64,000 nucleotides of DNA from Candidatus Latescibacterota bacterium (GCA_965222075.1 OZ244937.1:1472001-1536000), one strand, 5' to 3'; positions 1-64,000 are shown, counted from the stretch's first letter. Made by a program: numbers and translations. Notes: generated from the letters alone by a model not told the origin.

Positions 1-63
1 TTTTCTCTCTACAATCTATTAGATGATCCTGACCCACAATTTGTTTCCGAATGGCCCCATTGA
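1..63 (+). CDS. possible 3' end of an upstream gene (partial)
   Basis: Open frame FSLYNLLDDPDPQFVSEWPH* ending in TGA at 61-63, convergent on the hairpin at 99-128; too short to identify. Confidence 0.25.
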   Translation, partial: FSLYNLLDDPDPQFVSEWPH

Positions 64-98
64 CCAGACGCGTAATACACTTTCTTCAAAAAATAATA

Positions 99-128
99 AA
101 GGGTTATGACGCTTTCGTCATAACCCTT
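99..128 (-). terminator. intrinsic terminator downstream of tRNA-Arg
   Basis: Perfect 13-bp stem AAGGGTTATGACG-cttt-CGTCATAACCCTT followed on the minus strand by TATTATTTTTT. Confidence 0.75.
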
Positions 129-296
129 CTGGTTTGACATGGTGGGACATACAGGATTCGAACCTGTGACCTCTGGTTCCGGAGACCAGCGCTCTATCCA
201 GACTGAGCTAACCCTTCTGGTTTGACATGGTGGGACATACAGGATTCGAACCTGTGACCTCTGGTTCCGGAGACCAGCGCTCTATCCAGACTGAGC
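121..296. repeat. 88-bp tandem direct duplication (121-208, 209-296) covering most of the tRNA and its 3' flank
   Basis: TAACCCTTCTGGTTTGACATGGTGGGAC...GACTGAGC occurs twice back to back. Confidence 0.95.
140..211 (-). pseudogene. 5'-truncated copy of tRNA-Arg(CCG)
   Basis: Identical to the intact tRNA but the first six acceptor-strand bases GGGGCA are replaced by GAAGGG, so the acceptor stem cannot form properly. Confidence 0.8.
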
Positions 297-305
297 TAAT
301 GCCCC
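228..305 (-). tRNA. tRNA-Arg(CCG)
   Basis: Reverse complement GGGGCAT-TA-GCTC-AGTCTGGATA-GAGC-G-CTGGT-CTCCGGA-ACCAG-AGGTC-ACAGG-TTCGAAT-CCTGT-ATGTCCC-A-CCA folds as a full cloverleaf; anticodon CCG; encoded CCA. Confidence 0.97.
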
Positions 306-319
306 GCGCTCAAATCCGT

Positions 320-415
320 CTAACGGTCCCGCTTTTTATGCCGGTCTCTTCTCCGGCGCTTCTTCCGTTTGTGCGTCGCAATCTTCCGCCGTTTTCGCTT
401 TCTTCCACAGGGCAA
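320..415 (-). CDS. small basic ribosomal protein bS22 / AURKAIP1-COX24 (mS38-like) family, 31 aa
   Basis: Manually translated MPCGRKRKRRKIATHKRKKRRRRDRHKKRDR; TTG start with AGGAGGTG RBS 5 nt upstream; resembles Bacteroidota bS22 (MPxGKKRKRHKxATHKRKKR). Not in the ORF track. Confidence 0.85.
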   Translation of the reverse strand: MPCGRKRKRRKIATHKRKKRRRRDRHKKRDR

Positions 416-448
416 TAGAACACCTCCTCTTGTGACTGTCGATATGTG

Positions 449-742
449 TCAACGCTCGCCCCTCTGGCCCCCCTCCACACCGGATCGAAGTTCCCGGGAG
501 GGCTTGAAAACCGGCACAGACCGTTCAGAAATCTTCACGACCTCGCCCGTCTTGGGATTTCTTCCGGTCCGGGAAGCCCGGGTGACCACCTTAAAGGTCC
601 CAAAGCCTCGAATTTCGACGTGTTCCCCCTTCTGCAGTGCCGAACTCACAGAGGAAAGGAATCCTTCAACCACAGTGGCCGTATCGGTCTTGGTCAGTCC
701 GACCGCCTCTGCAATCTGATTCACAATGTCGGCTTTGGTCAC
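449..742 (-). CDS. hup: HU/IHF family DNA-binding protein
   Basis: MTKADIV...VEIRGFGTF...RTGRNPKTGE...PVFKPS signature. Confidence 0.95.
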   Translation of the reverse strand: MTKADIVNQIAEAVGLTKTDTATVVEGFLSSVSSALQKGEHVEIRGFGTFKVVTRASRTGRNPKTGEVVKISERSVPVFKPSRELRSGVEGGQRGER

Positions 743-819
743 CTAAAACCCTTTCTTAATTCTTAACCATCAAGGAAATTTCTCCTCTGGCCGGATATGC
801 CTGAAAATCGATTGAGCGT

Positions 820-848
820 AAATTATGAAAATGGGGTACGTTTGTCAA
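820..848 (-). promoter_or_regulatory. candidate sigma70 promoter for hup-bS22-tRNA
   Basis: TTGACA (848-843), 17-nt spacer, TAATTT (825-820). Confidence 0.45.
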
Positions 849-1011
849 TAGAAATCGCCCTGGACCGCCTCCGGGTCCATCACTACGGAGATCTTCCGAG
901 AAAGCCCACGCATCCATTGGTGGCATTTCCCTTGCATTCCTGGATAGAGTCCGTATATTTTTTCGTAAATCGGCTGGTGGGTGAGCCAGGATCTGAGTTG
1001 AGGGAATTGCA

Positions 1012-1458
1012 ATGGAAAGTCAAATTTATGACGTCAGCGGTGGTGTTCATCGCATGTTTCGTGTGTTCATCTTTCTTTTTGGAGCTACAACCATTATGAA
1101 CGGTGTTATGGGTCTTCGTCGCGGAGACCTCATATTTGGTATAATTATGTCAGTCTGTGGACTTATTTTCGCCGTGCCGGCCTTTTTTATTCATTATATC
1201 GATACGTATAAGATTACGCTCCAAGATGAGTGTTTGAAGTTTAAGCGAAGTCCGTTTAGGGAACGTGTTTTACCTTGGGATGATATTTCCATCATTCGGG
1301 TCAAATGGCTTAGTTTAGATATTGAATTAAAGACCGGGAAGATTGAGAAGATCAATTTTTCTGACTGGGGCTATGAGAAGAATCAAACCGTGAAACCAAT
1401 ATTCCTTTCAGATTTAAAGAAATATGCTCAGGCGAAAGGAATAGAAATAGTAGAGTAA
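1012..1458 (+). CDS. hypothetical membrane protein (two TM helices plus soluble, possibly PH-like domain)
   Basis: Two hydrophobic N-terminal segments then a beta-rich region (LPWDDISIIRV); AT-richer than flanks; GAGGG RBS. Confidence 0.6.
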   Translation: MESQIYDVSGGVHRMFRVFIFLFGATTIMNGVMGLRRGDLIFGIIMSVCGLIFAVPAFFIHYIDTYKITLQDECLKFKRSPFRERVLPWDDISIIRVKWLSLDIELKTGKIEKINFSDWGYEKNQTVKPIFLSDLKKYAQAKGIEIVE

Positions 1459-1565
1459 AGAAATCGCTCGAATCGGCGGATTCGCGTGAAAGGCCCAGGC
1501 GACTTCAGGTAACATCGGCTTCAAGTTCACCACCTTCCCACCCCCCCACAACCTAAAGATGATGA

Positions 1566-1883
1566 ATGGATATTCAGAACATCATTCAAGCTATAGAATC
1601 GCAACAATACCGCATCACTGATCATGCAGATGAAGAAGCTCAATCGGATCAGCTGAAGTTTGAAGAAATATTCTATTCCGTACGCAATGGCGAAATTATT
1701 GAAGATTATCCAACGGATCATCCCTACCCAAGCTGTCTGATATATGGTTCAAATGCAGAAGGAGCACCCATACATAGTGTTTGGGCCTACAATGAGGCGA
1801 ATCAATGGGCAGTTTTGATCACAGTTTACTGCCCTGACTCAACACGTTGGATAAATTGGCGTGAAAGGAGAAAGGATTTATGA
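1566..1883 (+). CDS. DUF4258 family protein (putative toxin)
   Basis: YRITDHA...GEIIEDYP.D..YPSCLIYG...PIHSVWAY...LITVY.PD...W pattern. Confidence 0.85.
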   Translation: MDIQNIIQAIESQQYRITDHADEEAQSDQLKFEEIFYSVRNGEIIEDYPTDHPYPSCLIYGSNAEGAPIHSVWAYNEANQWAVLITVYCPDSTRWINWRERRKDL

Positions 1884-2125
1884 AGCCATTTGATCAATGC
1901 CCGGTATGTGGTGGCGAACTTGGAGAAAAAGAGGTCGAGAAGGTTTTACGAGGCGGGAATCATACTGCAATCTTAACCGTTCAAGCTGAAGTTTGTCTGC
2001 ATTGTGGTGAACGTCTTTATACGCCGGAGGCTATAAACCGTTTTGAGGAGATTAGATCAAAATTAGAACGGGAAGAAATCGCCGATTTTCAACCTGTTGG
2101 TCAAGCCTTTCAAGTAACACCATAG
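1880..2125 (+). CDS. YgiT-type zinc finger protein (MqsA N-terminal-like, putative antitoxin)
   Basis: CPVCGG...AEVCLHCGERLY; ATGA overlap with the DUF4258 gene. Confidence 0.85.
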   Translation: MKPFDQCPVCGGELGEKEVEKVLRGGNHTAILTVQAEVCLHCGERLYTPEAINRFEEIRSKLEREEIADFQPVGQAFQVTP

Positions 2126-2175
2126 GTTGTGGGTTCTCTACGGTGACAATCGAATCCAAAGCGGGAGGATACAAA

Positions 2176-2217
2176 CCATGGGCGTCATCACGATCTCCAT
2201 GGGCGTCATCACGATCT
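2176..2217 (+). repeat. 21-bp tandem duplication at the gene start (MGVITIS twice)
   Basis: CCATGGGCGTCATCACGATCT repeated at 2176-2196 and 2197-2217. Confidence 0.95.
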
Positions 2218-2903
2218 CCAGGGAATACGGCAGCGATGGCCACACGGTCGCACGCAAGGCGGCGGACAGGTTGGGCTACCTCTGTATGGACAAGGAACTG
2301 ATCGTGGAAGTGGCCCGCCAGGCGCAGGTCCCCGTATCCGAGGTGGAACGCTTCGACGAACAACCGGAACACCCCGCGCTACGCGTGCTCAGAAAGTTTC
2401 TGACACCGGGGTATCCCGACGCCCTAACCGGCCTGTCGGAGTACGAATGGTGGGCCACGGTCACGGTCCCCGAATTCACCGGCCGGGGAGACCGGACGCT
2501 CTCCGTCTTAGACGAAGAGGCCTACGTGAAGCTGACACAGGACGTCATCTTACGCCTGGCGAACCGCGGCAATGTCGTCCTTGTGGGACGCGGCAGCCAG
2601 GCGCTCCTGACCGGTCGATCCAATGTCCTGCATGCGCGCATCGTGGCCCCTGTGGACTACCGAATTCGGACCACGATGGAGCGGGACGGCCTGGAGCGCC
2701 AGGACGCGGCCAGACGGATGCAGAAGGTGGACGAGCAGCGAAAGCGCTACGTCAAGCGGCACTACGGCATCAACCGGAACGTTCCGCAACATTACCACCT
2801 CACCGTCAACACGGCCCAGATCGGTGTGGAGGGCGCAGCCGACATCGTCGTGGAGGCCACGCGCCACCTGCCGATGGAACGGGGCTATTATCCGCAGGGA
2901 TGA
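2178..2903 (+). CDS. cytidylate kinase-like family protein
   Basis: VITISREYGSDG P-loop-like motif, VVLVGRG, D..RKRY, YHLTVNT; GGAGG RBS before ATG 2178. Confidence 0.9.
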   Translation: MGVITISMGVITISREYGSDGHTVARKAADRLGYLCMDKELIVEVARQAQVPVSEVERFDEQPEHPALRVLRKFLTPGYPDALTGLSEYEWWATVTVPEFTGRGDRTLSVLDEEAYVKLTQDVILRLANRGNVVLVGRGSQALLTGRSNVLHARIVAPVDYRIRTTMERDGLERQDAARRMQKVDEQRKRYVKRHYGINRNVPQHYHLTVNTAQIGVEGAADIVVEATRHLPMERGYYPQG

Positions 2904-3014
2904 ATGCCAGACAAAGGGACCGTACGTATTCCTACCCAAAAAGAAGGCCCCGAAGAAAATCCTTCGGGGCCTTGCCTGCTTCCAGGGACGCAGACCGCAG
3001 AGATCACAAAAGTT

Positions 3015-3458
3015 TTACGCTCTTCCCTTCTCCAACATCCCCACCAGCATCTCCAGCGCCGCAATATATCCCCGCCACTTAAACCCCGCGATCTGTCCGA
3101 CCGCCACTGCCGAAATACACGAACACCGCCGGAACTCCTCCCGGGCGTGGATATTGGACAGGTGCACCTCCACGGTCGGCAGCCGGCTGTCTTCAATCGC
3201 ATCCCGGAGCGAATACCCGACCCCGGTCAGCCCCGCGGGATTGACAATCATCCCCTGCACATTTTCTCGTTCGGCCTGGATCTTATCCACCAGATCGCCC
3301 TCGTGGTTCGACTGGAGAAACACCAGCTCGCAGCCCAACTCGCCGGCCTTCTCCGCCATCTGTCGGTGAATCTCCTCCAGCGGCATCACCCCGTAGTGTT
3401 CGGCCTTCCGTTTGCCCAGCATATTCAGATTGGGCCCCTGCAGGACAAGGATCACCAT
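3015..3458 (-). CDS. aroQ: type II 3-dehydroquinate dehydratase
   Basis: ILVLQGPNLNMLGKR..YG, QSNHEG, NPAG, EVHLSNIHAREEFR; start reassigned to ATG 3458. Confidence 0.95.
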   Translation of the reverse strand: MVILVLQGPNLNMLGKRKAEHYGVMPLEEIHRQMAEKAGELGCELVFLQSNHEGDLVDKIQAERENVQGMIVNPAGLTGVGYSLRDAIEDSRLPTVEVHLSNIHAREEFRRCSCISAVAVGQIAGFKWRGYIAALEMLVGMLEKGRA

Positions 3459-3522
3459 TGGCTGCTCCCCTGAAAAGCGTTCATTCTCCATTTCGGTGCT
3501 GCCATTGTCTGATCTCCTCCTC

Positions 3523-3584
3523 AACATGGATGGACAGGATAGACAGGATAAGGAAAAATCCTGTTCATCGTGTGTATCCATGTT
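3523..3584. repeat. REP-like imperfect palindrome
   Basis: AACATGGATGGACAGGATAGACAGGAT-aaggaaaa-ATCCTGTTCATCGTGTGTATCCATGTT between manC and aroQ. Confidence 0.7.
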
Positions 3585-3592
3585 CCGGAATT

Positions 3593-4672
3593 TCATGTAT
3601 ACATTTCGTACCGCCCCTCCTGGTTCAGCCGCTCCACCACATCCTTCACCCGCTGCGCCCCGTCCCGCCGGCAGATCAGGAGCGCATCGGGTGTATCCAC
3701 CACAACCAGGTCCTCCACGTCAACCAGCGCAATCAGCTTTCCGGTGGGACCGCAGGCCGTCACGCGTCGCGCATCGAGCGCCAGGATCTCGCCCGAAAAG
3801 AGGCTGCCCTCCGCATCGGTCGGCAGCACATCGGTCAGCGCCCCCCAGCTCCCGATGTCGCTCCAGTCGATATCGGCCTCCAGTGTGGCCACCCGCTCTG
3901 CCCGTTCAAGAATGGCATAATCAACGGCAACCTCCGCCATCTTCGGATATTCCCGCGCGATCGTCCCGGCCTCTTCCGGCGTCCCCACGGCGCGCTGGAT
4001 CTGCATCAGGATCTCATAAATCTCCGGCTCAAACCGTCTAAAAAGATCCAGCACCGTCCCTGCCTTCCACACGAACATATTGCTGTTCCAAAGGTACTGC
4101 CCACTCTCCGTATAGGCCCTGGCCCGCGCCTCGTCCGGTTTCTCCGTAAACGCCTCAACCGCATAGACCGGCTCTGCCTCAACCCGCTTCAGCACCTCCC
4201 CTTTCCGGATGTGTCCGTAGCCCGTCTCCACCCGCGTTGGCACCACGCCAATGGTAAAAAGCGTATCGGGCGTCTCCTCCAGCGCGGCCCCGGCAACCCG
4301 AAGCAGGCGGCAGAATTCGTCTGGCCTTCCAATATGGGCGTCCGATCCGAGGCTGGCAACGGTGCAGCCGGGAAAACGCGCCTCTAAAAGCGCGCATTCC
4401 AGCCCCACGGCCGGACCGGTATTGCGCAGCGCCGGTTCCACGATCAGACACTCGGCCGGAAGGTCGGGAACCTGTTCACACACGAGGGAAACCAGATTGA
4501 CGCCCGTAGAGACGAACAGATCCCCCGGGCCTACCAGCGGGCCGATGCGGTCCACGGCCTCCTGGAGCATCGTGCGGTCGCCGACCATCGCGTGGAACTG
4601 TTTGGGGCGGTCTTTCCGGCTATAAGGCCACAGGCGCGTGCCCACCCCCCCGGCACGGATAATGACTTTCAT
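3593..4672 (-). CDS. manC: mannose-1-phosphate guanylyltransferase
   Basis: AGGVGTRLWPYSR..PKQF, EP..RNTGPA, ETGYGHI, FTEKPD, WNS.MF, WSDIGSW. Confidence 0.92.
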   Translation of the reverse strand: MKVIIRAGGVGTRLWPYSRKDRPKQFHAMVGDRTMLQEAVDRIGPLVGPGDLFVSTGVNLVSLVCEQVPDLPAECLIVEPALRNTGPAVGLECALLEARFPGCTVASLGSDAHIGRPDEFCRLLRVAGAALEETPDTLFTIGVVPTRVETGYGHIRKGEVLKRVEAEPVYAVEAFTEKPDEARARAYTESGQYLWNSNMFVWKAGTVLDLFRRFEPEIYEILMQIQRAVGTPEEAGTIAREYPKMAEVAVDYAILERAERVATLEADIDWSDIGSWGALTDVLPTDAEGSLFSGEILALDARRVTACGPTGKLIALVDVEDLVVVDTPDALLICRRDGAQRVKDVVERLNQEGRYEMYT

Positions 4673-4693
4673 CCAAACCTCCTGTTTCGCATC

Positions 4694-7681
4694 CTATGCT
4701 TCGAGGGAATCGTTCACCTCAACCCGTCTGGCTACGTCGCCTTCCCCAAAATCGTAAATATCGAACGCCATCCTGCCGTCGTTGTTTCCATCCACCGGAA
4801 AGGCCGCACACACCTCTGGTGGCGCATCCAGCACGATGGCGCCCTCTTCAACGCGCACGACCCGGAGTTCCTTCCCCGCCTCGTTCACAATCCGCGCCCC
4901 TCGACATTGCGCCCGAATCGGATCCTGGATCACGATATCCGTGTCGTAAAACAGGCGTGTCCCTTCGCTCGCGCCGGTCAGACCCCCTCTGGCAACGCGC
5001 AGATCGGTCCACCGGTCGCCGATCCTCACCCGGCCGTCCGGCAAAACCGCATCCACCCGGTAAAACGTGTTGCGGTCCAGATCGTTTTCAAAAATCAGCA
5101 GATCGCCCTGGGCAACCGATGCCGCCTGATTCAGCACAATGGTCCGCGATGCTCGATCCACCGCGCACACAGGTCCGGCCGCACACAGACGGGCCGTGAC
5201 CTCTCGCAGGGTCGCGCCGTCGGAACCCAACGCCTGAAAACGGACGGCCTCGCCTCCGGCTTCTACCTTCCATCCGCTGCCATCTTTGAAATCAATACTC
5301 AGACTGCGCTCAGCCGGATCGAACCGGACATCCGTAACATCGGCCCGGCCCTGATGCGGCTCCACCACAGCGCGAAAAAACGACTCGGTTCCAGCGTCGC
5401 CGTCCATGTGCCCTGCTCGGGCGATCAGAAAAGGCAATTGGGTATTCTTTGAGGGCGTGCTGGGGGCCGTCGGGCCCTCGCCCACCACGAATTCCCCGGC
5501 GCAGCCGGTCGGCATCCAGAAATCGAGCTGCGTCTGTTCCCCGTCGCCTCTGGGGAACAAAACCTTCAGCGCCCCCCCGTTCTCGTCAACCTGCACCGGA
5601 CGCACGTTTGTCAGATACGCAAGACAGCGGTCCGTGCTGCCTTCAACAGGCTCGGCGTAGGGCACCGGCCTGCCGTACCACATCCCCTGCAGCGTCTCGA
5701 AGGCAGACTGCGCACCCGGTGTTGCGCCCTCAACAGCCACGCTTTGGGCGCCGTCCGCAGCGGCCCCGTGGAAACTGTAGAGGTGTTCCCTGCCGCCCCG
5801 TACCTGGAAGAAATCCACCACAAGGGGGACGCCGTCCGGCTTCTCGATAAAGCACAGCGTACGCCGATAGAGCGATGTAAGACCTTTGTACGAGCGCGGA
5901 GCACTGCCGGCGAACACCTTGAACCCGGGCCGGTCCACGAAAAGCTTCAACTCGCTCCGCTCGAAGTCACCGTCCATCCGCTGCCGGTCCACCGTCACCG
6001 TCCAGTGGGACAGCGTATGGTTCACCCAGTCATCACGCGTGGGAGATTTCAGGTTATCGGGATACCCGATGTCGGGCACCAGTGGGTAACCGAAACCGTA
6101 GAGAATCGGGTTGAACGTGTCGAAGTGGGTGTGGCTGCCGCCAAAGCCGTCGAACGTAACGAACAGGTCAAAGGGCGCCGCCCTGTTTTCGCCCCGCAGC
6201 ACGGCGTACCCCGCCCGGGTCACGGTGCTTGGGAAACGCGTCTGCGGAAACGCCTTCAACGCATCCTGGAGGACTGCGGCCTTCTCGTCGCCGTAATCGG
6301 CCAGAAGCCCTTCAAACGTCTTGAACGCCGGGCCGGCAGATGAACCGCCCATCCAGACGAGGGGCCACAGCAGGCGCGGGTCTTTGTATTCCAGGTACGC
6401 GTCCGCGTACTCATCAACGCTGAAGCCGGGCCGCTTGCCCAGCTTTGGGAGCGGCTGTCCCCCCGCGTCGTCCGTATTGGGCAAAACCGCGTTATGGCAG
6501 ACCATCGACGGCGCAAACAGAAACCCCTTCACAACGCGTGGAGACATCAAGTTGGGATCGAAACGTCGAAGCCGCGCAAACGTATTCCGCAGGGCGCGCA
6601 CACCCATCTGGCCGTAGCCGGGGATGGCGCCCTCGTAATAGGCCCCGTCGTTGGTAAACCAGTTGGTGGCGATGTCGTCCAGCGTCGAATGCACATAGTC
6701 GTAGTACTCCCGCTTGTCCAGCACAACAGCCAGCAGGCTCAACGTCTGCAGGTGGACCATCGTCGCATTGGCGTACCTGGGCCGAATCGCCCTATACATC
6801 TTCCCGTAATCGTGGAGCAGGTCCTGCTCAATACACGCCAGCAGGTCGGCCGCAGCCACCTTCCCGTCACCGTCGTAGTCGTGTTCCGGATCGTCCCCCC
6901 AGGGCCTGCCCGCACGCCCGTAGTCGAGGCGCAGCAGCGATTCGTCTGCCAGGATCGCGTCTTTGATCAAATCGTAGGCAAGCGCATAGCAATCCGTGTG
7001 GCGCGGCTCCCAGACATAGTCCATAATCTTGACATGGTGCGGAAATTCAAGGCCCACCCTGTCGTAGGAAGCGAAGTCTTCGCGCTTCACATGCGGAAAC
7101 ACGCTGGCAAGCCGCAGGAGCAGCACCGCAGCCGCATGCGCCGCCTGGGCCTTGCGCGGGTCTCCGTCTTCGGCAAGCAGATGCGCGACAGCCAGGTCCT
7201 TCACCAGGGGACCCAGCTTCATCCAGCGGCCCCAGCAGGCGTAGTGGGCATGGAAATAAAACTTCAAACCATAGGTCGGGTTGGGCTCTCCATCTACCAT
7301 TTGTCGCGTATCCAGCCACCCCTGTTCCTCCCTGGGCGAGTCGGGCGTGCCCGACTCGGGGAAATCCTCGTTCGGATACGTCTCTCCGGCGATGGAACAG
7401 GTGATCCTGTACGGCACGAACGGGTCTGCGCTCTGTGTAAAAACATACCGGCCGCCTCGGTGAACCGGGCAGCCGTAGATCACATCCCCCTCATGGACAA
7501 ACAACGAACGCTTAACCCTGGGATCGGGCACGAAATCGATAAGCCATTCGTCGTCGGCATTCAGCAGACGCTCGTCCGGCCCCCCCACGAGCCTCTCGCG
7601 CAGGGCCGCAGCCTCGGGATATCTGGCGCAATTTTTTGCCAGATTCGCGAATGCTTCAGGGCCGATTGTTCGAGGCGCCAA
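4694..7681 (-). CDS. heparinase II/III-like protein (about 995 aa, no evident signal peptide)
   Basis: DGAYYEG, SHTHFD, PDIGYP, NHTLSHWTVTVD, YRRTL, VVDFFQVRGG..H.YSFHG motifs; TTG start after AGGAGG. Confidence 0.75.
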   Translation of the reverse strand: MAPRTIGPEAFANLAKNCARYPEAAALRERLVGGPDERLLNADDEWLIDFVPDPRVKRSLFVHEGDVIYGCPVHRGGRYVFTQSADPFVPYRITCSIAGETYPNEDFPESGTPDSPREEQGWLDTRQMVDGEPNPTYGLKFYFHAHYACWGRWMKLGPLVKDLAVAHLLAEDGDPRKAQAAHAAAVLLLRLASVFPHVKREDFASYDRVGLEFPHHVKIMDYVWEPRHTDCYALAYDLIKDAILADESLLRLDYGRAGRPWGDDPEHDYDGDGKVAAADLLACIEQDLLHDYGKMYRAIRPRYANATMVHLQTLSLLAVVLDKREYYDYVHSTLDDIATNWFTNDGAYYEGAIPGYGQMGVRALRNTFARLRRFDPNLMSPRVVKGFLFAPSMVCHNAVLPNTDDAGGQPLPKLGKRPGFSVDEYADAYLEYKDPRLLWPLVWMGGSSAGPAFKTFEGLLADYGDEKAAVLQDALKAFPQTRFPSTVTRAGYAVLRGENRAAPFDLFVTFDGFGGSHTHFDTFNPILYGFGYPLVPDIGYPDNLKSPTRDDWVNHTLSHWTVTVDRQRMDGDFERSELKLFVDRPGFKVFAGSAPRSYKGLTSLYRRTLCFIEKPDGVPLVVDFFQVRGGREHLYSFHGAAADGAQSVAVEGATPGAQSAFETLQGMWYGRPVPYAEPVEGSTDRCLAYLTNVRPVQVDENGGALKVLFPRGDGEQTQLDFWMPTGCAGEFVVGEGPTAPSTPSKNTQLPFLIARAGHMDGDAGTESFFRAVVEPHQGRADVTDVRFDPAERSLSIDFKDGSGWKVEAGGEAVRFQALGSDGATLREVTARLCAAGPVCAVDRASRTIVLNQAASVAQGDLLIFENDLDRNTFYRVDAVLPDGRVRIGDRWTDLRVARGGLTGASEGTRLFYDTDIVIQDPIRAQCRGARIVNEAGKELRVVRVEEGAIVLDAPPEVCAAFPVDGNNDGRMAFDIYDFGEGDVARRVEVNDSLEA

Positions 7682-7701
7682 AACGCTTCCTCCTATAGTA
7701 C

Positions 7702-8223
7702 CTACGCGAGTCCGTAGGCCGACGGCGCAAAGGTGACCGCGCGCAGCCGCCCCTCTCCGTCCGACGCGCAAACCCCGAAGCGGATGCCTGTCGCGCCCTC
7801 CGACATCGCACGGATCGCCAGCCCAAGCGCCCGGCCGGCGTTCTCGATCAGCGCCAGCTCCCCCACCCGGTTGACCTCAACCCAGTGCAGGCTCCCCTCA
7901 TCGCAGGGTCCTACATCGGCGCGATCCGTCCGGGCCGTACAGAAAACAAGCAGCGCAACATCGCCCCCTTCGGGCTGGGTCAGCACCACCTGGATCTTCA
8001 AATCGCTGACATCGCCCGCCGCAAGCCCGGTCTCCTCAAGTACCTCCCGCAGCGCAGCGCCCTCCAGGTCCGCCATCTCGTCCAGCGCCACCCGCCCGCC
8101 CACCCCGGTCCACAGGCCGGGCGCAAACCGTCGATCCTCAGACCGGCGCAGCAGGAGCACCCGGTTGTCTCGAAACAGGAAGACCGCAACATAAGCCTTC
8201 AGACCGGTGGCCATAAGCGACAT
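7702..8223 (-). CDS. NUDIX hydrolase
   Basis: GGRV..DE...AALREVLEETGL Nudix box. Confidence 0.9.
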   Translation of the reverse strand: MSLMATGLKAYVAVFLFRDNRVLLLRRSEDRRFAPGLWTGVGGRVALDEMADLEGAALREVLEETGLAAGDVSDLKIQVVLTQPEGGDVALLVFCTARTDRADVGPCDEGSLHWVEVNRVGELALIENAGRALGLAIRAMSEGATGIRFGVCASDGEGRLRAVTFAPSAYGLA

Positions 8224-8252
8224 TCCCGGGAATATCGTATCTCGTTATTTAG

Positions 8253-9122
8253 TCACGAGTCGCCAGATACGGGCGCATCCCACAACAGCAAAAGCAGCCT
8301 GGAGAGGGTCTGCTTCATATGCGTTCTGGGAACAACCATATCCACAAATCCGTGTTCCAGGACCTTCTCGGCGCGTTGGGCGCTGCGCAGGCCCTCCATC
8401 TCCTCCTCCCCCACCGAACTTCCGGTGATCCGCTCTCCGGTAAATCCGATAAGGGCGTTCGGCTCGGCAATATTGATATCGCCGATCAACGCATAACTGG
8501 CCGACACCCCCGCCGTGGTCGGATCGGTTAGAACCGAAATAAACGGCAGCCCCTCCTCTGAGAATTGAGCCAGTTCGACGTTGATCTTGGCCATCTGCAT
8601 CAGCGCTAAAGTGCTTTCCTGCATCCGGGCGCCGCCCGACCGGCAGATCAGGATCAGCGGCAGCCTCTCCTGTATACACCGGTCGATCAGTCGGCAGATC
8701 CGCTCCCCCTCCGCCGACCCCAGAGATCCTCCCACAAACCCGAACTCGTGAATCCCGATGCCGACGGCCTGTCCATCGATCCGGCCGATCCCGGTGCAGA
8801 CGGCCGCATCCAGGCCGGTCCTTTTTCGGTGTTCCTTGATCCGCTCGGAGTACTTGATCCGGTCCTCGAAGTGGAGGGAATCCGCCGATTTGACCTCCTG
8901 GCCAATCTCCTGGAAAGACCGCTTGTCCGCCACACAATCCAAATACTCCCGGTAGCTGATCCGGAAGTGTGCCGCGCAGTTGGGGCAGATCCCGCAGTTC
9001 TGATCCACCCGCCTGCGGTAGACCGTCTGGTGACACCGCTCGCATTTGATCCAGAGGTTGTCCGGCAGACCTCGCTTTACCATTGTCCGAATACCGGACT
9101 TCAGCTTATCGAACCAGTTCAT
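8253..9122 (-). CDS. accD: acetyl-CoA carboxylase carboxyltransferase beta subunit
   Basis: LWIKCERC...CPNC zinc finger, GGSLGS, SGGARMQES, DPTTAGVSAS, AEPNALIGF. Confidence 0.95.
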   Translation of the reverse strand: MNWFDKLKSGIRTMVKRGLPDNLWIKCERCHQTVYRRRVDQNCGICPNCAAHFRISYREYLDCVADKRSFQEIGQEVKSADSLHFEDRIKYSERIKEHRKRTGLDAAVCTGIGRIDGQAVGIGIHEFGFVGGSLGSAEGERICRLIDRCIQERLPLILICRSGGARMQESTLALMQMAKINVELAQFSEEGLPFISVLTDPTTAGVSASYALIGDINIAEPNALIGFTGERITGSSVGEEEMEGLRSAQRAEKVLEHGFVDMVVPRTHMKQTLSRLLLLLWDAPVSGDS

Positions 9123-9283
9123 AACCTTACTCCCTCTAAAGCGCATAGCGTATTGGGCCGCTTTTGAGCGCTTTGCCTCTGCTTATCTTTTACCTGAAGC
9201 TTGCACAGCGGAAAAATATACGGCCATTCGCGGTGGGGCACAAGGAGATTTATCCCTTCATGTTTCACGAAACAGTTTTTCTG

Positions 9284-9312
9284 TTGACTCGCTTTCACAA
9301 ATCTTATAGATT
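9284..9312 (+). promoter_or_regulatory. candidate sigma70 promoter for the LysR gene
   Basis: TTGACT-17 nt-TAGATT. Confidence 0.45.
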
Positions 9313-9361
9313 ATTCCAGATACTGTTCAACAGACCTAATGGTTCAGAGGCCTTTATGCTG

Positions 9362-9407
9362 CGCCTACCTGCGTCCGCCTGTCTGCAACAGGCAGGACAG
9401 GCAGGCG
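9362..9407. repeat. CCTGCCTG-family palindromic element, apparently nested
   Basis: CGCCTACCTGCGTCCG[CCTGTCTGCAACAGGCAGG]ACAGGCAGGCG. Confidence 0.6.
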
Positions 9408-9459
9408 GGTCCGTGGAAGATTTACAGACCCATCCTGTTCACCTTTAATCCCTTCATGA

Positions 9460-10383
9460 ATGGAGAGTGTTTCCGTGCTGATCGAAAGCCTGAAAGTCTT
9501 CTGCGATCTGATTGAGACCCAGAGTTTTTCGAAAACGGCCGTCCTCAACTCGGTCACCCAGTCTGCCGTGAGCCAGCAGCTTAAAAGCATTGAGAAACGG
9601 CAGGGGAGGCAGCTCTTGGAACGCGAAAAGCGCCGGCTCACCCTTACGGCCGAGGGGGAGATCTTCTATCGTTATTCCAGAGAAATTGTCCGGCGCTACG
9701 AGGAGATGCAGCACCGAATCCAGGCACTGGGAGGTGTGGTCTCGGGGAGCATCCGCCTCTCGGCCATCTACAGCGTTGGGATGCTGGAACTCGCCCCCTA
9801 CCTCAAGGCCTACCTCAAAGCCTACCCCAAGGTCAACCTCCGTCTGGAATACAACCAGGCGCAGAAGATCTACGACGACGTGGCCAACAGCGGAATCGAC
9901 CTGGGCATCGTGGCCTACCCCCGGGCGCAACGAAACGTGGATGTCATCCAGTTCACAGAGGATCAGATGGTGCTCATCGGCCATTCCTCACATTCCCTGA
10001 CAAAGCAGCAATCTGTTGCCCCCAAAGACCTCCAGGGGCATCCGCTGGTTCTCTTTGGCCCGGAAACGCCCACCCGGCGCGCCATCGATCGCTTCTTCCG
10101 AAAGCACGGGGTGCGCCCCAACGTGGTGATGGAACTCGACCATATTGCAACGCTCATGCACGCCGTGGAGGTCGACATCGGCCTCTCCATTGTCCCGGTG
10201 CCTGCCGTAGAGTCCCGGGACACCCTCAAGGCCCTGTCTTTCAAGGGTGATCCCTTTGTCCGCCCGCTGGGCATCCTCCACAGGCGGGGGCGCAGTTTCT
10301 CCGTAGCCACCCAGAAACTGCTTGAGGTGCTCACAGAAGGCAAGCAGATACCGGATCCTGGCCGGAAAAGAAAAAAGATTTAG
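9460..10383 (+). CDS. LysR family transcriptional regulator
   Basis: SFSKTA...TQSAVSQQLKSIE...LLER...LTAEG HTH plus substrate-binding domain. Confidence 0.95.
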   Translation: MESVSVLIESLKVFCDLIETQSFSKTAVLNSVTQSAVSQQLKSIEKRQGRQLLEREKRRLTLTAEGEIFYRYSREIVRRYEEMQHRIQALGGVVSGSIRLSAIYSVGMLELAPYLKAYLKAYPKVNLRLEYNQAQKIYDDVANSGIDLGIVAYPRAQRNVDVIQFTEDQMVLIGHSSHSLTKQQSVAPKDLQGHPLVLFGPETPTRRAIDRFFRKHGVRPNVVMELDHIATLMHAVEVDIGLSIVPVPAVESRDTLKALSFKGDPFVRPLGILHRRGRSFSVATQKLLEVLTEGKQIPDPGRKRKKI

Positions 10384-10394
10384 GCCCTGTGAAG

Positions 10395-12335
10395 ATGAAA
10401 ACAAGAGATAAATGGGTCGTGGTGTTGCTGATCGCCGCCCTCCCGGCGGTGGCGTCCGGCCTTGAAGACCCGGCGCTCTTTTCGATACACGCCGATCCAT
10501 CCGATCTACGCCCCGGTGAAACCGTCACGGTCTGGATCGATGTGACGCTCACGGCGGACTGGCACATCTATTCGGCCACCACGCCACCCGGCGGGCCCTA
10601 CCCTACGGAGATCCACCTTGAAGAGGAAGGCCGGTTTCGCCAGGTCGGTCCAATCATCCAGCCCCCCCCCCTCAAAGAGCATGACCCCAACTTCGACATG
10701 GAGGTGGAGTATTACGGCAAAGCCGTCCGCTTCGGTGTGCGGGCGGACGTGACCGATGCGGTCCCATCCGGCCAGACCCGCCTCAGAGGCCGGGTCACCT
10801 ACATGCTCTGCAACGCCACTTCCTGCCTGCCCCCCACCACCTATACGTTTGAAGTCCCGCTTCAAATCGTCTCTGGCACACCCCGCCCCCGGTATGTCAC
10901 CAACCTGGCCCCCGCGCCGGGGGCATCGCCTGCGCAAGAGCCTGAACAGTTTGACGGCCTGGGCAGCATCGCCGACGTGGAGCGGGCCGTATCCGGGGGG
11001 CTGGGCGCCTTTCTCTACCTCGCCTTCAGCATGGGCTTCCTCGCCCTTCTGACCCCCTGTGTTTTTCCCATGGTACCCATCACGGTCTCCTTTTTCACCA
11101 AACAGGAGACCCGGAGCCGGGCGGAATCGGTCGTCAAATCCCTCGTCTACTGTGCCGGAATCACCTTCACCTTTACCGGCCTTGGCCTCCTGCTGGCCGT
11201 CACCCTGGGCGCCTCGGGAGCCAGCCTTTTCGCCGCCAATCCCTGGATCAACCTTCTCATCACCGGCATCTTCGTCGCCTTTGCGCTCAGCCTCTTCGGC
11301 CTCTTCGAGATCCGGCTGCCCTCGGGCCTCCTCACACGCTTAAGCCAGGTCCAGGGCGGGAGCTACGGGGCCATCCTCCTGATGGGTTTTACCTTTACCC
11401 TTACCTCCTTTACCTGCACAGCCCCCTTTGTAGGCGCCCTCCTGGTGCTCACCGCTCAGGGCGCCTGGACGTGGCCGATCCTGGGCATGCTCGCCTTCTC
11501 CGCCGCCTTCGCGCTGCCCTTCTTCTTCCTTGCCCTCTTTCCCCAGGGCCTCAGCGCCCTTCCCAAAAGCGGGGGCTGGCTCAACGCCGTCAAGGTCGTC
11601 ATGGGATTCCTGGAACTGGCAGCGGCCCTGAAATTCCTCAGCAATGCCGACCTGGTCTGGGGGTGGGGCATCCTCTCGCGGGAGGTCTTCTTAGCCGTCT
11701 GGATCGCCATTTTCGCCTTCTGCGGGATCTACCTGCTGGGCAAGATCCGGCTCCCCCACGACTCACCCCTCGAATCGGTAGGCCCGCTACGGCTCCTCTA
11801 CAGCCTCGGGTGCCTGGCCTTCAGCATCTACCTCACCACGGGCCTCTTCGGCGCCCCCCTGGGCGAACTGGACGCCTTCTTTCCCCCTTACGGCAGCCAG
11901 GGCCCCATCGCCAAGATCCGGAGCGGGAAAGAACTGACCTGGCAGGCAGACTATGAGACTGCGCTCTCAGAGGCCAGATCCACGGGGAAACCCATCTTTA
12001 TCGACTTTACCGGCTACGCCTGCACCAATTGCCGGTGGATGGAGGCCAACGTCTTCCCCGATCCCCAGGTGTGGCCTCTCCTGGAACGCTATGTGCGCCT
12101 GCAGCTCTATACGGACGGGCTGGGGGAGGTCTACGACCGCAATCGGGCCTTCCAGGAGACGCGTTTTGGAACGGTCGCCCTCCCCTTCTACGCCATTATG
12201 TCTCCCGAAGATAGCGAAATTGCCCGCTTCCCCGGCCTAACGCGTGACAAGAACCTCTTTGTACGGTTTCTGCAAACAGGGGTCTCCACAACCCTGCAGA
12301 TCGGCGTATCCGAGGGGCAAAATGAAGGAACTTAA
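10395..12335 (+). CDS. dsbD: protein-disulfide reductase DsbD family
   Basis: Signal peptide, WHIYS, CNATSCLPP, LTPCVFPMVP, SFTCTAPFVG, DFTGYACTNC thioredoxin domain. Confidence 0.92.
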   Translation: MKTRDKWVVVLLIAALPAVASGLEDPALFSIHADPSDLRPGETVTVWIDVTLTADWHIYSATTPPGGPYPTEIHLEEEGRFRQVGPIIQPPPLKEHDPNFDMEVEYYGKAVRFGVRADVTDAVPSGQTRLRGRVTYMLCNATSCLPPTTYTFEVPLQIVSGTPRPRYVTNLAPAPGASPAQEPEQFDGLGSIADVERAVSGGLGAFLYLAFSMGFLALLTPCVFPMVPITVSFFTKQETRSRAESVVKSLVYCAGITFTFTGLGLLLAVTLGASGASLFAANPWINLLITGIFVAFALSLFGLFEIRLPSGLLTRLSQVQGGSYGAILLMGFTFTLTSFTCTAPFVGALLVLTAQGAWTWPILGMLAFSAAFALPFFFLALFPQGLSALPKSGGWLNAVKVVMGFLELAAALKFLSNADLVWGWGILSREVFLAVWIAIFAFCGIYLLGKIRLPHDSPLESVGPLRLLYSLGCLAFSIYLTTGLFGAPLGELDAFFPPYGSQGPIAKIRSGKELTWQADYETALSEARSTGKPIFIDFTGYACTNCRWMEANVFPDPQVWPLLERYVRLQLYTDGLGEVYDRNRAFQETRFGTVALPFYAIMSPEDSEIARFPGLTRDKNLFVRFLQTGVSTTLQIGVSEGQNEGT

Positions 12336-12343
12336 GAGCCGCC

Positions 12344-13209
12344 ATGCAGAAACGCCTTACAATCTGCGTACTGCTTGCGATCCCGGCCTTTGTGGGAGTG
12401 CCTGCCCGTGCCGAATGGGATTGGTATGCGGGAGATATCACCCGCTATACGAGCCGGAACACGGCCGCCGTGATCCCCGAGCGGGTTCAGACCGGAATCG
12501 ACGCGGGGCTGGACTGGCTGGTCCTTTGGGGCCACTTCTCAGAAGGGATTTTCATCGGGCTGCGGGACATCATCCAGGAATTCGACCTGAACACCCCCCG
12601 CATCACCCCCATCCTGTCGTATGGTTTTCCAGTACACGGAGGGCGCAGATAACAACCAGATCGTCGGCCTGCTGGACGACCCTGCTCCATTTGTTCGGAC
12701 CTACCTCATCCGCGCCCTCAAGCCAACCCCCTACGATCCCGTCCTGACCCGATACCTGATCGCCGCCTCCCGGTCTCCTCACCCCGGCATCGCGGCGGCC
12801 GCGGTGGACAAACTGGTGGAAATGGGCACCCACAACTACCGGGTCATCAGGGCGTTGCTCGATTCGGCCCGGGCCGGAAACGCCTATGCCATAGAACCGG
12901 TCGGGTGGATCGGGGACCGGCGGTGCATTCCAGACTTAGAGGCCATCTTCCTGAAAGAGGCGCACGGCCCCCTTAAGCGGTCCAGTTTTCTGGCCCTTGA
13001 AAAGATGGGCGCGCCTTATATTGGCAGAAAAGAGGTGGTCTGCGCCCGGATACCGGCCCCCCCTCGAACTCGCCCTGGTCAGCGGACGGACGGCTTCCCG
13101 ACGATGGACGTGGTCGGTCACCTACGACAGCCCCGACAACCCGGATCGATTTGGGGATATGATCTTCGAAACAGCCCCTTCAGAACAAGAGAATACAAAC
13201 CATGAATGA
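12344..13209 (+). pseudogene. fragmented gene: signal peptide + PHP-like start, HEAT-like repeats, CBM9/DOMON-like C-terminus
   Basis: Three overlapping frames (12344-12652, 12621-13205, 12997-13209) each carry a protein-like piece; the last ends overlapping the next start codon (ATGAATGA). Confidence 0.55.
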
Positions 13210-13819
13210 TCTCACGGAACTCCCTCTCTTTCCGCTCGATAATGTGGTCCTCCTTCCGTTCAAGCGCGTTCCACTCCACATCTTTGAAGAACGTTATAAA
13301 CAGATGATCAACATGTGTATGGATGAGGAAACCGAGTTCGGAATCGTATGGGGAAATGACGACACGTTCCAGGAGGTCGGCTCTGCCGCCCTGGTTACCG
13401 ACTTGATCTCCCGGCTTCCCGACGGTCGGATGAAGATCGTTACTCAGGGCACACGGCGTTTTCGGGTACTGGAACGGTTCGACATCCACCCTTACATCAC
13501 AGGAATCGTGGAAGAGATCAACGACGAACCGGAAGTGCCCGATTTCGACCTGGGCAACAAGGTACAGGACTTATACCGGGAAGCGTTGAAGCTCTCTTTG
13601 GGCTGGTTTAAGCCAAAAAAAGAGGAGGATATCAACCCCTCTGAACTCTCATTCGTTGTAGCGGGCAGTCTCAGCCTGTCCCTTCCTGAACAGCAGGCGA
13701 TCCTGGAGATGCGCTCGGCCAACGAACGGCTGCAGACCGTATCGAAAATCCTGGAAGAGGCCCTGCAGGGGATTCGGGAGGTCAAGAGACGGACCGGCGG
13801 CAACGGAAACCTGGAATGA
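13202..13819 (+). CDS. LON peptidase substrate-binding domain protein
   Basis: LPLFPL..VVLLP...PLHIFEERYKQMI, GRMKIV..GTRRFRV. Confidence 0.92.
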   Translation: MNDLTELPLFPLDNVVLLPFKRVPLHIFEERYKQMINMCMDEETEFGIVWGNDDTFQEVGSAALVTDLISRLPDGRMKIVTQGTRRFRVLERFDIHPYITGIVEEINDEPEVPDFDLGNKVQDLYREALKLSLGWFKPKKEEDINPSELSFVVAGSLSLSLPEQQAILEMRSANERLQTVSKILEEALQGIREVKRRTGGNGNLE

Positions 13820-13867
13820 AAAAACAGAGAGCCGGGAAAACGGTCTCCCTGAATTTAAGGAGGTAAA

Positions 13868-14428
13868 ATGGCGCTGCCCAGCCGGGAAGAGGCGATGGAC
13901 CTCTTACGAACGCATACCGAAAATGAGAATCTGATCAAACACATGCTCGCCGTAGAAGCGGGCATGCGGGCCTATGCGCGCAAATTCGGGGAAAATGAGG
14001 AGCTGTGGGGCATCACCGGCCTGCTGCACGACTTCGACTACGAAAAGCACCCCACACCTGAAGAACACCCCATGTTCGGGGTGCGCATCTTAGAGGAAAA
14101 GGGCTATCCCGAGGAAATGATCCACGCCATCAAGGCCCACGCCACCTACCTGGGCGTACCCCGCGAAAGCCTCCTGGACAAAGCCCTCTTTGCCGTGGAC
14201 GAACTCACCGGTTTCATCGTCGCCGTCACCCTGATGCAGCCCAGCCGGAAACTCGCCGACCTGAAGGTCTCTTCCGTGCGTAAGAAATTGAAACAGAAAG
14301 GCTTTGCGCGCACCGTCAGCCGGGAAGACATCCAAACCGGCGTCGAAGAACTGGGCATACCCCGGGAAGAACACATCGCCTTCGTCATCGAGGCGATGGC
14401 GGGAATCGCCGACGACCTGGGGCTCTGA
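13868..14428 (+). CDS. HD (HDIG) domain hydrolase
   Basis: LIKHMLAVEA, GLLHDFDYE, LFAVDELTGFI, KGFA. Confidence 0.9.
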   Translation: MALPSREEAMDLLRTHTENENLIKHMLAVEAGMRAYARKFGENEELWGITGLLHDFDYEKHPTPEEHPMFGVRILEEKGYPEEMIHAIKAHATYLGVPRESLLDKALFAVDELTGFIVAVTLMQPSRKLADLKVSSVRKKLKQKGFARTVSREDIQTGVEELGIPREEHIAFVIEAMAGIADDLGL

Positions 14429-14436
14429 TCTCCTCC

Positions 14437-15255
14437 CTACCCTTCCCCCAGCAACCCTTTAAAAAACCGCACATCGGTCCGCGCCAGGTCGATCACCGTA
14501 TCCACCGGCTCGCCGCCGTACTCGCTGTGGAAGCTGATCGGCCCGTCAAAATTCACCTGCTTCAGCGCCCGCAGCAGCGCCGTCCAGTCTCCAAAGCCCT
14601 GCCCCAGCCGGACCGTCCGGGCGTGCCAACTCGTCTTGCCCCCCTGCACCACCCGCTGCCGCTCCAGGTCTTTGAACGCCATCACAGACAGGTAGTCCTG
14701 CACGATATTCAGCGCCATCTCAATCGGCTCCCCACAAATCGAGAGGTGGCCCGGATCGGAAAACACCCCCACGTGCTTCGGGTTGAACCCCTTCACCAGA
14801 TTCATAACCGAACTGGAATTCAACCCCATTGACAGCCCCGAGTGGTTGTGCACGACCGTCTGCACCCCGTGCTTTTCCGACAGCCCCTGAAACCCCTCCA
14901 GATAGCCCCGGACCACATCCACCTCCTCCCAGTAGTTCTGTTCCGGCTTCCAGTGCCAGTACCCCAGCTTGATATGCTGCACCCCGGCCTCGCCGCAGGC
15001 CGCGTAGAGCCGTTCGGCATAATCCATATCGGGCGTCGTAAAATCTCCCGGCGTTGTCACCAGCGGAATCGAAAGCCCTTCGTCCGCAAACTGTTTGGCC
15101 GCTTCCGGCAGCGCCGTCTCCACGTTCTCCGGATTCACAGGATACCCCGGCCGTGTGCAGAGGTCTGCGCCCTGCACCCCCACCGATTTCAACGCCGCAA
15201 TAATACCCGGCACATCCAGCCCTTCCAGATGCTTCGTAAACATGATGAATTTCAT
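14437..15255 (-). CDS. sugar phosphate isomerase/epimerase (xylose isomerase-like TIM barrel)
   Basis: GADL..RPG, HNHSG, DPGH, KD, G.G..DW, SFHSEY. Confidence 0.85.
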   Translation of the reverse strand: MKFIMFTKHLEGLDVPGIIAALKSVGVQGADLCTRPGYPVNPENVETALPEAAKQFADEGLSIPLVTTPGDFTTPDMDYAERLYAACGEAGVQHIKLGYWHWKPEQNYWEEVDVVRGYLEGFQGLSEKHGVQTVVHNHSGLSMGLNSSSVMNLVKGFNPKHVGVFSDPGHLSICGEPIEMALNIVQDYLSVMAFKDLERQRVVQGGKTSWHARTVRLGQGFGDWTALLRALKQVNFDGPISFHSEYGGEPVDTVIDLARTDVRFFKGLLGEG

Positions 15256-15279
15256 GACAGGCCTCCCCGGATCCCCGTG

Positions 15280-16296
15280 TTAAATCTGTGACTGATAAAT
15301 CGCGTCCACCAGTTCCATCGTCTTTGTCGCATCCTCAAAATTCGTGTCCGGCTGTTTGCCCTTCCGGATGCAGTCGATGAAATGCCGGTTCATATCGTAC
15401 TCCCCAAACGCGCGATACTTCTCCTTGCTGCCGCTGATCTCAAACCCATCCAGCACCTCCACAGGCTCAACCTTCCCGTCCGCGAACACCTTCCCTCCCT
15501 CTTCGATATCCCCGAAAACGGAAATCCCCGGCGAATGGATCTCCACCGTAAACATTCGCCGACCGGTCATCCAGTTGGTCAGCAGCACGCCGGTTGCCCC
15601 GGAACTGAATTTGACCAGCGCCAAATGGATATTACAGTGCTCCGCATCCTGCCGCCGCACGTCGCTGGCCACGCGCTCCACCTCACCCCCGCATAAATAG
15701 CGCAGCGTATCCACGGCATGAATCGCATCGCATGTCAGAATATCCATCGCGCCCTGGTAGTAGGGCGCGCCTCCAACCGCGCTCTTGTAAAAAGTCGCCA
15801 CCGCGCTGTGCACAGGCCCCTTTTTCCTGCAAAGCGCCATTCCCCGCCTCACCAGCGGCGCAAACCGCCTCTGGAACGTCACGCCCGTGAGCACCCTGTT
15901 CTTTCTGGCCAGAATCGCCATCTGCCGCGTCTGTTCCGTCGTCACCGCCGGTGGTTTCTCGATAAACAGGTGGCACCCCATCTCCATCACCGTCGCCGCG
16001 ATATTGTACAGGAACTGCGGCGGCATAATCGCATACACCGCATCCGGCTTCTCCTTCTCGATCATCTCCACGTAATTCGTATACCGTCCTTTGATCCCGA
16101 ACCTCTCCGCGGCGGTGTTCAACCGCGCCTCATTCAGCTCCGAAACCGCCACAACCTCCGCACCGGGGATATCCTTTAGCGACGGATAATGCACGCTGGA
16201 TGCGCGTCCTCCCGCCCCGACAAACGCCACCCGGACCTTCTTCTTCCTCCCGGCCCGCTTCGCAGTCTTCCTGGCCTTTTTCCCAGCCTTAGGCAT
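15280..16296 (-). CDS. Gfo/Idh/MocA family oxidoreductase
   Basis: VAFVGAGG, IEKPP, FQRRF, DAIHAVD. Confidence 0.92.
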   Translation of the reverse strand: MPKAGKKARKTAKRAGRKKKVRVAFVGAGGRASSVHYPSLKDIPGAEVVAVSELNEARLNTAAERFGIKGRYTNYVEMIEKEKPDAVYAIMPPQFLYNIAATVMEMGCHLFIEKPPAVTTEQTRQMAILARKNRVLTGVTFQRRFAPLVRRGMALCRKKGPVHSAVATFYKSAVGGAPYYQGAMDILTCDAIHAVDTLRYLCGGEVERVASDVRRQDAEHCNIHLALVKFSSGATGVLLTNWMTGRRMFTVEIHSPGISVFGDIEEGGKVFADGKVEPVEVLDGFEISGSKEKYRAFGEYDMNRHFIDCIRKGKQPDTNFEDATKTMELVDAIYQSQI

Positions 16297-16309
16297 AGCA
16301 ATCCTCCCT

Positions 16310-17263
16310 TTACCGGTACACCGCCTGGATCAACGCCCGCATATACCCCACCGCAAATGCCCGACCCGCCCAGAACGTCGACTCCTGCTGTGGAAATCCC
16401 GGCGTGTGGTCCATCATAAACGGACCTTCGAACCCAACCTCCTGATACGTCTGCATCGCCTCGTACATATCCTGGTCCCCCTCGTCCACAAACACCTCCT
16501 GGAACTTTTTCGGGGTGCCCCGGATATTCCGGAAATGCACGTAGACGATCTTGCCCCGTCCCCCGATATCCCGGATCGCCTCACACACGTTCACACCCAT
16601 CTCGGCCACACACCCCTGGCAGAAGAGCATCGCGTTGGAATCGCTGGGCACCATATCGAAAGTCCGGTGGTACTGCTCCAGGGTCGACACGATCCGTGCG
16701 GCTCCTCCCAGCGGCTCGGGAATCGGCGGGTCGTCCGGGTGAAGCGCCATCCGCACCCCACACGCCTCTGCGACCGGGATCACACGCTCCAGAAAATACT
16801 GCAAATTCTCCCAGATCTTCTCTTCCAGGATCGTCTTGTCCGGGTGATGCGGCGGGTCTTTCATCAACACGTCGTAATCGAAGGTGCTGTACCGGGCGCC
16901 CCCCCGTCCGGGGGGCGTGGACTCGGTCCGGAAATTCCCCACCGGCTTGAAATTGTATCCCAGCGTCGGAATCCCAACCTCGCCCATGTTCCGTAGCATA
17001 GTACACCAGGCCTCGATCTTCTCGTCCCGGTCCGGCAATGCAAGCGAAATTTCGTCCCAGCCGGTCGCCGCAACATTCATCAGCTTCAAGCCGTGGGACT
17101 CGGCCAGCCTCTTCAAATCCCTCCAGTACTCCGTAAGATCCTCACCCTTCCTTATCCCCGGCGGCGCTGCATTCACCGTCAGATAATCCACCCCGATCGC
17201 CTTGAAAAAACTCAAATTCTCATCGTTGATCTGATTCCACGGAAGCTGCTCCTGAATCGTCAT
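16310..17263 (-). CDS. mannonate dehydratase (UxuA)-like protein, paralog 3
   Basis: YNF, GRGGA, YFLERVIPVAE, HPDDPP, HFRN, EGD.DM, MDH. Confidence 0.85.
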   Translation of the reverse strand: MTIQEQLPWNQINDENLSFFKAIGVDYLTVNAAPPGIRKGEDLTEYWRDLKRLAESHGLKLMNVAATGWDEISLALPDRDEKIEAWCTMLRNMGEVGIPTLGYNFKPVGNFRTESTPPGRGGARYSTFDYDVLMKDPPHHPDKTILEEKIWENLQYFLERVIPVAEACGVRMALHPDDPPIPEPLGGAARIVSTLEQYHRTFDMVPSDSNAMLFCQGCVAEMGVNVCEAIRDIGGRGKIVYVHFRNIRGTPKKFQEVFVDEGDQDMYEAMQTYQEVGFEGPFMMDHTPGFPQQESTFWAGRAFAVGYMRALIQAVYR

Positions 17264-17299
17264 CGCATTCCTCCTTTACACCATCTGAACCAGCGGCCT

Positions 17300-18253
17300 T
17301 CATCGATACACAGCCTGGATCATCGCCCGCATATATCCCACCGCAAACGCACGACCCGCCCAGAACGTCGATTCTTCCTGAGGGAACCGCGGCGTGTGGT
17401 CCATCATAAACGGACCCTCGAACCCCACCTCCCTGTACGTCTGCATCGCCTCGTACATATCCTGATCTCCCTCGTCCACAAACACCTCCTGAAAACTTTT
17501 GGGCGTCCCCCGAATATTTCGGAAGTGGACGGCAACGATCTTGCCCCGCCCCCCGATGTCCCGGATCGCGTCGCACACATTCTCCCCCATCTCGGCCACG
17601 CACCCCTGGCAGAAGAGCATCGCGTTGGAATCGCTGGGCACCATATCGAAAATCCGGCGATACTGCTCCAGGGTCGACACGATCCGTGCGGCCCCTCCCA
17701 GCGGCTCGGGAATCGGTGGGTCGTCCGGGTGAAGCGCCAGCCGTATCCCCGCTTCTTCGGCCACCGGAATCACGCGCTCCAGGTAGTACTCCAGATTCTC
17801 CCGGATCATCTCTTCCGAAATCGCCTTGTCGGGGTAATAAGGGGGATCTTTCATCAACGCGTCGTAGTCGAACGTGCTGTACCGGGCGCCCCCCCGTCCC
17901 GGCGGGATCGATTCCGTCCGGAAATTCCCCGCCGGTTTGAAGCTGTACGTCATTGCCCGCACGCCTGCTGCGCCCACATTGCTCAGCAAGGTACACATCG
18001 CTTCAATCTTCTCGTCCCGGTCCGGCAATCCCAGCGTAATCTCGTCCCAGGTCCTTCCCCCGATGCTGTTCAACGCCAGCCCGTGAGATGCAACCTTCCT
18101 GCGCATCTCCTTCCAGTAATCCGCACGGTCCTGCCCGTCTTTCACCTCCGGCGGCGGCGAATGAACGGAAACACAGTCGACCCCGATCGCCTTGAAAAAA
18201 CGCAAATGCTCATCGTCGATCTGATGCCAGGGAAGGTGTTCCTGAATGGTCAT
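17300..18253 (-). CDS. mannonate dehydratase (UxuA)-like protein, paralog 2
   Basis: Same motifs; start reassigned to ATG 18253 after GGAGGAGG. Confidence 0.85.
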   Translation of the reverse strand: MTIQEHLPWHQIDDEHLRFFKAIGVDCVSVHSPPPEVKDGQDRADYWKEMRRKVASHGLALNSIGGRTWDEITLGLPDRDEKIEAMCTLLSNVGAAGVRAMTYSFKPAGNFRTESIPPGRGGARYSTFDYDALMKDPPYYPDKAISEEMIRENLEYYLERVIPVAEEAGIRLALHPDDPPIPEPLGGAARIVSTLEQYRRIFDMVPSDSNAMLFCQGCVAEMGENVCDAIRDIGGRGKIVAVHFRNIRGTPKSFQEVFVDEGDQDMYEAMQTYREVGFEGPFMMDHTPRFPQEESTFWAGRAFAVGYMRAMIQAVYR

Positions 18254-18328
18254 AACGGTCCTCCTCCTGAAACGGGCGGGCGGGCGGTCACCCTTACGGG
18301 GAAACACGATCCCTCCCCCCCTCATACC

Positions 18329-19291
18329 CTACCGATACACCGCGTGTATCAACCCCCTGATATGCCCCACCGCAAACGCCTGACCCGCCCATTCCGTCTG
18401 GGGCAGCCCCGGCGTGTGATCCATCATAAACGGCCCGTTAAAGCCCGCATCTCGATAAATCTCCATCGCCCTGCGCATATCGATATCGCCTTCGTCTAAG
18501 AACACCTCCTGAAAAACGGGCAACGCCCCCCGGACGTTTCGGAAATGGACAAAGACGATCTTCTCCCTGGTTGCCATTTCGTGAATGGCGTCATAAACGT
18601 CTACCCCCATTTCCGTCACGCACCCCTGGCAGAACAGCATGCCGTTGGACCTGCTCGGCGCCAGACCGAAAACCCGGCGGTACTGCTCCAGGGTCGACGC
18701 GATCTGCGCCACGCCCGCCAGCGGTTCGGGAATCGGTGGGTCGTCCGGGTGCAGCGCCATCCGCACCCCGGCCTCCTCGGCCACCGGAATCACCCGTTTG
18801 AGGAAGTAGTCCATATGCTCCCACATCTCATCTTCGGTGACCGGAAGCTCGTGGGGTTTGGGCCGGTTGAGTGAAAACTCGTGGTAATTGAAGGTGCTGT
18901 ACTTTGCCCCCCCGCGGCCGATCGCCGATGTCGTTCGAAAATTCCCCATCGGCTTGAAATTGTACCCCAGCGCCGGAATCCCGGCCGCCCCGACGCACCG
19001 CAGCATCTGGCACCATGCCTCGATCTTCTCATCCCGGTCGTCCATCCCCAGCGTAATCTCGTCCCAGCCCGCCATAAACAGGCTGTACAGCTCCATCCCG
19101 TGGGATTCCACCTTCGCCTTCGCCGCTTCCAAAAACTCGGTGCTGTCCCGGCCATCCCTCAAATCCATCGAAGGGTCCACCCGGTGCATTGCCCGGATAT
19201 CCAGGCAGATCATATCCACCCCAATCGCCCTGTAAAAACGCAAATGCGTGTCGTCAAACTCACCCCATTGGATGAGATCCTGGATGTACAT
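18329..19291 (-). CDS. mannonate dehydratase (UxuA)-like protein, paralog 1
   Basis: Same motifs (HPDDPP, CQGC, HFRNVRG, MDHTP). Confidence 0.85.
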   Translation of the reverse strand: MYIQDLIQWGEFDDTHLRFYRAIGVDMICLDIRAMHRVDPSMDLRDGRDSTEFLEAAKAKVESHGMELYSLFMAGWDEITLGMDDRDEKIEAWCQMLRCVGAAGIPALGYNFKPMGNFRTTSAIGRGGAKYSTFNYHEFSLNRPKPHELPVTEDEMWEHMDYFLKRVIPVAEEAGVRMALHPDDPPIPEPLAGVAQIASTLEQYRRVFGLAPSRSNGMLFCQGCVTEMGVDVYDAIHEMATREKIVFVHFRNVRGALPVFQEVFLDEGDIDMRRAMEIYRDAGFNGPFMMDHTPGLPQTEWAGQAFAVGHIRGLIHAVYR

Positions 19292-19303
19292 AAAATTCCC
19301 TCC

Positions 19304-20446
19304 TCACGCCTTCGGGTCCAGCAGGCGGTTGATGCCGAACACGCCGATATCGAACCGGCTGGCGCTCCCCACGGCCATGTCGGCCAGGATCTCTCCGATC
19401 ACCGCCGAGAACTTGAACCCATGGCCCGAGCAGGGGCTGCCGATGACCACTTGCGGGTGCTCGGGATGGTAGTCGATGAGCCATCGGGAATCGGGCAGAT
19501 TGGTGTACATGCACACAACGCTCTCAAGCACCCTGCCTGCGGCATCGGGAATGTACCGCTCTACCAGGGGCCTGATCACCCCTTCGTCTTCGGCTGTGGT
19601 CTTTCGAACCAGGGAATCCGGATCAACCCCCGGTTGCCCCCGGTGCAGCGCCGCCTTGAAGCCGCGGCCAAAATTGGGTTGGCAGTAGAATGAGGGGCCC
19701 GGCCCGCACCCCCACGAATTATTCGGACATCGATCCGGCGTGAACAGCTCTGCGTTTCGGACCGGCTTGAACATAAAAATCGTCATCCGCTCAATCGTAA
19801 CCGGAAGGCCCAGCTCGGCAACCAGCCGATCCACCCAGGCGCCGGCGGTAATCACCAGCCGGTCTGCCCTGAACGTTCCCTTCGCAGTCGTCACCCGAAC
19901 CCCGCCGCCGTCCGGGTTCCATGCCAGCACCGGTTCGTCGCAGCGCAGCCCGGCGCCGGCCTGCTCGGCCAGTTTCAGGTACGCCCCGATGCACTTCTCA
20001 GGAAACACTGCCCCGGCCCTGGGTTCGTAGATCCCCTCCCAATCCTCTTCGGGCCGGAACATCGGGTACCGGCGCCGGATCTCATCCGCCGGAATTCGCT
20101 CGATCGGAATGCCAAACGCCTTGGCGCTTTGCACCATGCCCCTGGCGTCCCGGTCGTCCGCGCGCCGCATCGACAGGTGGCCGTACGTCTTAACCAGCTC
20201 CTCGCCGCTGGCCCGCTCCAGCTCATACCACAGCTCATAGGCGCGCAGCACCAGCGGCACATACCCGGAGCCGGCGGGATACGCCTCTCGAATAACCCGC
20301 GCGTGGCCGTGCGAGGACCCCTGGCCGTGGGGTGGACGAAACCGGTCGAACCCGAGCACACGCTTTCCCCGCACTGCAAGCTGGTACACGGTTGCGCTGC
20401 CCATTGCGCCCATGCCGGCAACGATCACATCAACAGTACGCGTCAT
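19304..20446 (-). CDS. solA: N-methyl-L-tryptophan oxidase / monomeric sarcosine oxidase family
   Basis: GMGAMGSA, GSSHG.ARVIR.AY, CMYT, CSGHGFKF. Confidence 0.85.
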   Translation of the reverse strand: MTRTVDVIVAGMGAMGSATVYQLAVRGKRVLGFDRFRPPHGQGSSHGHARVIREAYPAGSGYVPLVLRAYELWYELERASGEELVKTYGHLSMRRADDRDARGMVQSAKAFGIPIERIPADEIRRRYPMFRPEEDWEGIYEPRAGAVFPEKCIGAYLKLAEQAGAGLRCDEPVLAWNPDGGGVRVTTAKGTFRADRLVITAGAWVDRLVAELGLPVTIERMTIFMFKPVRNAELFTPDRCPNNSWGCGPGPSFYCQPNFGRGFKAALHRGQPGVDPDSLVRKTTAEDEGVIRPLVERYIPDAAGRVLESVVCMYTNLPDSRWLIDYHPEHPQVVIGSPCSGHGFKFSAVIGEILADMAVGSASRFDIGVFGINRLLDPKA

Positions 20447-20493
20447 CGATCTCCGCCGCTCTGGATGGTCCGGCTCCTGAAACCACAGGGGAG

Positions 20494-20522
20494 ATTATGC
20501 GCCTGGATTCATCCAAAGTCAA
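20494..20522 (-). promoter_or_regulatory. sigma70 promoter P1 for the solA-uxuA run, palindrome in spacer
   Basis: TTGACT-17 nt-CATAAT; spacer contains TGGAT-TC-ATCCA (20504-20515). Confidence 0.6.
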
Positions 20523-20609
20523 GCACAGAATGGCCAGGGGCTCAAGCCCTCCTGCCCGGACACGGTCCGTCCCTTACTTACTGTGAAATGGGTTTGGCAA
20601 CATCTCCAC

Positions 20610-20638
20610 AGGATAGCCATTTCGCCCGTTTCTGTCAA
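20610..20638 (-). promoter_or_regulatory. sigma70 promoter P2 upstream of solA
   Basis: TTGACA-17 nt-TATCCT. Confidence 0.55.
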
Positions 20639-20776
20639 GGATGCGATGCGCAAAAGGAAGGTATTTGAATGCCCCAAAAAAGACTTGCGCCCGCCCGTTT
20701 AATTGTGTATATCCAAAATAGACAAAGCTAAGAGGTTCCCGTTCGATCCACTTCACCCCACTCAGGGGGGTTCACC

Positions 20777-20962
20777 ATGCAGCAAGCGCCCACACTGGAA
20801 TCCAGGTTATCCCGCGTAGAAGGCATTGTCGAGCAAATCGACAAGCGCCTAACAAGCCTCGAAACGCGCATGGCCAGCCTGGAAATCGGTCAACGCTGGA
20901 TTATCGGTATCCAGTTCACCACGCTGTTGACGCTTGGATCACTCATTCTTTTCAAGCTCTAA
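20777..20962 (+). CDS. small coiled-coil protein with C-terminal TM helix (XhlA/DUF1640-like)
   Basis: LESRLSRVEG..EQIDKRL heptads then RWIIGIQFTTLLTLGSLILFKL; AGGGGGG RBS. Confidence 0.7.
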   Translation: MQQAPTLESRLSRVEGIVEQIDKRLTSLETRMASLEIGQRWIIGIQFTTLLTLGSLILFKL

Positions 20963-20966
20963 CACG

Positions 20967-20999
20967 CCTGCCTGTGCGTGTGCCACGCACGCAGACAGG
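20967..20999. repeat. CCTGCCTG-family palindromic element, 33 bp
   Basis: CCTGCCTGTGCGTGTGCCACGCACGCAGACAGG. Confidence 0.75.
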
Positions 21000-21302
21000 T
21001 AAGGACGGAACCCCGCCCTTAACGCGATGTTGAGAATTTCTGGCCTAGAGAGACAATCCGCCCGAATCCGCTAATTGGCCTTGAAATCTCAAATCCCACC
21101 AGATAAAGGCGCCGTTGCCAGTGAGATAAACGCCTACAAAAAGAGTGTGATACGCAATAGTATCGTTAAAGGTGCAGAGTCCCACGACCACCATCCATGA
21201 AGCCCATCAGATCAATATAAAAGGTTTAAATCAATAAAATACTGTACGCAACCAGGTATATGGCAAGTCCCCCTTTCTACGCCTGTTCTTAAGTCCCCCT
21301 TT

Positions 21303-22598
21303 TTACTCCTGTTCAATGACCTCGATCTTATGGCCATCGGTCCACCTGTCCGGCCAGCCATCGGCGGTGTAGCCTGTGGCCTCAGCGGTCCGCAGCGACG
21401 AGAAAGGCCCATCGCCCAAACGGGCCAGCACACCGCCGGGACCCATATCCGGATCGACGGCAACCGTCACGTCCAGGGGCTGATCGATGGGCACCTCAGG
21501 TCCTGTCCAGACGCAGGGATAGCGCTCACGTGGATCGTAGAGCGCAACCGTAAGCCGGGGTGCCCAGCCGTCCAGCGAAATGCGCACCCGGGGAAACGGC
21601 TCGGCTTCACAACGTCCCTCAAGCAGCACGCGCGCCGGCGAGGACGCAATCTCTTCGGCCTTGAACCGCCAGATTCGTGCGGTGCCGGGCGCCAGAGGCC
21701 ACGCGACCGACTCGCGCCTGCGTCCTTCCATATCCAGGGTCTGGCACCGCAGACCCTGATCGTCCAGGGCAATCTGCACCAGGTGGTGGTACTCGGTTGG
21801 TGCGGGCATGCACCCGCCCGGACCAAAACTTGTGCCGGCGCCGCCGCTGGTCATCTGCAGCACACCCTGGTGCACCTGCGCGTCGAATGCAATCACGTGG
21901 CTGCACAAATACGCGGTCACACGATGGCGTGCCAGTACATCCCAGAACGGTCTTCCAAATTCGGGAGACATCGTCCAGATGCGGGCGGTGTATCCATTCA
22001 CCGGATAAACCGGCGTATGCCCCATTACAACCTTGTGGGCCGCATCCGCATGCTCGGTCAAAACGCGATCGACCCACCCGTGGTCCGCCCGGCCACCGAA
22101 AACCGTAGACGGAGCGCCCAGTGTCGTAGCATACACATTCAGCGCAATCATCAGAAGCTCGCCCTCGCGCACAAAATAGCTCAGCCCCTCCTGGCCGGGA
22201 GGCCCGTTGGCCGGAATCTCGGGAAACACCTCGCGCCATACGTCCTCGCTCACAGCATTAAACGTATCGTGATTCCCGGCAATGCGGTAGACCGGAACCC
22301 CCATGTCCCTCAGGGGCTTCATCTCCCCCCCCAGAACGCGGCCCCACTCTGCCCGCAGGGCATCCGGGTCCGGATTCGGACCGTGGTCGCGTTTGAGGCC
22401 CCAGATCATATCTCCCAGGAAACACACAAAATCGGGCCCGGGCGTCAGCCGCCCCATCACATCGTGCAGCGCAGCCAGATGCTGCTCGTGGTTCCGACCC
22501 GGCTCCGGCGGGCCAATGCAGCAGTCTCCGTATGCCACAAACTGGCATCCCGACCCGCCGCGGGGCGTCAGAGCCGATACCGAATCTGCTATATTCAT
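21303..22598 (-). CDS. calcineurin-like metallophosphoesterase
   Basis: YGD, LGD, GNHD, GH.P, CSH motifs; start reassigned to ATG 22598. Confidence 0.85.
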   Translation of the reverse strand: MNIADSVSALTPRGGSGCQFVAYGDCCIGPPEPGRNHEQHLAALHDVMGRLTPGPDFVCFLGDMIWGLKRDHGPNPDPDALRAEWGRVLGGEMKPLRDMGVPVYRIAGNHDTFNAVSEDVWREVFPEIPANGPPGQEGLSYFVREGELLMIALNVYATTLGAPSTVFGGRADHGWVDRVLTEHADAAHKVVMGHTPVYPVNGYTARIWTMSPEFGRPFWDVLARHRVTAYLCSHVIAFDAQVHQGVLQMTSGGAGTSFGPGGCMPAPTEYHHLVQIALDDQGLRCQTLDMEGRRRESVAWPLAPGTARIWRFKAEEIASSPARVLLEGRCEAEPFPRVRISLDGWAPRLTVALYDPRERYPCVWTGPEVPIDQPLDVTVAVDPDMGPGGVLARLGDGPFSSLRTAEATGYTADGWPDRWTDGHKIEVIEQE

Positions 22599-22624
22599 CG
22601 AATTTCCCTCCAAAACCGTATATC

Positions 22625-23413
22625 CTACCACGGTCGATTCGCCGGCACCGGCTGCTCCAGCCCGTCCGCCCGGACGTTGGCCCCGTTGACCCACCGCGCC
22701 CGCTCCGAGGCCAGGAACAGGACCACATCGGCCACCTCTTCCGGCGTGCCGAGCCGCCCCATCGGGAAGCCGTCCCGCTCGTAGGCGGCGAACTTCTCCG
22801 GCTCCCTCTGTCGAAAGGCGTCCCAGCTTCCCTCCTCAAACAGGATTGACCCCGGCGACACCACGTTTACCCGGATGCGGTCGTGAACCAACTCCAGCGC
22901 CAGCGGCTCGGCCATAAAGATCTGCGCCGCCTTCGACGCCCCGTACTGCGGCGCTCCGCTCAGCTGTGGAATCCAGCCGGAGATGGAGGAAATAAACACC
23001 ACCGACCCGCCCCCTCGCGCCTGCATATGAGGCACGACCAGGCGCGTCAGCCGCACCCCCTGAAACACATTGTACTCAAACGTCTCCACCCAGTCCTCGT
23101 CCGACGACGCCACCAGCCCTTTGCCGATGCCAAACCCCACATTGTTGATCAGAATATCGATTCCGCCCAGCTGCGCGGCGGCCTCTTCCACAAACCGGCG
23201 CGCATCCTCCGGCCGCAGCACGTCCGCCGGGATCGGGGCTGCGCGCACCCCCAGGGCCTCAACCTGCTCTGCCGCACGCCCAAGCACATCCTCCCGCCGG
23301 GCGCACATGGCAACATCGCACCCCTCCTTCGCCAGCCCGAGGGCCGTGGCCAGGCCGATTCCCTGGCTGGCGCCCGTCACAAGCGCCACCTTACCCTCAA
23401 GTTCCAGATCCAT
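22625..23413 (-). CDS. SDR family oxidoreductase
   Basis: TGASQGIG, NNVG, YGASK, RVNVVSPG; start ATG 23413 after GGAGG. Confidence 0.93.
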   Translation of the reverse strand: MDLELEGKVALVTGASQGIGLATALGLAKEGCDVAMCARREDVLGRAAEQVEALGVRAAPIPADVLRPEDARRFVEEAAAQLGGIDILINNVGFGIGKGLVASSDEDWVETFEYNVFQGVRLTRLVVPHMQARGGGSVVFISSISGWIPQLSGAPQYGASKAAQIFMAEPLALELVHDRIRVNVVSPGSILFEEGSWDAFRQREPEKFAAYERDGFPMGRLGTPEEVADVVLFLASERARWVNGANVRADGLEQPVPANRPW

Positions 23414-23613
23414 CTCGCACCTCCGGAGATTGACTTCACCACAGGAATGGAATTCGGTATCGCTTACAATATAGGCGTCTATTCTGCCCAGCGCACTTAA
23501 AAAAAACACAAGCAGCGGAACCTGAGCCCTTTCCACGGGTCCTATACTTGGTTATATTTAAAGGTGAAACGCTACCATCGTCCTCTTACAAAAATAGGGC
23601 TTCTTTGTCAGTG

Positions 23614-23970
23614 ATGTTCTCTTGCTTAAAAAAATGTTCCGCCCTCTTCCTGAGCCTGGCCGTGCTGCTGGCGGGCGTAAACTGTTTCTGCTGGGCGCAG
23701 GTTGCTGCGCAGACCTGCCATGCCCCGGCAAAGATGTCGGACTGCTGCTGCGGTGAAGAGGGCGAAGTGACGGACGACACCTCCGACCTCCCTCCAATGC
23801 TCCTTCCGCCGGCTCCCAAACTGCCGGGTCCTGAGATCTGCGCAGACGTTCAATGCTCCCTTCCCCACCTTTCCAGTCCTCTCCATGTCCGGCAGGCGGA
23901 AACCACTCGCATCGCCTCCTCACGCGCTTCTCCTGTGCTCTATATTCTCAACGCCTCTTTCCTCATCTGA
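23614..23970 (+). CDS. small exported Cys/Pro-rich protein upstream of metal efflux operon (DUF2946/CutF-like)
   Basis: Hydrophobic N-terminus, CFC, CH, DCCC, Pro-rich middle, RASP near the C-terminus. Confidence 0.6.
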   Translation: MFSCLKKCSALFLSLAVLLAGVNCFCWAQVAAQTCHAPAKMSDCCCGEEGEVTDDTSDLPPMLLPPAPKLPGPEICADVQCSLPHLSSPLHVRQAETTRIASSRASPVLYILNASFLI

Positions 23971-24114
23971 TTCCCTCCTGTGGACGTCCCTGTTCAGGAC
24001 GTTCTCTGCCTATTTTTCCCGTTTTCTTATTTCCGAAATCTTCAGAAGTGTAGACACGCATCCCGTCAGAGGCCTTTTCTCTTGGCATGGATGCAGACGA
24101 GGAGATCGTACACC

Positions 24115-25386
24115 GTGAACAGTTTCAAAATGGCCCTCCGGGCAGGGTGCTTCCTCACGGCCTTCACCACAAGCTTCGCGGGCGCTGAAGCGCTCAACCT
24201 GAAAGCGCTGATTGACGAAGCGCTTGCGAACAATCCGGAACTGACCGCCCTGAAGAGCCGGTGGGAGGCGTTTGAGACGCGGGTGCCCCGGGCAGGGGCA
24301 TTGAACGATCCGACGCTTCGGCTCGACGCAATAAACCTGCCCACAAGTACATTCGACTTCAACACTACGCCAATGTCGGGAAAATCGGTCATGTTCAGCC
24401 AGCAGATCCCCTTTCCGGGCACGCTGGCAGCCAGGGAGCGGATGGCGAGACACGCGGCAGCATCGGCCCGGGAAATCTATCGGGACCGGGAAGGCGTGAT
24501 TGTGAACATGGTCAAGCAGGCCTACTTCAGCCTGGCGTTTTTTGACCGATCGATCCGGATCACGCAGAAAAACAAGGCATTGTTGAAGGACTTCATCCGA
24601 ATCGCCCAGACGAAATACGCGGTGGGCCGCGGTCTGCAGCAGGATGTGCTTAAAGCCCAGGTGTCGCTATCGGGGTTGATGGACCGATTAATCAAGCTCA
24701 GGCGGATGCGACGGACGGCCGAAGCGCAGCTGAACCTGGTGCTCAACCGGCCCCCACAAGCGCCGGTCGGTGCCCCGGATGGGGTGACCCTGACCCCGCT
24801 GGCGCTGTCCCTGGAAGCGATCCGGCAGGCCGCGCTGGAAAACCGCCATCTGCTGAAAGGGATCAACCAGACCATCCAGCAGTGGGCAGCGGCAAAAGAG
24901 GCTGCCCGCCGGCAGCTCTGGCCGTACTTCACCTTCACCTTTGGCTACCGGCAGCGGGCGTTTATGCCCACAGACCCGGTGAAAGGCAGCGATTTTCTCT
25001 CCTTCGGCGTGGGAATAAGCCTGCCGATCTACCGGGGGCGCAAGCAACACCAGAAAGTAGCCGAGGCGCAGGCCAACATCCGGATGGTCGAAGCGCAGCA
25101 CGAGGCGGCCAGGCAGCGGGTGCTTTTCCAGGTGCAGACGATCTACCTGGAGATTGGACAGCATAGGGAAGAGGCGGAGTTGTTCCGGACCGCCATCTTA
25201 CCCCAGGCGGAGCAATCTCTCCGATCCGCGGCGGCCGGCTACCAGGTGGACAAGGTCGACTTTCTGACCCTGTTAAACAATCAGGTCACGCTTTTCAATT
25301 TCGAAATCGACTACTACCGGCATGTGACAGAACACGAAAAACAACTGGCGGACTTAGAAGCGGTCGTTGGAAAGCGGCTTTTTTAA
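24115..25386 (+). CDS. TolC family outer membrane factor (CusC-like)
   Basis: LIDEALANNPEL, Q.IPFPG, A.AGYQVDKVDFLTLL; GTG start after GAGGAG. Confidence 0.9.
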   Translation: MNSFKMALRAGCFLTAFTTSFAGAEALNLKALIDEALANNPELTALKSRWEAFETRVPRAGALNDPTLRLDAINLPTSTFDFNTTPMSGKSVMFSQQIPFPGTLAARERMARHAAASAREIYRDREGVIVNMVKQAYFSLAFFDRSIRITQKNKALLKDFIRIAQTKYAVGRGLQQDVLKAQVSLSGLMDRLIKLRRMRRTAEAQLNLVLNRPPQAPVGAPDGVTLTPLALSLEAIRQAALENRHLLKGINQTIQQWAAAKEAARRQLWPYFTFTFGYRQRAFMPTDPVKGSDFLSFGVGISLPIYRGRKQHQKVAEAQANIRMVEAQHEAARQRVLFQVQTIYLEIGQHREEAELFRTAILPQAEQSLRSAAAGYQVDKVDFLTLLNNQVTLFNFEIDYYRHVTEHEKQLADLEAVVGKRLF

Positions 25387-25401
25387 CCAGGGGGTGGTCC
25401 T

Positions 25402-26682
25402 ATGAAGACCAAACAGAGCATAGTGGTGATTCTGGCCCTGGGAGTTGGATTTGCCACAGGGGTCTGGATGGGAGGAGACCATGGAACAGGACACGAAGCG
25501 ACAGAAGCGGCGACCTACCGATGTCCGATGCACCCGACCGTGGTCTCGGAAAGGCCGGGGAGTTGCCCGATCTGCGGGATGGACCTGGTGGCGGACAAAA
25601 CGCACGGGGAAGCTCACGTATCCGGCGAACGCAAAATGGAAAGCGGAAGGGGCGTGAAGATCGACCCTGCGACAGTGCAGAACATCGGGGTGAAGACCGC
25701 GGTGGTAGAGCGGCAGCCGCTGGTCCGCACGGTGCGCACCGTGGGGCGCGTGGACTACGACGAGACCCGAATGACCGATGTGAACACCAAGGTCACCGGC
25801 TGGGTGGAACGATTGTTTGTGGACTACACTGGACAGATGGTAAAAAAGGGACAGCCGCTTTTGGAGATCTACAGTCCCGAACTTGTGGCTGCCCAGGAGG
25901 AATACCTGACGGCCCTGGACTACAACCGGCGGCTGATGGAAAGCGCCTCCGAGGAGATTGCGGCAGGGGCGCTTGACCTGCTCAGATCGGCCAGACAGCG
26001 GCTTCTCTACTGGGACATCACCGAAGAACAGATTGCCGAACTGGAGCGCACCCGGCAGGTCAAGCGGACGATGACCCTCCACTCCCCGCAGCAGGGCGTG
26101 GTCGTCCACAAGGACGTATTCGATGGGGCGCACATCAAAGCCGGCCAACACCTCTACCGGATCGCCGACCTCTCCCGGGTCTGGGTCTACGCCCACATCT
26201 ACGAGTACGAACTGCCCTGGATCAAGATGGGACAGGAAGCGGAAGTGGAACTCTCCTACGAACCGGGAAAGACCTTCCGGGGAAAGGTGACTTACGTCTA
26301 CCCCTTCTTAGAGTCGAAGACGCGGACGGTGAAGGTGCGGATGGTATTCCCAAACCCCGGGATAAAGTTGAAACCGGAGATGTATGCCAATGTCAAAATA
26401 AAGCCTGTCGTGTCCCGCAACGCGGTCGTCGTGCCGACGCAGGCGGTGATCCGTTCCGGGACGCGCAACGTGGTCATTCTGGACCTCGGCGAGGGCCGCT
26501 TCCTGCCCCGGGAGGTCGTGCTGGGCGTCGAAGCGGAGGGGGTCACCGAGGCCATCAAAGGCCTGGCGGAGGGGGATCGGATCGTGACGTCGGCGCAGTT
26601 CCTGATCGATTCGGAGAGCCACCTGAAGGCGGCGCTGGCCACGATGGGCGGGGATCGGTCGGAAGCGGGACATCAGCATTAG
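25402..26682 (+). CDS. cusB: RND periplasmic adaptor with heavy-metal-binding domain (CusB-like)
   Basis: YRCPMHP..PGSCPICGMDL, IYSPELVAAQEEYL, LKPEMYA, QFLIDSES. Confidence 0.9.
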   Translation: MKTKQSIVVILALGVGFATGVWMGGDHGTGHEATEAATYRCPMHPTVVSERPGSCPICGMDLVADKTHGEAHVSGERKMESGRGVKIDPATVQNIGVKTAVVERQPLVRTVRTVGRVDYDETRMTDVNTKVTGWVERLFVDYTGQMVKKGQPLLEIYSPELVAAQEEYLTALDYNRRLMESASEEIAAGALDLLRSARQRLLYWDITEEQIAELERTRQVKRTMTLHSPQQGVVVHKDVFDGAHIKAGQHLYRIADLSRVWVYAHIYEYELPWIKMGQEAEVELSYEPGKTFRGKVTYVYPFLESKTRTVKVRMVFPNPGIKLKPEMYANVKIKPVVSRNAVVVPTQAVIRSGTRNVVILDLGEGRFLPREVVLGVEAEGVTEAIKGLAEGDRIVTSAQFLIDSESHLKAALATMGGDRSEAGHQH

Positions 26683-26724
26683 GCCCCCTCCCCTTGTGGG
26701 GAAGGAGGGTCAGAGGGTTAGATC

Positions 26725-29700
26725 GTGCTCAACCGAATCATCGAAGCAAGTCTCCGTAACCGTTTCCTGATCGTCCTTGGAACGTTGTTCGCCATTGGGT
26801 GGGGGATCTACGCAGTGTGGAACACCCCCTTAGACGCGATTCCGGACCTGTCGGACGTGCAGGTGATTATCCTTACGGAGTATCCCGGGCAGGCGCCCCA
26901 GGTGGTGGAAGACCAGATCACCTATCCGTTGACCACCGCGATGCTGGCGGTGCCCTTTGCCAAGGCCGTGCGGGGCTACTCCTTTTTCGGGCTGTCGTTC
27001 GTCTACGTCATCTTCGAAGACGGCACGGACATGTACTGGGCGCGCAGCCGGGTGCTGGAGTACCTCAACTTCGTCTCGGGCCGCCTGCCCGGGGGCGTCA
27101 CCCCCTCGCTCGGTCCGGATGCGACGGGCGTGGGCTGGGTCTACGAATACGTTCTGGAGGACACCACGGGGAAACACGACCTGGCCGAACTCCGCTCAAT
27201 CCAGGACTGGTACCTGCGCTACGAACTGACCGGTGTGCCCGGTGTGTCGGAGGTGGCCAGCATCGGCGGCTTTGTGAAACAGTACCAGGTCACCGTGGAC
27301 CCGAACAGGCTGCTGGCCTACAACATCCCCCTGCAGAAGATCCGGACGGCAATCCGGCGCAGCAACAACGACGTGGGGGGACGGTTGATCGAAATGGGCG
27401 AGACGGAATTTATGGTGCGCGGCCTGGGCTACATCAACTCCCTGGACGACATCCGCAGCGTTCCGGTCGGCGTGGACGCCGGTGGGACGCCGATCCGGGT
27501 GCGGGACATCGCCACCGTACAGCTTGGGCCGGAACTGCGGCGGGGGCTGGCCGAGTGGAACGGACAGGGAGAGGTCGTCGGCGGCATCGTGGTCATGCGC
27601 TACGGAGAAAATGCCTTAGCCGTGATCGACCGGGTAAAAGAAAAGATCGAATCTCTCAAACCCGGTCTGCCCGAGGGCGTGGTCATCCGAACCGCCTACG
27701 ATCGGTCGGCATTGATCCTGCGGGCGATCGACAATCTCAAGGGAAAACTGATCGAAGAGAGCGCGGTGGTGGCCCTCGTCTGCATCCTCTTCCTGCTCCA
27801 CTTACGCAGCGCCTTCGTGGCAATCGTCACCCTGCCCGTGGGCATCCTGATCTCCTTTGCGATCATGCACAACCAGGGGATCAACGCGAACATCATGTCC
27901 TTAGGCGGCATCGCCATCGCCATTGGAGCGATGGTGGACGCGGCCATCGTCATGATCGAAAACGCGCACAAACACATCGAACGGGATGCGGGAAAAAAGG
28001 ACCACTGGGAGATCATCCTGGACGCCTCTAAGGAAGTGGGACCGGCGCTGTTCTACTCCCTGCTGATCATCACCCTCTCCTTCCTGCCGGTCTTCACGCT
28101 GCAGGCGCAGGAGGGCAGGCTGTTCAAACCCCTGGCGTTTACCAAAACCTACGCGATGGCCGCCTCCGCGCTCCTGGCGATTACGATTGTGCCGGTGCTG
28201 ATGGGCTTCTTCATCCGGGGCCGGATTCTGCCTGAGCGCAAGAACCCGATCAACCGACTCCTGATTCGGATCTACCGGCCCGCGATCGACTGGGTGCTGC
28301 GTCACAAGATCGCCACCATCGTCCTGGCCGGCCTTATGCTGTTTGTCACCGTCTTTCCGTTCGGGAGCATGGTCCTGTCCCACTTTTCCGACCTGCCTGT
28401 GCGCCGCACGCAGACAGGTCACCTCCAAAGCCTGAGCTACCGTGCCCTGGTGAAAGTAGACCGGCTTTTTCCTTTAGAGAAGATCGGCTCGGAGTTTATG
28501 CCCCCCCTCTACGAAGGCGACCTGCTCTACATGCCCACCACCCTGCCCGGCATCTCCGTCACAAAGGCCCGGGAACTCCTGCAGCAAACCGACAAGATCA
28601 TCCGCACCTTCCCGGAGGTACACCACGTATTCGGGAAGATCGGGCGGGCGGAAACGGCCACGGACCCGGCCCCTCTGTCCATGATCGAGACCACGATCAT
28701 GCTCAAGCCGGAAAGCGGGTGGCGGCCGGGGATGACGCCGGAAAAGCTGGTGGACGCCCTCAACGAGGCCATCCGGTTCCCCGGCCTGACGAACGCCTGG
28801 ACGATGCCAATCAAAACCCGGATTGATATGCTTTCAACCGGCATCAAGACCCCGGTGGGGATCAAGGTTGCAGGGGACAACCTGGAGACACTGCAGCGGT
28901 TGGGCAAACAGATCGAAGACGTGGTGCGGAACCTGCCGGGCACCCTGAGCGTGTTCGCCGAGCGGGTGGTCGGCGGGAACTACCTGGACTTTGAAATCGA
29001 CCGGGAGGAGGCCGCACGCTACGGGCTTACCGTGGGAGACGTGCAGGACATCATCATGTCGGCCGTAGGCGGCATGAACATCACCCACACCGTGGAGGGA
29101 CGGGAGCGATACCCGGTGAACCTGCGCTACGGCCGGGAACTGCGGGACAACCTCCCGGCGCTGCGCCGGGTGCTGGTGCCCACGCCCATGGGAGCGCAGG
29201 TACCGATCGGACAGCTTGCGGCTATCCACATCCGGAAGGGCCCGCCGGGCATCAAGAGTGAAAATGCCCGCCTGAATGCCTGGGTCTACGTGGACATCAA
29301 GAACATCGACGTGGGGACCTACGTGGGACGGGCGCAGCAGGCGGTGCTGGAGCACGTGCAGATGCCGCCCGGCTACACCGTGATCTGGAGCGGGCAGTAC
29401 GAGTATATGCAGCGGGCTGAGAAGCGGTTGAAAGTGGTCGTCCCCGTAACGTTGGGAATCATCTTCCTGCTGCTGTTCCTGAACTTTCGGAATGTAGTCG
29501 AAAGCCTGATCGTCATGCTTTCCCTGCCCTTCGCGCTGGTCGGTGGCATCTGGCTCATGTACCTGCTGGACTACAACATGAGCGTGGCCGTAGGGGTAGG
29601 CTTTATCGCATTGGGCGGGGTGGCCGCAGAGACGGGGGTGATCATGCTGATCTACTTAGACCACGCCTACGAGGCGATACGCCGCGAAAAGGGCGCCCGG

Positions 29701-29964
29701 ATGGGACCGAAAGACCTCTACGAAGCGATTATGATCGGAGCCGTGGAACGGGTACGGCCCAAAATGATGACCGTCACGGCGATCATGGCCGGGTTGCTCC
29801 CGATCATGTGGGGCCACGGCGCCGGGTCTCAGGTGATGAAGCGCATCGCCGCGCCGATGGTGGGCGGAATGATCTCGTCCACGATTCTGACCCTGTTGGT
29901 CATCCCCGCGATCTATGCCCTCTGGAAGGGGTGGGAGCTGCGCCGGACAAAAAATAGTGAATGA
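26725..29964 (+). CDS. cusA: CusA/CzcA family heavy metal efflux RND transporter (Cu/Ag type)
   Basis: DAIPDLSDVQVI, YWARSRVLEYL, GAMVDAAIVMIEN, EGDLLYMP, DPAPLSMIET, RVRPKMMT. Confidence 0.95.
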   Translation: MLNRIIEASLRNRFLIVLGTLFAIGWGIYAVWNTPLDAIPDLSDVQVIILTEYPGQAPQVVEDQITYPLTTAMLAVPFAKAVRGYSFFGLSFVYVIFEDGTDMYWARSRVLEYLNFVSGRLPGGVTPSLGPDATGVGWVYEYVLEDTTGKHDLAELRSIQDWYLRYELTGVPGVSEVASIGGFVKQYQVTVDPNRLLAYNIPLQKIRTAIRRSNNDVGGRLIEMGETEFMVRGLGYINSLDDIRSVPVGVDAGGTPIRVRDIATVQLGPELRRGLAEWNGQGEVVGGIVVMRYGENALAVIDRVKEKIESLKPGLPEGVVIRTAYDRSALILRAIDNLKGKLIEESAVVALVCILFLLHLRSAFVAIVTLPVGILISFAIMHNQGINANIMSLGGIAIAIGAMVDAAIVMIENAHKHIERDAGKKDHWEIILDASKEVGPALFYSLLIITLSFLPVFTLQAQEGRLFKPLAFTKTYAMAASALLAITIVPVLMGFFIRGRILPERKNPINRLLIRIYRPAIDWVLRHKIATIVLAGLMLFVTVFPFGSMVLSHFSDLPVRRTQTGHLQSLSYRALVKVDRLFPLEKIGSEFMPPLYEGDLLYMPTTLPGISVTKARELLQQTDKIIRTFPEVHHVFGKIGRAETATDPAPLSMIETTIMLKPESGWRPGMTPEKLVDALNEAIRFPGLTNAWTMPIKTRIDMLSTGIKTPVGIKVAGDNLETLQRLGKQIEDVVRNLPGTLSVFAERVVGGNYLDFEIDREEAARYGLTVGDVQDIIMSAVGGMNITHTVEGRERYPVNLRYGRELRDNLPALRRVLVPTPMGAQVPIGQLAAIHIRKGPPGIKSENARLNAWVYVDIKNIDVGTYVGRAQQAVLEHVQMPPGYTVIWSGQYEYMQRAEKRLKVVVPVTLGIIFLLLFLNFRNVVESLIVMLSLPFALVGGIWLMYLLDYNMSVAVGVGFIALGGVAAETGVIMLIYLDHAYEAIRREKGARMGPKDLYEAIMIGAVERVRPKMMTVTAIMAGLLPIMWGHGAGSQVMKRIAAPMVGGMISSTILTLLVIPAIYALWKGWELRRTKNSE
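28392..28418. repeat. CCTGCCTG-family palindromic element, 27 bp, in frame inside cusA (LPVRRTQTG)
   Basis: CCTGCCTGTGCGCCGCACGCAGACAGG, near-identical to the intergenic copy at 20967. Confidence 0.8.
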
Positions 29965-30035
29965 TCAAACACAGTAATGATGTATCTTAAAAGCAAACAT
30001 CCGCCGGATTCATACACTTTAACGGAGGTTATACC

Positions 30036-30395
30036 ATGCGTTTTTACATCTTTTCACTCCTATCCGCAGGACTGCTGGCGCTCTCCCTCTCCGCGCTCAA
30101 CTCCTGCGCCACAAAAACCGAGGCGAAAGTCGCCGAAATCAAGCTTCCCACGATTCAGTGTGGGGCCTGCGTAAAAACGGTTTCCAAGGCCCTTGAGAAC
30201 ACCGAAGGCGTAAAAGAGGTCAACGTGGACCTGAAAAAAAAGCTGGCCAGGGTAACCTACCTGCCGGACCGGACCGACCTCACCAGCCTGGAGCAGGCCG
30301 TGGCCAGGGCCGGCTACGATGCGAACAGCACCAGGTGCGACCCCGAGGCCTACGCCAGCCTCCCCGACTGCTGCAAGCTTCCGGACGCGAAATAA
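30036..30395 (+). CDS. exported heavy-metal-associated (HMA) domain protein, probably a lipoprotein
   Basis: Signal with LNSC, IQCGAC metal motif, C-terminal AY..LPDCCK. Confidence 0.88.
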   Translation: MRFYIFSLLSAGLLALSLSALNSCATKTEAKVAEIKLPTIQCGACVKTVSKALENTEGVKEVNVDLKKKLARVTYLPDRTDLTSLEQAVARAGYDANSTRCDPEAYASLPDCCKLPDAK

Positions 30396-30440
30396 CGCAC
30401 ATCCAGACCGGATCGATGGAAATCTCCCGCATCACCTCCT

Positions 30441-31847
30441 TCATTGAGCAGCTTTCTTAAGCCGCCGGGTCGCCCACAGGTTCCAACCCAGGATAGCCAC
30501 GGCGGTCCAGCTCAGAAGCCCTGAAATGCCAAAGGCGGCCATTGAAACCATCAGGCCGCCGGGCACACGGTCCAGGAGGTCGCTCAGAACCAGCGGCCCC
30601 ACCCGGAAGAACGCGGCCGCTCCGGCGACCCAGAAGGTGACCGCGACCAGCGCCGGGTAAGCGACCCGCCGTTTGTGGAGGAATCCCGGGACCATGCGTG
30701 GGGCCATTCCGAAAATCAGGAGGGAGATGAAGCCGGCGAGGTAGATATGACGGACCGCGTCCGGGCCTGCCGGGGAAGGCATCCCGCCCAGGGCGGCCAG
30801 GCCGGCGATGCATTCGAGTCCAGCGCCCAGGGCCAGCCAGGCGTAGGCAGCGTAGAGCAGCCACTCGAAGCGGCCGAATTCCCCGTAGTCAGGCAGCCCT
30901 TTTCGGGTAGGGCGACGGTCGGGACCGGGCGCTCCGATGCGCTTGCTTGTCCAGGGGGAACGTCTCCGGAAAAGGATGTCGAGTTTCCAGATAAAGCAGA
31001 GGAGCGTTCCCCCTTTGAAGGCTCCTCCGAAGCTGGAAAAGAGGCGACCGATCCCTTCCTGTTCCGGAAAGAGGTTCAAGAGTTCGATCAGGACTGGCAG
31101 CTGCTCCAGGGTAAGGGCCAGAAGGTAGACAATGCCGATCCCCCGTACCGGCCAGTCTGCTGCTGGAAGGCGGAGATAGAGGGGGAAAGTCCGAATAGAA
31201 AAGGCCATGGCGACCGGGAGCAGCACCAGGCCAACGAAAAGGCCGATCCCAAAACGGTTCCAGGCGATCCGTACGAGGGTGTTTCCCTCGTAGGCGGCAA
31301 ACAGGACCAGAGTGCTGCTAATAGCAGTGTAGAACACCCACCCGCAGACGGCCATCAGGAGGAAGATGCGCACAGAGCGCAGGGCCGGCCGATGCCGGGC
31401 TGCCCGGCGGACCGTTCCCACCAGCAAAATGAGGTAGAACCCTACGCCGATGGCCTCTGCAGTCCCGGAGAGCCCCATCACCCAGCGGAGGCCGAGGCGC
31501 ACGGTCTCTGAGGGGTAACTGTGGAGCAGCGGCTGCGCGAGCGTCCTGAAAAGAATACCGAAGGTAAGAAAAGCACAGGTCCAGGGGAGCAGCCGGGGAA
31601 AGCGGAGAGACACACCGGCCAGGCGAGGGACAAAGTAGAGACTGACGCCGATGATGAAGAGGCCGGTCCACCCCATAAGCTGCGCGTGTCCGTGGGCCTG
31701 AAGCATCGCCGCCCACCAGTTACCCATGGACAGGTCAAACCCGATCATCACCGCCAGCACGGCCGCATAGCCAAACCCGGCGGTGAGGGCGATGCCGATT
31801 GCGGCCAGGACGAAGCCAAACTCGAATTCCGTATATTTCAACATCAT
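30441..31847 (-). CDS. NnrS-like polytopic membrane protein
   Basis: QAHGHAQLMGW, DAVRH..LAGF...IFGMAPRMVPGF; many TM helices. Confidence 0.7.
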   Translation of the reverse strand: MMLKYTEFEFGFVLAAIGIALTAGFGYAAVLAVMIGFDLSMGNWWAAMLQAHGHAQLMGWTGLFIIGVSLYFVPRLAGVSLRFPRLLPWTCAFLTFGILFRTLAQPLLHSYPSETVRLGLRWVMGLSGTAEAIGVGFYLILLVGTVRRAARHRPALRSVRIFLLMAVCGWVFYTAISSTLVLFAAYEGNTLVRIAWNRFGIGLFVGLVLLPVAMAFSIRTFPLYLRLPAADWPVRGIGIVYLLALTLEQLPVLIELLNLFPEQEGIGRLFSSFGGAFKGGTLLCFIWKLDILFRRRSPWTSKRIGAPGPDRRPTRKGLPDYGEFGRFEWLLYAAYAWLALGAGLECIAGLAALGGMPSPAGPDAVRHIYLAGFISLLIFGMAPRMVPGFLHKRRVAYPALVAVTFWVAGAAAFFRVGPLVLSDLLDRVPGGLMVSMAAFGISGLLSWTAVAILGWNLWATRRLKKAAQ

Positions 31848-31985
31848 ATCCCCTATACCTTACGTCTCGTCGGTGAACGTGCTCTCGATGTCCCCCCAAC
31901 GTGCGTGTACCGTCAGGCAAGATGTGGCATAAGATACGGAAGTTGGGAGTTGGAATCCAGAAGGAAATCCCATCGAGAGGTTGGT

Positions 31986-32711
31986 ATGACCCTTAAAAAG
32001 CTGCTTGTCTTTCAACATCTTGAGGTTGAACATCCCGGTCTCTTTCGTGAGTTTTTTGCCGAGGACGGTATTGAATGGGATGTTGTGGAACTGGATGCGG
32101 GTGAGCGCATCCCGAATTTGGACACCTATGACGCGCTATGGGTGATGGGCGGGCCCATGGATGTGTGGCAGGAAGAGGCGTACCCCTGGTTGATTGAGGA
32201 GAAAGCGGCCATTCGATATGCGGTGACCGAGGTAAAGATGCCGTTTGTCGGCATCTGTCTGGGGCACCAGTTGCTGGCTGCAGCCCTGGGCGGCAAGGTG
32301 GGTTTGAACGCGCAGCCTGAGGTGGGGGTGATGGATATAACGCTGACGCGGGCGGGTAAGAAGAGTGGGTTTTACAGAGGATTTCCCGACAGGTTGCCCT
32401 GTTTGCAGTGGCATAGCGCGGCGGTGAAGTCCGTGCCCGATGATCTGGAGGTTCTTGCGACGTCCGGGCTGTGCCCGGTTCAATCCCTGAGCAGGGGCAA
32501 ACGCGTGATTACCACCCAGTTTCATATTGAGATTACGGAGGAGACCATCAAAGAATGGGATGCGGTGCCGGCTTATCACAGGGCCTTGCTGGATACGCTG
32601 GGCGAAGATGCGATACTGGATTTCGAGCAGGCTGTGATGGATTATCTGGACGTTTTTCGGGGTTACGCGAGGCAGTTTTATGAGAATTGGAAGCGGAGTG
32701 TTGAAGGGTGA
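31986..32711 (+). CDS. type 1 glutamine amidotransferase (GMP synthase-like)
   Basis: VFQH...HPG, MGGPM, GICLGHQL, QWHS, QFHIE; start ATG 31986 after GAGG. Confidence 0.92.
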   Translation: MTLKKLLVFQHLEVEHPGLFREFFAEDGIEWDVVELDAGERIPNLDTYDALWVMGGPMDVWQEEAYPWLIEEKAAIRYAVTEVKMPFVGICLGHQLLAAALGGKVGLNAQPEVGVMDITLTRAGKKSGFYRGFPDRLPCLQWHSAAVKSVPDDLEVLATSGLCPVQSLSRGKRVITTQFHIEITEETIKEWDAVPAYHRALLDTLGEDAILDFEQAVMDYLDVFRGYARQFYENWKRSVEG

Positions 32712-32770
32712 GGCCGCCGGGCCTGAGTGGGGACGTGCGACGTATTTGATGTGACAAATATGCACTGAAC

Positions 32771-32804
32771 TGCAAAAATATCAAGACAATTTTGCAACTT
32801 GATA
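32771..32804. promoter_or_regulatory. overlapping inverted repeats, candidate operator
   Basis: TGCAAAA-N12-TTTTGCA and TATCAAG-N12-CTTGATA just upstream of the FAD oxidoreductase RBS. Confidence 0.45.
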
Positions 32805-32837
32805 CAAAAATGTCGAACAGAAAAGGAGGCATGATCG

Positions 32838-34100
32838 GTGCCTGAAAGTCTCAAATTCGATGTGCTCGTCTGTGGCGCTGGAAGTGCGGGCGTAGTGGCT
32901 GCACTCGCAGCTGCCAGGTGTGGCGCGAAGACCCTGGTGGTCGAACGAGCGCCATTTGCAGGCGGCATCGTAACTGCGGCGGGTCTGCCTTACTTTGACG
33001 GCATCGCACACGCGGAGTCAGAGAAAATCGTGGTCAAAGGCATCCCGCTCGAAATCGCTATTGCGATGAACCTCTGTCGCAAAGGGGATACACACCTGAG
33101 ACCGCACAACCCGCGCATCCGAAATGTGGAGCAATTCAAGCGCTTGACGGACGACCTTCTGACTTCGCACGAAAACCTGCAGGTGCTTTTTCATACATCG
33201 GTCTGCCATGTCGAATCGGAGGGTGGTCGGATCAAACGGGTCATGATCGCAAACAAGGACGGCCTTGTGTCGGTTGAAGCCAGACAGGTCATCGACACAA
33301 CAGGTGACGGAGACATCGCCGCCTGGGCGGGTGCCGAGGTCCAAAAAAACGACCCATTGATGCCAATGACCATGCACTTCCGCGTCGGCCATGTGCAGTG
33401 CAACCAGCCAGGGATCGGCGGGCGTGCGCGGGAACATCTGATCCGCGCCCAGGAGAAAGGCGATCTGCCCATGTTCTACGGCCCCGGTATCAATTTCGCC
33501 TTTGCCGACGACGAGGCTTATTTCCATGCGGTTCGCGTCAGGGGCGATGCCACAGACGCTGCTGACCTGACGCGCGCGGAAATACAGGGACGCAAAGACG
33601 CCTGGACCATATTCCGAATCTTAAAAAACAATCTACCCGAATTTAAAGAGGCCTACTTCATCAGCAGCGGCCCCTATATCGGCATTCGAGAAACCCGCCG
33701 ACTGGTCGGCCAGATCGTTCTCACAGAAGATGACATCACACGGGGAAGAACATTCGACGATGCGATTGCCACAGGCTGCTGGTATCTCGACGTACACCCA
33801 AACAAAACAACCCTGGGTTCGGCAAATGAAGCGGCGCACGTGCAACCCGACCCCTATGACATTCCGTATCGGGCACTGTTGCCGAAGGAAATTTCAAACC
33901 TGATCGTAGCAGGACGATGTCACTCGGCAACTGCCGGCGCTGCGAGTTCCACGCGTGTGAACGTAACGGCAATGGCAATGGGCCAGGCTGCAGGAACGGC
34001 GGCTGCACGTGCGGTTAAAAAAGCGGATGACGTGGGATTGCTCAATGGGATAGAAGTCCGGTCCCTTCTCGAAACGCAAGGAGCCGGTCCCGTACCGTGA
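32838..34100 (+). CDS. FAD-dependent oxidoreductase (FAD_oxidored type)
   Basis: DVLVCGAGSAG, IDTTGDGD, GIRETRR, YDIPYRALLP, AMGQAAG. Confidence 0.9.
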   Translation: MPESLKFDVLVCGAGSAGVVAALAAARCGAKTLVVERAPFAGGIVTAAGLPYFDGIAHAESEKIVVKGIPLEIAIAMNLCRKGDTHLRPHNPRIRNVEQFKRLTDDLLTSHENLQVLFHTSVCHVESEGGRIKRVMIANKDGLVSVEARQVIDTTGDGDIAAWAGAEVQKNDPLMPMTMHFRVGHVQCNQPGIGGRAREHLIRAQEKGDLPMFYGPGINFAFADDEAYFHAVRVRGDATDAADLTRAEIQGRKDAWTIFRILKNNLPEFKEAYFISSGPYIGIRETRRLVGQIVLTEDDITRGRTFDDAIATGCWYLDVHPNKTTLGSANEAAHVQPDPYDIPYRALLPKEISNLIVAGRCHSATAGAASSTRVNVTAMAMGQAAGTAAARAVKKADDVGLLNGIEVRSLLETQGAGPVP

Positions 34101-34117
34101 TGATCGCCGATTTCGGT

Positions 34118-35326
34118 TCATAAATACCGCTCGGCCGTAAACTCGACCTTGAGCTGTCGGCCGTCCATCTCACCCATCGGCAGGCCGGGAACCAGGTGCA
34201 GCGTCTCAAGAGGCAGAATTTCCTGAACCGCCGCCTTGAAGCCCTCTGCAGCGGCCCGATTGCCCGCATATGCGACAACCGAACAAACGTCCGCTGAGGT
34301 CAGCCCCTGCTCGGCCATCACCCCCCCGATACGCTCGACCACCTGGCGGGCCTCTTGTTCGGGCGTTGTCCCAACACGCCCTCGAATTTCACCCGCCTGG
34401 ACGAGCTCCCTATCCCGACTCCGGGCCCTCCGCACAACCAGCGCGTCGTCCATGCCCGCCTTCGGAGGGGGAAGCTGCTCGTGTGTCACCTCTAAATCGC
34501 CGTCGCCAACCATCCCCATCACCTGAATCTCCGTAAACAGCCCCTCCTCCCCCCAGAAATCCACCCCATCGGCAATCAGCATCGTCGGCGGTATGCAGTC
34601 CTCCCAGAACCGCTCCACCTCTTCCCGGACAATTCCGGCGACCTCGGCATTCAGCGTGAACGGACGAAGCCGGACCACGTCTTCCCGCGAGCCGCCGAGT
34701 TCCTCAAAAACCGCCCCGATCATCTCGAACACCCGCCGGACCTGCGCGCGTGGATCGTCCATAAACAGCAACTTGATCTCATCGGTCCATGCCACAACGC
34801 CGGACAGATAAACCACGCGGGCCCCGCCAAAACGGCTGATCACAGCCGGCGCCAGTCCCAGAAACTCCGTATCGTAAAGCGTTTCGGGTTGCACCGCAAC
34901 CTGCTCAAAACTCAACCCGGGTGCTCTGGGGATATATGCTGTCGCCTGAACCCGCGCGCTCCACCGGCTCTCCGAATCGATCCAGGGAAGCGTCGTAATC
35001 GCAGACCGGTACCCCTCGCCGAAGCGGGCAAGCCGCTTGACCCGGATATCGGCCAAATCGTACCCCGCCCCGTGGACCACCGTCCACTCGCCAAACGAGC
35101 GGAAATCCCCGCCGTATCCGGACGCGACCTCCGCAAGCGTCTCACAGATCGCCACGCTCTGCGCGCCGGACCAGGCCTGGGGAACATCCTCAGCATCCAC
35201 ATCCGGAGGCAACCGGGCGCCAAGCCCGTTGACATCGATCCGGACCACCTCGCCCAGATGCGTCTTCTTAACCGCCATCTGTTCTCGAACGTCGGGTGCA
35301 GCAGGTGCTTCATCCGCAACTGTCAA
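34118..35326 (-). CDS. hypothetical protein with RidA/YjgF-like domain(s)
   Basis: VYLSG...AQVRRVFEMIGAVFEELGGSREDVVRL...EIQ; similar degenerate segment near the C-terminus. Confidence 0.55.
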   Translation of the reverse strand: MTVADEAPAAPDVREQMAVKKTHLGEVVRIDVNGLGARLPPDVDAEDVPQAWSGAQSVAICETLAEVASGYGGDFRSFGEWTVVHGAGYDLADIRVKRLARFGEGYRSAITTLPWIDSESRWSARVQATAYIPRAPGLSFEQVAVQPETLYDTEFLGLAPAVISRFGGARVVYLSGVVAWTDEIKLLFMDDPRAQVRRVFEMIGAVFEELGGSREDVVRLRPFTLNAEVAGIVREEVERFWEDCIPPTMLIADGVDFWGEEGLFTEIQVMGMVGDGDLEVTHEQLPPPKAGMDDALVVRRARSRDRELVQAGEIRGRVGTTPEQEARQVVERIGGVMAEQGLTSADVCSVVAYAGNRAAAEGFKAAVQEILPLETLHLVPGLPMGEMDGRQLKVEFTAERYL

Positions 35327-35400
35327 AACAGATTCTCCTCAAGAAAAGCATCAGCTGACACATCAGCGCCAAATCGCACGTCCGGGTCACGCGCGACTTT

Positions 35401-37419
35401 TTAATAAAACTTATGCACCCGATGTCCCTGGTACGGAAACCAGATCGCGTCCACCGCCACCCCCGCAGCCACCGCGAGAACATATCCCACCAGCATGCCG
35501 ATGAAAAACGGCATCGACTTCCGGTAGAACGCCGCTCCGCCGGCTTTGAGCATAACGAGCTTGATCAGCCAGGCTACGAAAAACGCGGAACTCGTCCGCC
35601 TCACCAGCCCCGTGCCCGAAAGCGCGAATCCGATTGGATGAATCGGCCACCGGGTGAAGCGATAGCGCAACAGGTTCAGGAGGACCATCACAGCGGCCCC
35701 GGCCAGGAAAAACCAGGTGTTGCCTGTCTCCATCGGCTTGGGAGAGATGATATCGCTCACAGTCCACCGATACTCCCGCGCCCCCGAAATGATGATGATA
35801 TAGTTGGGCCGGAAGTTATAGCCCCCGATCGTGTAGCCCAGCCAGACCGTGTAGAGCGTGGAGAGAACCACCCCCACGGCGAACGCCATCCCCAGCCCCC
35901 AGAAGAGCCGCCGTTTATCCCCGTGCACGAAATCGCCCAGCCGGTTGACGTGGGCCATTGCCACCAGGCCGAACCCCTTATGGTGGCTGAGCGCAAATGC
36001 CGACAGCCTCAGGGCCACGTGCGAAGACGCGTTTAGATTCTTCCCACCGCCCAGGATGGCCGTGGCCAGGGATGATGCGGTGAATCCCCCTGCCGAGGCC
36101 GGCAGGCTGGCATAGATAAATCCTGAATCCGCCACAATCTTCGCCAGACCGGTATAAACCAGGAGCATCGCAGGAACCAGCAGAAAAATCAGCTGTGTCT
36201 CCGCGCCCAGTTGCCAGAGCCAGGCGATAATGTAGAAACAACTGACAGCCAGACCGATAAATGCCCCTCGGTAAGACAGCAGCTCCCGGCTGTCGTCAAC
36301 GGGCGAACGGTCCGGATGCAGGGCCTTTCTGAAGGCGTCGCGAAGGTGGTGCCGGGCCACCCAGAGTCCCCAGAGCACGAGGGCCACAAAGGCGCCCGTC
36401 GTCTGCCACATAAAACGCCCTGCTCCCCAGTAAGGGGTACTCACCGGGATCCCGATCCGGTTCAGCGCACCCCCTTCGAGGATAAACAGCACATCGGACA
36501 GCCAGAGACTGAAGAGAACCTCTAAGCTGGCGAAATAGGAAAAGCAGATCACAACCGTGCTCACAAAGACCCACAGGGGCGGGTAGGCCCTGGGGAGCTT
36601 GATCCACACCCCACCCGCCGTTGGAAACTTTGGAAACGTCGGGTAGAACCAGGCGATCATATTCCACCAGAAAATGAACGAGATCAGCGCAAACCCCGTC
36701 CAGAACGCCCTCCCCTTCATAAACCCCGGCAGCCCGCGCCTCCCGGTTCCCACCTGCGTGGTCATCTCCACGATCGGAATCATCGCCGGATAGACCAGCC
36801 GCTCGTTCGCCGACCACTGCCGGTGCAGCAGAATCGAGACACACGCGCATGCCAGCCCCGCGGCAAAGGCCAACGTGAACCACCAGATCAGCGGCACGGC
36901 CCACACGTCCCAGGGAATCGAAACCCCCTGTGGAAGTCCCTCATAGAACCAGGTCATCGCCCTGGTTTCGTCTGAGGGAACCATCCAGCCCGGCAGGTGG
37001 GAGTGCAGGTACTCCGCCCACTGGTTCTCCGGCGTCGCAAAGTAGTAAGGGGCCACCATCAGACTGACAATGTACCCGCTTACCCCGTAGGTTGGCCCCA
37101 GCGCGCTGATAAATCCCATGCTGAAGATCGTAACCCACTCGGACGGAGAGAAAAGCAACCGCCTGCCGAACCGCCGGGCCAGCGCAGTGCATCCCAGGAT
37201 TGAAAGCAGAAAGAGAATCAGGTTCGCCATCGGCACGTGGCTGTAGGCCATAAACGACCCGTGCGGTACGTAGAGCACCGTATTGGCCAGCAGGTTCACC
37301 GCGATGGCGAGACAGAGCCCGAAGCCGATCGACCGCAGCGTCACGCCCCGCTCCCGCACACCCTCTTCTCCGGGAACCGGGCCAATTTGCATTTTGCAAT
37401 TTGCAATTCCCATCCACAC
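35401..37419 (-). CDS. DUF6785/DUF6784-type polytopic membrane protein (putative transporter); start uncertain
   Basis: GVTLRS, PYYFATPENQW, W..NERLVYP, WPIHPIGF, PFFIG; many TM helices. Confidence 0.8.
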   Translation of the reverse strand: MWMGIANCKMQIGPVPGEEGVRERGVTLRSIGFGLCLAIAVNLLANTVLYVPHGSFMAYSHVPMANLILFLLSILGCTALARRFGRRLLFSPSEWVTIFSMGFISALGPTYGVSGYIVSLMVAPYYFATPENQWAEYLHSHLPGWMVPSDETRAMTWFYEGLPQGVSIPWDVWAVPLIWWFTLAFAAGLACACVSILLHRQWSANERLVYPAMIPIVEMTTQVGTGRRGLPGFMKGRAFWTGFALISFIFWWNMIAWFYPTFPKFPTAGGVWIKLPRAYPPLWVFVSTVVICFSYFASLEVLFSLWLSDVLFILEGGALNRIGIPVSTPYWGAGRFMWQTTGAFVALVLWGLWVARHHLRDAFRKALHPDRSPVDDSRELLSYRGAFIGLAVSCFYIIAWLWQLGAETQLIFLLVPAMLLVYTGLAKIVADSGFIYASLPASAGGFTASSLATAILGGGKNLNASSHVALRLSAFALSHHKGFGLVAMAHVNRLGDFVHGDKRRLFWGLGMAFAVGVVLSTLYTVWLGYTIGGYNFRPNYIIIISGAREYRWTVSDIISPKPMETGNTWFFLAGAAVMVLLNLLRYRFTRWPIHPIGFALSGTGLVRRTSSAFFVAWLIKLVMLKAGGAAFYRKSMPFFIGMLVGYVLAVAAGVAVDAIWFPYQGHRVHKFY

Positions 37420-37586
37420 ACCTGCTCAGAAGTGACTCCTGACGTCCAGTCCCGGCTCACAGCCCCGTGCCCCTGGGGAGGGGTTCCGTGTCTTTCCGTG
37501 ATAAAAAGAATGGCGGCGGGCCGCCTTCCCACCTGCGAGAAGACGGCCGATGCCGCCAGTGCTGTAAACGCCTATACGGAAAAGCC

Positions 37587-38576
37587 TCAGAAGCTGCCGC
37601 TCACCGTAAGCCGCAGCGGGTTGTTCAGCAGATCCCCAAACTGCGTCCAGGCAATGTCGATGCCAAGCGATCGTCCCTCCTGCATGGGAACCCTCACCCC
37701 TGCGCCCACACTGAAGGTCTCTTCGGAGTAGTTGAACTTGTAGCCTCCGCGCAGCGCCAGGTGCTCTCCCATCACCAGCTCACTTCCCACATGCCACCGT
37801 GCGGCGAAATCGACGGCATAGGCAGTCTCAAAAGAGACCGTCAGGTAGGTCGGATCTCCCTCCTCCTGGTTGCCGTAGAGCTCCCCCGCCCCGCCGACCG
37901 TGAAGTAGAGCGGCATATAGGCATGGTCAAACGAATAGTTCACATCCTTGCCCAGGTTCTTGAGCGACATGGAGAGCCGGACGCTCTTGAAGCCCGTGGA
38001 AAAATGCGTGCCCACGTCAAAGATGGGGGTCGTCGTGCTCTCTGTGAAGATCGTCTGCTGCGCAAAGCGCAACCTCACGCCTACACTCAGCTTGTTCGTC
38101 GGCCGGGCCGCGTAGGTCAAACCCGCCACAAAGGCGTTGCCCTCCACCATCCGGCCGGTCCCCTGCGGCCGAAAGATCGTCCGCTCCTCCACCGTGCCCG
38201 TGCGGAAGGACCGCACGCTGATGCCGATCACGCCCTTCGCCGTGTCATACGTGATGGCCGCCGCGTAAACCGACGTGTCCACCAGCCATCGGTTGTAGGA
38301 CATCATGTAATGCGTACCCTTGAGATTCCCGATTCCGGCCGGGTTCCAGAAGATGCTGCTGATGTCGTTGCCCACTGCCGTGTAAGCATCGCCCATCGCC
38401 ACCCCCCGGGCACCCACGCCGATCTTCAGGAAGGCGAACGTCGAGGCCCCGACCTTATTGCCGTCTTTATTCAAGTCAGCGGCGTAATAGAACCTCTCCC
38501 GGGCATCGGCAGATGAACCAATGCCCAAGAGCACGATCACGAGGACCGATACAGCGATCCGAAATCCGCTTTTCAT
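37587..38576 (-). CDS. PorV/PorQ (UPF0164) family outer membrane beta-barrel
   Basis: Signal peptide, FLKIGVGARGVAMG.A, IFWNPAG, LRGGY, C-terminal Phe. Confidence 0.88.
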   Translation of the reverse strand: MKSGFRIAVSVLVIVLLGIGSSADARERFYYAADLNKDGNKVGASTFAFLKIGVGARGVAMGDAYTAVGNDISSIFWNPAGIGNLKGTHYMMSYNRWLVDTSVYAAAITYDTAKGVIGISVRSFRTGTVEERTIFRPQGTGRMVEGNAFVAGLTYAARPTNKLSVGVRLRFAQQTIFTESTTTPIFDVGTHFSTGFKSVRLSMSLKNLGKDVNYSFDHAYMPLYFTVGGAGELYGNQEEGDPTYLTVSFETAYAVDFAARWHVGSELVMGEHLALRGGYKFNYSEETFSVGAGVRVPMQEGRSLGIDIAWTQFGDLLNNPLRLTVSGSF

Positions 38577-38636
38577 ATCCCTCGCTCCTTATGCAAGTAT
38601 AACAGAATGGCTTCAGTCTTCTCTCAACAGGCTGAA

Positions 38637-41036
38637 CTACTTGATAACGAAAAACTTCCCGGTCTGTATCTTCCCCATGCTCGACTCCATCAGGGACTTG
38701 ACTACAAAGAAGTAGACCCCGCTGGAGACCTCACCCGTCATCGACGTGGCCATCTGCGCCCACTTCACCTCCCCCAACTGCCCCGATGTCTTATCCGTGT
38801 CGTCGTGTTCAAAATGGGCCACCATGTCGCCCGAAGACGAGAAGACAAAGATCTCGCAATGGGTCGGAACGTTAACAAAGCGAAGCTCCACCTTCCCCGG
38901 GTACATGTGAACGCCGTCGTCCCAGAACGGATTCGGCACCACATAGACCTCCCGGCTCAGGTTGTCCGTTTCGGAAATCGCGGGCTGGCTTGGGCTGGCA
39001 GGGATCGGCGCCTTCTGTTCTGCCGCCGACAACCCGCTCTCCAACCCCGCCTGCACGTGCGCGGCGACCTTTCCCGGCAGCGTGGCCATCGAGCCCACAC
39101 TCCCCTGCCAGTCCGCATGGCCCGTATCGTAGCTTCGCACCGAGTACCAGTAGTTGAACCCCGCCACGGACTTCACGTCCTCGTAAGTGTAGGTCCCTGC
39201 TGCCCCATCGTGCGAAAAGTTCGCCGCCAGCGCACCCTTGGGCGTCTGCGCGACAAGTGTCCACGGGCCGTCAGGGGTCCACGTAGCCTGATAGATCCGG
39301 TACCCCGCCACATCGGCCGCCTCCCCGCCCGTATAGTCCGGGTCTGTCGCGTTGTCCGCGCCGTCCCCCCAAAGGATCAGGTTAGTGGCGTTGGAGCTAT
39401 CCACGATGCGGGCATACACATCGGGCGGCGCATCGGGCACATCGTACTCGTTCTGGTACGCCCAAATCGCACGCTCTGCGAACTCGACCATCCACTCCTC
39501 TCCCTTGGCCAACTCCGACAAGCTGCGCGGGTTATTCCGCGTCCAGGTGAAGATGTCCCCCTCGCCCGCGCCGCTGCCGATTGCAAATACCATCACGATC
39601 TTGCCCTTCTCACCCGGTGCAAGCGTATAAGGCCCGTAGGTCTGCCCACCGAACCAGGCCGCCACCTGGCTCATGGGCGGATCCGGATCAATACCCGGCG
39701 TGGTGACCATATCGAACATCTGCTTACGGGAGTGCACCGCCGCTCTCGGGTCAGCGAAGACGGTCTGCCCCTCGCACGGCCACCAGCGCACGGCGCGGGG
39801 CTGATCGCCCACTGGCTCCACATATTCTTTGGCCGCATCCCGGCCGTTGAACGGCTTGTCCAACCCGTAGGCCACCGGGGCCATGCCCACAAACTGATAG
39901 GAATTGAACTCCCCGTCAATGCGGCCCGTATTACAGTTGATATTCTGAATTGTGGACTCGATCGGATCGCCCGTATCCTCTAAGAGCGTCGTCGGATTGT
40001 CCCCGTCAAAATGGTAGCCGATCTTCAGGTTTTTCCCGGCCGCAGGGCCACTGTAGTTCGGCGACTCCGAGTACCTCACGTGGTCGTCAATCGACCAGTC
40101 GTGGAAGATGTACCACCGGTCTGCGTAGCGCCAGGCCGTGCCCGCGCCGCTTACCGCCATGGCGTTGATGAACGAAAGGTAGACCTCCTCGAGCGTCTCC
40201 TCGGGCAGATCCCGTTCCCCGTCGCCATCCGAGTCACCGGTATTTTCGAACTCCACCTCTACGATCATAAAATCGTCCCAGTCCCGGTAGCTCCATTCCA
40301 ATGCCTTCCGGCTAAACGTGACGCCCGCAAGCGTCGTCCATTTGGTGACGACAACCTCCTCGGGCCAGTTGTCGTCCGGGATGTACCGGTAGAAATCGAA
40401 GTTCTCGATCTTCGGCGGAATGCGCGAGATGTCTGCGCGTGCCTTCTCGTCCTCAACAAAGGTAGACCCAGGATAATATCTGCCCGTACGCCAATCATTA
40501 CCGGCCAGATCCGCAGGCACGGGAACCTTTTTCACAACACCCAGACCAGCGAGTTCGGAATCTTCTGCCGGGTCGTACAGCATCGGGAAGATCTCGTCTA
40601 ACAAGTCCCCCCTCGGGTTCGTGTACACGACGTAGTGGCCGTCCACCGAGGCGTTGCCGACCGGATGGCCGGAAAAGCTCGCCGGTACCTTCGTACTCAG
40701 CCAGATCCCCTCCCCGTGCGACGAACGTTCCTGGTTCGCCTCGGAGTTGCAGTCGTGCCGGTGCGTAATGAGACTTTTTGTCCAGCTACCGCCCGCCACC
40801 ACGTCCCCCCCTGCCTGTCTGGGGTAAGAAAGTCCGATGCTGTACCCGCGGACCTGGTCAATCGTTGCTCCCTGGGTACCCAAGTTCGTGAACCGGCTGC
40901 CAATCAACCCGCGTGTTGTGCCGGTCGACGAAGCGCTCGCCGCATCGTTGGCCATGGCATTTCCCGACCAGAACAGACCCAGACCAACTGAGATCAGCAA
41001 AACGCCGGACAGCGTCCAGTTCTTGTTCCCAATCAT
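38637..41036 (-). CDS. large secreted protein with FnIII-like region and T9SS-like C-terminal domain
   Basis: Signal peptide, PDAPP, AGYRIY, YWYSVRSYD, VYVVPNPF...IFSSSGDMV...SSGVYFFVV...GKFFVIK; ATG 41036 after AAGGAG. Confidence 0.75.
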   Translation of the reverse strand: MIGNKNWTLSGVLLISVGLGLFWSGNAMANDAASASSTGTTRGLIGSRFTNLGTQGATIDQVRGYSIGLSYPRQAGGDVVAGGSWTKSLITHRHDCNSEANQERSSHGEGIWLSTKVPASFSGHPVGNASVDGHYVVYTNPRGDLLDEIFPMLYDPAEDSELAGLGVVKKVPVPADLAGNDWRTGRYYPGSTFVEDEKARADISRIPPKIENFDFYRYIPDDNWPEEVVVTKWTTLAGVTFSRKALEWSYRDWDDFMIVEVEFENTGDSDGDGERDLPEETLEEVYLSFINAMAVSGAGTAWRYADRWYIFHDWSIDDHVRYSESPNYSGPAAGKNLKIGYHFDGDNPTTLLEDTGDPIESTIQNINCNTGRIDGEFNSYQFVGMAPVAYGLDKPFNGRDAAKEYVEPVGDQPRAVRWWPCEGQTVFADPRAAVHSRKQMFDMVTTPGIDPDPPMSQVAAWFGGQTYGPYTLAPGEKGKIVMVFAIGSGAGEGDIFTWTRNNPRSLSELAKGEEWMVEFAERAIWAYQNEYDVPDAPPDVYARIVDSSNATNLILWGDGADNATDPDYTGGEAADVAGYRIYQATWTPDGPWTLVAQTPKGALAANFSHDGAAGTYTYEDVKSVAGFNYWYSVRSYDTGHADWQGSVGSMATLPGKVAAHVQAGLESGLSAAEQKAPIPASPSQPAISETDNLSREVYVVPNPFWDDGVHMYPGKVELRFVNVPTHCEIFVFSSSGDMVAHFEHDDTDKTSGQLGEVKWAQMATSMTGEVSSGVYFFVVKSLMESSMGKIQTGKFFVIK

Positions 41037-41142
41037 GGATAAACTCCTTTTCAAGATAGAACCCCCCGCTTCCTGACCGTTCGGTCTTCAGCGGCCGGCT
41101 TTTCGCCGGGGGCCGATCGCCGGCCGCCGAACGCGTTCCTCC

Positions 41143-44100
41143 TTAGAAGTTCGCACGAATGCCGAACACCATCTCCCTCGGGTTCCCGTAATACCGCGAC
41201 CGATCGCTGAGATCGCCGTACTTCAGGTAGTCGGGATCGTTAGGTCGAGGCGCCTGCAGCCCCCACTGAATGTAGTCGAATCCGCTTGACACCGAGTCCT
41301 TCTGATTGAATACATTGAAAGCCTCAAGATAAAGGGAAAACTCACCCCTGGCGAACGGGAAGCTCTTCTCCACGTGCATATCCGTCCAGGTGCGGATTGC
41401 CCGGTGCCGGACCTCCCGCCTGCCCGTCGGGGGATTGTAGTTGAAATTGCTGCCCGTGTAGATCCGGTAGATCAGATTCACCCGCCAGTTGGCAAACACA
41501 GGACTGCCGAACAACCTCACGTTTGGACCATAATCCGGCGATGTGGCGTAGAGAAACTGCGCACTCCCCGAGTTCCGGACGTCGCTCCTTGGGCTGATGC
41601 CTCCCGAATAGGCCCTGGGCATCATCCAGAGGTGGTTCTCATCGATGTCATCAAACCCGGTGTACCCCCACTCCTTCATCGGAGCCAAAGTCCCATAGTA
41701 GTACCTGCCGCTTATGGACTGGTTCCTGTTGTTTCTATGGTTCTGCAGATATCTGTTCAGATAACTCCCCGCCCCGGCCAACTCCTCCTCCGCCAGGTAC
41801 ACGGGCACCTCCCGGCCGCCTTCCACCTTGAAATCCGACCAGTAGCGCGGCGTTCCATCGGCGTAGGGCGTCGATATCCAAATCGAATCCGGTACTATGT
41901 CGTTCCGATAATTCCCGTTCCGCCCGTCGGTAAACCACCGCAGGTTGTAGGCCACCCGGAACGAGAAGTTCCCGCTGAACCGCTTCTTGAGCGACATCTC
42001 CAATCCCCGGATGTCCTCGAAGTGCTGGTTGCCCAGGCTGAGGATGTACCTCCGCACCCACCGCCTCTTATCCCCCTGAAGCGTGGACGACCCGGGCCTC
42101 CGGTACTGGTTCGACTGGCTCTTGTAGAAAATCGAGGACGCCAGGACGAAGTCGGACACAAAGTTCCAGTCTACCCCGACCTCGAAGCTGACGTTCTTCT
42201 CAACCTTGAACTTCGAGCTGCCCTGACCGCCTCGCACTGGATAGGAGACGATTCCCGTATTGAAGAATTCGGATGCATCGATCACCCCGTTGTTGTCCCA
42301 GTCCTGGTCCTGGCTCGACGTCAGCCAGTCCTGGTTGTACAGGTAGTAGAGGCTCGGCCACTGCGCAAACTGTCCGATAAAAAAGTGCACCGTTGACCGG
42401 TCCGTGATCGGGTGAGACACCCCCAGACGCGGACTCAGCTTGAAACGCGGCGGCTGGTCTTTAAGCGGCACGTTCTGGAAGCGTGTATAGGTGAGGTACA
42501 TCGGCATCTTGGCAGCGTGCGGCAAGAACGGCACGTGGTCCCACGGATCTAACCAGTCGAAACGCACACCGGCATTGATGATCAGGCCTTCGAACTCCAT
42601 CTTGTCCTGGAGGTACAAGGCGCCGATAATCGGTCCTGCGGGCTGGCCCAGGAACACGCCGTTCTTGCCCGAAAGTTCGAGCCGCCGGCGCACGGCCGTA
42701 TCCCGGGTGACCCTGGTGGTCCAGATACTGTGCTTCACAAGGTCCAGGCCCGCCTTGACAAAGTGCCCCCGCGTCACCTGGCTGGAAAAGTCCGCCTTCA
42801 ACTGCCAGCTCGTCCGGCTCTTCTGCTCGAACTGCCGGACGTGACGGTACACGGTAAACCACCCATCCCTGTCCCTCTGAGGATCGAGCGTGGCCTTCTG
42901 GCCGCCCGGCACCTGGCTCGTGTCCTGCATCGACGAAGACCGCGCGATCCGCACCTCGTAGAACGTCCGCGGCGACAGCGTATGCGTGAGCGTCACGTAT
43001 TCCGTGTGGTCCGTATTCCTGTTCTTGCCCGAGCCAGACCACTCCATGGGCAGGAAGATATTCCTCCCGCTATCACCCAGCCCCTTCACAATCCCCCCGC
43101 TTACCCAGTACGAAACGTCTTGCTCAACGTAGCGGGAGAACCTCCGGAACATACCGCCGACCTTCAGCTTCAAGTTCTGGGACGGCCGAAAGGTCCCGTT
43201 ATAACTCATGTTAGTGTACCCGACAGACGGAATCAGCGCCCCGTTGGGCAGCTCAAACCCACTCTTCAGAGGCGCCGGCAGAGGACTGGCCAGCCGGCTG
43301 ATGTCTGCGGCAACCATAAAGCTCGAATTGTCCGTAAGCGGGCCCGAAACGTTCACGTCAAAAGCGTGCCCCCCAACCTCCGTGTAGTCAATACGCTCGT
43401 GGGCCAGACCCTGCACGTCATCCTCCGTGCCGAGTACCCCGTCCGGACCCACCGCGGCGTAGGTCTCATTCTCCCACGCGGCATTTCCCCACTTCATCTT
43501 GTCCTTGTGAATTGGGGCCTCGTAGACATTGGCTCCCCAGTGCTTCTTGCCCGCAGGCGTGTAGCGGTACTCCCCCCAGGCGTGGTAATCCGGTGCGCCT
43601 TCCCGGGTCACCACGCTGATCACGCCGCCCTGGGCGTTTCCGTACTCGGCCTCCATACCTCCCGTCACCAGCGCGATCTCCTGCGCCGCCGTCTTGCTCA
43701 ACCCGGCGAAGATCTGCCGGCCCACCCCCCTCTGATAGCCGGCCTGGGTGCTGTGCGACACCTGCACGCCGTCTACATAGTAGATAATGTCATTTCCGTC
43801 CCCACGGGAACCGGACGTCCCTATTTCCGAAGAGCGTACCGATTCCTCACCCCCGACGTCTGCGCCCGGCTGGAGGGCAACCACCTCGCTGGCCGTCCGC
43901 ACGATGGGCACCTCCGCAATCTCCGCCTCACCCACCACATATTTGCTCGACGTCTTGTCCACCTCCACGAGCGGACGCTCCACGGTCACCACGATCTCCG
44001 CCGCCTCAATCGCGGTCTCGGTTAATTTGAAATTCACCTCCGACGTAAAATCCGCCCGAACATCCACATCCGTCTTCGTCTGGTTGTTGTACCCGACCAT

Positions 44101-44355
44101 AGACGCCGTCAGGCTGTATATACCCGGCTCCACTGTCAGGATTACGTAGTAGCCTTCCGCATCTGTGGTCGTACCCCGCCGCGTACCCACAATCACCACA
44201 CTCGCCCCCGGCAGGGGCTGGCCCATCTCATCTAAGACGGTCCCGGTGATCTTCCCCGTCGTCCCGGCAGCAGCCAGCGACGGCAACACCAACAAGAGGC
44301 AGAGGGCACCAAAGGCCCATCCTGCCTTGCCAAATACCCTGCTGTTAATTCCCAT
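41143..44355 (-). CDS. TonB-dependent receptor with N-terminal carboxypeptidase-regulatory-like domain
   Basis: GTTGKITG, PLPGASV, GGMEAEYGNAQGGVI plug, YLQDKMEF, SPRLGVSHPI, NPR...F terminal. Confidence 0.92.
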   Translation of the reverse strand: MGINSRVFGKAGWAFGALCLLLVLPSLAAAGTTGKITGTVLDEMGQPLPGASVVIVGTRRGTTTDAEGYYVILTVEPGIYSLTASMVGYNNQTKTDVDVRADFTSEVNFKLTETAIEAAEIVVTVERPLVEVDKTSSKYVVGEAEIAEVPIVRTASEVVALQPGADVGGEESVRSSEIGTSGSRGDGNDIIYYVDGVQVSHSTQAGYQRGVGRQIFAGLSKTAAQEIALVTGGMEAEYGNAQGGVISVVTREGAPDYHAWGEYRYTPAGKKHWGANVYEAPIHKDKMKWGNAAWENETYAAVGPDGVLGTEDDVQGLAHERIDYTEVGGHAFDVNVSGPLTDNSSFMVAADISRLASPLPAPLKSGFELPNGALIPSVGYTNMSYNGTFRPSQNLKLKVGGMFRRFSRYVEQDVSYWVSGGIVKGLGDSGRNIFLPMEWSGSGKNRNTDHTEYVTLTHTLSPRTFYEVRIARSSSMQDTSQVPGGQKATLDPQRDRDGWFTVYRHVRQFEQKSRTSWQLKADFSSQVTRGHFVKAGLDLVKHSIWTTRVTRDTAVRRRLELSGKNGVFLGQPAGPIIGALYLQDKMEFEGLIINAGVRFDWLDPWDHVPFLPHAAKMPMYLTYTRFQNVPLKDQPPRFKLSPRLGVSHPITDRSTVHFFIGQFAQWPSLYYLYNQDWLTSSQDQDWDNNGVIDASEFFNTGIVSYPVRGGQGSSKFKVEKNVSFEVGVDWNFVSDFVLASSIFYKSQSNQYRRPGSSTLQGDKRRWVRRYILSLGNQHFEDIRGLEMSLKKRFSGNFSFRVAYNLRWFTDGRNGNYRNDIVPDSIWISTPYADGTPRYWSDFKVEGGREVPVYLAEEELAGAGSYLNRYLQNHRNNRNQSISGRYYYGTLAPMKEWGYTGFDDIDENHLWMMPRAYSGGISPRSDVRNSGSAQFLYATSPDYGPNVRLFGSPVFANWRVNLIYRIYTGSNFNYNPPTGRREVRHRAIRTWTDMHVEKSFPFARGEFSLYLEAFNVFNQKDSVSSGFDYIQWGLQAPRPNDPDYLKYGDLSDRSRYYGNPREMVFGIRANF

Positions 44356-44380
44356 ATTTCTATACCCCCCTTACTTGAGG

Positions 44381-45100
44381 TTACCGGCCCGATTCGTAGA
44401 ACCTCACCGCTATCCCAAAATCGAGCATCTGCAGCGGCCACGCCTCCTTCACCTCCCAGGCCTCCCGGGAATTGAGCTGCCCGAGGATGAAGTTGTAGCG
44501 TATCCGAAAGTCGAGGGCCAGGTTCTTCGTCAAAAACCGCTCCGCCCCCAACCCCCAATTCATCCCCAACGCTGTTCGCGTATCCTGCTGGGGTTCCAAA
44601 AGCAAACTCATATCCAGCGGTTCGGCCGACTGGGCCGGAAAGATCAACCCGGAAAGGGTGTTGTTGTAATCGTAAAACCCACCTCCTACAGTAACATAAG
44701 GCGACGTCTTCTGCGCCTGGAACAGGTCCGATTGATCCCCCAGGCGGACCAGGAAATTGATCACCACGGTGTTGATCTCCATGTCGGCCGCCGCCCGTGG
44801 GCTCTTGTACTGCTTGCCATCCACGGCCCACAGGAACGTCCGATCTTCGATCTTCCCATTGTGGTAGTTCGCACGGTGGTACTCAAACTCCATCGTCACC
44901 CTGGAGTCCATCGAATGGAGGAGGGTCGCTCCCCACTTCGCCGATTTCGTATACCACCCGTCACGCAGTGCAAACAAGGGCATGTTGTAATTGATAAACA
45001 CGCCGCCGCCGAACCGCCTGTAGTCCTGCGCATCAGCCAAGGTTGGCAAAAACAGAAGCAAGAAGCCAACGAACCCCAGGAATCTCCATCTGTTTTTCAA
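44381..45100 (-). CDS. outer membrane beta-barrel protein (OmpA/OmpW-like, small)
   Basis: Signal peptide, PYVTVGGG, G.NWGLG.E.F, alternating beta strands. Confidence 0.8.
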   Translation of the reverse strand: MKNRWRFLGFVGFLLLFLPTLADAQDYRRFGGGVFINYNMPLFALRDGWYTKSAKWGATLLHSMDSRVTMEFEYHRANYHNGKIEDRTFLWAVDGKQYKSPRAAADMEINTVVINFLVRLGDQSDLFQAQKTSPYVTVGGGFYDYNNTLSGLIFPAQSAEPLDMSLLLEPQQDTRTALGMNWGLGAERFLTKNLALDFRIRYNFILGQLNSREAWEVKEAWPLQMLDFGIAVRFYESGR

Positions 45101-45345
45101 AACCGAACCTCCTTATCTTCTGCATGCTGTCGAACCGAAACAACTCGACTGCTACCCTTCAACACTCACGTTCTGCGCATCCCCTCCTTTCTCTAATTTA
45201 ATCCGATTCAATGGCTAACTGCATATAGTCTCAGCAGCCAGTCCTTCATAACCCCTCTTCCCAAATCTTATAATTGTCACTAATCAAAAAACATAAAATA
45301 TAAGAAATTATAATAAATTTCCTCATTAATCCTTATCCAATGCCA

Positions 45346-45375
45346 ATTATAATTAGGAGACACGTCTTTTGTCAA
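45346..45375 (-). promoter_or_regulatory. consensus sigma70 promoter for the OMP-TBDR operon
   Basis: TTGACA (45375-45370), 18 nt, TATAAT (45351-45346) in an AT-rich divergent intergenic region. Confidence 0.7.
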
Positions 45376-45460
45376 GTGTTTTTTTGAAAGATCATGAGAT
45401 TGAAAACAAACACAAAGAACCGACTATGGTGGGAAGAAGACGATCCAGTGATGAAACCTA

Positions 45461-45489
45461 TTGATAAAAACCGCATGAATCCATATATT
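45461..45489 (+). promoter_or_regulatory. sigma70 promoter for the GWxTD gene
   Basis: TTGATA-17 nt-TATATT; inverted repeat AATCGG-N9-CCGATT just downstream (45499-45519). Confidence 0.55.
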
Positions 45490-45536
45490 TAAAAAGACAA
45501 TCGGATCATAAAACCGATTTAAATTCGGAGATTTAT

Positions 45537-48089
45537 GTGATGAAAAACACGTCTACACACTTTCCGAATACGCGCTTCCGCCTCTGTTTGCTCTTCTGGA
45601 TGATTCCGCTGGGGCCTGCACTCCCCGTCTCGGCCCAGGAGGTTCAAGAGGCGTCAGAAATTGTGCTTTCTCAAGCCGAACGGGACACCCTGATCGCCCT
45701 GGGAGAGCGACAGATGCGCGCAGGCGAACTCAGCGGGGCAGTCGACACCTTCACCCGCCTCGTTCAGGTCTACCCCCGGGATGCCCGTTTGCTCACCCGG
45801 CTCGGCCAGGCCCTCCTCAAAAACAGGGACTTCGATGCGGCCGCGGAGACCTTCAAGGCGGCCAAAAAGCTGGACAAAACCCGTCCCGACGCCTATGTGG
45901 GCCTCGGGCTGGTCTATGCGGAGAAACCCGCCAAGGGAATGGGCGCCTTCTACAACTTCCGCCGCGCCTTGGGGGAAGCCAAGCGGGCGACCAAGATCGA
46001 CTCGACCTACGGACCGGCTTACCGGCTCCTGGGAGAGGTCTACCAGCGCTTTCGGGAGGACTACGAAAAGGCGATCAACTACTACTCAAAATACGTTGAA
46101 CTGGAGCCCGACAACCTGGACGGCCTCTACTACTTCGGGCTGGCCTGCGTACAGGCCAGGAATTATGAAAAGATCAACCGGCACATCGCCCCCTACATGA
46201 AGAAAAACCCCCGGGAGGTAAGACTGCTGCCCCTGGTGGCCCAGGGATATTTCTTCCGGGAGGAGTTCGAGCTGGCCCTGGAGCACTTCGAGCGCTATCT
46301 TCAGCACCTGGACGAGCAGGAGTACGGGCTTCATACCGACATCACCCTTGTCGCTTCCAAAAAGGAGCTTGAGGACTACCGCTCCACCCCCGAGGATGAA
46401 CGCATCGCCTATCTGGAACAGTTCTGGAAGCGGCGGGACCCGGACATTCTGACCAGCATCAACGAGCGCATTATCGAGCACTACCGCCGGGTCTGGTATG
46501 CCCGGACCTTTTTTGCGGATAAGGTCCACCCCTGGGACAGGCGGGGGGAAGTCTACATCCGCTACGGAGAGCCGGATTACCGGTCCCGCTCCATTCAGAG
46601 GAAGTTCACTCAGAGCCCCGCAGTCGAGGCCCTGCGCACCCGCAAGGCCGTGGAGATGTACGGGCACGAGGCCGCCTATCTCTCCTTTTCCGGTCCGGTC
46701 TTTCCCATACGAACGCACAGCGAGGCCTACGGCGTTGACCAGTTTGACCTCCTGGCTGATGCCGATGCGGGGCCCGGCTCCAACCCCGACGGGACATCCC
46801 TCCCCGACCCGGGCGAATCCCCTGCTGTGGAGGACGCCCTTGTGAGTGGGGATGACGTCACTGCCTCAGTCGTGCAGGACCTTATCGGAGGCTTTGGCGG
46901 TCAAGAGATGGAGACGGAAGCATTCGGCGGCGAAATGCCCGATATAACCCACTTTGACGAATCGATGGGCCTGAATCTCCAGCTCAATTTCGACGGCTAC
47001 GCCCCCGTCACCATGCGCAACACGGGTGCCCTGGTGCCCTGGGAGACGTGGGTCTACACTCAGATCAAAGGGGGAATGGAAATCACCTTCACCGACGAGA
47101 CGGGCAACGGACAGTTCGACTTCGCCCCCGTTCCTCCGCTTCTCAACGCCGGGAAAAGAACGGTCCGCCGCGCCGCGCACATCCTCCAGCACGCGCCCGA
47201 AGTGATCTATCGGAAGGCCGCCGCCGACATCCCCGACTACTACCGTCCAGGCATCCAGGGCGAGCCGCTCAACTTCTACTACGATCTGGCCAACTTCCGC
47301 GGCCCGGCCGGACAATCCACCCTCGAGGTCTACTACGGCATTCCGCCCGCCCAGGTCGAAACCGTCCGGGAGGCCGACACCTCCTTTATCCGCGTGAAGT
47401 GCTTCCTGGCCTTAGCCGATGAGGGCCACACCCAGATCTACCGGGACGCAAAAGAGTTGCTCTATCACGGGGCCGATTCCCTCAGCCAGTCCAGAGGTAC
47501 CTTCGTCCCCGAAATCCTGAAACTTGAGGTGCCCCCCGGAAAATACGAACTCCAGGTCCAGCTCAAGGACCAGGTTTCGGGGCACGTCGGCCTCTACAAA
47601 CAGGCCGTGGAAGTCAGGGACTACTGGCAGGACGCCCTGCAGATCAGCGACATCCAGCTCGCTTCGAGCATCAGCGAGGAAGGGCATCTCGACCAGTTCA
47701 AGAAGGGCGACATCTGGATCATCCCCATGCCCTCCCGGGTCTACGGCAAAGCGCAGAAGGTCTACATCTATTACGAGATCTACAACCTGACAAAGAACAG
47801 CTTCGGCCAGACGCGCTACAAGACGCGGTACGCAGTCCGGTCCAGCTTCCAGTCCGGTTCGGGCGCCCTCCAGACCGTCGCCAGGGGGTTTCGCTTCCTC
47901 TTCAAACGGCGAAAGCCCCAGGTCTCGGTCACCCACACGCAGACCGGGACCGAGCCGACGCAGCAGGAATACTTCGAACTCGACCTGACCAAGGTAAAGC
48001 GGGGGGTCAACACCCTGGAGGTCACCATCACCGACGAGGTCAGCGGCCAATCCGCCACCCATGAAATCCGCTTCCGGCTGGGAACTTAG
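45537..48089 (+). CDS. TPR- and GWxTD-domain-containing exported protein
   Basis: Signal peptide, TPR helices, FWKRRDP..T..NE...EHYRRV.YA...F, WDRRGEVYIRYGEPD, WETWVY, LQISDIQLA. Confidence 0.88.
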   Translation: MMKNTSTHFPNTRFRLCLLFWMIPLGPALPVSAQEVQEASEIVLSQAERDTLIALGERQMRAGELSGAVDTFTRLVQVYPRDARLLTRLGQALLKNRDFDAAAETFKAAKKLDKTRPDAYVGLGLVYAEKPAKGMGAFYNFRRALGEAKRATKIDSTYGPAYRLLGEVYQRFREDYEKAINYYSKYVELEPDNLDGLYYFGLACVQARNYEKINRHIAPYMKKNPREVRLLPLVAQGYFFREEFELALEHFERYLQHLDEQEYGLHTDITLVASKKELEDYRSTPEDERIAYLEQFWKRRDPDILTSINERIIEHYRRVWYARTFFADKVHPWDRRGEVYIRYGEPDYRSRSIQRKFTQSPAVEALRTRKAVEMYGHEAAYLSFSGPVFPIRTHSEAYGVDQFDLLADADAGPGSNPDGTSLPDPGESPAVEDALVSGDDVTASVVQDLIGGFGGQEMETEAFGGEMPDITHFDESMGLNLQLNFDGYAPVTMRNTGALVPWETWVYTQIKGGMEITFTDETGNGQFDFAPVPPLLNAGKRTVRRAAHILQHAPEVIYRKAAADIPDYYRPGIQGEPLNFYYDLANFRGPAGQSTLEVYYGIPPAQVETVREADTSFIRVKCFLALADEGHTQIYRDAKELLYHGADSLSQSRGTFVPEILKLEVPPGKYELQVQLKDQVSGHVGLYKQAVEVRDYWQDALQISDIQLASSISEEGHLDQFKKGDIWIIPMPSRVYGKAQKVYIYYEIYNLTKNSFGQTRYKTRYAVRSSFQSGSGALQTVARGFRFLFKRRKPQVSVTHTQTGTEPTQQEYFELDLTKVKRGVNTLEVTITDEVSGQSATHEIRFRLGT

Positions 48090-48150
48090 GAAACCCTCAG
48101 GCGATTTGGGGCCCAGCCCCCGACCCATCTCGATTTCGAAATCACCCGGA

Positions 48151-51100
48151 TCATACCCGACTCAGCGCCGTCACAACGCCCGCGTCTGTACCCACCAGCA
48201 GGCCGGACGCCTCGGGCAGCGCCAGGCGGGTCAACACCGTCACGCCCCCATCCAGCCGGTGGCTCCCGATAACCTCCCCCCCAAGGGACAGGAACACAAT
48301 CCATCCTTCGGAAGTCCCCGCAACGATCACCTCTTCTTCACCGGCCTCAAAAAGGACCAGTCCGGTCACCGCCCCGTTCAGATCCCGGCGCCAGCGCTTC
48401 TCTCCCCGGCCGCTCAACAGCGCCACATGCCCGCTCTCGCTCCCCGCTACAAATCCGGTCCCGCCTACCACCACGCCGTGCCGAACATCGTCCCCCAGGT
48501 TCGCTGTCCAGAGGATCTCTCCGGAGATCGAATCAACCACGTAGACATTCCCATCCATCGCCCCGTAAACCGATTCCTTCACCCCGTCTCCATTCAGATC
48601 CACAAGCGCCAGCGCCGTAAAACAGGGGCCCCCTCGAACCGTCCACCGGATCCCCCCATCGGCCTCTAACAGATTCGACGTATAATACTCCGCGCCCACC
48701 AGGATCTCCTGTTTTCCGTCTCCCTCCACATCTCCAATCACCAGCGTCCGTGCCGCGTGGTGTTCGATCTGCCGCTGCCAGATCTCCTCGCCATCCGGCG
48801 TCAGCGCCCACACCAGCCACCCGTCCGTAGCCGTCAGGATCACCTTCTCTCCGTCTCCTGTCAGATCCGCCGTCGTCACCGCGTTCACATTCTGATCCAC
48901 CCCGTGCGACTCGGCAAACGCCCGCCTCCAGCAAACCCTTCCGGCAGAATCGAACAGCGTCAGCGCACAGTCCCGCCCCCCGGCCAGAAGCCCCCCCTCC
49001 TCCAGATCCGTCAGGTGCACGGCGCGCACTTCCGCGCCCGTCTCGTGCGCCCACAGGACCTGCCCGTCCCGGTCCAGCAGGAGAACCTGCCCGCCGGACG
49101 TCCCCACCGCGGTGGATTTACCCCTCGTATCCGCGCATCGAACCGGGGCCTCTACCTGCGCCTCCCAGATTGGCCTGAGCGGCAGTGTATCCTTCGGCAC
49201 AAAACCGTGCGCTTTAGGCACCCGCCGATGCGTGTAGGGCGCGCCGGACCGAACAGCTCCGCTCAGCGCATCCAGAAATCCGGGCTCGAAAGCCATTTTG
49301 TGCGTTCCAGCCGAAAGCCTGTCCAGTGCAGGCGCTACCTCCCCGTCAAAGCAAATACCCGGCATATTGCGCACCCTCACCCGGGTCTCCTCTTTCACCC
49401 GCACCTCACCCCGTCCCTCACCCGGATATACCACCAGATGCACCGGCGCCTCACTCTCAAATAACGCCTCGCCCGCCCACAGTCCTCTCCCGTTGAGCAG
49501 CACGATGGACGCTTCGGTCAACGCAAAAGCCTCCGCAGCAATACGGAACCCGCCCACCTGCGCCTCACCTTCCGCCACCCCGAAAACCGTCGAGCCGTCC
49601 GGGTGCTCCACCCTCACCAGGCCCTCGCCGATCCGCTCAATTCGGCACGCATCGACCTCCGCCTCCGACCCGGCCGCCATCAGGTTGAAATACCGCTCCA
49701 CATCTCCGGACTGACCATGCAGCGCCTTGTGCTGATTGAAAATCCGGATCAGACCGTCTGCATACGCGTATGCTTCATAGGGGTCGGTTCCCGCAACACG
49801 GGGCGCTTCCGTCACGAGGGACTTATCCGAATCATCCGCATTTCGAATCCGGAAAAACACCCCCTCCTGCTCCACGGTCAGCTCACTCCCCTCCTGACGC
49901 ACCTCCCCAAGCGTCCGCCACAGGCACCGCAGATCGTAATCCGCGTCCTTCAGGAGCTTGAGCGAGTCTGCAACCAGCAGGAACTTCCCCTTCACCCAGA
50001 AAATATCCCGCGTCCAGTCCACCCCGTCGTATTCCGGCACAGCCGTCCTTGTGAAAGCGGCCTCTCCGAAGTCTTCCGCCCACTTCAACCCCACCAGCGG
50101 CGGCACCTCCACACTTTCTCCATCGCAGATCGACACAACCGACGAGTGGTGCCGAGGACGTTTCCAGATGTAATCCAACTCCGCCAGCCACATCCGCCCT
50201 TTCCACGTCAGTCGCTCGATCGAATTGCCGTCCTCGTGCCCGTGCGCAAACGTCGAGGTCCCGTCCAGCAGGAGATAGAGGTCCTCCTCCTCGAAGCCCT
50301 CCCGCAGCGTCAGCTTATCAAACGCCTCTTCGAAGGGCACGTTCGCCCCACCCGGGCCGTGCCGCTCCACCCAATCGTAAAGCGACCGATTGAACGGCGC
50401 AATCGCAACCCCTGTCATCCGGTCGGGCGCCCGTTTTGGGAGCGCCCGGTAAAAACAGCCGGGATACGGTGTTCCGCCCATCCAGTCCAGCGCCCACAGA
50501 TAGCTCCCGTCCTCATAATACCAGGCCGCCGTACAGAGCGCCATCGCTAATTCGAGCGAAACCTTCTTGTGCTTGACCGCCACCTCATATCGGCCCGGCT
50601 GGATGTATGACCACATATCCCCAAAGCACACCTGTACGCCCAGGTTATCCGTAACAAGAATGCCGTAATCGGCAAAGGCCCGGAGCTGGCCGTTCTCCAG
50701 AAAGCGGAAATCGTCCCGCTTCAAATCGTAAATTACCTGGTGATACGGCGCCAGCCAGCAGTACCCCCACCACCCGCCCCCGGCATCGTCGTTCGGCTTG
50801 TAGCTCTCCGCCTGCCCGTCGAAAACCGCCCGGCAAAACCGGAGCTGTTTCTCAAATCCCTCTATCCCATAATACGTCTTGAAATATTCCGCACAGAACG
50901 ACCCGCTCAGCCCCGCAAACGTCCAGTGGTTCTGCCGGACCTCCAGGGGCGGCGGCTCCTCCCCCTTGAAATAGCTCAGGTCTGACACGTAGTTCGCCAG
51001 CCCCCACAGCACATTTGTGATCCGGAGGCGCTCCGCATCCGTAAACGCGTCGCTCTCCTCGATCAGGTCCCAGACCATGAATAGCCGCCACGCCCAGGAA

Positions 51101-51795
51101 TAAATGAACAGCATATGCTCAAACAGCCAGTTCCCACCGTAGCGGTTCCTCACCAGGTCCTCGTAGATAAACAGGGCATCCCGAAACATCCGTGCGCAGT
51201 TGAAATCGTGTGTCAGGTGGTGGACCAGCCCCAGGAAACTCCCCTGATCAACCGGGTAGTAACTGAGGTTGTTCTGAAACATCTCCGCCACCCACGCCCG
51301 GAACGCCTCCGGCGTCATCTCCGGCAGCAGCGCCTCGTGCACCTCCGACCGGGACAGATTCGTATACCCAAAGCGCCCCCCGGTCCCCTCTAAAACCCCC
51401 TCCAGCACCTCCAGCGCCGCAGCCGCACCCTCCACCCGGCTCGCGCCCACCAGCAGCATGTTGTACCCGCAGTTCTCCGGATTGTGCACCGTCCGAATCA
51501 CATACCCATCCCCACCAGGGTAAAAATCGTCCACAAACGCGTATCTTCGACGGTACAGCGCCATCAGTGCCGGGTTATTCATCGCGCTGCCCAAAAGCAC
51601 CCGGTGCCGCTCCTTAAGGGCCGAAGACCCCTTAACAATCGGCAGATCCACACCCGCATGCGCCCGGATCATCTCTTGCAGCCGCTGAGTCAGGGGCATC
51701 CAGGCCGGGTCTGCGGGCGCCACGATCTCCGCCCCTTTCCGGAGGTCTGTGATCAGGTGCATCTCCTTCAGCGTCTCAATCCGCCTCTCAGCCAT
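48151..51795 (-). CDS. large protein: alpha-toroid/heparinase-like core plus C-terminal FG-GAP/PQQ-like beta-propeller (paralog A)
   Basis: QNH, AFDKLTLR.GF, LLLDG...HGHEDGNSI, W.RDIFW, repeated DL.GDG..E motifs; no signal peptide. Confidence 0.7.
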   Translation of the reverse strand: MAERRIETLKEMHLITDLRKGAEIVAPADPAWMPLTQRLQEMIRAHAGVDLPIVKGSSALKERHRVLLGSAMNNPALMALYRRRYAFVDDFYPGGDGYVIRTVHNPENCGYNMLLVGASRVEGAAAALEVLEGVLEGTGGRFGYTNLSRSEVHEALLPEMTPEAFRAWVAEMFQNNLSYYPVDQGSFLGLVHHLTHDFNCARMFRDALFIYEDLVRNRYGGNWLFEHMLFIYSWAWRLFMVWDLIEESDAFTDAERLRITNVLWGLANYVSDLSYFKGEEPPPLEVRQNHWTFAGLSGSFCAEYFKTYYGIEGFEKQLRFCRAVFDGQAESYKPNDDAGGGWWGYCWLAPYHQVIYDLKRDDFRFLENGQLRAFADYGILVTDNLGVQVCFGDMWSYIQPGRYEVAVKHKKVSLELAMALCTAAWYYEDGSYLWALDWMGGTPYPGCFYRALPKRAPDRMTGVAIAPFNRSLYDWVERHGPGGANVPFEEAFDKLTLREGFEEEDLYLLLDGTSTFAHGHEDGNSIERLTWKGRMWLAELDYIWKRPRHHSSVVSICDGESVEVPPLVGLKWAEDFGEAAFTRTAVPEYDGVDWTRDIFWVKGKFLLVADSLKLLKDADYDLRCLWRTLGEVRQEGSELTVEQEGVFFRIRNADDSDKSLVTEAPRVAGTDPYEAYAYADGLIRIFNQHKALHGQSGDVERYFNLMAAGSEAEVDACRIERIGEGLVRVEHPDGSTVFGVAEGEAQVGGFRIAAEAFALTEASIVLLNGRGLWAGEALFESEAPVHLVVYPGEGRGEVRVKEETRVRVRNMPGICFDGEVAPALDRLSAGTHKMAFEPGFLDALSGAVRSGAPYTHRRVPKAHGFVPKDTLPLRPIWEAQVEAPVRCADTRGKSTAVGTSGGQVLLLDRDGQVLWAHETGAEVRAVHLTDLEEGGLLAGGRDCALTLFDSAGRVCWRRAFAESHGVDQNVNAVTTADLTGDGEKVILTATDGWLVWALTPDGEEIWQRQIEHHAARTLVIGDVEGDGKQEILVGAEYYTSNLLEADGGIRWTVRGGPCFTALALVDLNGDGVKESVYGAMDGNVYVVDSISGEILWTANLGDDVRHGVVVGGTGFVAGSESGHVALLSGRGEKRWRRDLNGAVTGLVLFEAGEEEVIVAGTSEGWIVFLSLGGEVIGSHRLDGGVTVLTRLALPEASGLLVGTDAGVVTALSRV

Positions 51796-51814
51796 CGCTC
51801 ATCCTTTCTGGCAT

Positions 51815-51861
51815 CCCTTCCCCAGCCCCTCTCCGATACGATACGGGGAAGGGGCCGGGGG
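51815..51861. repeat. REP-like GC-rich hairpin
   Basis: CCCCAGCCCCTCTCCG-atacgata-CGGGGAAGGGGCCGGGG intergenic. Confidence 0.55.
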
Positions 51862-51916
51862 TCAGGTCCTGATCCCAATCAAAGGCCCTGCCCTTACATG
51901 GCATTGCTTCCATCAC

Positions 51917-54574
51917 TTATTCCACCGGCACCTCCACCCGAACGCTCACTGCCTCATCCGACGTGAAGAGGCGCCTCCCCTCCCACTCAACAAATGTCCC
52001 GCCGTGTAAAACAACCGACCCGCCGCCGTCCTTCCCTCTTCGCATCAAACAGGCGTGGGCGTCTGTAGTCAGCCCGCCTGCGCTGACCGATCCATCCCCT
52101 GTCCTGAAGACCGCCAGCGCCGTCCCGTCCGGGCCGTTCACTCGAATGCCGATCCCGTCCCTCCCCTTTACCCGCTCCGCCCAAACCGGCTCACCCGAAT
52201 CGGACCGCAGGGGCTGAAGCAGGTGGAGGTAGTGTACCCGTTGTACCGGCCCCGGCGCTGGAAACCGCAGATAGGGCAGCCGGTCCGCCTCCCGGGGCGC
52301 GGGCGTGGAATCGATCCTCACCGTCGACGCCTCCGGCCAGAGGTGCGTCACGTGCACCTCGGCCGAGGTCCCCTCAATCCGGAAAGCGCCGCCCGCGCCT
52401 GTCACCTTCCCGCACGGGCTCAGCAGGCGCCACTCGACCTCCCGTGGCGTCCCGTCGGCGGTCTCGATCTCATCGAACAACACCAGGTAGCGCAGGTCCG
52501 GATCGCCGGGCGGCTTCAGAAACATCAGGTGGCGCCGGTAGGTCTCCAGCATCGGCCGGTACGCGTGCGCCGCCTCTCCACGGACGTAGTCGTACCCCGG
52601 GGAGAAAAAGGCCTCCTCGATCCGGCCGCTCTTCGCCACCTCCTCTCCCCCCAGCCACTGCAGGTCGTACTCGCGCGGCACCGGGCTTTCTTCGTGCACC
52701 GTCGGCTGTCCCCGTCCATCCACCAGGATGGTGTTTCGCCCCGGCGTGCCCTCGTACCAGGCCGTCAGATCGTACTGCGCCTGGGTCAGCACCGCCTCTC
52801 CCGTCTTCGGCGTCCGCAAAAGCGTCAACAGTTCCTCCCCAAACGCCTTGAGCGTAAACGCATTCTTATCCCCCTGCTCCTTACTCACCTCCGGCCCGGA
52901 CGTGAAAGCGACGTGCACCCCCTCTGGGTGCAGCGTATCGTGCAACTTCACCAGCCCTAAGTCCCGGAAGTGGAACGCGGTCACATCCCTCTCCGGGGCC
53001 TCCGGTGCCAGCCTCTCGTCGTAGAACAGGAACTCCCAGGGCCCATGGAAATAAAGCCCCTTCGCCGCCACAACGCCTAACGTATACGTCCCATCCATCC
53101 CCTCAACCGCCTTGGCGACCTCGTGCTCACCGGTAAACGCAACGCCCCGCACGTGCCGTCCTCCGGACATCAGCATCATCAAGGCCCGCCCGGCGTCCGA
53201 TCGGTCCTTTCGCAGGGACGCCCGCACCTCGCCGGCGCTCAGGGGAGCAAACGTCAGGGCCGCCTCCCCTCCGTCACCCGCCAGCACCACCGGTCCGTCC
53301 AGGCGGTCCACGACCTCCCCGGCCCCGTCTAAGGCCTCTAAAGAGGCGACTTCAACCCGGTCGCCCTCAACCTGGAGCGTAACCCGGTCGATCCTCTCCA
53401 CGCTTTCAATTCCCTGCCGATCCTGCACGGCGCCGTTCACCCGGACCTCCATCCGGCCGGCCTCTGCATCCCACCGGAGGGAAACCGCGTACAGGGTCTC
53501 CGGCTTATAAAGCACCTTATCCCGGTTGTACCAGTACGCCGGATATCCCTCCATATCGGGCTCCAGATCGTGCTTCAGGGCCAGCCATTGAAGCGCCGGG
53601 TCCCACAGCCTCCTGGCGTGCACCAGCAGACCCGCCCGATCGTCATAATGCCCGCGTGACCGGTACATTTCCATCCCGAAAATCAGAAAGTGCGACAGCC
53701 GGCGCAGCGGCGCGGTATCGAACAGGTCCGGCCCTCCGTTTTGGGCCAGCGCCTCCATAAACCGCCCTCCGTCGCTCAGGCAGACCCCCAGCCATCCCCG
53801 TCCCTCCATCCGCTCCCCGTCCCGCCCGTAGGCCGCCGGCAGCAGGTATTCCCGCGTGAGCACCAGCCCCATATCCAGCCAGTCCCGCGCCTCTTCAACC
53901 TCGTAGAGCAACCCCAGCCCGGCCAGTCCCTCCAGCGGTATGCTCCGCCACCGGTGGTTATTCGCCAGCCCCCCGCGCCGCGCTTCCGGGTCCTGTGTCA
54001 GCCAGTACGCGTCCTTCTCACACAGCTTCTGCCCCTTCTCTCGCAGTCCCGCAAGCAGCCGCTCCCGTTCCGCATCGGAGAACCGTTCCGGAATCCAATC
54101 GTAGACAATCACCGCCCCCGACAGGATCATGGCCGCCTCCATATCCCAGGGATCGGCCGCCGGCCCCCAGTTCTCCCAGCCCGCAAACGCCAACGCCCAC
54201 GCCTTTGCCCGCTCTGCAAAGGCCTCCTCCTCCGTCAGGAGGTAGGCAAACGCATACAGCGGACCGTAGTATTCCATCGCGTACGCGTAGGACAGAAAAT
54301 CGTAGGTCGCCTTCAGAAACGACTCGTCGTAGCTTCCATCGGGCAACCGGCTCTCGGCCGCCCCGGCCGGAGGTTCTGCCGGAATCGGGTTCTGAAGCGT
54401 CAGCCGGGCCGCCCGGACGATCCCCTCTGCGCACGTCCGATACGGTTCCCGCATTGCCATCTCGCGCAAACGGGGCACATCTTCGGCCGAAAAGAAAAGG
54501 TAGGGATGCGCGCGTTCGGCCTTCAACAGCGCCGCGCTGATCCCCCGGTCTCGCAGCAAATTCCGGATGTTCAT
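51917..54574 (-). CDS. DUF4962/heparinase II/III-like protein
   Basis: HPYLFF, NNH, DG...EG, D.NAFTL, NTILVDGRGQ, YVRGEA..AY, RHLMFL; start ATG 54574. Confidence 0.75.
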   Translation of the reverse strand: MNIRNLLRDRGISAALLKAERAHPYLFFSAEDVPRLREMAMREPYRTCAEGIVRAARLTLQNPIPAEPPAGAAESRLPDGSYDESFLKATYDFLSYAYAMEYYGPLYAFAYLLTEEEAFAERAKAWALAFAGWENWGPAADPWDMEAAMILSGAVIVYDWIPERFSDAERERLLAGLREKGQKLCEKDAYWLTQDPEARRGGLANNHRWRSIPLEGLAGLGLLYEVEEARDWLDMGLVLTREYLLPAAYGRDGERMEGRGWLGVCLSDGGRFMEALAQNGGPDLFDTAPLRRLSHFLIFGMEMYRSRGHYDDRAGLLVHARRLWDPALQWLALKHDLEPDMEGYPAYWYNRDKVLYKPETLYAVSLRWDAEAGRMEVRVNGAVQDRQGIESVERIDRVTLQVEGDRVEVASLEALDGAGEVVDRLDGPVVLAGDGGEAALTFAPLSAGEVRASLRKDRSDAGRALMMLMSGGRHVRGVAFTGEHEVAKAVEGMDGTYTLGVVAAKGLYFHGPWEFLFYDERLAPEAPERDVTAFHFRDLGLVKLHDTLHPEGVHVAFTSGPEVSKEQGDKNAFTLKAFGEELLTLLRTPKTGEAVLTQAQYDLTAWYEGTPGRNTILVDGRGQPTVHEESPVPREYDLQWLGGEEVAKSGRIEEAFFSPGYDYVRGEAAHAYRPMLETYRRHLMFLKPPGDPDLRYLVLFDEIETADGTPREVEWRLLSPCGKVTGAGGAFRIEGTSAEVHVTHLWPEASTVRIDSTPAPREADRLPYLRFPAPGPVQRVHYLHLLQPLRSDSGEPVWAERVKGRDGIGIRVNGPDGTALAVFRTGDGSVSAGGLTTDAHACLMRRGKDGGGSVVLHGGTFVEWEGRRLFTSDEAVSVRVEVPVE

Positions 54575-54666
54575 ATTCTCACTCTCCGAATTCGATCCCC
54601 ATGTAAACGCCATTGCAGCAGCGAGGGCCCAGCCCCCGGCCCATCTCGATTTCGAAATCACCCGGG

Positions 54667-57600
54667 TCATACCCGACTCAGCGCCGTCACAACGCCCGTA
54701 TCCGTGCCCACCAGAAGGCCTGATCCATCCGCAAGATCCAGGCCAGCCAGCGCTGTCATCCCCCCATCCAGCCGGTGACTCCCAACGATTTCTCCCTCAA
54801 GGGACAGGAACACAATCCATCCTTCGGAAGTCCCCGCAACGATCACCTCCTCTTCACCGGCCTCAAAAAGGACCAGTCCGGTCACCGCCCCGTTCAGATC
54901 CCGACGCCACCGCCGCTCCCCCTCAGCGCTCAACAGCGCCACATTCCCGCTCTCGCTCCCCGCTACAAATCCGGTCCCGCTTACCACCACGCCGTACCGA
55001 ACATCATCTCCCAGGTTCACCGTCCAGAGGATCTCTCCGGAGGTCGAATCAACCACGTAGACATTCCCATCCATCGCCCCGTAGACCGACTCCCTGACCC
55101 CGTCTCCATTCAGATCCGCAAGGGCCAGCGCCGTAAAACAGGGGCCCCCTCGTACCGTCCACCGGACCCTGCCGTCGGCCTCCAGCATATTCGACGTGTG
55201 GTACTCCGTACCCACCAGGATCTCCTGCTTTCCGTCTCCTTCCACATCCCCGATCGCCAGCGTCTGCGCCGCGTGGTGTTCGATCTGCCGCTGCCAGATC
55301 TCCTCGCCATCCGGCGTCAGCGCCCACACCAGCCACCCATCTGTGGCGACCACGACCTCCGTCTGCCCATCTCCCGTCAGATCCGCCGTCGTCACCGCGT
55401 TCACGATCTGGTCCCGCCCGTGGGACACGATAAACTCCCGCTTCCAGCAGACCGTGCCTGCTGCGTCGAACAGGGTCAGCGCACAGTCCCGACCTCCCGC
55501 CAGCAGCTTCCCCTCCCCCAGGTCCGCCAGATGCACCGTGCGCACCTCCCCGCCCGTCTCCTGCCTCCACCCCACCTGCCCGTCCCGGTCCAGCAGGACG
55601 ACCTGCCCTCCGGCCGTCCCCACGGCAATCGCCCCACCCCGTGCATCCATGCACCGCACCTCGCCATCTGCATCCGCCTCCCAGACCACCCTGAGCGCCG
55701 GTTCCTCCTTCGGAACGAAAGCGTTCGCTCTGGGCGCCCGCCGGTGTATATACGGAGACCCGGAGCCAACAGTTTCGTTCAGAGCATCCAGAAGCCCGGG
55801 GTCGAACCTGATTTCGTCACTTCCCACCCACGCATCAATCCCTAACCCGCCCACCAGCACCTCAGCTTCTGCCACCCCGAAAACCGTCGGGCCGTCCGGA
55901 CCTTCTATCCGCACCATGCCCTCTCCAATCCGCTCAATCCGAAAAGCATCCACCTCCGTCCCTGCAGCCAGCAGGTTGAAATACCGCTCCACATCTCCGG
56001 GCTGCCCGTGAAATGCCTTGCGCTGCTTGAAGATCCGGATCGGTCCGTCCGCATACGCGTATCCCTCATACGGGTCCTGGCCTGCAATCCGCGATTCCTC
56101 CGTCTCCAGGGACTTATCCGAGTCATCCGCATTTCGAATCCGGAAAAAGGCTCCCTCCTGCTCCACGGTCAGCTCACTCCCCTCCTGCCGCACCTCCCCA
56201 AGCGTCCGCCACAGACACCGCAAATCGTAATCCGCATCCCTCAAGAGCTTGAGCGAGTCGACAACCAGCAGGTATTTCCCCTTCACCCAGAAGATATCCC
56301 GTGTCCAGTCCACCCCGTTATAATCCGGCACAACCGTCCGGGTAAACGCGGCTTCCCCGAAGTCTTCCGCCCACTTCACCCCCACCAGCGACGGCATCTC
56401 CAGGCTTTCTCCGTCGCAGATCGACACGACCGACGAGTGGTGTCTCGGCCGCTTCCAGATATAATCCGTCTCCGCCAGCCACATCCGTCCCTTCCACGTC
56501 AGCCGCTCGATCGAGTTGCCGTCCTCGTGCCCGTGCGCAAACGTCGAGGTCCCGTCCAGCAGCAGGTAGAGGTCCTCCTCCTCGAAGCCCTCCCGCAGCG
56601 TCAGCTTATCAAACGCCACCTCCAGGGGCACGTTCGCCCCGCCCGGGCCGTGCTGTTCCACCCACTCGTAGAGCGGCCGGTTGAACGGGGCGGTCGCGAT
56701 ACCCGCCATGTGGTCGGGAACCTGCTTTGGGACTGCCTTGTAGAAACAGTCGTGCTGCGGCGATCCTCCCATCCAGTCCAGCGCCCACAGGTAGCGCCCG
56801 TCCTCGCAGTACCAGGCCGCCTTGCACAGCGTGCTCGTCACCCCGGGCGAAGCGCTTCGGCGCACGCCATAAGCCCCCACGTCTCCGAAACCCACCGGCG
56901 ATCCCAGGTTGTCCGTAATCAGAATCGCGTAGTCTGCGATCTCCCGCAGGTGCCCGCCCTTTAAGAAGCGAAAATTATCCCGCTTCAGATCGTAAATCAT
57001 CTGGTGGTTCGGCACCAGCCAGCAGTACCCCCCGCCTCCGCCGTCGTCGTTGGGCTTGTAACAATCGGCCTGCCCGTCGAAAATCGCCTGGCAGAAGCGG
57101 AGTTCTTTTTCAAAATCCTCGACCCCGTAATACGTCTTGAAATATCCCGCGCTGAACGACATACTCAATCCGGCGAACGTCGGATGGTTCTGCCGGATCT
57201 CCAGGGGCGGCGGCTCCTCCCCCTCAAAATAACGCAGCCCCGCCACGTAATGCGTCAACCCCCAAAGCAAATTCGTCATCCGGAGGCGCTCCGCATCCGT
57301 AAACGCATCGCTCTCCTCGATCAGGTCCCAGATGTAGAACAACCGCCAGGCCCAGGCGTAGATGAACAGCATATGCTCGAAGCACCACTCCCCCCCGTAG
57401 CGGTTCTTTACCAGATCCTCGTAGGTAAACAGGACATCCCGGAACATCCGGGCGCAGTCGAGTTCGTGCGTGAAGTGGTGGACCAGCCCCAGCGTCACCC
57501 CCCGTTCGATCGGCCCGCGGCCTGCGTTGCCCTGAAACGCTGCCTCCGTCTGCTCCCGAAACGCCTCCGGCGTCATCTCCGGCAGCAGCGCCTCGTGCAC

Positions 57601-58053
57601 CGCCGACCGGGACAGATTCGTATACGCAAAGCGCCCCCCGGTCCCCTCTAAAACCCCCTCCAGCACCTCCAGCGCCGCAGCCGCACCCTCCAGCGTGCTC
57701 CCCCCCACAAGCAGCACGTTGTACCCGCAGTTCTCCGGATTGTGCACCGTCCGAATCACATACCCGTCCCCACCCGGATAAAAATCGTCCACAAACACAT
57801 ATTTCCGCCGGTAAAGCGCCATCAGCGCCGGGTTATTCATCGCGCTGCCCAAAAGCACCCGGTGCCGCTCCCTAAGGGCCGAAGCCCCCTCAACAATCGG
57901 CAGATCCACACCCGCATGCGCCCGGATCAGATCCCGCAACCGCTCCGCCGTGGGCCTCCAATCCGCTCCGGACGGCGCCACGATCTCCGCCCCCTCCCTG
58001 AGATCCGTGATCAGGTGCATCTCTTTCAACGTCTCAATCCGTGTCCCGGCCAA
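54667..58053 (-). CDS. large heparinase-like core plus beta-propeller protein (paralog B)
   Basis: Collinear and highly similar to 48151-51795, lacking one 73-aa segment. Confidence 0.7.
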   Translation of the reverse strand: MAGTRIETLKEMHLITDLREGAEIVAPSGADWRPTAERLRDLIRAHAGVDLPIVEGASALRERHRVLLGSAMNNPALMALYRRKYVFVDDFYPGGDGYVIRTVHNPENCGYNVLLVGGSTLEGAAAALEVLEGVLEGTGGRFAYTNLSRSAVHEALLPEMTPEAFREQTEAAFQGNAGRGPIERGVTLGLVHHFTHELDCARMFRDVLFTYEDLVKNRYGGEWCFEHMLFIYAWAWRLFYIWDLIEESDAFTDAERLRMTNLLWGLTHYVAGLRYFEGEEPPPLEIRQNHPTFAGLSMSFSAGYFKTYYGVEDFEKELRFCQAIFDGQADCYKPNDDGGGGGYCWLVPNHQMIYDLKRDNFRFLKGGHLREIADYAILITDNLGSPVGFGDVGAYGVRRSASPGVTSTLCKAAWYCEDGRYLWALDWMGGSPQHDCFYKAVPKQVPDHMAGIATAPFNRPLYEWVEQHGPGGANVPLEVAFDKLTLREGFEEEDLYLLLDGTSTFAHGHEDGNSIERLTWKGRMWLAETDYIWKRPRHHSSVVSICDGESLEMPSLVGVKWAEDFGEAAFTRTVVPDYNGVDWTRDIFWVKGKYLLVVDSLKLLRDADYDLRCLWRTLGEVRQEGSELTVEQEGAFFRIRNADDSDKSLETEESRIAGQDPYEGYAYADGPIRIFKQRKAFHGQPGDVERYFNLLAAGTEVDAFRIERIGEGMVRIEGPDGPTVFGVAEAEVLVGGLGIDAWVGSDEIRFDPGLLDALNETVGSGSPYIHRRAPRANAFVPKEEPALRVVWEADADGEVRCMDARGGAIAVGTAGGQVVLLDRDGQVGWRQETGGEVRTVHLADLGEGKLLAGGRDCALTLFDAAGTVCWKREFIVSHGRDQIVNAVTTADLTGDGQTEVVVATDGWLVWALTPDGEEIWQRQIEHHAAQTLAIGDVEGDGKQEILVGTEYHTSNMLEADGRVRWTVRGGPCFTALALADLNGDGVRESVYGAMDGNVYVVDSTSGEILWTVNLGDDVRYGVVVSGTGFVAGSESGNVALLSAEGERRWRRDLNGAVTGLVLFEAGEEEVIVAGTSEGWIVFLSLEGEIVGSHRLDGGMTALAGLDLADGSGLLVGTDTGVVTALSRV

Positions 58054-58068
58054 TGGAATACCCTCCTT

Positions 58069-60039
58069 TCAATACGCATGCACCCCATGTCCCTGCCCTC
58101 CGAAATACGTCACATCCAGCAAAAACGAAATTCCCACATTCAGCGCATAACCGATCATCAGCCCCAGAAAAAACGGGATCGACCGCCGGTACAGAAAAAC
58201 GCCCCCGGCCTTCAAGACAATCCCCTTGATCGACCAGGTAATAAACACCGACAGAACCGAATGCACCGTCATACCCGACCACGTAATCGCCATCCCCAGC
58301 GGGTGCAGCGGCCACCAGGGCAGCCGGTACCTCAGCAGCGTCAGCACGAGCATCACCGCACAGCCGGTTCCGAAATAGCCGAACACCTCCGTCTTCACCG
58401 GGTCCGGGCTCGTCATCATCCCTACGAAAGAATTGAACGTGGGCACCGTCCGCCGGAAAAGCGCAACACTCCCGAAATTGTAGGCCCCCACCGTATACCC
58501 CCAGTAAAGCGTCAGCCCCACCGATGTCGCCACCCCCACAACCAGGCCCAGCCCCACCGCAAGCCCCAGATGCCGCCGGCCCCGCCTGATCAGATCGCCG
58601 ATCTTAACCACGTGCGCCAGGGCGGGCATAAACAGCCCCCGGCCGTCGTTGCGCAGGGCGTAAGAAAACACCAGCGCCGTCATACCCGACCCCGGAATCG
58701 CCGCCGGTCCGAGGGCGCCTAAGATCACGCTCTGGGGGAACATGGGCGAACTCACGTACAGCAGACCCGATTGCGCCACAACGCGCGCCACGCCCAGATA
58801 GGTCACAAAAAAGAGGACCACAAGCGTCACCGAGAGCGCCCCCCCCATCCCCACAGCCTGGAACCAGGCCACGATGAAGACAAGGCTCAACACCGCGCCG
58901 ACCACGCCAGTACGGCAGGACAGAATCTCATCGCTGTCTTTGACCTGGGCCGACGGATTCCACGCCTTTCGGAAGACATCGCGGAGGTGCCCGCGCGCCG
59001 TCCAGAACCCCCATCCCACCAGAGCGCACAGCGCCCCGAAGCTCTGCCACTGAACGGCCGCCCCCCCGGAGATCCCACCGACCCCCAGCCGCCTGAAGGC
59101 GTAAATTTGACACATGGCCAGCAGGTGGAAGAACCAGATGCTGAACAGCACATCCAGGTTGGCCAGATAGGCGAAGCCGATCGTATAAAAATTGATGGTC
59201 GTATGCAGGCGGGGGAAGTCCTTGATAAACAGGGTCCAGCGGGACGGGATGCCCAGGGGAATCTCCGGAAACGTAGGAAAAAAGTGCTCCAGCATATTCC
59301 AGGTCATCATCAGCGTGGAGACCCCAAAGCCGATCTTGAACGCCCGCGTCCGCATAAACGGCGGAAAAAATCCGCCATCCCGCGACGCCTCCCCCATGTC
59401 GACCGCGATCTGGGCCAGTGGATACACCAGCCGCTCGTGTTCCGCCCACTGCCGCCGCAGAATCACCATCAAACACAGCGACCCGAATGCAAACGCCCCC
59501 ACCAGCGCCATCCACCAGCTCAACGACCCCGCCCACGCCCCCCACGGGATCGACATATCCTCTGACGGCAGCCCCTCAAACAGCATCCGCATGGCGCCCG
59601 TATCGTCCGACGGCGCGATCCACTCCGGCATGTGGATATGAAAAAAGGCGCCCCACTTGTTCTCCGGAGTCGCCTGGTAGTAGGGAACAGAGACCGTCCC
59701 CAGCAGCGTCGTCATCAGGCTGAAACCGGGCACCACCGCCCCGCTCAACCCCATCGCGGCCACCACCAGGATCTCCGACCTGGACAGACCGAGGTCCTTC
59801 CGCACCGCCCTGAGGACTGGATTGACCAGCAGCGCCAGGAGCATAAACGGCACAAAAAGCCCCATGGGAAAGTGGGTCACCTGGAGCCACGACGCCCGGA
59901 TCAGATAGAGCGAATACAGGATCCAGAAATTGACAAAAATCACAATCAGCAGACCGATGCCCACCGACCGAAGGGTGACCCCTTCCCTCAATTTCGAGGG
60001 CTGCTTCTCCGACAGCGATTTCACCGCCTGTTGATCCAT
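58069..60039 (-). CDS. second DUF6785/DUF6784-type membrane protein
   Basis: GVTLRS, PYYQATPENKW, QW.EHERLVYPL, WWPLHPLG, PFFLGL. Confidence 0.8.
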   Translation of the reverse strand: MDQQAVKSLSEKQPSKLREGVTLRSVGIGLLIVIFVNFWILYSLYLIRASWLQVTHFPMGLFVPFMLLALLVNPVLRAVRKDLGLSRSEILVVAAMGLSGAVVPGFSLMTTLLGTVSVPYYQATPENKWGAFFHIHMPEWIAPSDDTGAMRMLFEGLPSEDMSIPWGAWAGSLSWWMALVGAFAFGSLCLMVILRRQWAEHERLVYPLAQIAVDMGEASRDGGFFPPFMRTRAFKIGFGVSTLMMTWNMLEHFFPTFPEIPLGIPSRWTLFIKDFPRLHTTINFYTIGFAYLANLDVLFSIWFFHLLAMCQIYAFRRLGVGGISGGAAVQWQSFGALCALVGWGFWTARGHLRDVFRKAWNPSAQVKDSDEILSCRTGVVGAVLSLVFIVAWFQAVGMGGALSVTLVVLFFVTYLGVARVVAQSGLLYVSSPMFPQSVILGALGPAAIPGSGMTALVFSYALRNDGRGLFMPALAHVVKIGDLIRRGRRHLGLAVGLGLVVGVATSVGLTLYWGYTVGAYNFGSVALFRRTVPTFNSFVGMMTSPDPVKTEVFGYFGTGCAVMLVLTLLRYRLPWWPLHPLGMAITWSGMTVHSVLSVFITWSIKGIVLKAGGVFLYRRSIPFFLGLMIGYALNVGISFLLDVTYFGGQGHGVHAY

Positions 60040-60046
60040 ATCCGTA

Positions 60047-62389
60047 TCATTCCGGTAAAATCGCAAACTCGTCGAACCAGAACTGCTGTCCTTCTTTCAC
60101 GTTCTGGTGTGTATAGAAACGAAACCGGCGCAAATATCGGACCTCCTTGAGCTGCTCGCGTATCGTCCGTGCATCCAGCGTCGTATTGTGCCAGTGGCCG
60201 TCGTCCAGCAAGGTGTAGGTGCCCGTGTCCGGGTATGGCCCGCAATCGCGTGATGGCGTGCCCCCCACAACCACGACCCCCTCTCCGTACGCTTCCGCCG
60301 GAAATGCCTGAAGCCACAGCCCCACCGGCACCCCCTCCGGGATCCGGTAGGCAAAGCGGATGAACGGATAAGTGTCGATATCCCATTCCCCGGGAGCGAG
60401 ACTACAGCCCAGGTCAGAACCGTCTGCCTCCGCAAAGAGCCGCACGCACTTCCCCCCCCCAAAGCCGCCGGTAACGAACGCGTGCCCGGTCCCTCGATTT
60501 CCGCGGTAGATCTTGAACAGGTACCCCCAATCCAGCGTCGTCTCTTCTTCAAAATCGACCGCCAGCATCGGCGTATCGGGATCAACCGGCCGCTCCACCT
60601 TCACAAATATCACATCCGCGTCCTCATCCCCATCCTTATACCGCACCCGCGCCCGCGCGCCGTAGTGCCCGGAATCCGAATAAACGTGGACCGCTTCGGG
60701 CGCCTGCAGGGTCTCCCCATCGCCAAAATCCCACCGGACAGACTCGATGTCCCTCCCCGTGGGCTCAACACAAAACCTCACCTCCTGCCCGGGTTCGGCG
60801 TCGACCGGCTTGGCCTTCGCAATCACCCGCTGGGAACCCTGCAGCCCATGCTCGTATGCGCCGATATCCGGAGCCTCCCCAAACCAGGGCATGCTCACCG
60901 GCGCGCCCGCCTCCCATTCCACCTCGCGGTCCAGAACGAGCAGGTCCGGCTGATAATAGTTGAGCACGACTTTCCGGATGCGGGCAGTCCGACCTCCCTT
61001 CCCAATGGCTATCCGGTCTCCCACTTCACCCTCAATTCCGAACCCATCGTAGAAGTACCTGCCGTCATCCACCAGAACCTCCCGTCCCCTTCCGGCCCGC
61101 GTCGTCCACGTCAGCGCACGTCCCGCATCAATACACGGACTGTCCGGACGCAGCCGGAAATCGTGGTTTGCCGAATCCACAAAGCCGGGATCCACATCAA
61201 CGTTATCCTCGAACTCCCGCCAGTGCCCCCGGACCACCGCCTTCTTGTTGGCCTCATCCACCGTCCAGAACCGCTCTCCGTGCCGCACCACCCGCTGCCC
61301 GGCCTCTGTGCCCCGAAACACATTGTTCAAAAACAGGTTGTCTCCTGCAATCCCTGTCCCCCTCACAATCTGAACACTGCCCCCGTACTTATCGTTTTGA
61401 AAAAAGATATTGTTCACAAATACATTCGAGCTCACGTTGATCCCGGTAAGTTCCCACCCGTACCCCAGGTTGTCCGCAATCGTATTGTGGTACACCCTCG
61501 AATTGACAAAGCGGAACGGATCGCGCACCTGGTAGTTCACCGGCACATAACTCGACGAGTTGAGCGGCGTATGCCGATTGCGAAACACCCGGTTGAAGCG
61601 GATGATACTGTCGATCACCAGATTCTTCGCCCGGCTGTCGGCCGAATGCGCGCTGTCGAGCGCTTCGGTAACAATATTCCCCTCGACCAGCGCCCTGCCC
61701 GAAGCCCAGAATTCATAGTTGCGCCCCCACGGATTGTGGAAGCAATTCGACCGTACCACCAGATAATTCGTCATCGAAATCTGCAGCGGGCAGTGCCCCA
61801 CGCGCGCAAACGCGTTTCCCTCGATCACCACGTACGTGCATCCGATCACCTGGCACATATTGCCGCCCACCTGGTCCTTGCGGAACACGTTGTCGATGAG
61901 CCGAACATGCTCGCACTCGGTCAACACCAGCGGCGTCGAAGGCCCGGACTTCTCCATATAACACCCCAGGACGGCAAGGTGATCGCACCCATCGGCGCGC
62001 AGCCAGCGCCCATCCCCGGGCGCAATCCGAAAGTCCTCGAAACTGATATTATGCTTCCCCTGAAGATCCACGGCCAGCCCGTGTGCGCCCCCACCCACCA
62101 GCACCGCCCCGTGCCTGACTTCCGACCGGTAGCGGATGGGCGCATCCCCTCCCTGGTCGGGCGCAATCGTGCCCTCGTATGTCCCCGGCAGAAAAATCAG
62201 GGTATCGCCCGGTCTCAAAGCGGCGTTCGCCCGCTTGATGCTTCTCCAGGGAGACGCGCGCCCGCCCGTCCCCCTGTCCTCTCCATCCGGCGCCAGGTAG
62301 AACACCGCACCCAGGCAGGGCACGGCGAGTGCCACCATCAGAATGAACATGCCCGCAGACGTGACGTATGGATCAAAAACAATATGCAT
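60047..62389 (-). CDS. right-handed parallel beta-helix protein with PKD domain (putative exported lyase/glycosidase)
   Basis: FYLAPDG.D..G...PW, PGDT....G.Y, Asn-rich repeats, DFRL..DSPCIDAG, APDIGAYE, WDFGDG; ATG after GGGAGG; hydrophobic N-terminal stretch. Confidence 0.8.
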   Translation of the reverse strand: MHIVFDPYVTSAGMFILMVALAVPCLGAVFYLAPDGEDRGTGGRASPWRSIKRANAALRPGDTLIFLPGTYEGTIAPDQGGDAPIRYRSEVRHGAVLVGGGAHGLAVDLQGKHNISFEDFRIAPGDGRWLRADGCDHLAVLGCYMEKSGPSTPLVLTECEHVRLIDNVFRKDQVGGNMCQVIGCTYVVIEGNAFARVGHCPLQISMTNYLVVRSNCFHNPWGRNYEFWASGRALVEGNIVTEALDSAHSADSRAKNLVIDSIIRFNRVFRNRHTPLNSSSYVPVNYQVRDPFRFVNSRVYHNTIADNLGYGWELTGINVSSNVFVNNIFFQNDKYGGSVQIVRGTGIAGDNLFLNNVFRGTEAGQRVVRHGERFWTVDEANKKAVVRGHWREFEDNVDVDPGFVDSANHDFRLRPDSPCIDAGRALTWTTRAGRGREVLVDDGRYFYDGFGIEGEVGDRIAIGKGGRTARIRKVVLNYYQPDLLVLDREVEWEAGAPVSMPWFGEAPDIGAYEHGLQGSQRVIAKAKPVDAEPGQEVRFCVEPTGRDIESVRWDFGDGETLQAPEAVHVYSDSGHYGARARVRYKDGDEDADVIFVKVERPVDPDTPMLAVDFEEETTLDWGYLFKIYRGNRGTGHAFVTGGFGGGKCVRLFAEADGSDLGCSLAPGEWDIDTYPFIRFAYRIPEGVPVGLWLQAFPAEAYGEGVVVVGGTPSRDCGPYPDTGTYTLLDDGHWHNTTLDARTIREQLKEVRYLRRFRFYTHQNVKEGQQFWFDEFAILPE

Positions 62390-62420
62390 ACCGACCTCCC
62401 TATAAGGTCCAGCGGGCGCC

Positions 62421-63305
62421 TCAGGCCTCCCCGGCAGGCGTGCCTCCCCGGCGTTCTTCTTCCTCCTCCAGAAGGGGGACAAGGCTGGGACGTCTGCTGG
62501 CGTAGGGCGGCTCCATCAGGGCGCGCTGGAGCGGTGTCAGCTCCTCTTTGAACGACTCGTAGCCTTCCGGGTGGATACTCGGACCGGACCCGTACACCAT
62601 GTACCCCGTCCCATACCGGTACAGCAGCGTCCTGCGCTCGTGGGACCCTTTCCAGGGCAGCGTGCCGTGGGTGAGCGCCTCGGTAAAAATCAGCGCCGAC
62701 CCGGCCCCCATCGGCAGATGCTTGATCCACTCCGGGTGGGCCTCCAGGCGGCGCACATCCTCCGGGCAGGGGTAGTTCGCCCTGTGGCTGCCGGGAATAC
62801 ACGCGAATCCCCCATCGCCCGGATGGGTATCGGTAAGCTGGTAGCAGACCGCCATCAGCCCGTTCCACATCCGGCCGTCCTGAAAATGGTGAAAATAGGG
62901 ACCCCTCGGGCTTCCCCCACCGTGAAACAAAAATCCCTCGGCGCCGGCCGTCATGCTAATCCCATTCGCATTTCCATAGCGAAACCCGTCGCCAATCAGC
63001 TCCAGCATATATCGCATCGTCCTGGGGTGCGTGAGCAGGTCCCTGAACGGCTGGCACCAGGGCTTCGGCCAGTTCAAAATGCCCATAATATCGCCCCGGC
63101 CGTGCGTACCCTTCAAAGCCGACGCAGCCTGTCCCCCGTGCTGTTTGGCCGCACCGGACAATAACGCCTCTCCCTCCCTGATATGGACCTGGTCCCGGTT
63201 GTGATCGATCGCCTCATTCAGCGCCGCCACCTCCTCGGGCTTCAGCATATCCTCAACCACCAGGTAACCGTTAACGTCAAAACAATATTTCTCATAGGCG
63301 TCCAT
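62421..63305 (-). CDS. phytanoyl-CoA dioxygenase (PhyH) family protein
   Basis: FDVNGYLVVE, LFHGG, GGFACIPGSH, FTEALTHGTLPW, RR.LLYRY; ATG 63305 after AGGAGG. Confidence 0.88.
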   Translation of the reverse strand: MDAYEKYCFDVNGYLVVEDMLKPEEVAALNEAIDHNRDQVHIREGEALLSGAAKQHGGQAASALKGTHGRGDIMGILNWPKPWCQPFRDLLTHPRTMRYMLELIGDGFRYGNANGISMTAGAEGFLFHGGGSPRGPYFHHFQDGRMWNGLMAVCYQLTDTHPGDGGFACIPGSHRANYPCPEDVRRLEAHPEWIKHLPMGAGSALIFTEALTHGTLPWKGSHERRTLLYRYGTGYMVYGSGPSIHPEGYESFKEELTPLQRALMEPPYASRRPSLVPLLEEEEERRGGTPAGEA

Positions 63306-63348
63306 ACTACCCTCCTGGGTCAAACCACCACCGCGAACAATGAAAAGT

Positions 63349-64000
63349 TCAGATACGCCAGACTTCCTTCCCGCACACAAGATACGCCCCCGCGCCATCC
63401 GTTTCCACAATCGAACAGGGCCCCGGCATCCCTGCCTGCGCCGATGGCTCGGCAGGCAGGCGGCCCAGCGCTCGACCATCCCCCGACGGGCGCATGGCTC
63501 TGAGTTCCCCCTGATTGTCAATCACAAGCGTCTCGTCCCCCCGCGTCATCGTACGAGTGGCTGCCCCCGCCCAGCCCAGCCCATCGATCAGCAGAAAATC
63601 CTCTTCCGGCCTCCAGCCTGTACGCACGGACAGCTTGTCGAAACAACGCTCGATCGACGCGAAAGGAGGCGTCGTAACAGCTCCCGGCGCCCCATGCGCA
63701 TCCCGTTCCCACGCGTGGTACAGGTAACAGCTCCCGGCGCCCCCGGGTCCACCGGCACAACGGTCACCCCCACCCTATCTTCCGGCGCCCTCGGCGCCAC
63801 GCCCGCGTCGAACGCCCGGGGCAGCGAAGTCAAACTGACCAGCCGCCGGTCCGGGGGCGCCAGGTCGTGTACGAACCTGTAGCGCCCGTCGTTAAAATAC
63901 GCTGCCGCGGCCCGCAGGCTCGGCCCGGGAAACTGCCGCTTCAGATCGCTGTCTCCCGCGGACGGCAGCCATCCCTCGTTGTTCACAACGGCCATCGCAG
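63349..64000 (-). pseudogene. disrupted distant paralog of the heparinase-like/beta-propeller family (5' end outside window)
   Basis: Pieces DGRYRF, FDKLSVRTGW..EDFLLIDGLG and GSHSYDDAGG lie in different frames, separated by a 20-bp and a 5-bp duplication. Confidence 0.7.
63431..63460. repeat. CCTGCCTG-family palindromic element, 30 bp, in frame (LPAEPSAQAG)
   Basis: CCTGCCTGCGCCGATGGCTCGGCAGGCAGG. Confidence 0.75.

Follow-up and report, generated by a model that had tools for sequence, protein, structure and literature searches.

The locus at positions 35401-48089 of the window (the whole 64,000-nt stretch analysed, from Candidatus Latescibacterota bacterium, a member of an uncultured phylum) can be read, with a probability that we put at about 55%, as a PUL-like outer-membrane uptake module without SusD, in which the extracellular partner of the transporter would be a T9SS cargo that stays on a cognate PorV/PorQ-like carrier. 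If true, a surface partner held by a small barrel, and not by a lipid anchor, would be a new way to build a sugar-uptake machine. A literature search found no publication that describes the module, in line with the sequence-only reading of this DNA, which knew of no functional characterisation of such a system.

The locus comprises five co-oriented genes on the minus strand and a divergent TPR-GWxTD gene on the plus strand (Table 1). From the promoter side, the five genes encode a 239-aa barrel, a TonB-dependent transporter (TBDT), an 805-aa protein, a PorV/PorQ-family barrel and a DUF6785+DUF6784 protein. All six genes lie where the sequence-only reading had placed them, and the divergent spacer is AT-rich as announced (36% GC vs 60.2% for the window). 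The consensus promoter of that reading is also present. Promoter-like sites between 34000 and 49000 total 6, against 4.5 +/- 2.6 in shuffled sequences, so that only the perfect match stands out; it is termed promoter-like, and its consensus may not be one used in the host phylum. Between the PorV/PorQ-family barrel gene and the DUF6785 gene, the 147-nt spacer has a folding energy of -68.9 kcal/mol (z -3.94) equalled by none of 200 shuffles, and the terminator-like hairpin found there would set DUF6785 apart from a four-gene core. As previously claimed, no match to the SusD family was found among the 47 window ORFs scanned.

Table 1. Features of the module and its surroundings (positions in the window).
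Feature	Position	Strand	Basis or remark
DUF6785+DUF6784 polytopic membrane protein, 672 aa	35401..37419	-	Pfam: 303.5 bits (cut-off 25) and 72.3 bits (cut-off 26.4)
Terminator-like GC-rich hairpin, then U tract, between PorV/PorQ-family barrel gene and DUF6785	37512..37533	-	Pattern scan
PorV/PorQ-family (FadL-like) outer-membrane barrel, 329 aa	37587..38576	-	NF033709
Secreted protein, 805 aa, no named family	38637..41054	-	ORF; AF2 model; profile searches
T9SS-type CTD of the 805-aa protein, residues about 701-805	38640..38954	-	hhalign, profile, Foldseek
TBDT, 1070 aa	41143..44355	-	CarboxypepD_reg; orthologue-profile match to plug/barrel
Small outer-membrane beta-barrel protein with signal peptide, 239 aa, first core gene	44381..45100	-	PF13505 OMP_b-brl
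AT-rich divergent intergenic region between module and TPR-GWxTD gene	45101..45536	.	436 bp, 36% GC
Promoter-like site, TTGACA-18 nt-TATAAT	45346..45375	-	12/12 consensus positions; upstream of the 239-aa barrel gene
Secreted TPR + GWxTD-domain protein, 850 aa, divergent	45537..48089	+	TIGR04514 58.3 bits (cut-off 28); TPR families
Neighbouring catabolic cluster	48151..62482	-	Pfam

The sequence-only reading had proposed a survey of gene neighbourhoods. Relatives matching two peptide patterns, to which the survey is confined within a family with approximately 3700 other representatives, define 70 loci, drawn from 41 assemblies (Latescibacterota-type; 6 Marinimicrobia), whose gene maps were made by phmmer, with two gaps settled by tblastn. 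The TBDT gene is directly upstream of the 805-aa gene, on the same strand, in all 66 loci that offer 3.3 kb or more of room; likewise, the PorV/Q barrel gene directly follows the 805-aa gene (69/69 loci with room) and the 239-aa barrel gene precedes that of the TBDT (63/63). Wherever the flank is long enough, the four genes are all present in fixed order and strand, with median gaps of 21, 24 and 13 bp. The triad of TBDT, CTD protein and PorV-like barrel foreseen earlier is conserved, but the conserved core is made of four genes, the 239-aa barrel included. Its closest relatives occur in Latescibacterota-type genomes, not in Bacteroidota. An assembly can hold up to 6 copies. When 59 complete modules and that of the window were grouped, three of the proteins gave 11, 13 and 12 groups; the three largest have 17, 14 and 10 members for all three proteins, the partitions not being identical overall. 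It can be proposed that the genes of the cassette were duplicated and diversified all together, so that each genome has several substrate-specific copies.

The first core protein has a hydrophobic N-terminus and matches OMP_b-brl just above the Pfam cut-off (29.5 vs 28.7 bits); a profile search gave no relative of solved structure. The TBDT has a signal peptide, an N-terminal CarboxypepD_reg extension (74.9 bits, Pfam), a plug and a large barrel with a final F, together with a segment, EIVVTVE, that we take to be TonB-box-like. A direct Pfam scan of the 1070-aa protein showed no Plug or barrel domain. The profile of 17 orthologues (A2) aligns with FepA/PfeA over the plug and the first strands of the barrel (E 5e-13) and also matches CirA and YncD/PqqU, and homologues bear Plug, TonB_dep_Rec_b-barrel and OMP_b-brl_4 domains and are labelled TonB-dependent receptor in their source records. 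As in SusC-SusD and RagA-RagB systems, a TBDT with a CarboxypepD_reg-type extension is followed by the gene of a large putative surface partner; genes for polysaccharide lyases, sulfatases, glycosidases and sugar regulators surround the pair, of which each genome has many diverged copies. However, the module has no SusD and its TBDT fails the SusC/RagA model TIGR04056 (46.5 bits, cut-off 368). Moreover, its putative partner is beta-rich, lacks a lipobox and ends with a T9SS-type CTD, its core has two extra barrels, and its lineage is Latescibacterota/Marinimicrobia. Outside Bacteroidota, lipoprotein co-receptors of TBDTs include TbpB with TbpA and BtuG with BtuB. There too an extracellular capture protein works with a TonB-dependent barrel; the capture protein is lipid-anchored, whereas the partner in the module would be protein-anchored via a carrier barrel.

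The 805-aa protein is recorded in the database with 799 aa, so that translation probably begins at the ATG at 41036. It has a signal peptide without lipobox, a beta-rich body, an fn3-like domain (profile match to 3mpc, E 8.3e-7), a linker and the CTD. Pfam and NCBIfam searches with the protein were empty, even at E<=10. Close homologues number 12, and a profile search extends the family to 3703 cluster representatives at E<=1e-3. The AF2 model has a pLDDT of 93.1 and a pTM of 0.92.

Profile-profile and structural comparison show that the C-terminal domain, with its motifs VVPNPF, GVYFFVV and GKFFVIK, is a T9SS-type CTD, which bears out the fold assigned by the sequence-only reading. By hhalign, it matches bona fide Por_Secre_tail/FlgD_ig tails of related loci (probability 97.5%, E 6.3e-12); a profile search matches the CTD of PorZ (5m11, E 9.4e-4), and Foldseek with the AF2 model places PorZ first (9e-6) and also finds PorU (4.1e-4). 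Curated T9SS CTD models miss the domain, direct Pfam yielding CHU_C alone at an E value of 0.097; sub-threshold CHU_C, FlgD_ig or Por_Secre_tail matches are seen in 9 of 25 distant family members. Other proteins in related loci bear Por_Secre_tail (37-48 bits, Marinimicrobia) or FlgD_ig (36-40 bits, Latescibacterota) domains; therefore, these lineages use such sorting tails. Among the family assignments to be checked by HMM, those of DUF6785, the PorV/PorQ family, GWxTD, OMP_b-brl and CarboxypepD_reg were obtained directly; those of the CTD and of Plug were not.

The barrel encoded next to the 805-aa protein matches NF033709 (163.8 bits, cut-off 90), with Pfam PorV and Toluene_X just under their cut-offs, and its profile (A4) matches F. 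johnsoniae PorV (6h3i_F, E 1.6e-18). Modelling supports the binding of the CTD to this barrel: the predicted complex has an ipSAE of 0.89 vs 0.00 for the best of 3 controls, a mark attained by 116 of the 157 solved complexes and by 2 of the 215 mismatched pairs (counts approximate here, with custom alignments), and this pass may mirror family likeness rather than specificity of the pair because CTD-PorV complexes are already solved. The runs share at least 89% of contacts, the partner has a pLDDT of at least 84, and almost all predicted contacts of the 805-aa protein with the barrel fall within residues 704-805. The prediction is thus that the 805-aa protein has this barrel as its cognate carrier or anchor, and the confident interface that the idea of a dedicated PorV paralog called for appears in the model.

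Genes of SprF-type carriers lie next to those of type B cargo, and the module has its cargo and carrier genes side by side in a similar way. According to a review, PorZ and PorU retain their CTDs, bound to PorQ and PorV, and cognate PorV-like barrels have been envisaged (PMC10202324); CTDs are described as binding the loops of carriers, and type B substrates as remaining anchored on theirs (PMC10994853). These pairs, and type B cargo with PorP/SprF carriers, share with the module, as modelled, a CTD surface protein on a cognate PorV-like barrel, contacted through its loops (PMC10202324, PMC10994853). By analogy, the nearest precedent for anchoring would be the retained CTD of PorZ-PorQ rather than shuttling by PorV. 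This raises the question of whether the 805-aa protein simply forms with its barrel a generic T9SS accessory pair, the counterpart of PorZ-PorQ, with no functional tie to the TBDT. PorZ comes first in both the Foldseek and the profile comparison, and the PorQ model gives the barrel a slightly higher score than the PorV model does (75.4 vs 61.8 bits). However, both equivalog models remain far under their cut-offs, and the PorZ match is limited to the CTD (whole-chain TM 0.12, rmsd 20.6), the cargo body being unrelated to PorZ or PorU. Moreover, an attachment complex with a housekeeping role should occur once per genome, whereas up to 6 diverged pairs are found per assembly, each wired to its own TBDT and surrounded by different catabolic flanks. 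We consider such a generic role very improbable.

Another precedent is offered by Bacteroidota, where, as reported in two articles, FadL-like BamG keeps the surface protein BamH beside BamA (PMC12578637, PMC12611786). BamG is a 14-stranded FadL-family barrel whose extracellular loops grip the surface-exposed BamH, and it packs on a larger barrel (PMC12578637, PMC12611786), an arrangement that the module may share. BamH is a lipoprotein bound via its N-terminal region, not a CTD, and the large barrel in that case is BamA, not a TBDT.

Under the uptake reading, the 805-aa protein would be exported by Sec, as its signal peptide suggests, and would cross the outer membrane by a type IX-like route via its CTD. 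Instead of being released, it would stay at the cell surface with its uncleaved CTD on the extracellular loops of the barrel from the adjoining gene, to which the CTD binds in the complex model; such retention would resemble that of PorZ on PorQ, of PorU on PorV and of type B CTDs on their carriers. Beside the TBDT, it could then act as an extracellular substrate-capture partner, in the role of SusD-type lipoproteins of Bacteroidota. The TBDT would take in oligosaccharides produced by the co-located lyases, sulfatases and glycosidases.

Alternatively, the 805-aa protein may be a barrel-anchored surface enzyme or adhesin of new fold, the TBDT importing released products without forming a stable complex with it. 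The body of the 805-aa protein has neither a recognisable ligand-binding site nor any known carbohydrate-binding module; it shows weak likeness to the N-terminal domains of GH116 and of glycoside phosphorylases (for the GH94 N-terminal beta-sandwiches, Foldseek TM about 0.2), and an acidic NTGDSDGDG-type loop is conserved. In addition, Marinimicrobia loci have a second 805-like paralogue that lacks its own transporter or barrel and lies away from any transporter. Enzymes and adhesins are described as common among T9SS cargoes of Bacteroidota (PMC10202324). However, N271 and D626 are the only polar residues at least 90% conserved over 111 family members, which leaves almost nothing for a catalytic centre. 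The strict adjacency of the TBDT gene, with its median gap of 24 bp in all loci with room, and the presence of separate candidate enzymes in the flanks also argue against this explanation, which we consider rather unlikely.

Finally, the module could be an export or assembly device, either with the TBDT as the route for the CTD protein or with the two small barrels and the surface protein aiding biogenesis of the large barrel. In Myxococcus, the TBDT-like outer-membrane protein Oar is reportedly needed for PopC secretion, and Oar-type proteins are said to combine CarboxypepD_reg, a plug and a very large barrel (about 1000 aa), as does the TBDT here. Some TBDT homologues bear OMP_b-brl_4, none of the 47 window ORFs scanned is a T9SS core gene, and BamG/BamH sets a precedent for a FadL-like barrel in the Bacteroidota BAM. 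Nevertheless, we know of no CTD cargo or PorV-like barrel for Oar, nor of any structural precedent for the passage of a folded 800-aa protein through a plugged 22-strand barrel. Ordinary T9SS tails, which unrelated neighbouring proteins also carry, are homologous to the CTD; this points to a general T9SS. The catabolic and transporter context of the module, different from that of Oar, suits import. Of the explanations weighed, this one appears the least probable.

For the uptake reading, the inner-membrane step would most likely be ensured by the DUF6785+DUF6784 protein, a candidate transporter with about 12 hydrophobic segments. Its gene lies downstream on the same strand in 42 of the 70 loci, and 44 of them have it within 10 kb. 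The nearest Atlas clusters outside its family are peptide/OPT transporters (score 0.79), a weak lead for which neither Pfam nor PDB profile searches gave support. The TPR-GWxTD gene is loosely associated with the module, a homologue being found within 10 kb in only 22/70 loci, with varying position and orientation. The catabolic cluster beyond it encodes three heparinase II/III-like proteins (two with FG-GAP/PQQ-like propellers, one with DUF4962), a beta-helix/PKD protein and a second DUF6785+DUF6784 protein (58069-60066); this heparinase-rich cluster gives the module a glycan-utilisation context. A sample of flanks (10 loci, 68 ORFs) shows heparinase-like proteins, alginate lyase, PcRGLX, sulfatases, GH4 and an MR_MLE enzyme, together with LacI and ROK regulators and an SSF symporter. 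Some of these flanks, with ceramidase-like, GDPD and esterase genes, hint at non-glycan substrates.

The arrangement proposed for 35401-48089 by the sequence-only reading, five ORFs on the minus strand and one divergent ORF on the plus strand, was found in the window. Four of the six labels (DUF6785, PorV/PorQ-family, OMP_b-brl and TPR-GWxTD) were borne out directly by family scans, and the remaining two, a 1070-aa TonB-dependent transporter (TBDT) and an 805-aa protein with a C-terminal sorting domain (CTD), were identified beyond such scans. This confirms the observation; its interpretation as a SusD-less uptake system is supported in part.

Features of the window discussed in the text
Feature	Position	Strand	Evidence
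DUF4258 gene, then MqsA-like antitoxin gene	1566-2125	plus	
Metal-efflux set	23980-30395	plus	
DUF6785+DUF6784 protein	35401-37419	minus	Pfam, 303.5 and 72.3 bits
Hairpin	37512-37533	minus	GC-rich, then U tract
PorV/PorQ-family protein	37587-38576	minus	NF033709, 163.8 bits (cut-off 90)
805-aa protein	38637-41054	minus	no Pfam or NCBIfam match
TBDT-to-805 spacer	41055-41142	minus	88 nt, 13-bp GC stem
1070-aa TBDT	41143-44355	minus	CarboxypepD_reg by Pfam; plug via orthologue profile
239-aa OMP_b-brl protein (small barrel)	44381-45100	minus	29.5 bits (cut-off 28.7)
Promoter-like site	45375..45346		12/12 consensus match
TPR + GWxTD protein	45537-48089	plus	TIGR04514, 58.3 bits (cut-off 28)
Lyase-rich cluster	48151-62482	minus	
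Second DUF6785+DUF6784 gene	58069-60066		

The promoter-like site noted ahead of the five genes is present as a full consensus match, and the number of promoter-like sites in the region shows no excess over shuffled sequence. The divergent spacer is AT-rich, as had been noted (36% GC against 60.2% for the window). In the module closest to that of the window (locus L013, 67-69% identity), a LacI-family regulator (4937-6007 of that locus) separates the divergent GWxTD gene from the small barrel, where the window has the AT-rich spacer only. Between the PorV/PorQ-like gene and DUF6785, the spacer holding the hairpin folds with a z of -3.94, equalled by none of 200 shuffles. This suggests that the small barrel, the TBDT, the 805-aa protein and the PorV/PorQ-like barrel, hereafter the four-gene core, form a transcription unit with attenuated read-through. 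The hairpin fits a core from which DUF6785 is either reached by read-through or separately controlled. Compared with shuffles, the spacer between the TBDT and the 805-aa gene shows no significant fold (z -1.85).

The 1070-aa protein can be assigned, from profile comparisons, as a divergent TBDT. CarboxypepD_reg is the only Pfam domain found in it directly; neither Plug nor TonB_dep_Rec_b-barrel gave a direct match. The assignment is drawn from a profile of 17 orthologues (A2), which matches FepA/PfeA over the plug and the first strands of the barrel (E 5e-13), as well as CirA and YncD/PqqU, and from homologues: one of 40% identity contains Plug (33.7 bits, cut-off 23.9) and distant ones (25% identity) contain TonB_dep_Rec_b-barrel (PF00593, 88.9 bits) and OMP_b-brl_4. 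Homologues are named TonB-dependent receptor by their sources, and the last residue of the chain is F. A signal peptide is followed by an N-terminal extension, the motif EIVVTVE, the plug and the barrel. We take EIVVTVE to resemble a TonB box, and the domain order is presumably that of SusC-type transporters. The SusC/RagA model TIGR04056 was nevertheless missed by far (46.5 bits vs a cut-off of 368.25), with only model positions 2-167 aligned. SusD is absent, as the sequence-only reading had it: no match to a SusD family turned up in a scan of 47 window ORFs. The position of SusD is occupied by the adjacent 805-aa protein, which is beta-rich and devoid of a lipobox. At the other side of the TBDT, the small barrel is just over the OMP_b-brl cut-off and had no solved relative by profile search; its sole match, MITSUBA-1 (E 0.0015), was judged spurious.

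The 805-aa protein is a member of a large unnamed family. Neither the whole chain nor its last 107 residues gave anything usable against Pfam and NCBIfam at E<=10, and a word-indexed search returned 12 close homologues. From 1.84 billion cluster representatives, a profile retrieved 3703 at E<=1e-3, 1396 at E<=1e-10 and 148 at E<=1e-30, mostly of 650-800 aa; going by cluster labels, members are also flagged in Ignavibacteriota, Gemmatimonadota and Bacteroidota. Since the database record of the protein has 799 aa, the true start of the gene is probably the ATG at 41036. By eye, the N-terminus is hydrophobic and continues with AMA/ND, with no cysteine, and the family consensus of this region ends in AQAN. 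The N-terminus thus reads as a putative Sec signal peptide without lipobox cysteine; in a hydropathy scan of the protein, no segment exceeded the cut-off of 1.6.

With 111 family members, AlphaFold2 gave a confident model (pLDDT 93.1, pTM 0.92), superseding a first one from 12 sequences (pLDDT 62.9, weak Foldseek matches). The predicted fold is beta-rich and comprises a body (residues ~115-540), an fn3-like domain that matches 3mpc (E 8.3e-7), a helical linker and a C-terminal beta-sandwich. Mean identity between subfamilies is highest in the fn3 (46%) and CTD (45%) regions and lowest in the N-terminal residues 36-115 (24%). Single-sequence PDB searches were uninformative. Foldseek against the PDB found the body weakly similar to the N-terminal sandwiches of GH94 and GH116 (TM about 0.2). 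Polar conservation across the 111 members is near nil, only N271 and D626 being kept in at least 90%, and this scarcity argues against an enzymatic role.

[quoted passage not shown] The tail contains the motifs VVPNPF, GVYFFVV and GKFFVIK. Curated T9SS models miss it, the best being CHU_C at E 0.097. By hhalign, the tails of 19 family members were aligned to nine bona fide Por_Secre_tail/FlgD_ig tails that other genes of the related loci encode, with 97.5% probability (E 6.3e-12), and the family profile matches the CTD of PorZ by sequence (E 9.4e-4). In addition, 9 of 25 distant family members have sub-threshold CHU_C, FlgD_ig or Por_Secre_tail matches, and in one Atlas cluster close to the query, 17% of the members have a Por_Secre_tail. 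In the predicted structure, Foldseek against the PDB placed PorZ (5m11) on top (E 9e-6) and also listed PorU (6za2), so that the proposed CTD fold holds in the model. The likeness is local, whole-chain TM-scores being about 0.1. Homology of the entire protein to PorZ was ruled out, the alignment being confined to the CTD. The CTD profile detected no second CTD protein in the window, so the lyase-like enzymes encoded there are not obvious T9SS cargo. Among the 47 window ORFs scanned, none encodes the T9SS core components SprA/Sov, PorK-N/GldK-N or PorU.

The neighbouring barrel had been called PorV-like. Its membership of the PorV/PorQ family stands, by NF033709, but it does not qualify as a PorV or PorQ equivalog: the equivalog models (NF033710/NF033711 and PorV2) were missed at 61.8 vs 250 for PorV, 75.4 vs 220 for PorQ and 41.6 vs 325 for PorV2. 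A profile of the barrel (A4) matches PorV 6h3i_F at E 1.6e-18. A complex of the C-terminal part of the 805-aa protein (residues 540-805) and the mature barrel, predicted with an alignment for either partner, scored 0.88, 0.89 and 0.89, the best of three controls reaching 0.00. Of 157 solved complexes, 116 reach the mark used to read these scores, as do 2 of 215 mismatched pairs; with our own alignments in use, these counts apply only roughly. The runs share at least 89% of contacts, with partner pLDDT of at least 84. Contacts on the CTD side lie almost wholly within residues 704-805; those on the barrel side fall in segments ~40 residues apart, which may be loops on one face of the barrel. The model thus supports binding of the CTD to the neighbouring barrel, an interface that the sequence-only reading had put forward. 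CTD-PorV complexes are already among the solved structures (6h3i and 8gl* entries; PMC10994853), and the score may for that reason reflect the likeness of the two families instead of the specificity of this pair.

The sequence-only reading would have been refuted by a gene set not conserved in other genomes, and conservation is borne out. Species-representative genomes were scanned once with two peptide patterns of the 805-aa family, a survey that covers pattern-matching relatives only; it yielded 70 loci from 41 assemblies, labelled Latescibacterota (50), Gemmatimonadota or Gemmatimonas (12), Marinimicrobia or Neomarinimicrobiota (6) and 'uncultured bacterium' (2). When the window proteins were mapped by phmmer onto all ORFs of these loci, and where the locus had room, the TBDT was found directly upstream in 65/66, the PorV/PorQ-like barrel directly downstream in 68/69 and the small barrel in 62/63. 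The gaps are artefacts: scattered N bases in locus L068, for which ORFs were filtered out, explain both the missing TBDT and the missing small barrel, a frameshift in L010 fuses two ORFs and masks the PorV/PorQ-like barrel, and tblastn recovers the genes in both. All loci with enough flank therefore contain the four core genes with order and strand unchanged, and this synteny spans two candidate phyla. Median gaps within the core are 21, 24 and 13 bp, lower bounds as they are counted from longest-ORF starts.

Clustering of 59 complete modules plus that of the window gave 11 clusters for the 805-aa protein, 13 for the barrel and 12 for the TBDT. The three largest are of equal size for all three proteins (17, 14 and 10 members), the partitions not being identical overall, and individual assemblies contain as many as 6, 5 and 4 copies of the module. 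These matching sizes and multiple copies indicate that the cassette duplicated and diverged as a unit. On one contig, two modules (L021 and L043) stand back to back, separated by a short GWxTD-like ORF. The Marinimicrobia-type loci L063, L064, L066, L067, L068 and L069 contain a second 805-like paralogue ~2.4-5 kb downstream of the module, without a TBDT or PorV/PorQ-like barrel of its own and, in L068, visible by tblastn only. A ~330-aa Por_Secre_tail protein is inserted between small barrel and TBDT in L064 and L069. At the edge of L054 (1-4937, minus strand), a second TBDT precedes a 644-aa ORF truncated by the locus end; the end of this ORF, missed by phmmer with the window's 805-aa protein, starts to match the CTD profile (E 1.2e-4), which hints at the existence of more divergent modules.

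DUF6785 and GWxTD are tied to the core more loosely than the core genes to each other: within 10 kb, DUF6785 is found in 44 of the 70 loci, GWxTD in 22 and either one in 62. All 16 module-linked DUF6785 homologues contain both DUF6785 and DUF6784. A relationship to OPT transporters, raised by an Atlas lead (0.79), found no support, none of the 16 members having an OPT match at E<=1. The DUF6785 profile had no match in the PDB and a single-sequence PDB search was uninformative; DUF6785 would provide the inner-membrane step. In the TPR-GWxTD protein, the Pfam GWxTD model PF20094 stays below threshold (19.4 vs 26.9).

Beside the module, the lyase-rich cluster of the window encodes three heparinase II/III-like proteins, two with FG-GAP/PQQ-like propellers and one with DUF4962, together with the second DUF6785+DUF6784 gene and a beta-helix/PKD protein. 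Two proteins of this cluster, of 1214 and 1128 aa, share nearly identical N- and C-termini; no signal peptide is evident in either, and one is present in the third, of 917 aa. The flanks of 10 loci picked to represent different subfamilies (68 ORFs) contain lyases (heparinase-like proteins, an alginate lyase, a PcRGLX-like lyase), hydrolases (sulfatases, GH4, a GH130-like protein), LacI and ROK regulators, an SSF symporter, an MR_MLE enzyme, PhyH dioxygenases and sugar oxidoreductases; some loci have ceramidase-like, GDPD and esterase genes instead. The context of the module is of glycan type. From the window's lyase genes and these flanking families, the module thus behaves as the core transporter part of polysaccharide-utilisation loci whose substrates vary. 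Other T9SS-type tails occur in the loci, as Por_Secre_tail in Marinimicrobia (37-48 bits) and as small cohesin + FlgD_ig proteins in Latescibacterota (36-40 bits). One Latescibacterota subfamily has four FlgD_ig-tail proteins of ~270-290 aa upstream of the module (L004 4344-5219, L011 2874-3707, L012 4168-5049 and L014 2195-3004), two of them with a cohesin domain.

Retained CTDs are known from the T9SS itself. Passages of a T9SS review describe PorU and PorZ as keeping their CTDs and remaining bound to PorV and PorQ, suggest that cognate PorV-like barrels shield CTDs from cleavage, and present PorP/SprF as carriers of specific substrates (PMC10202324). In sections of another paper, CTDs sit on the extracellular loops of the carrier, and type B substrates exit the translocon on alternative carriers, which then anchor them (PMC10994853). 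By analogy with the PorU-PorV and PorZ-PorQ pairs and with type B anchoring, it can be proposed that the 805-aa protein would be a cargo that keeps its CTD and stays on the cell surface, with the barrel as its cognate carrier. A further parallel is described in parts of two reports on BamG; this barrel of the FadL family has the surface lipoprotein BamH as binding partner and is packed against BamA (PMC12578637, PMC12611786). For the strict coupling to a TBDT and the multiplication in catabolic loci, no precedent was found in the literature searched, a collection with few subscription journals, nor was a description of the module. In the passages available from a Caldithrix paper and a Latescibacteria SAG paper, TonB receptors are mentioned only for B12, thiamine and iron.

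The module would then be a TBDT-with-surface-partner system assembled from a T9SS cargo-carrier pair, in which the 805-aa protein would associate with the TBDT and capture substrate, and the TBDT would work in the import direction. In its full form, this reading holds that in several FCB-group phyla without SusD, here Latescibacterota and Marinimicrobia, the extracellular lid or capture subunit of the TonB 'utilisome' is an unreleased T9SS substrate, docked permanently on the TBDT by a dedicated PorV/PorQ-like carrier and the small barrel. We regard it as a tentative model, with a probability of roughly 0.4. The lid of Bacteroidota SusCD systems is a lipoprotein and, to our knowledge, almost all understanding of lid-type TonB-dependent glycan uptake comes from these systems. 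If the model is true, nutrient import would be physically linked to the secretion machinery, and the CTD proteins of 650-800 aa, with ~3700 representatives, would fill the place that SusD has elsewhere, which would give a role to a large uncharacterised family. The type IX 'cognate carrier' principle, so far one of adhesins and of the attachment complex, would then reach nutrient transporters too. Among the abundant degraders of marine and sediment polymers are the uncultured Latescibacterota and Marinimicrobia, whose uptake machinery is not known to have been described; a strictly conserved, multi-copy cassette offers a concrete, testable model of substrate capture in these phyla. The small barrel, TBDT, CTD protein and PorV/PorQ-like barrel, often with DUF6785, may serve as an annotation marker set for PUL-like loci outside Bacteroidota.

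Elsewhere in the window, the metal-efflux set includes an outer-membrane efflux protein, an AcrB-type pump, an HlyD_D23 fusion protein with a heavy-metal-binding domain and a small HMA-domain protein. The DUF4258 and MqsA-like genes are likely a toxin-antitoxin pair and lie at the one end of the window that is AT-rich (GC 0.467 in 1-2000).
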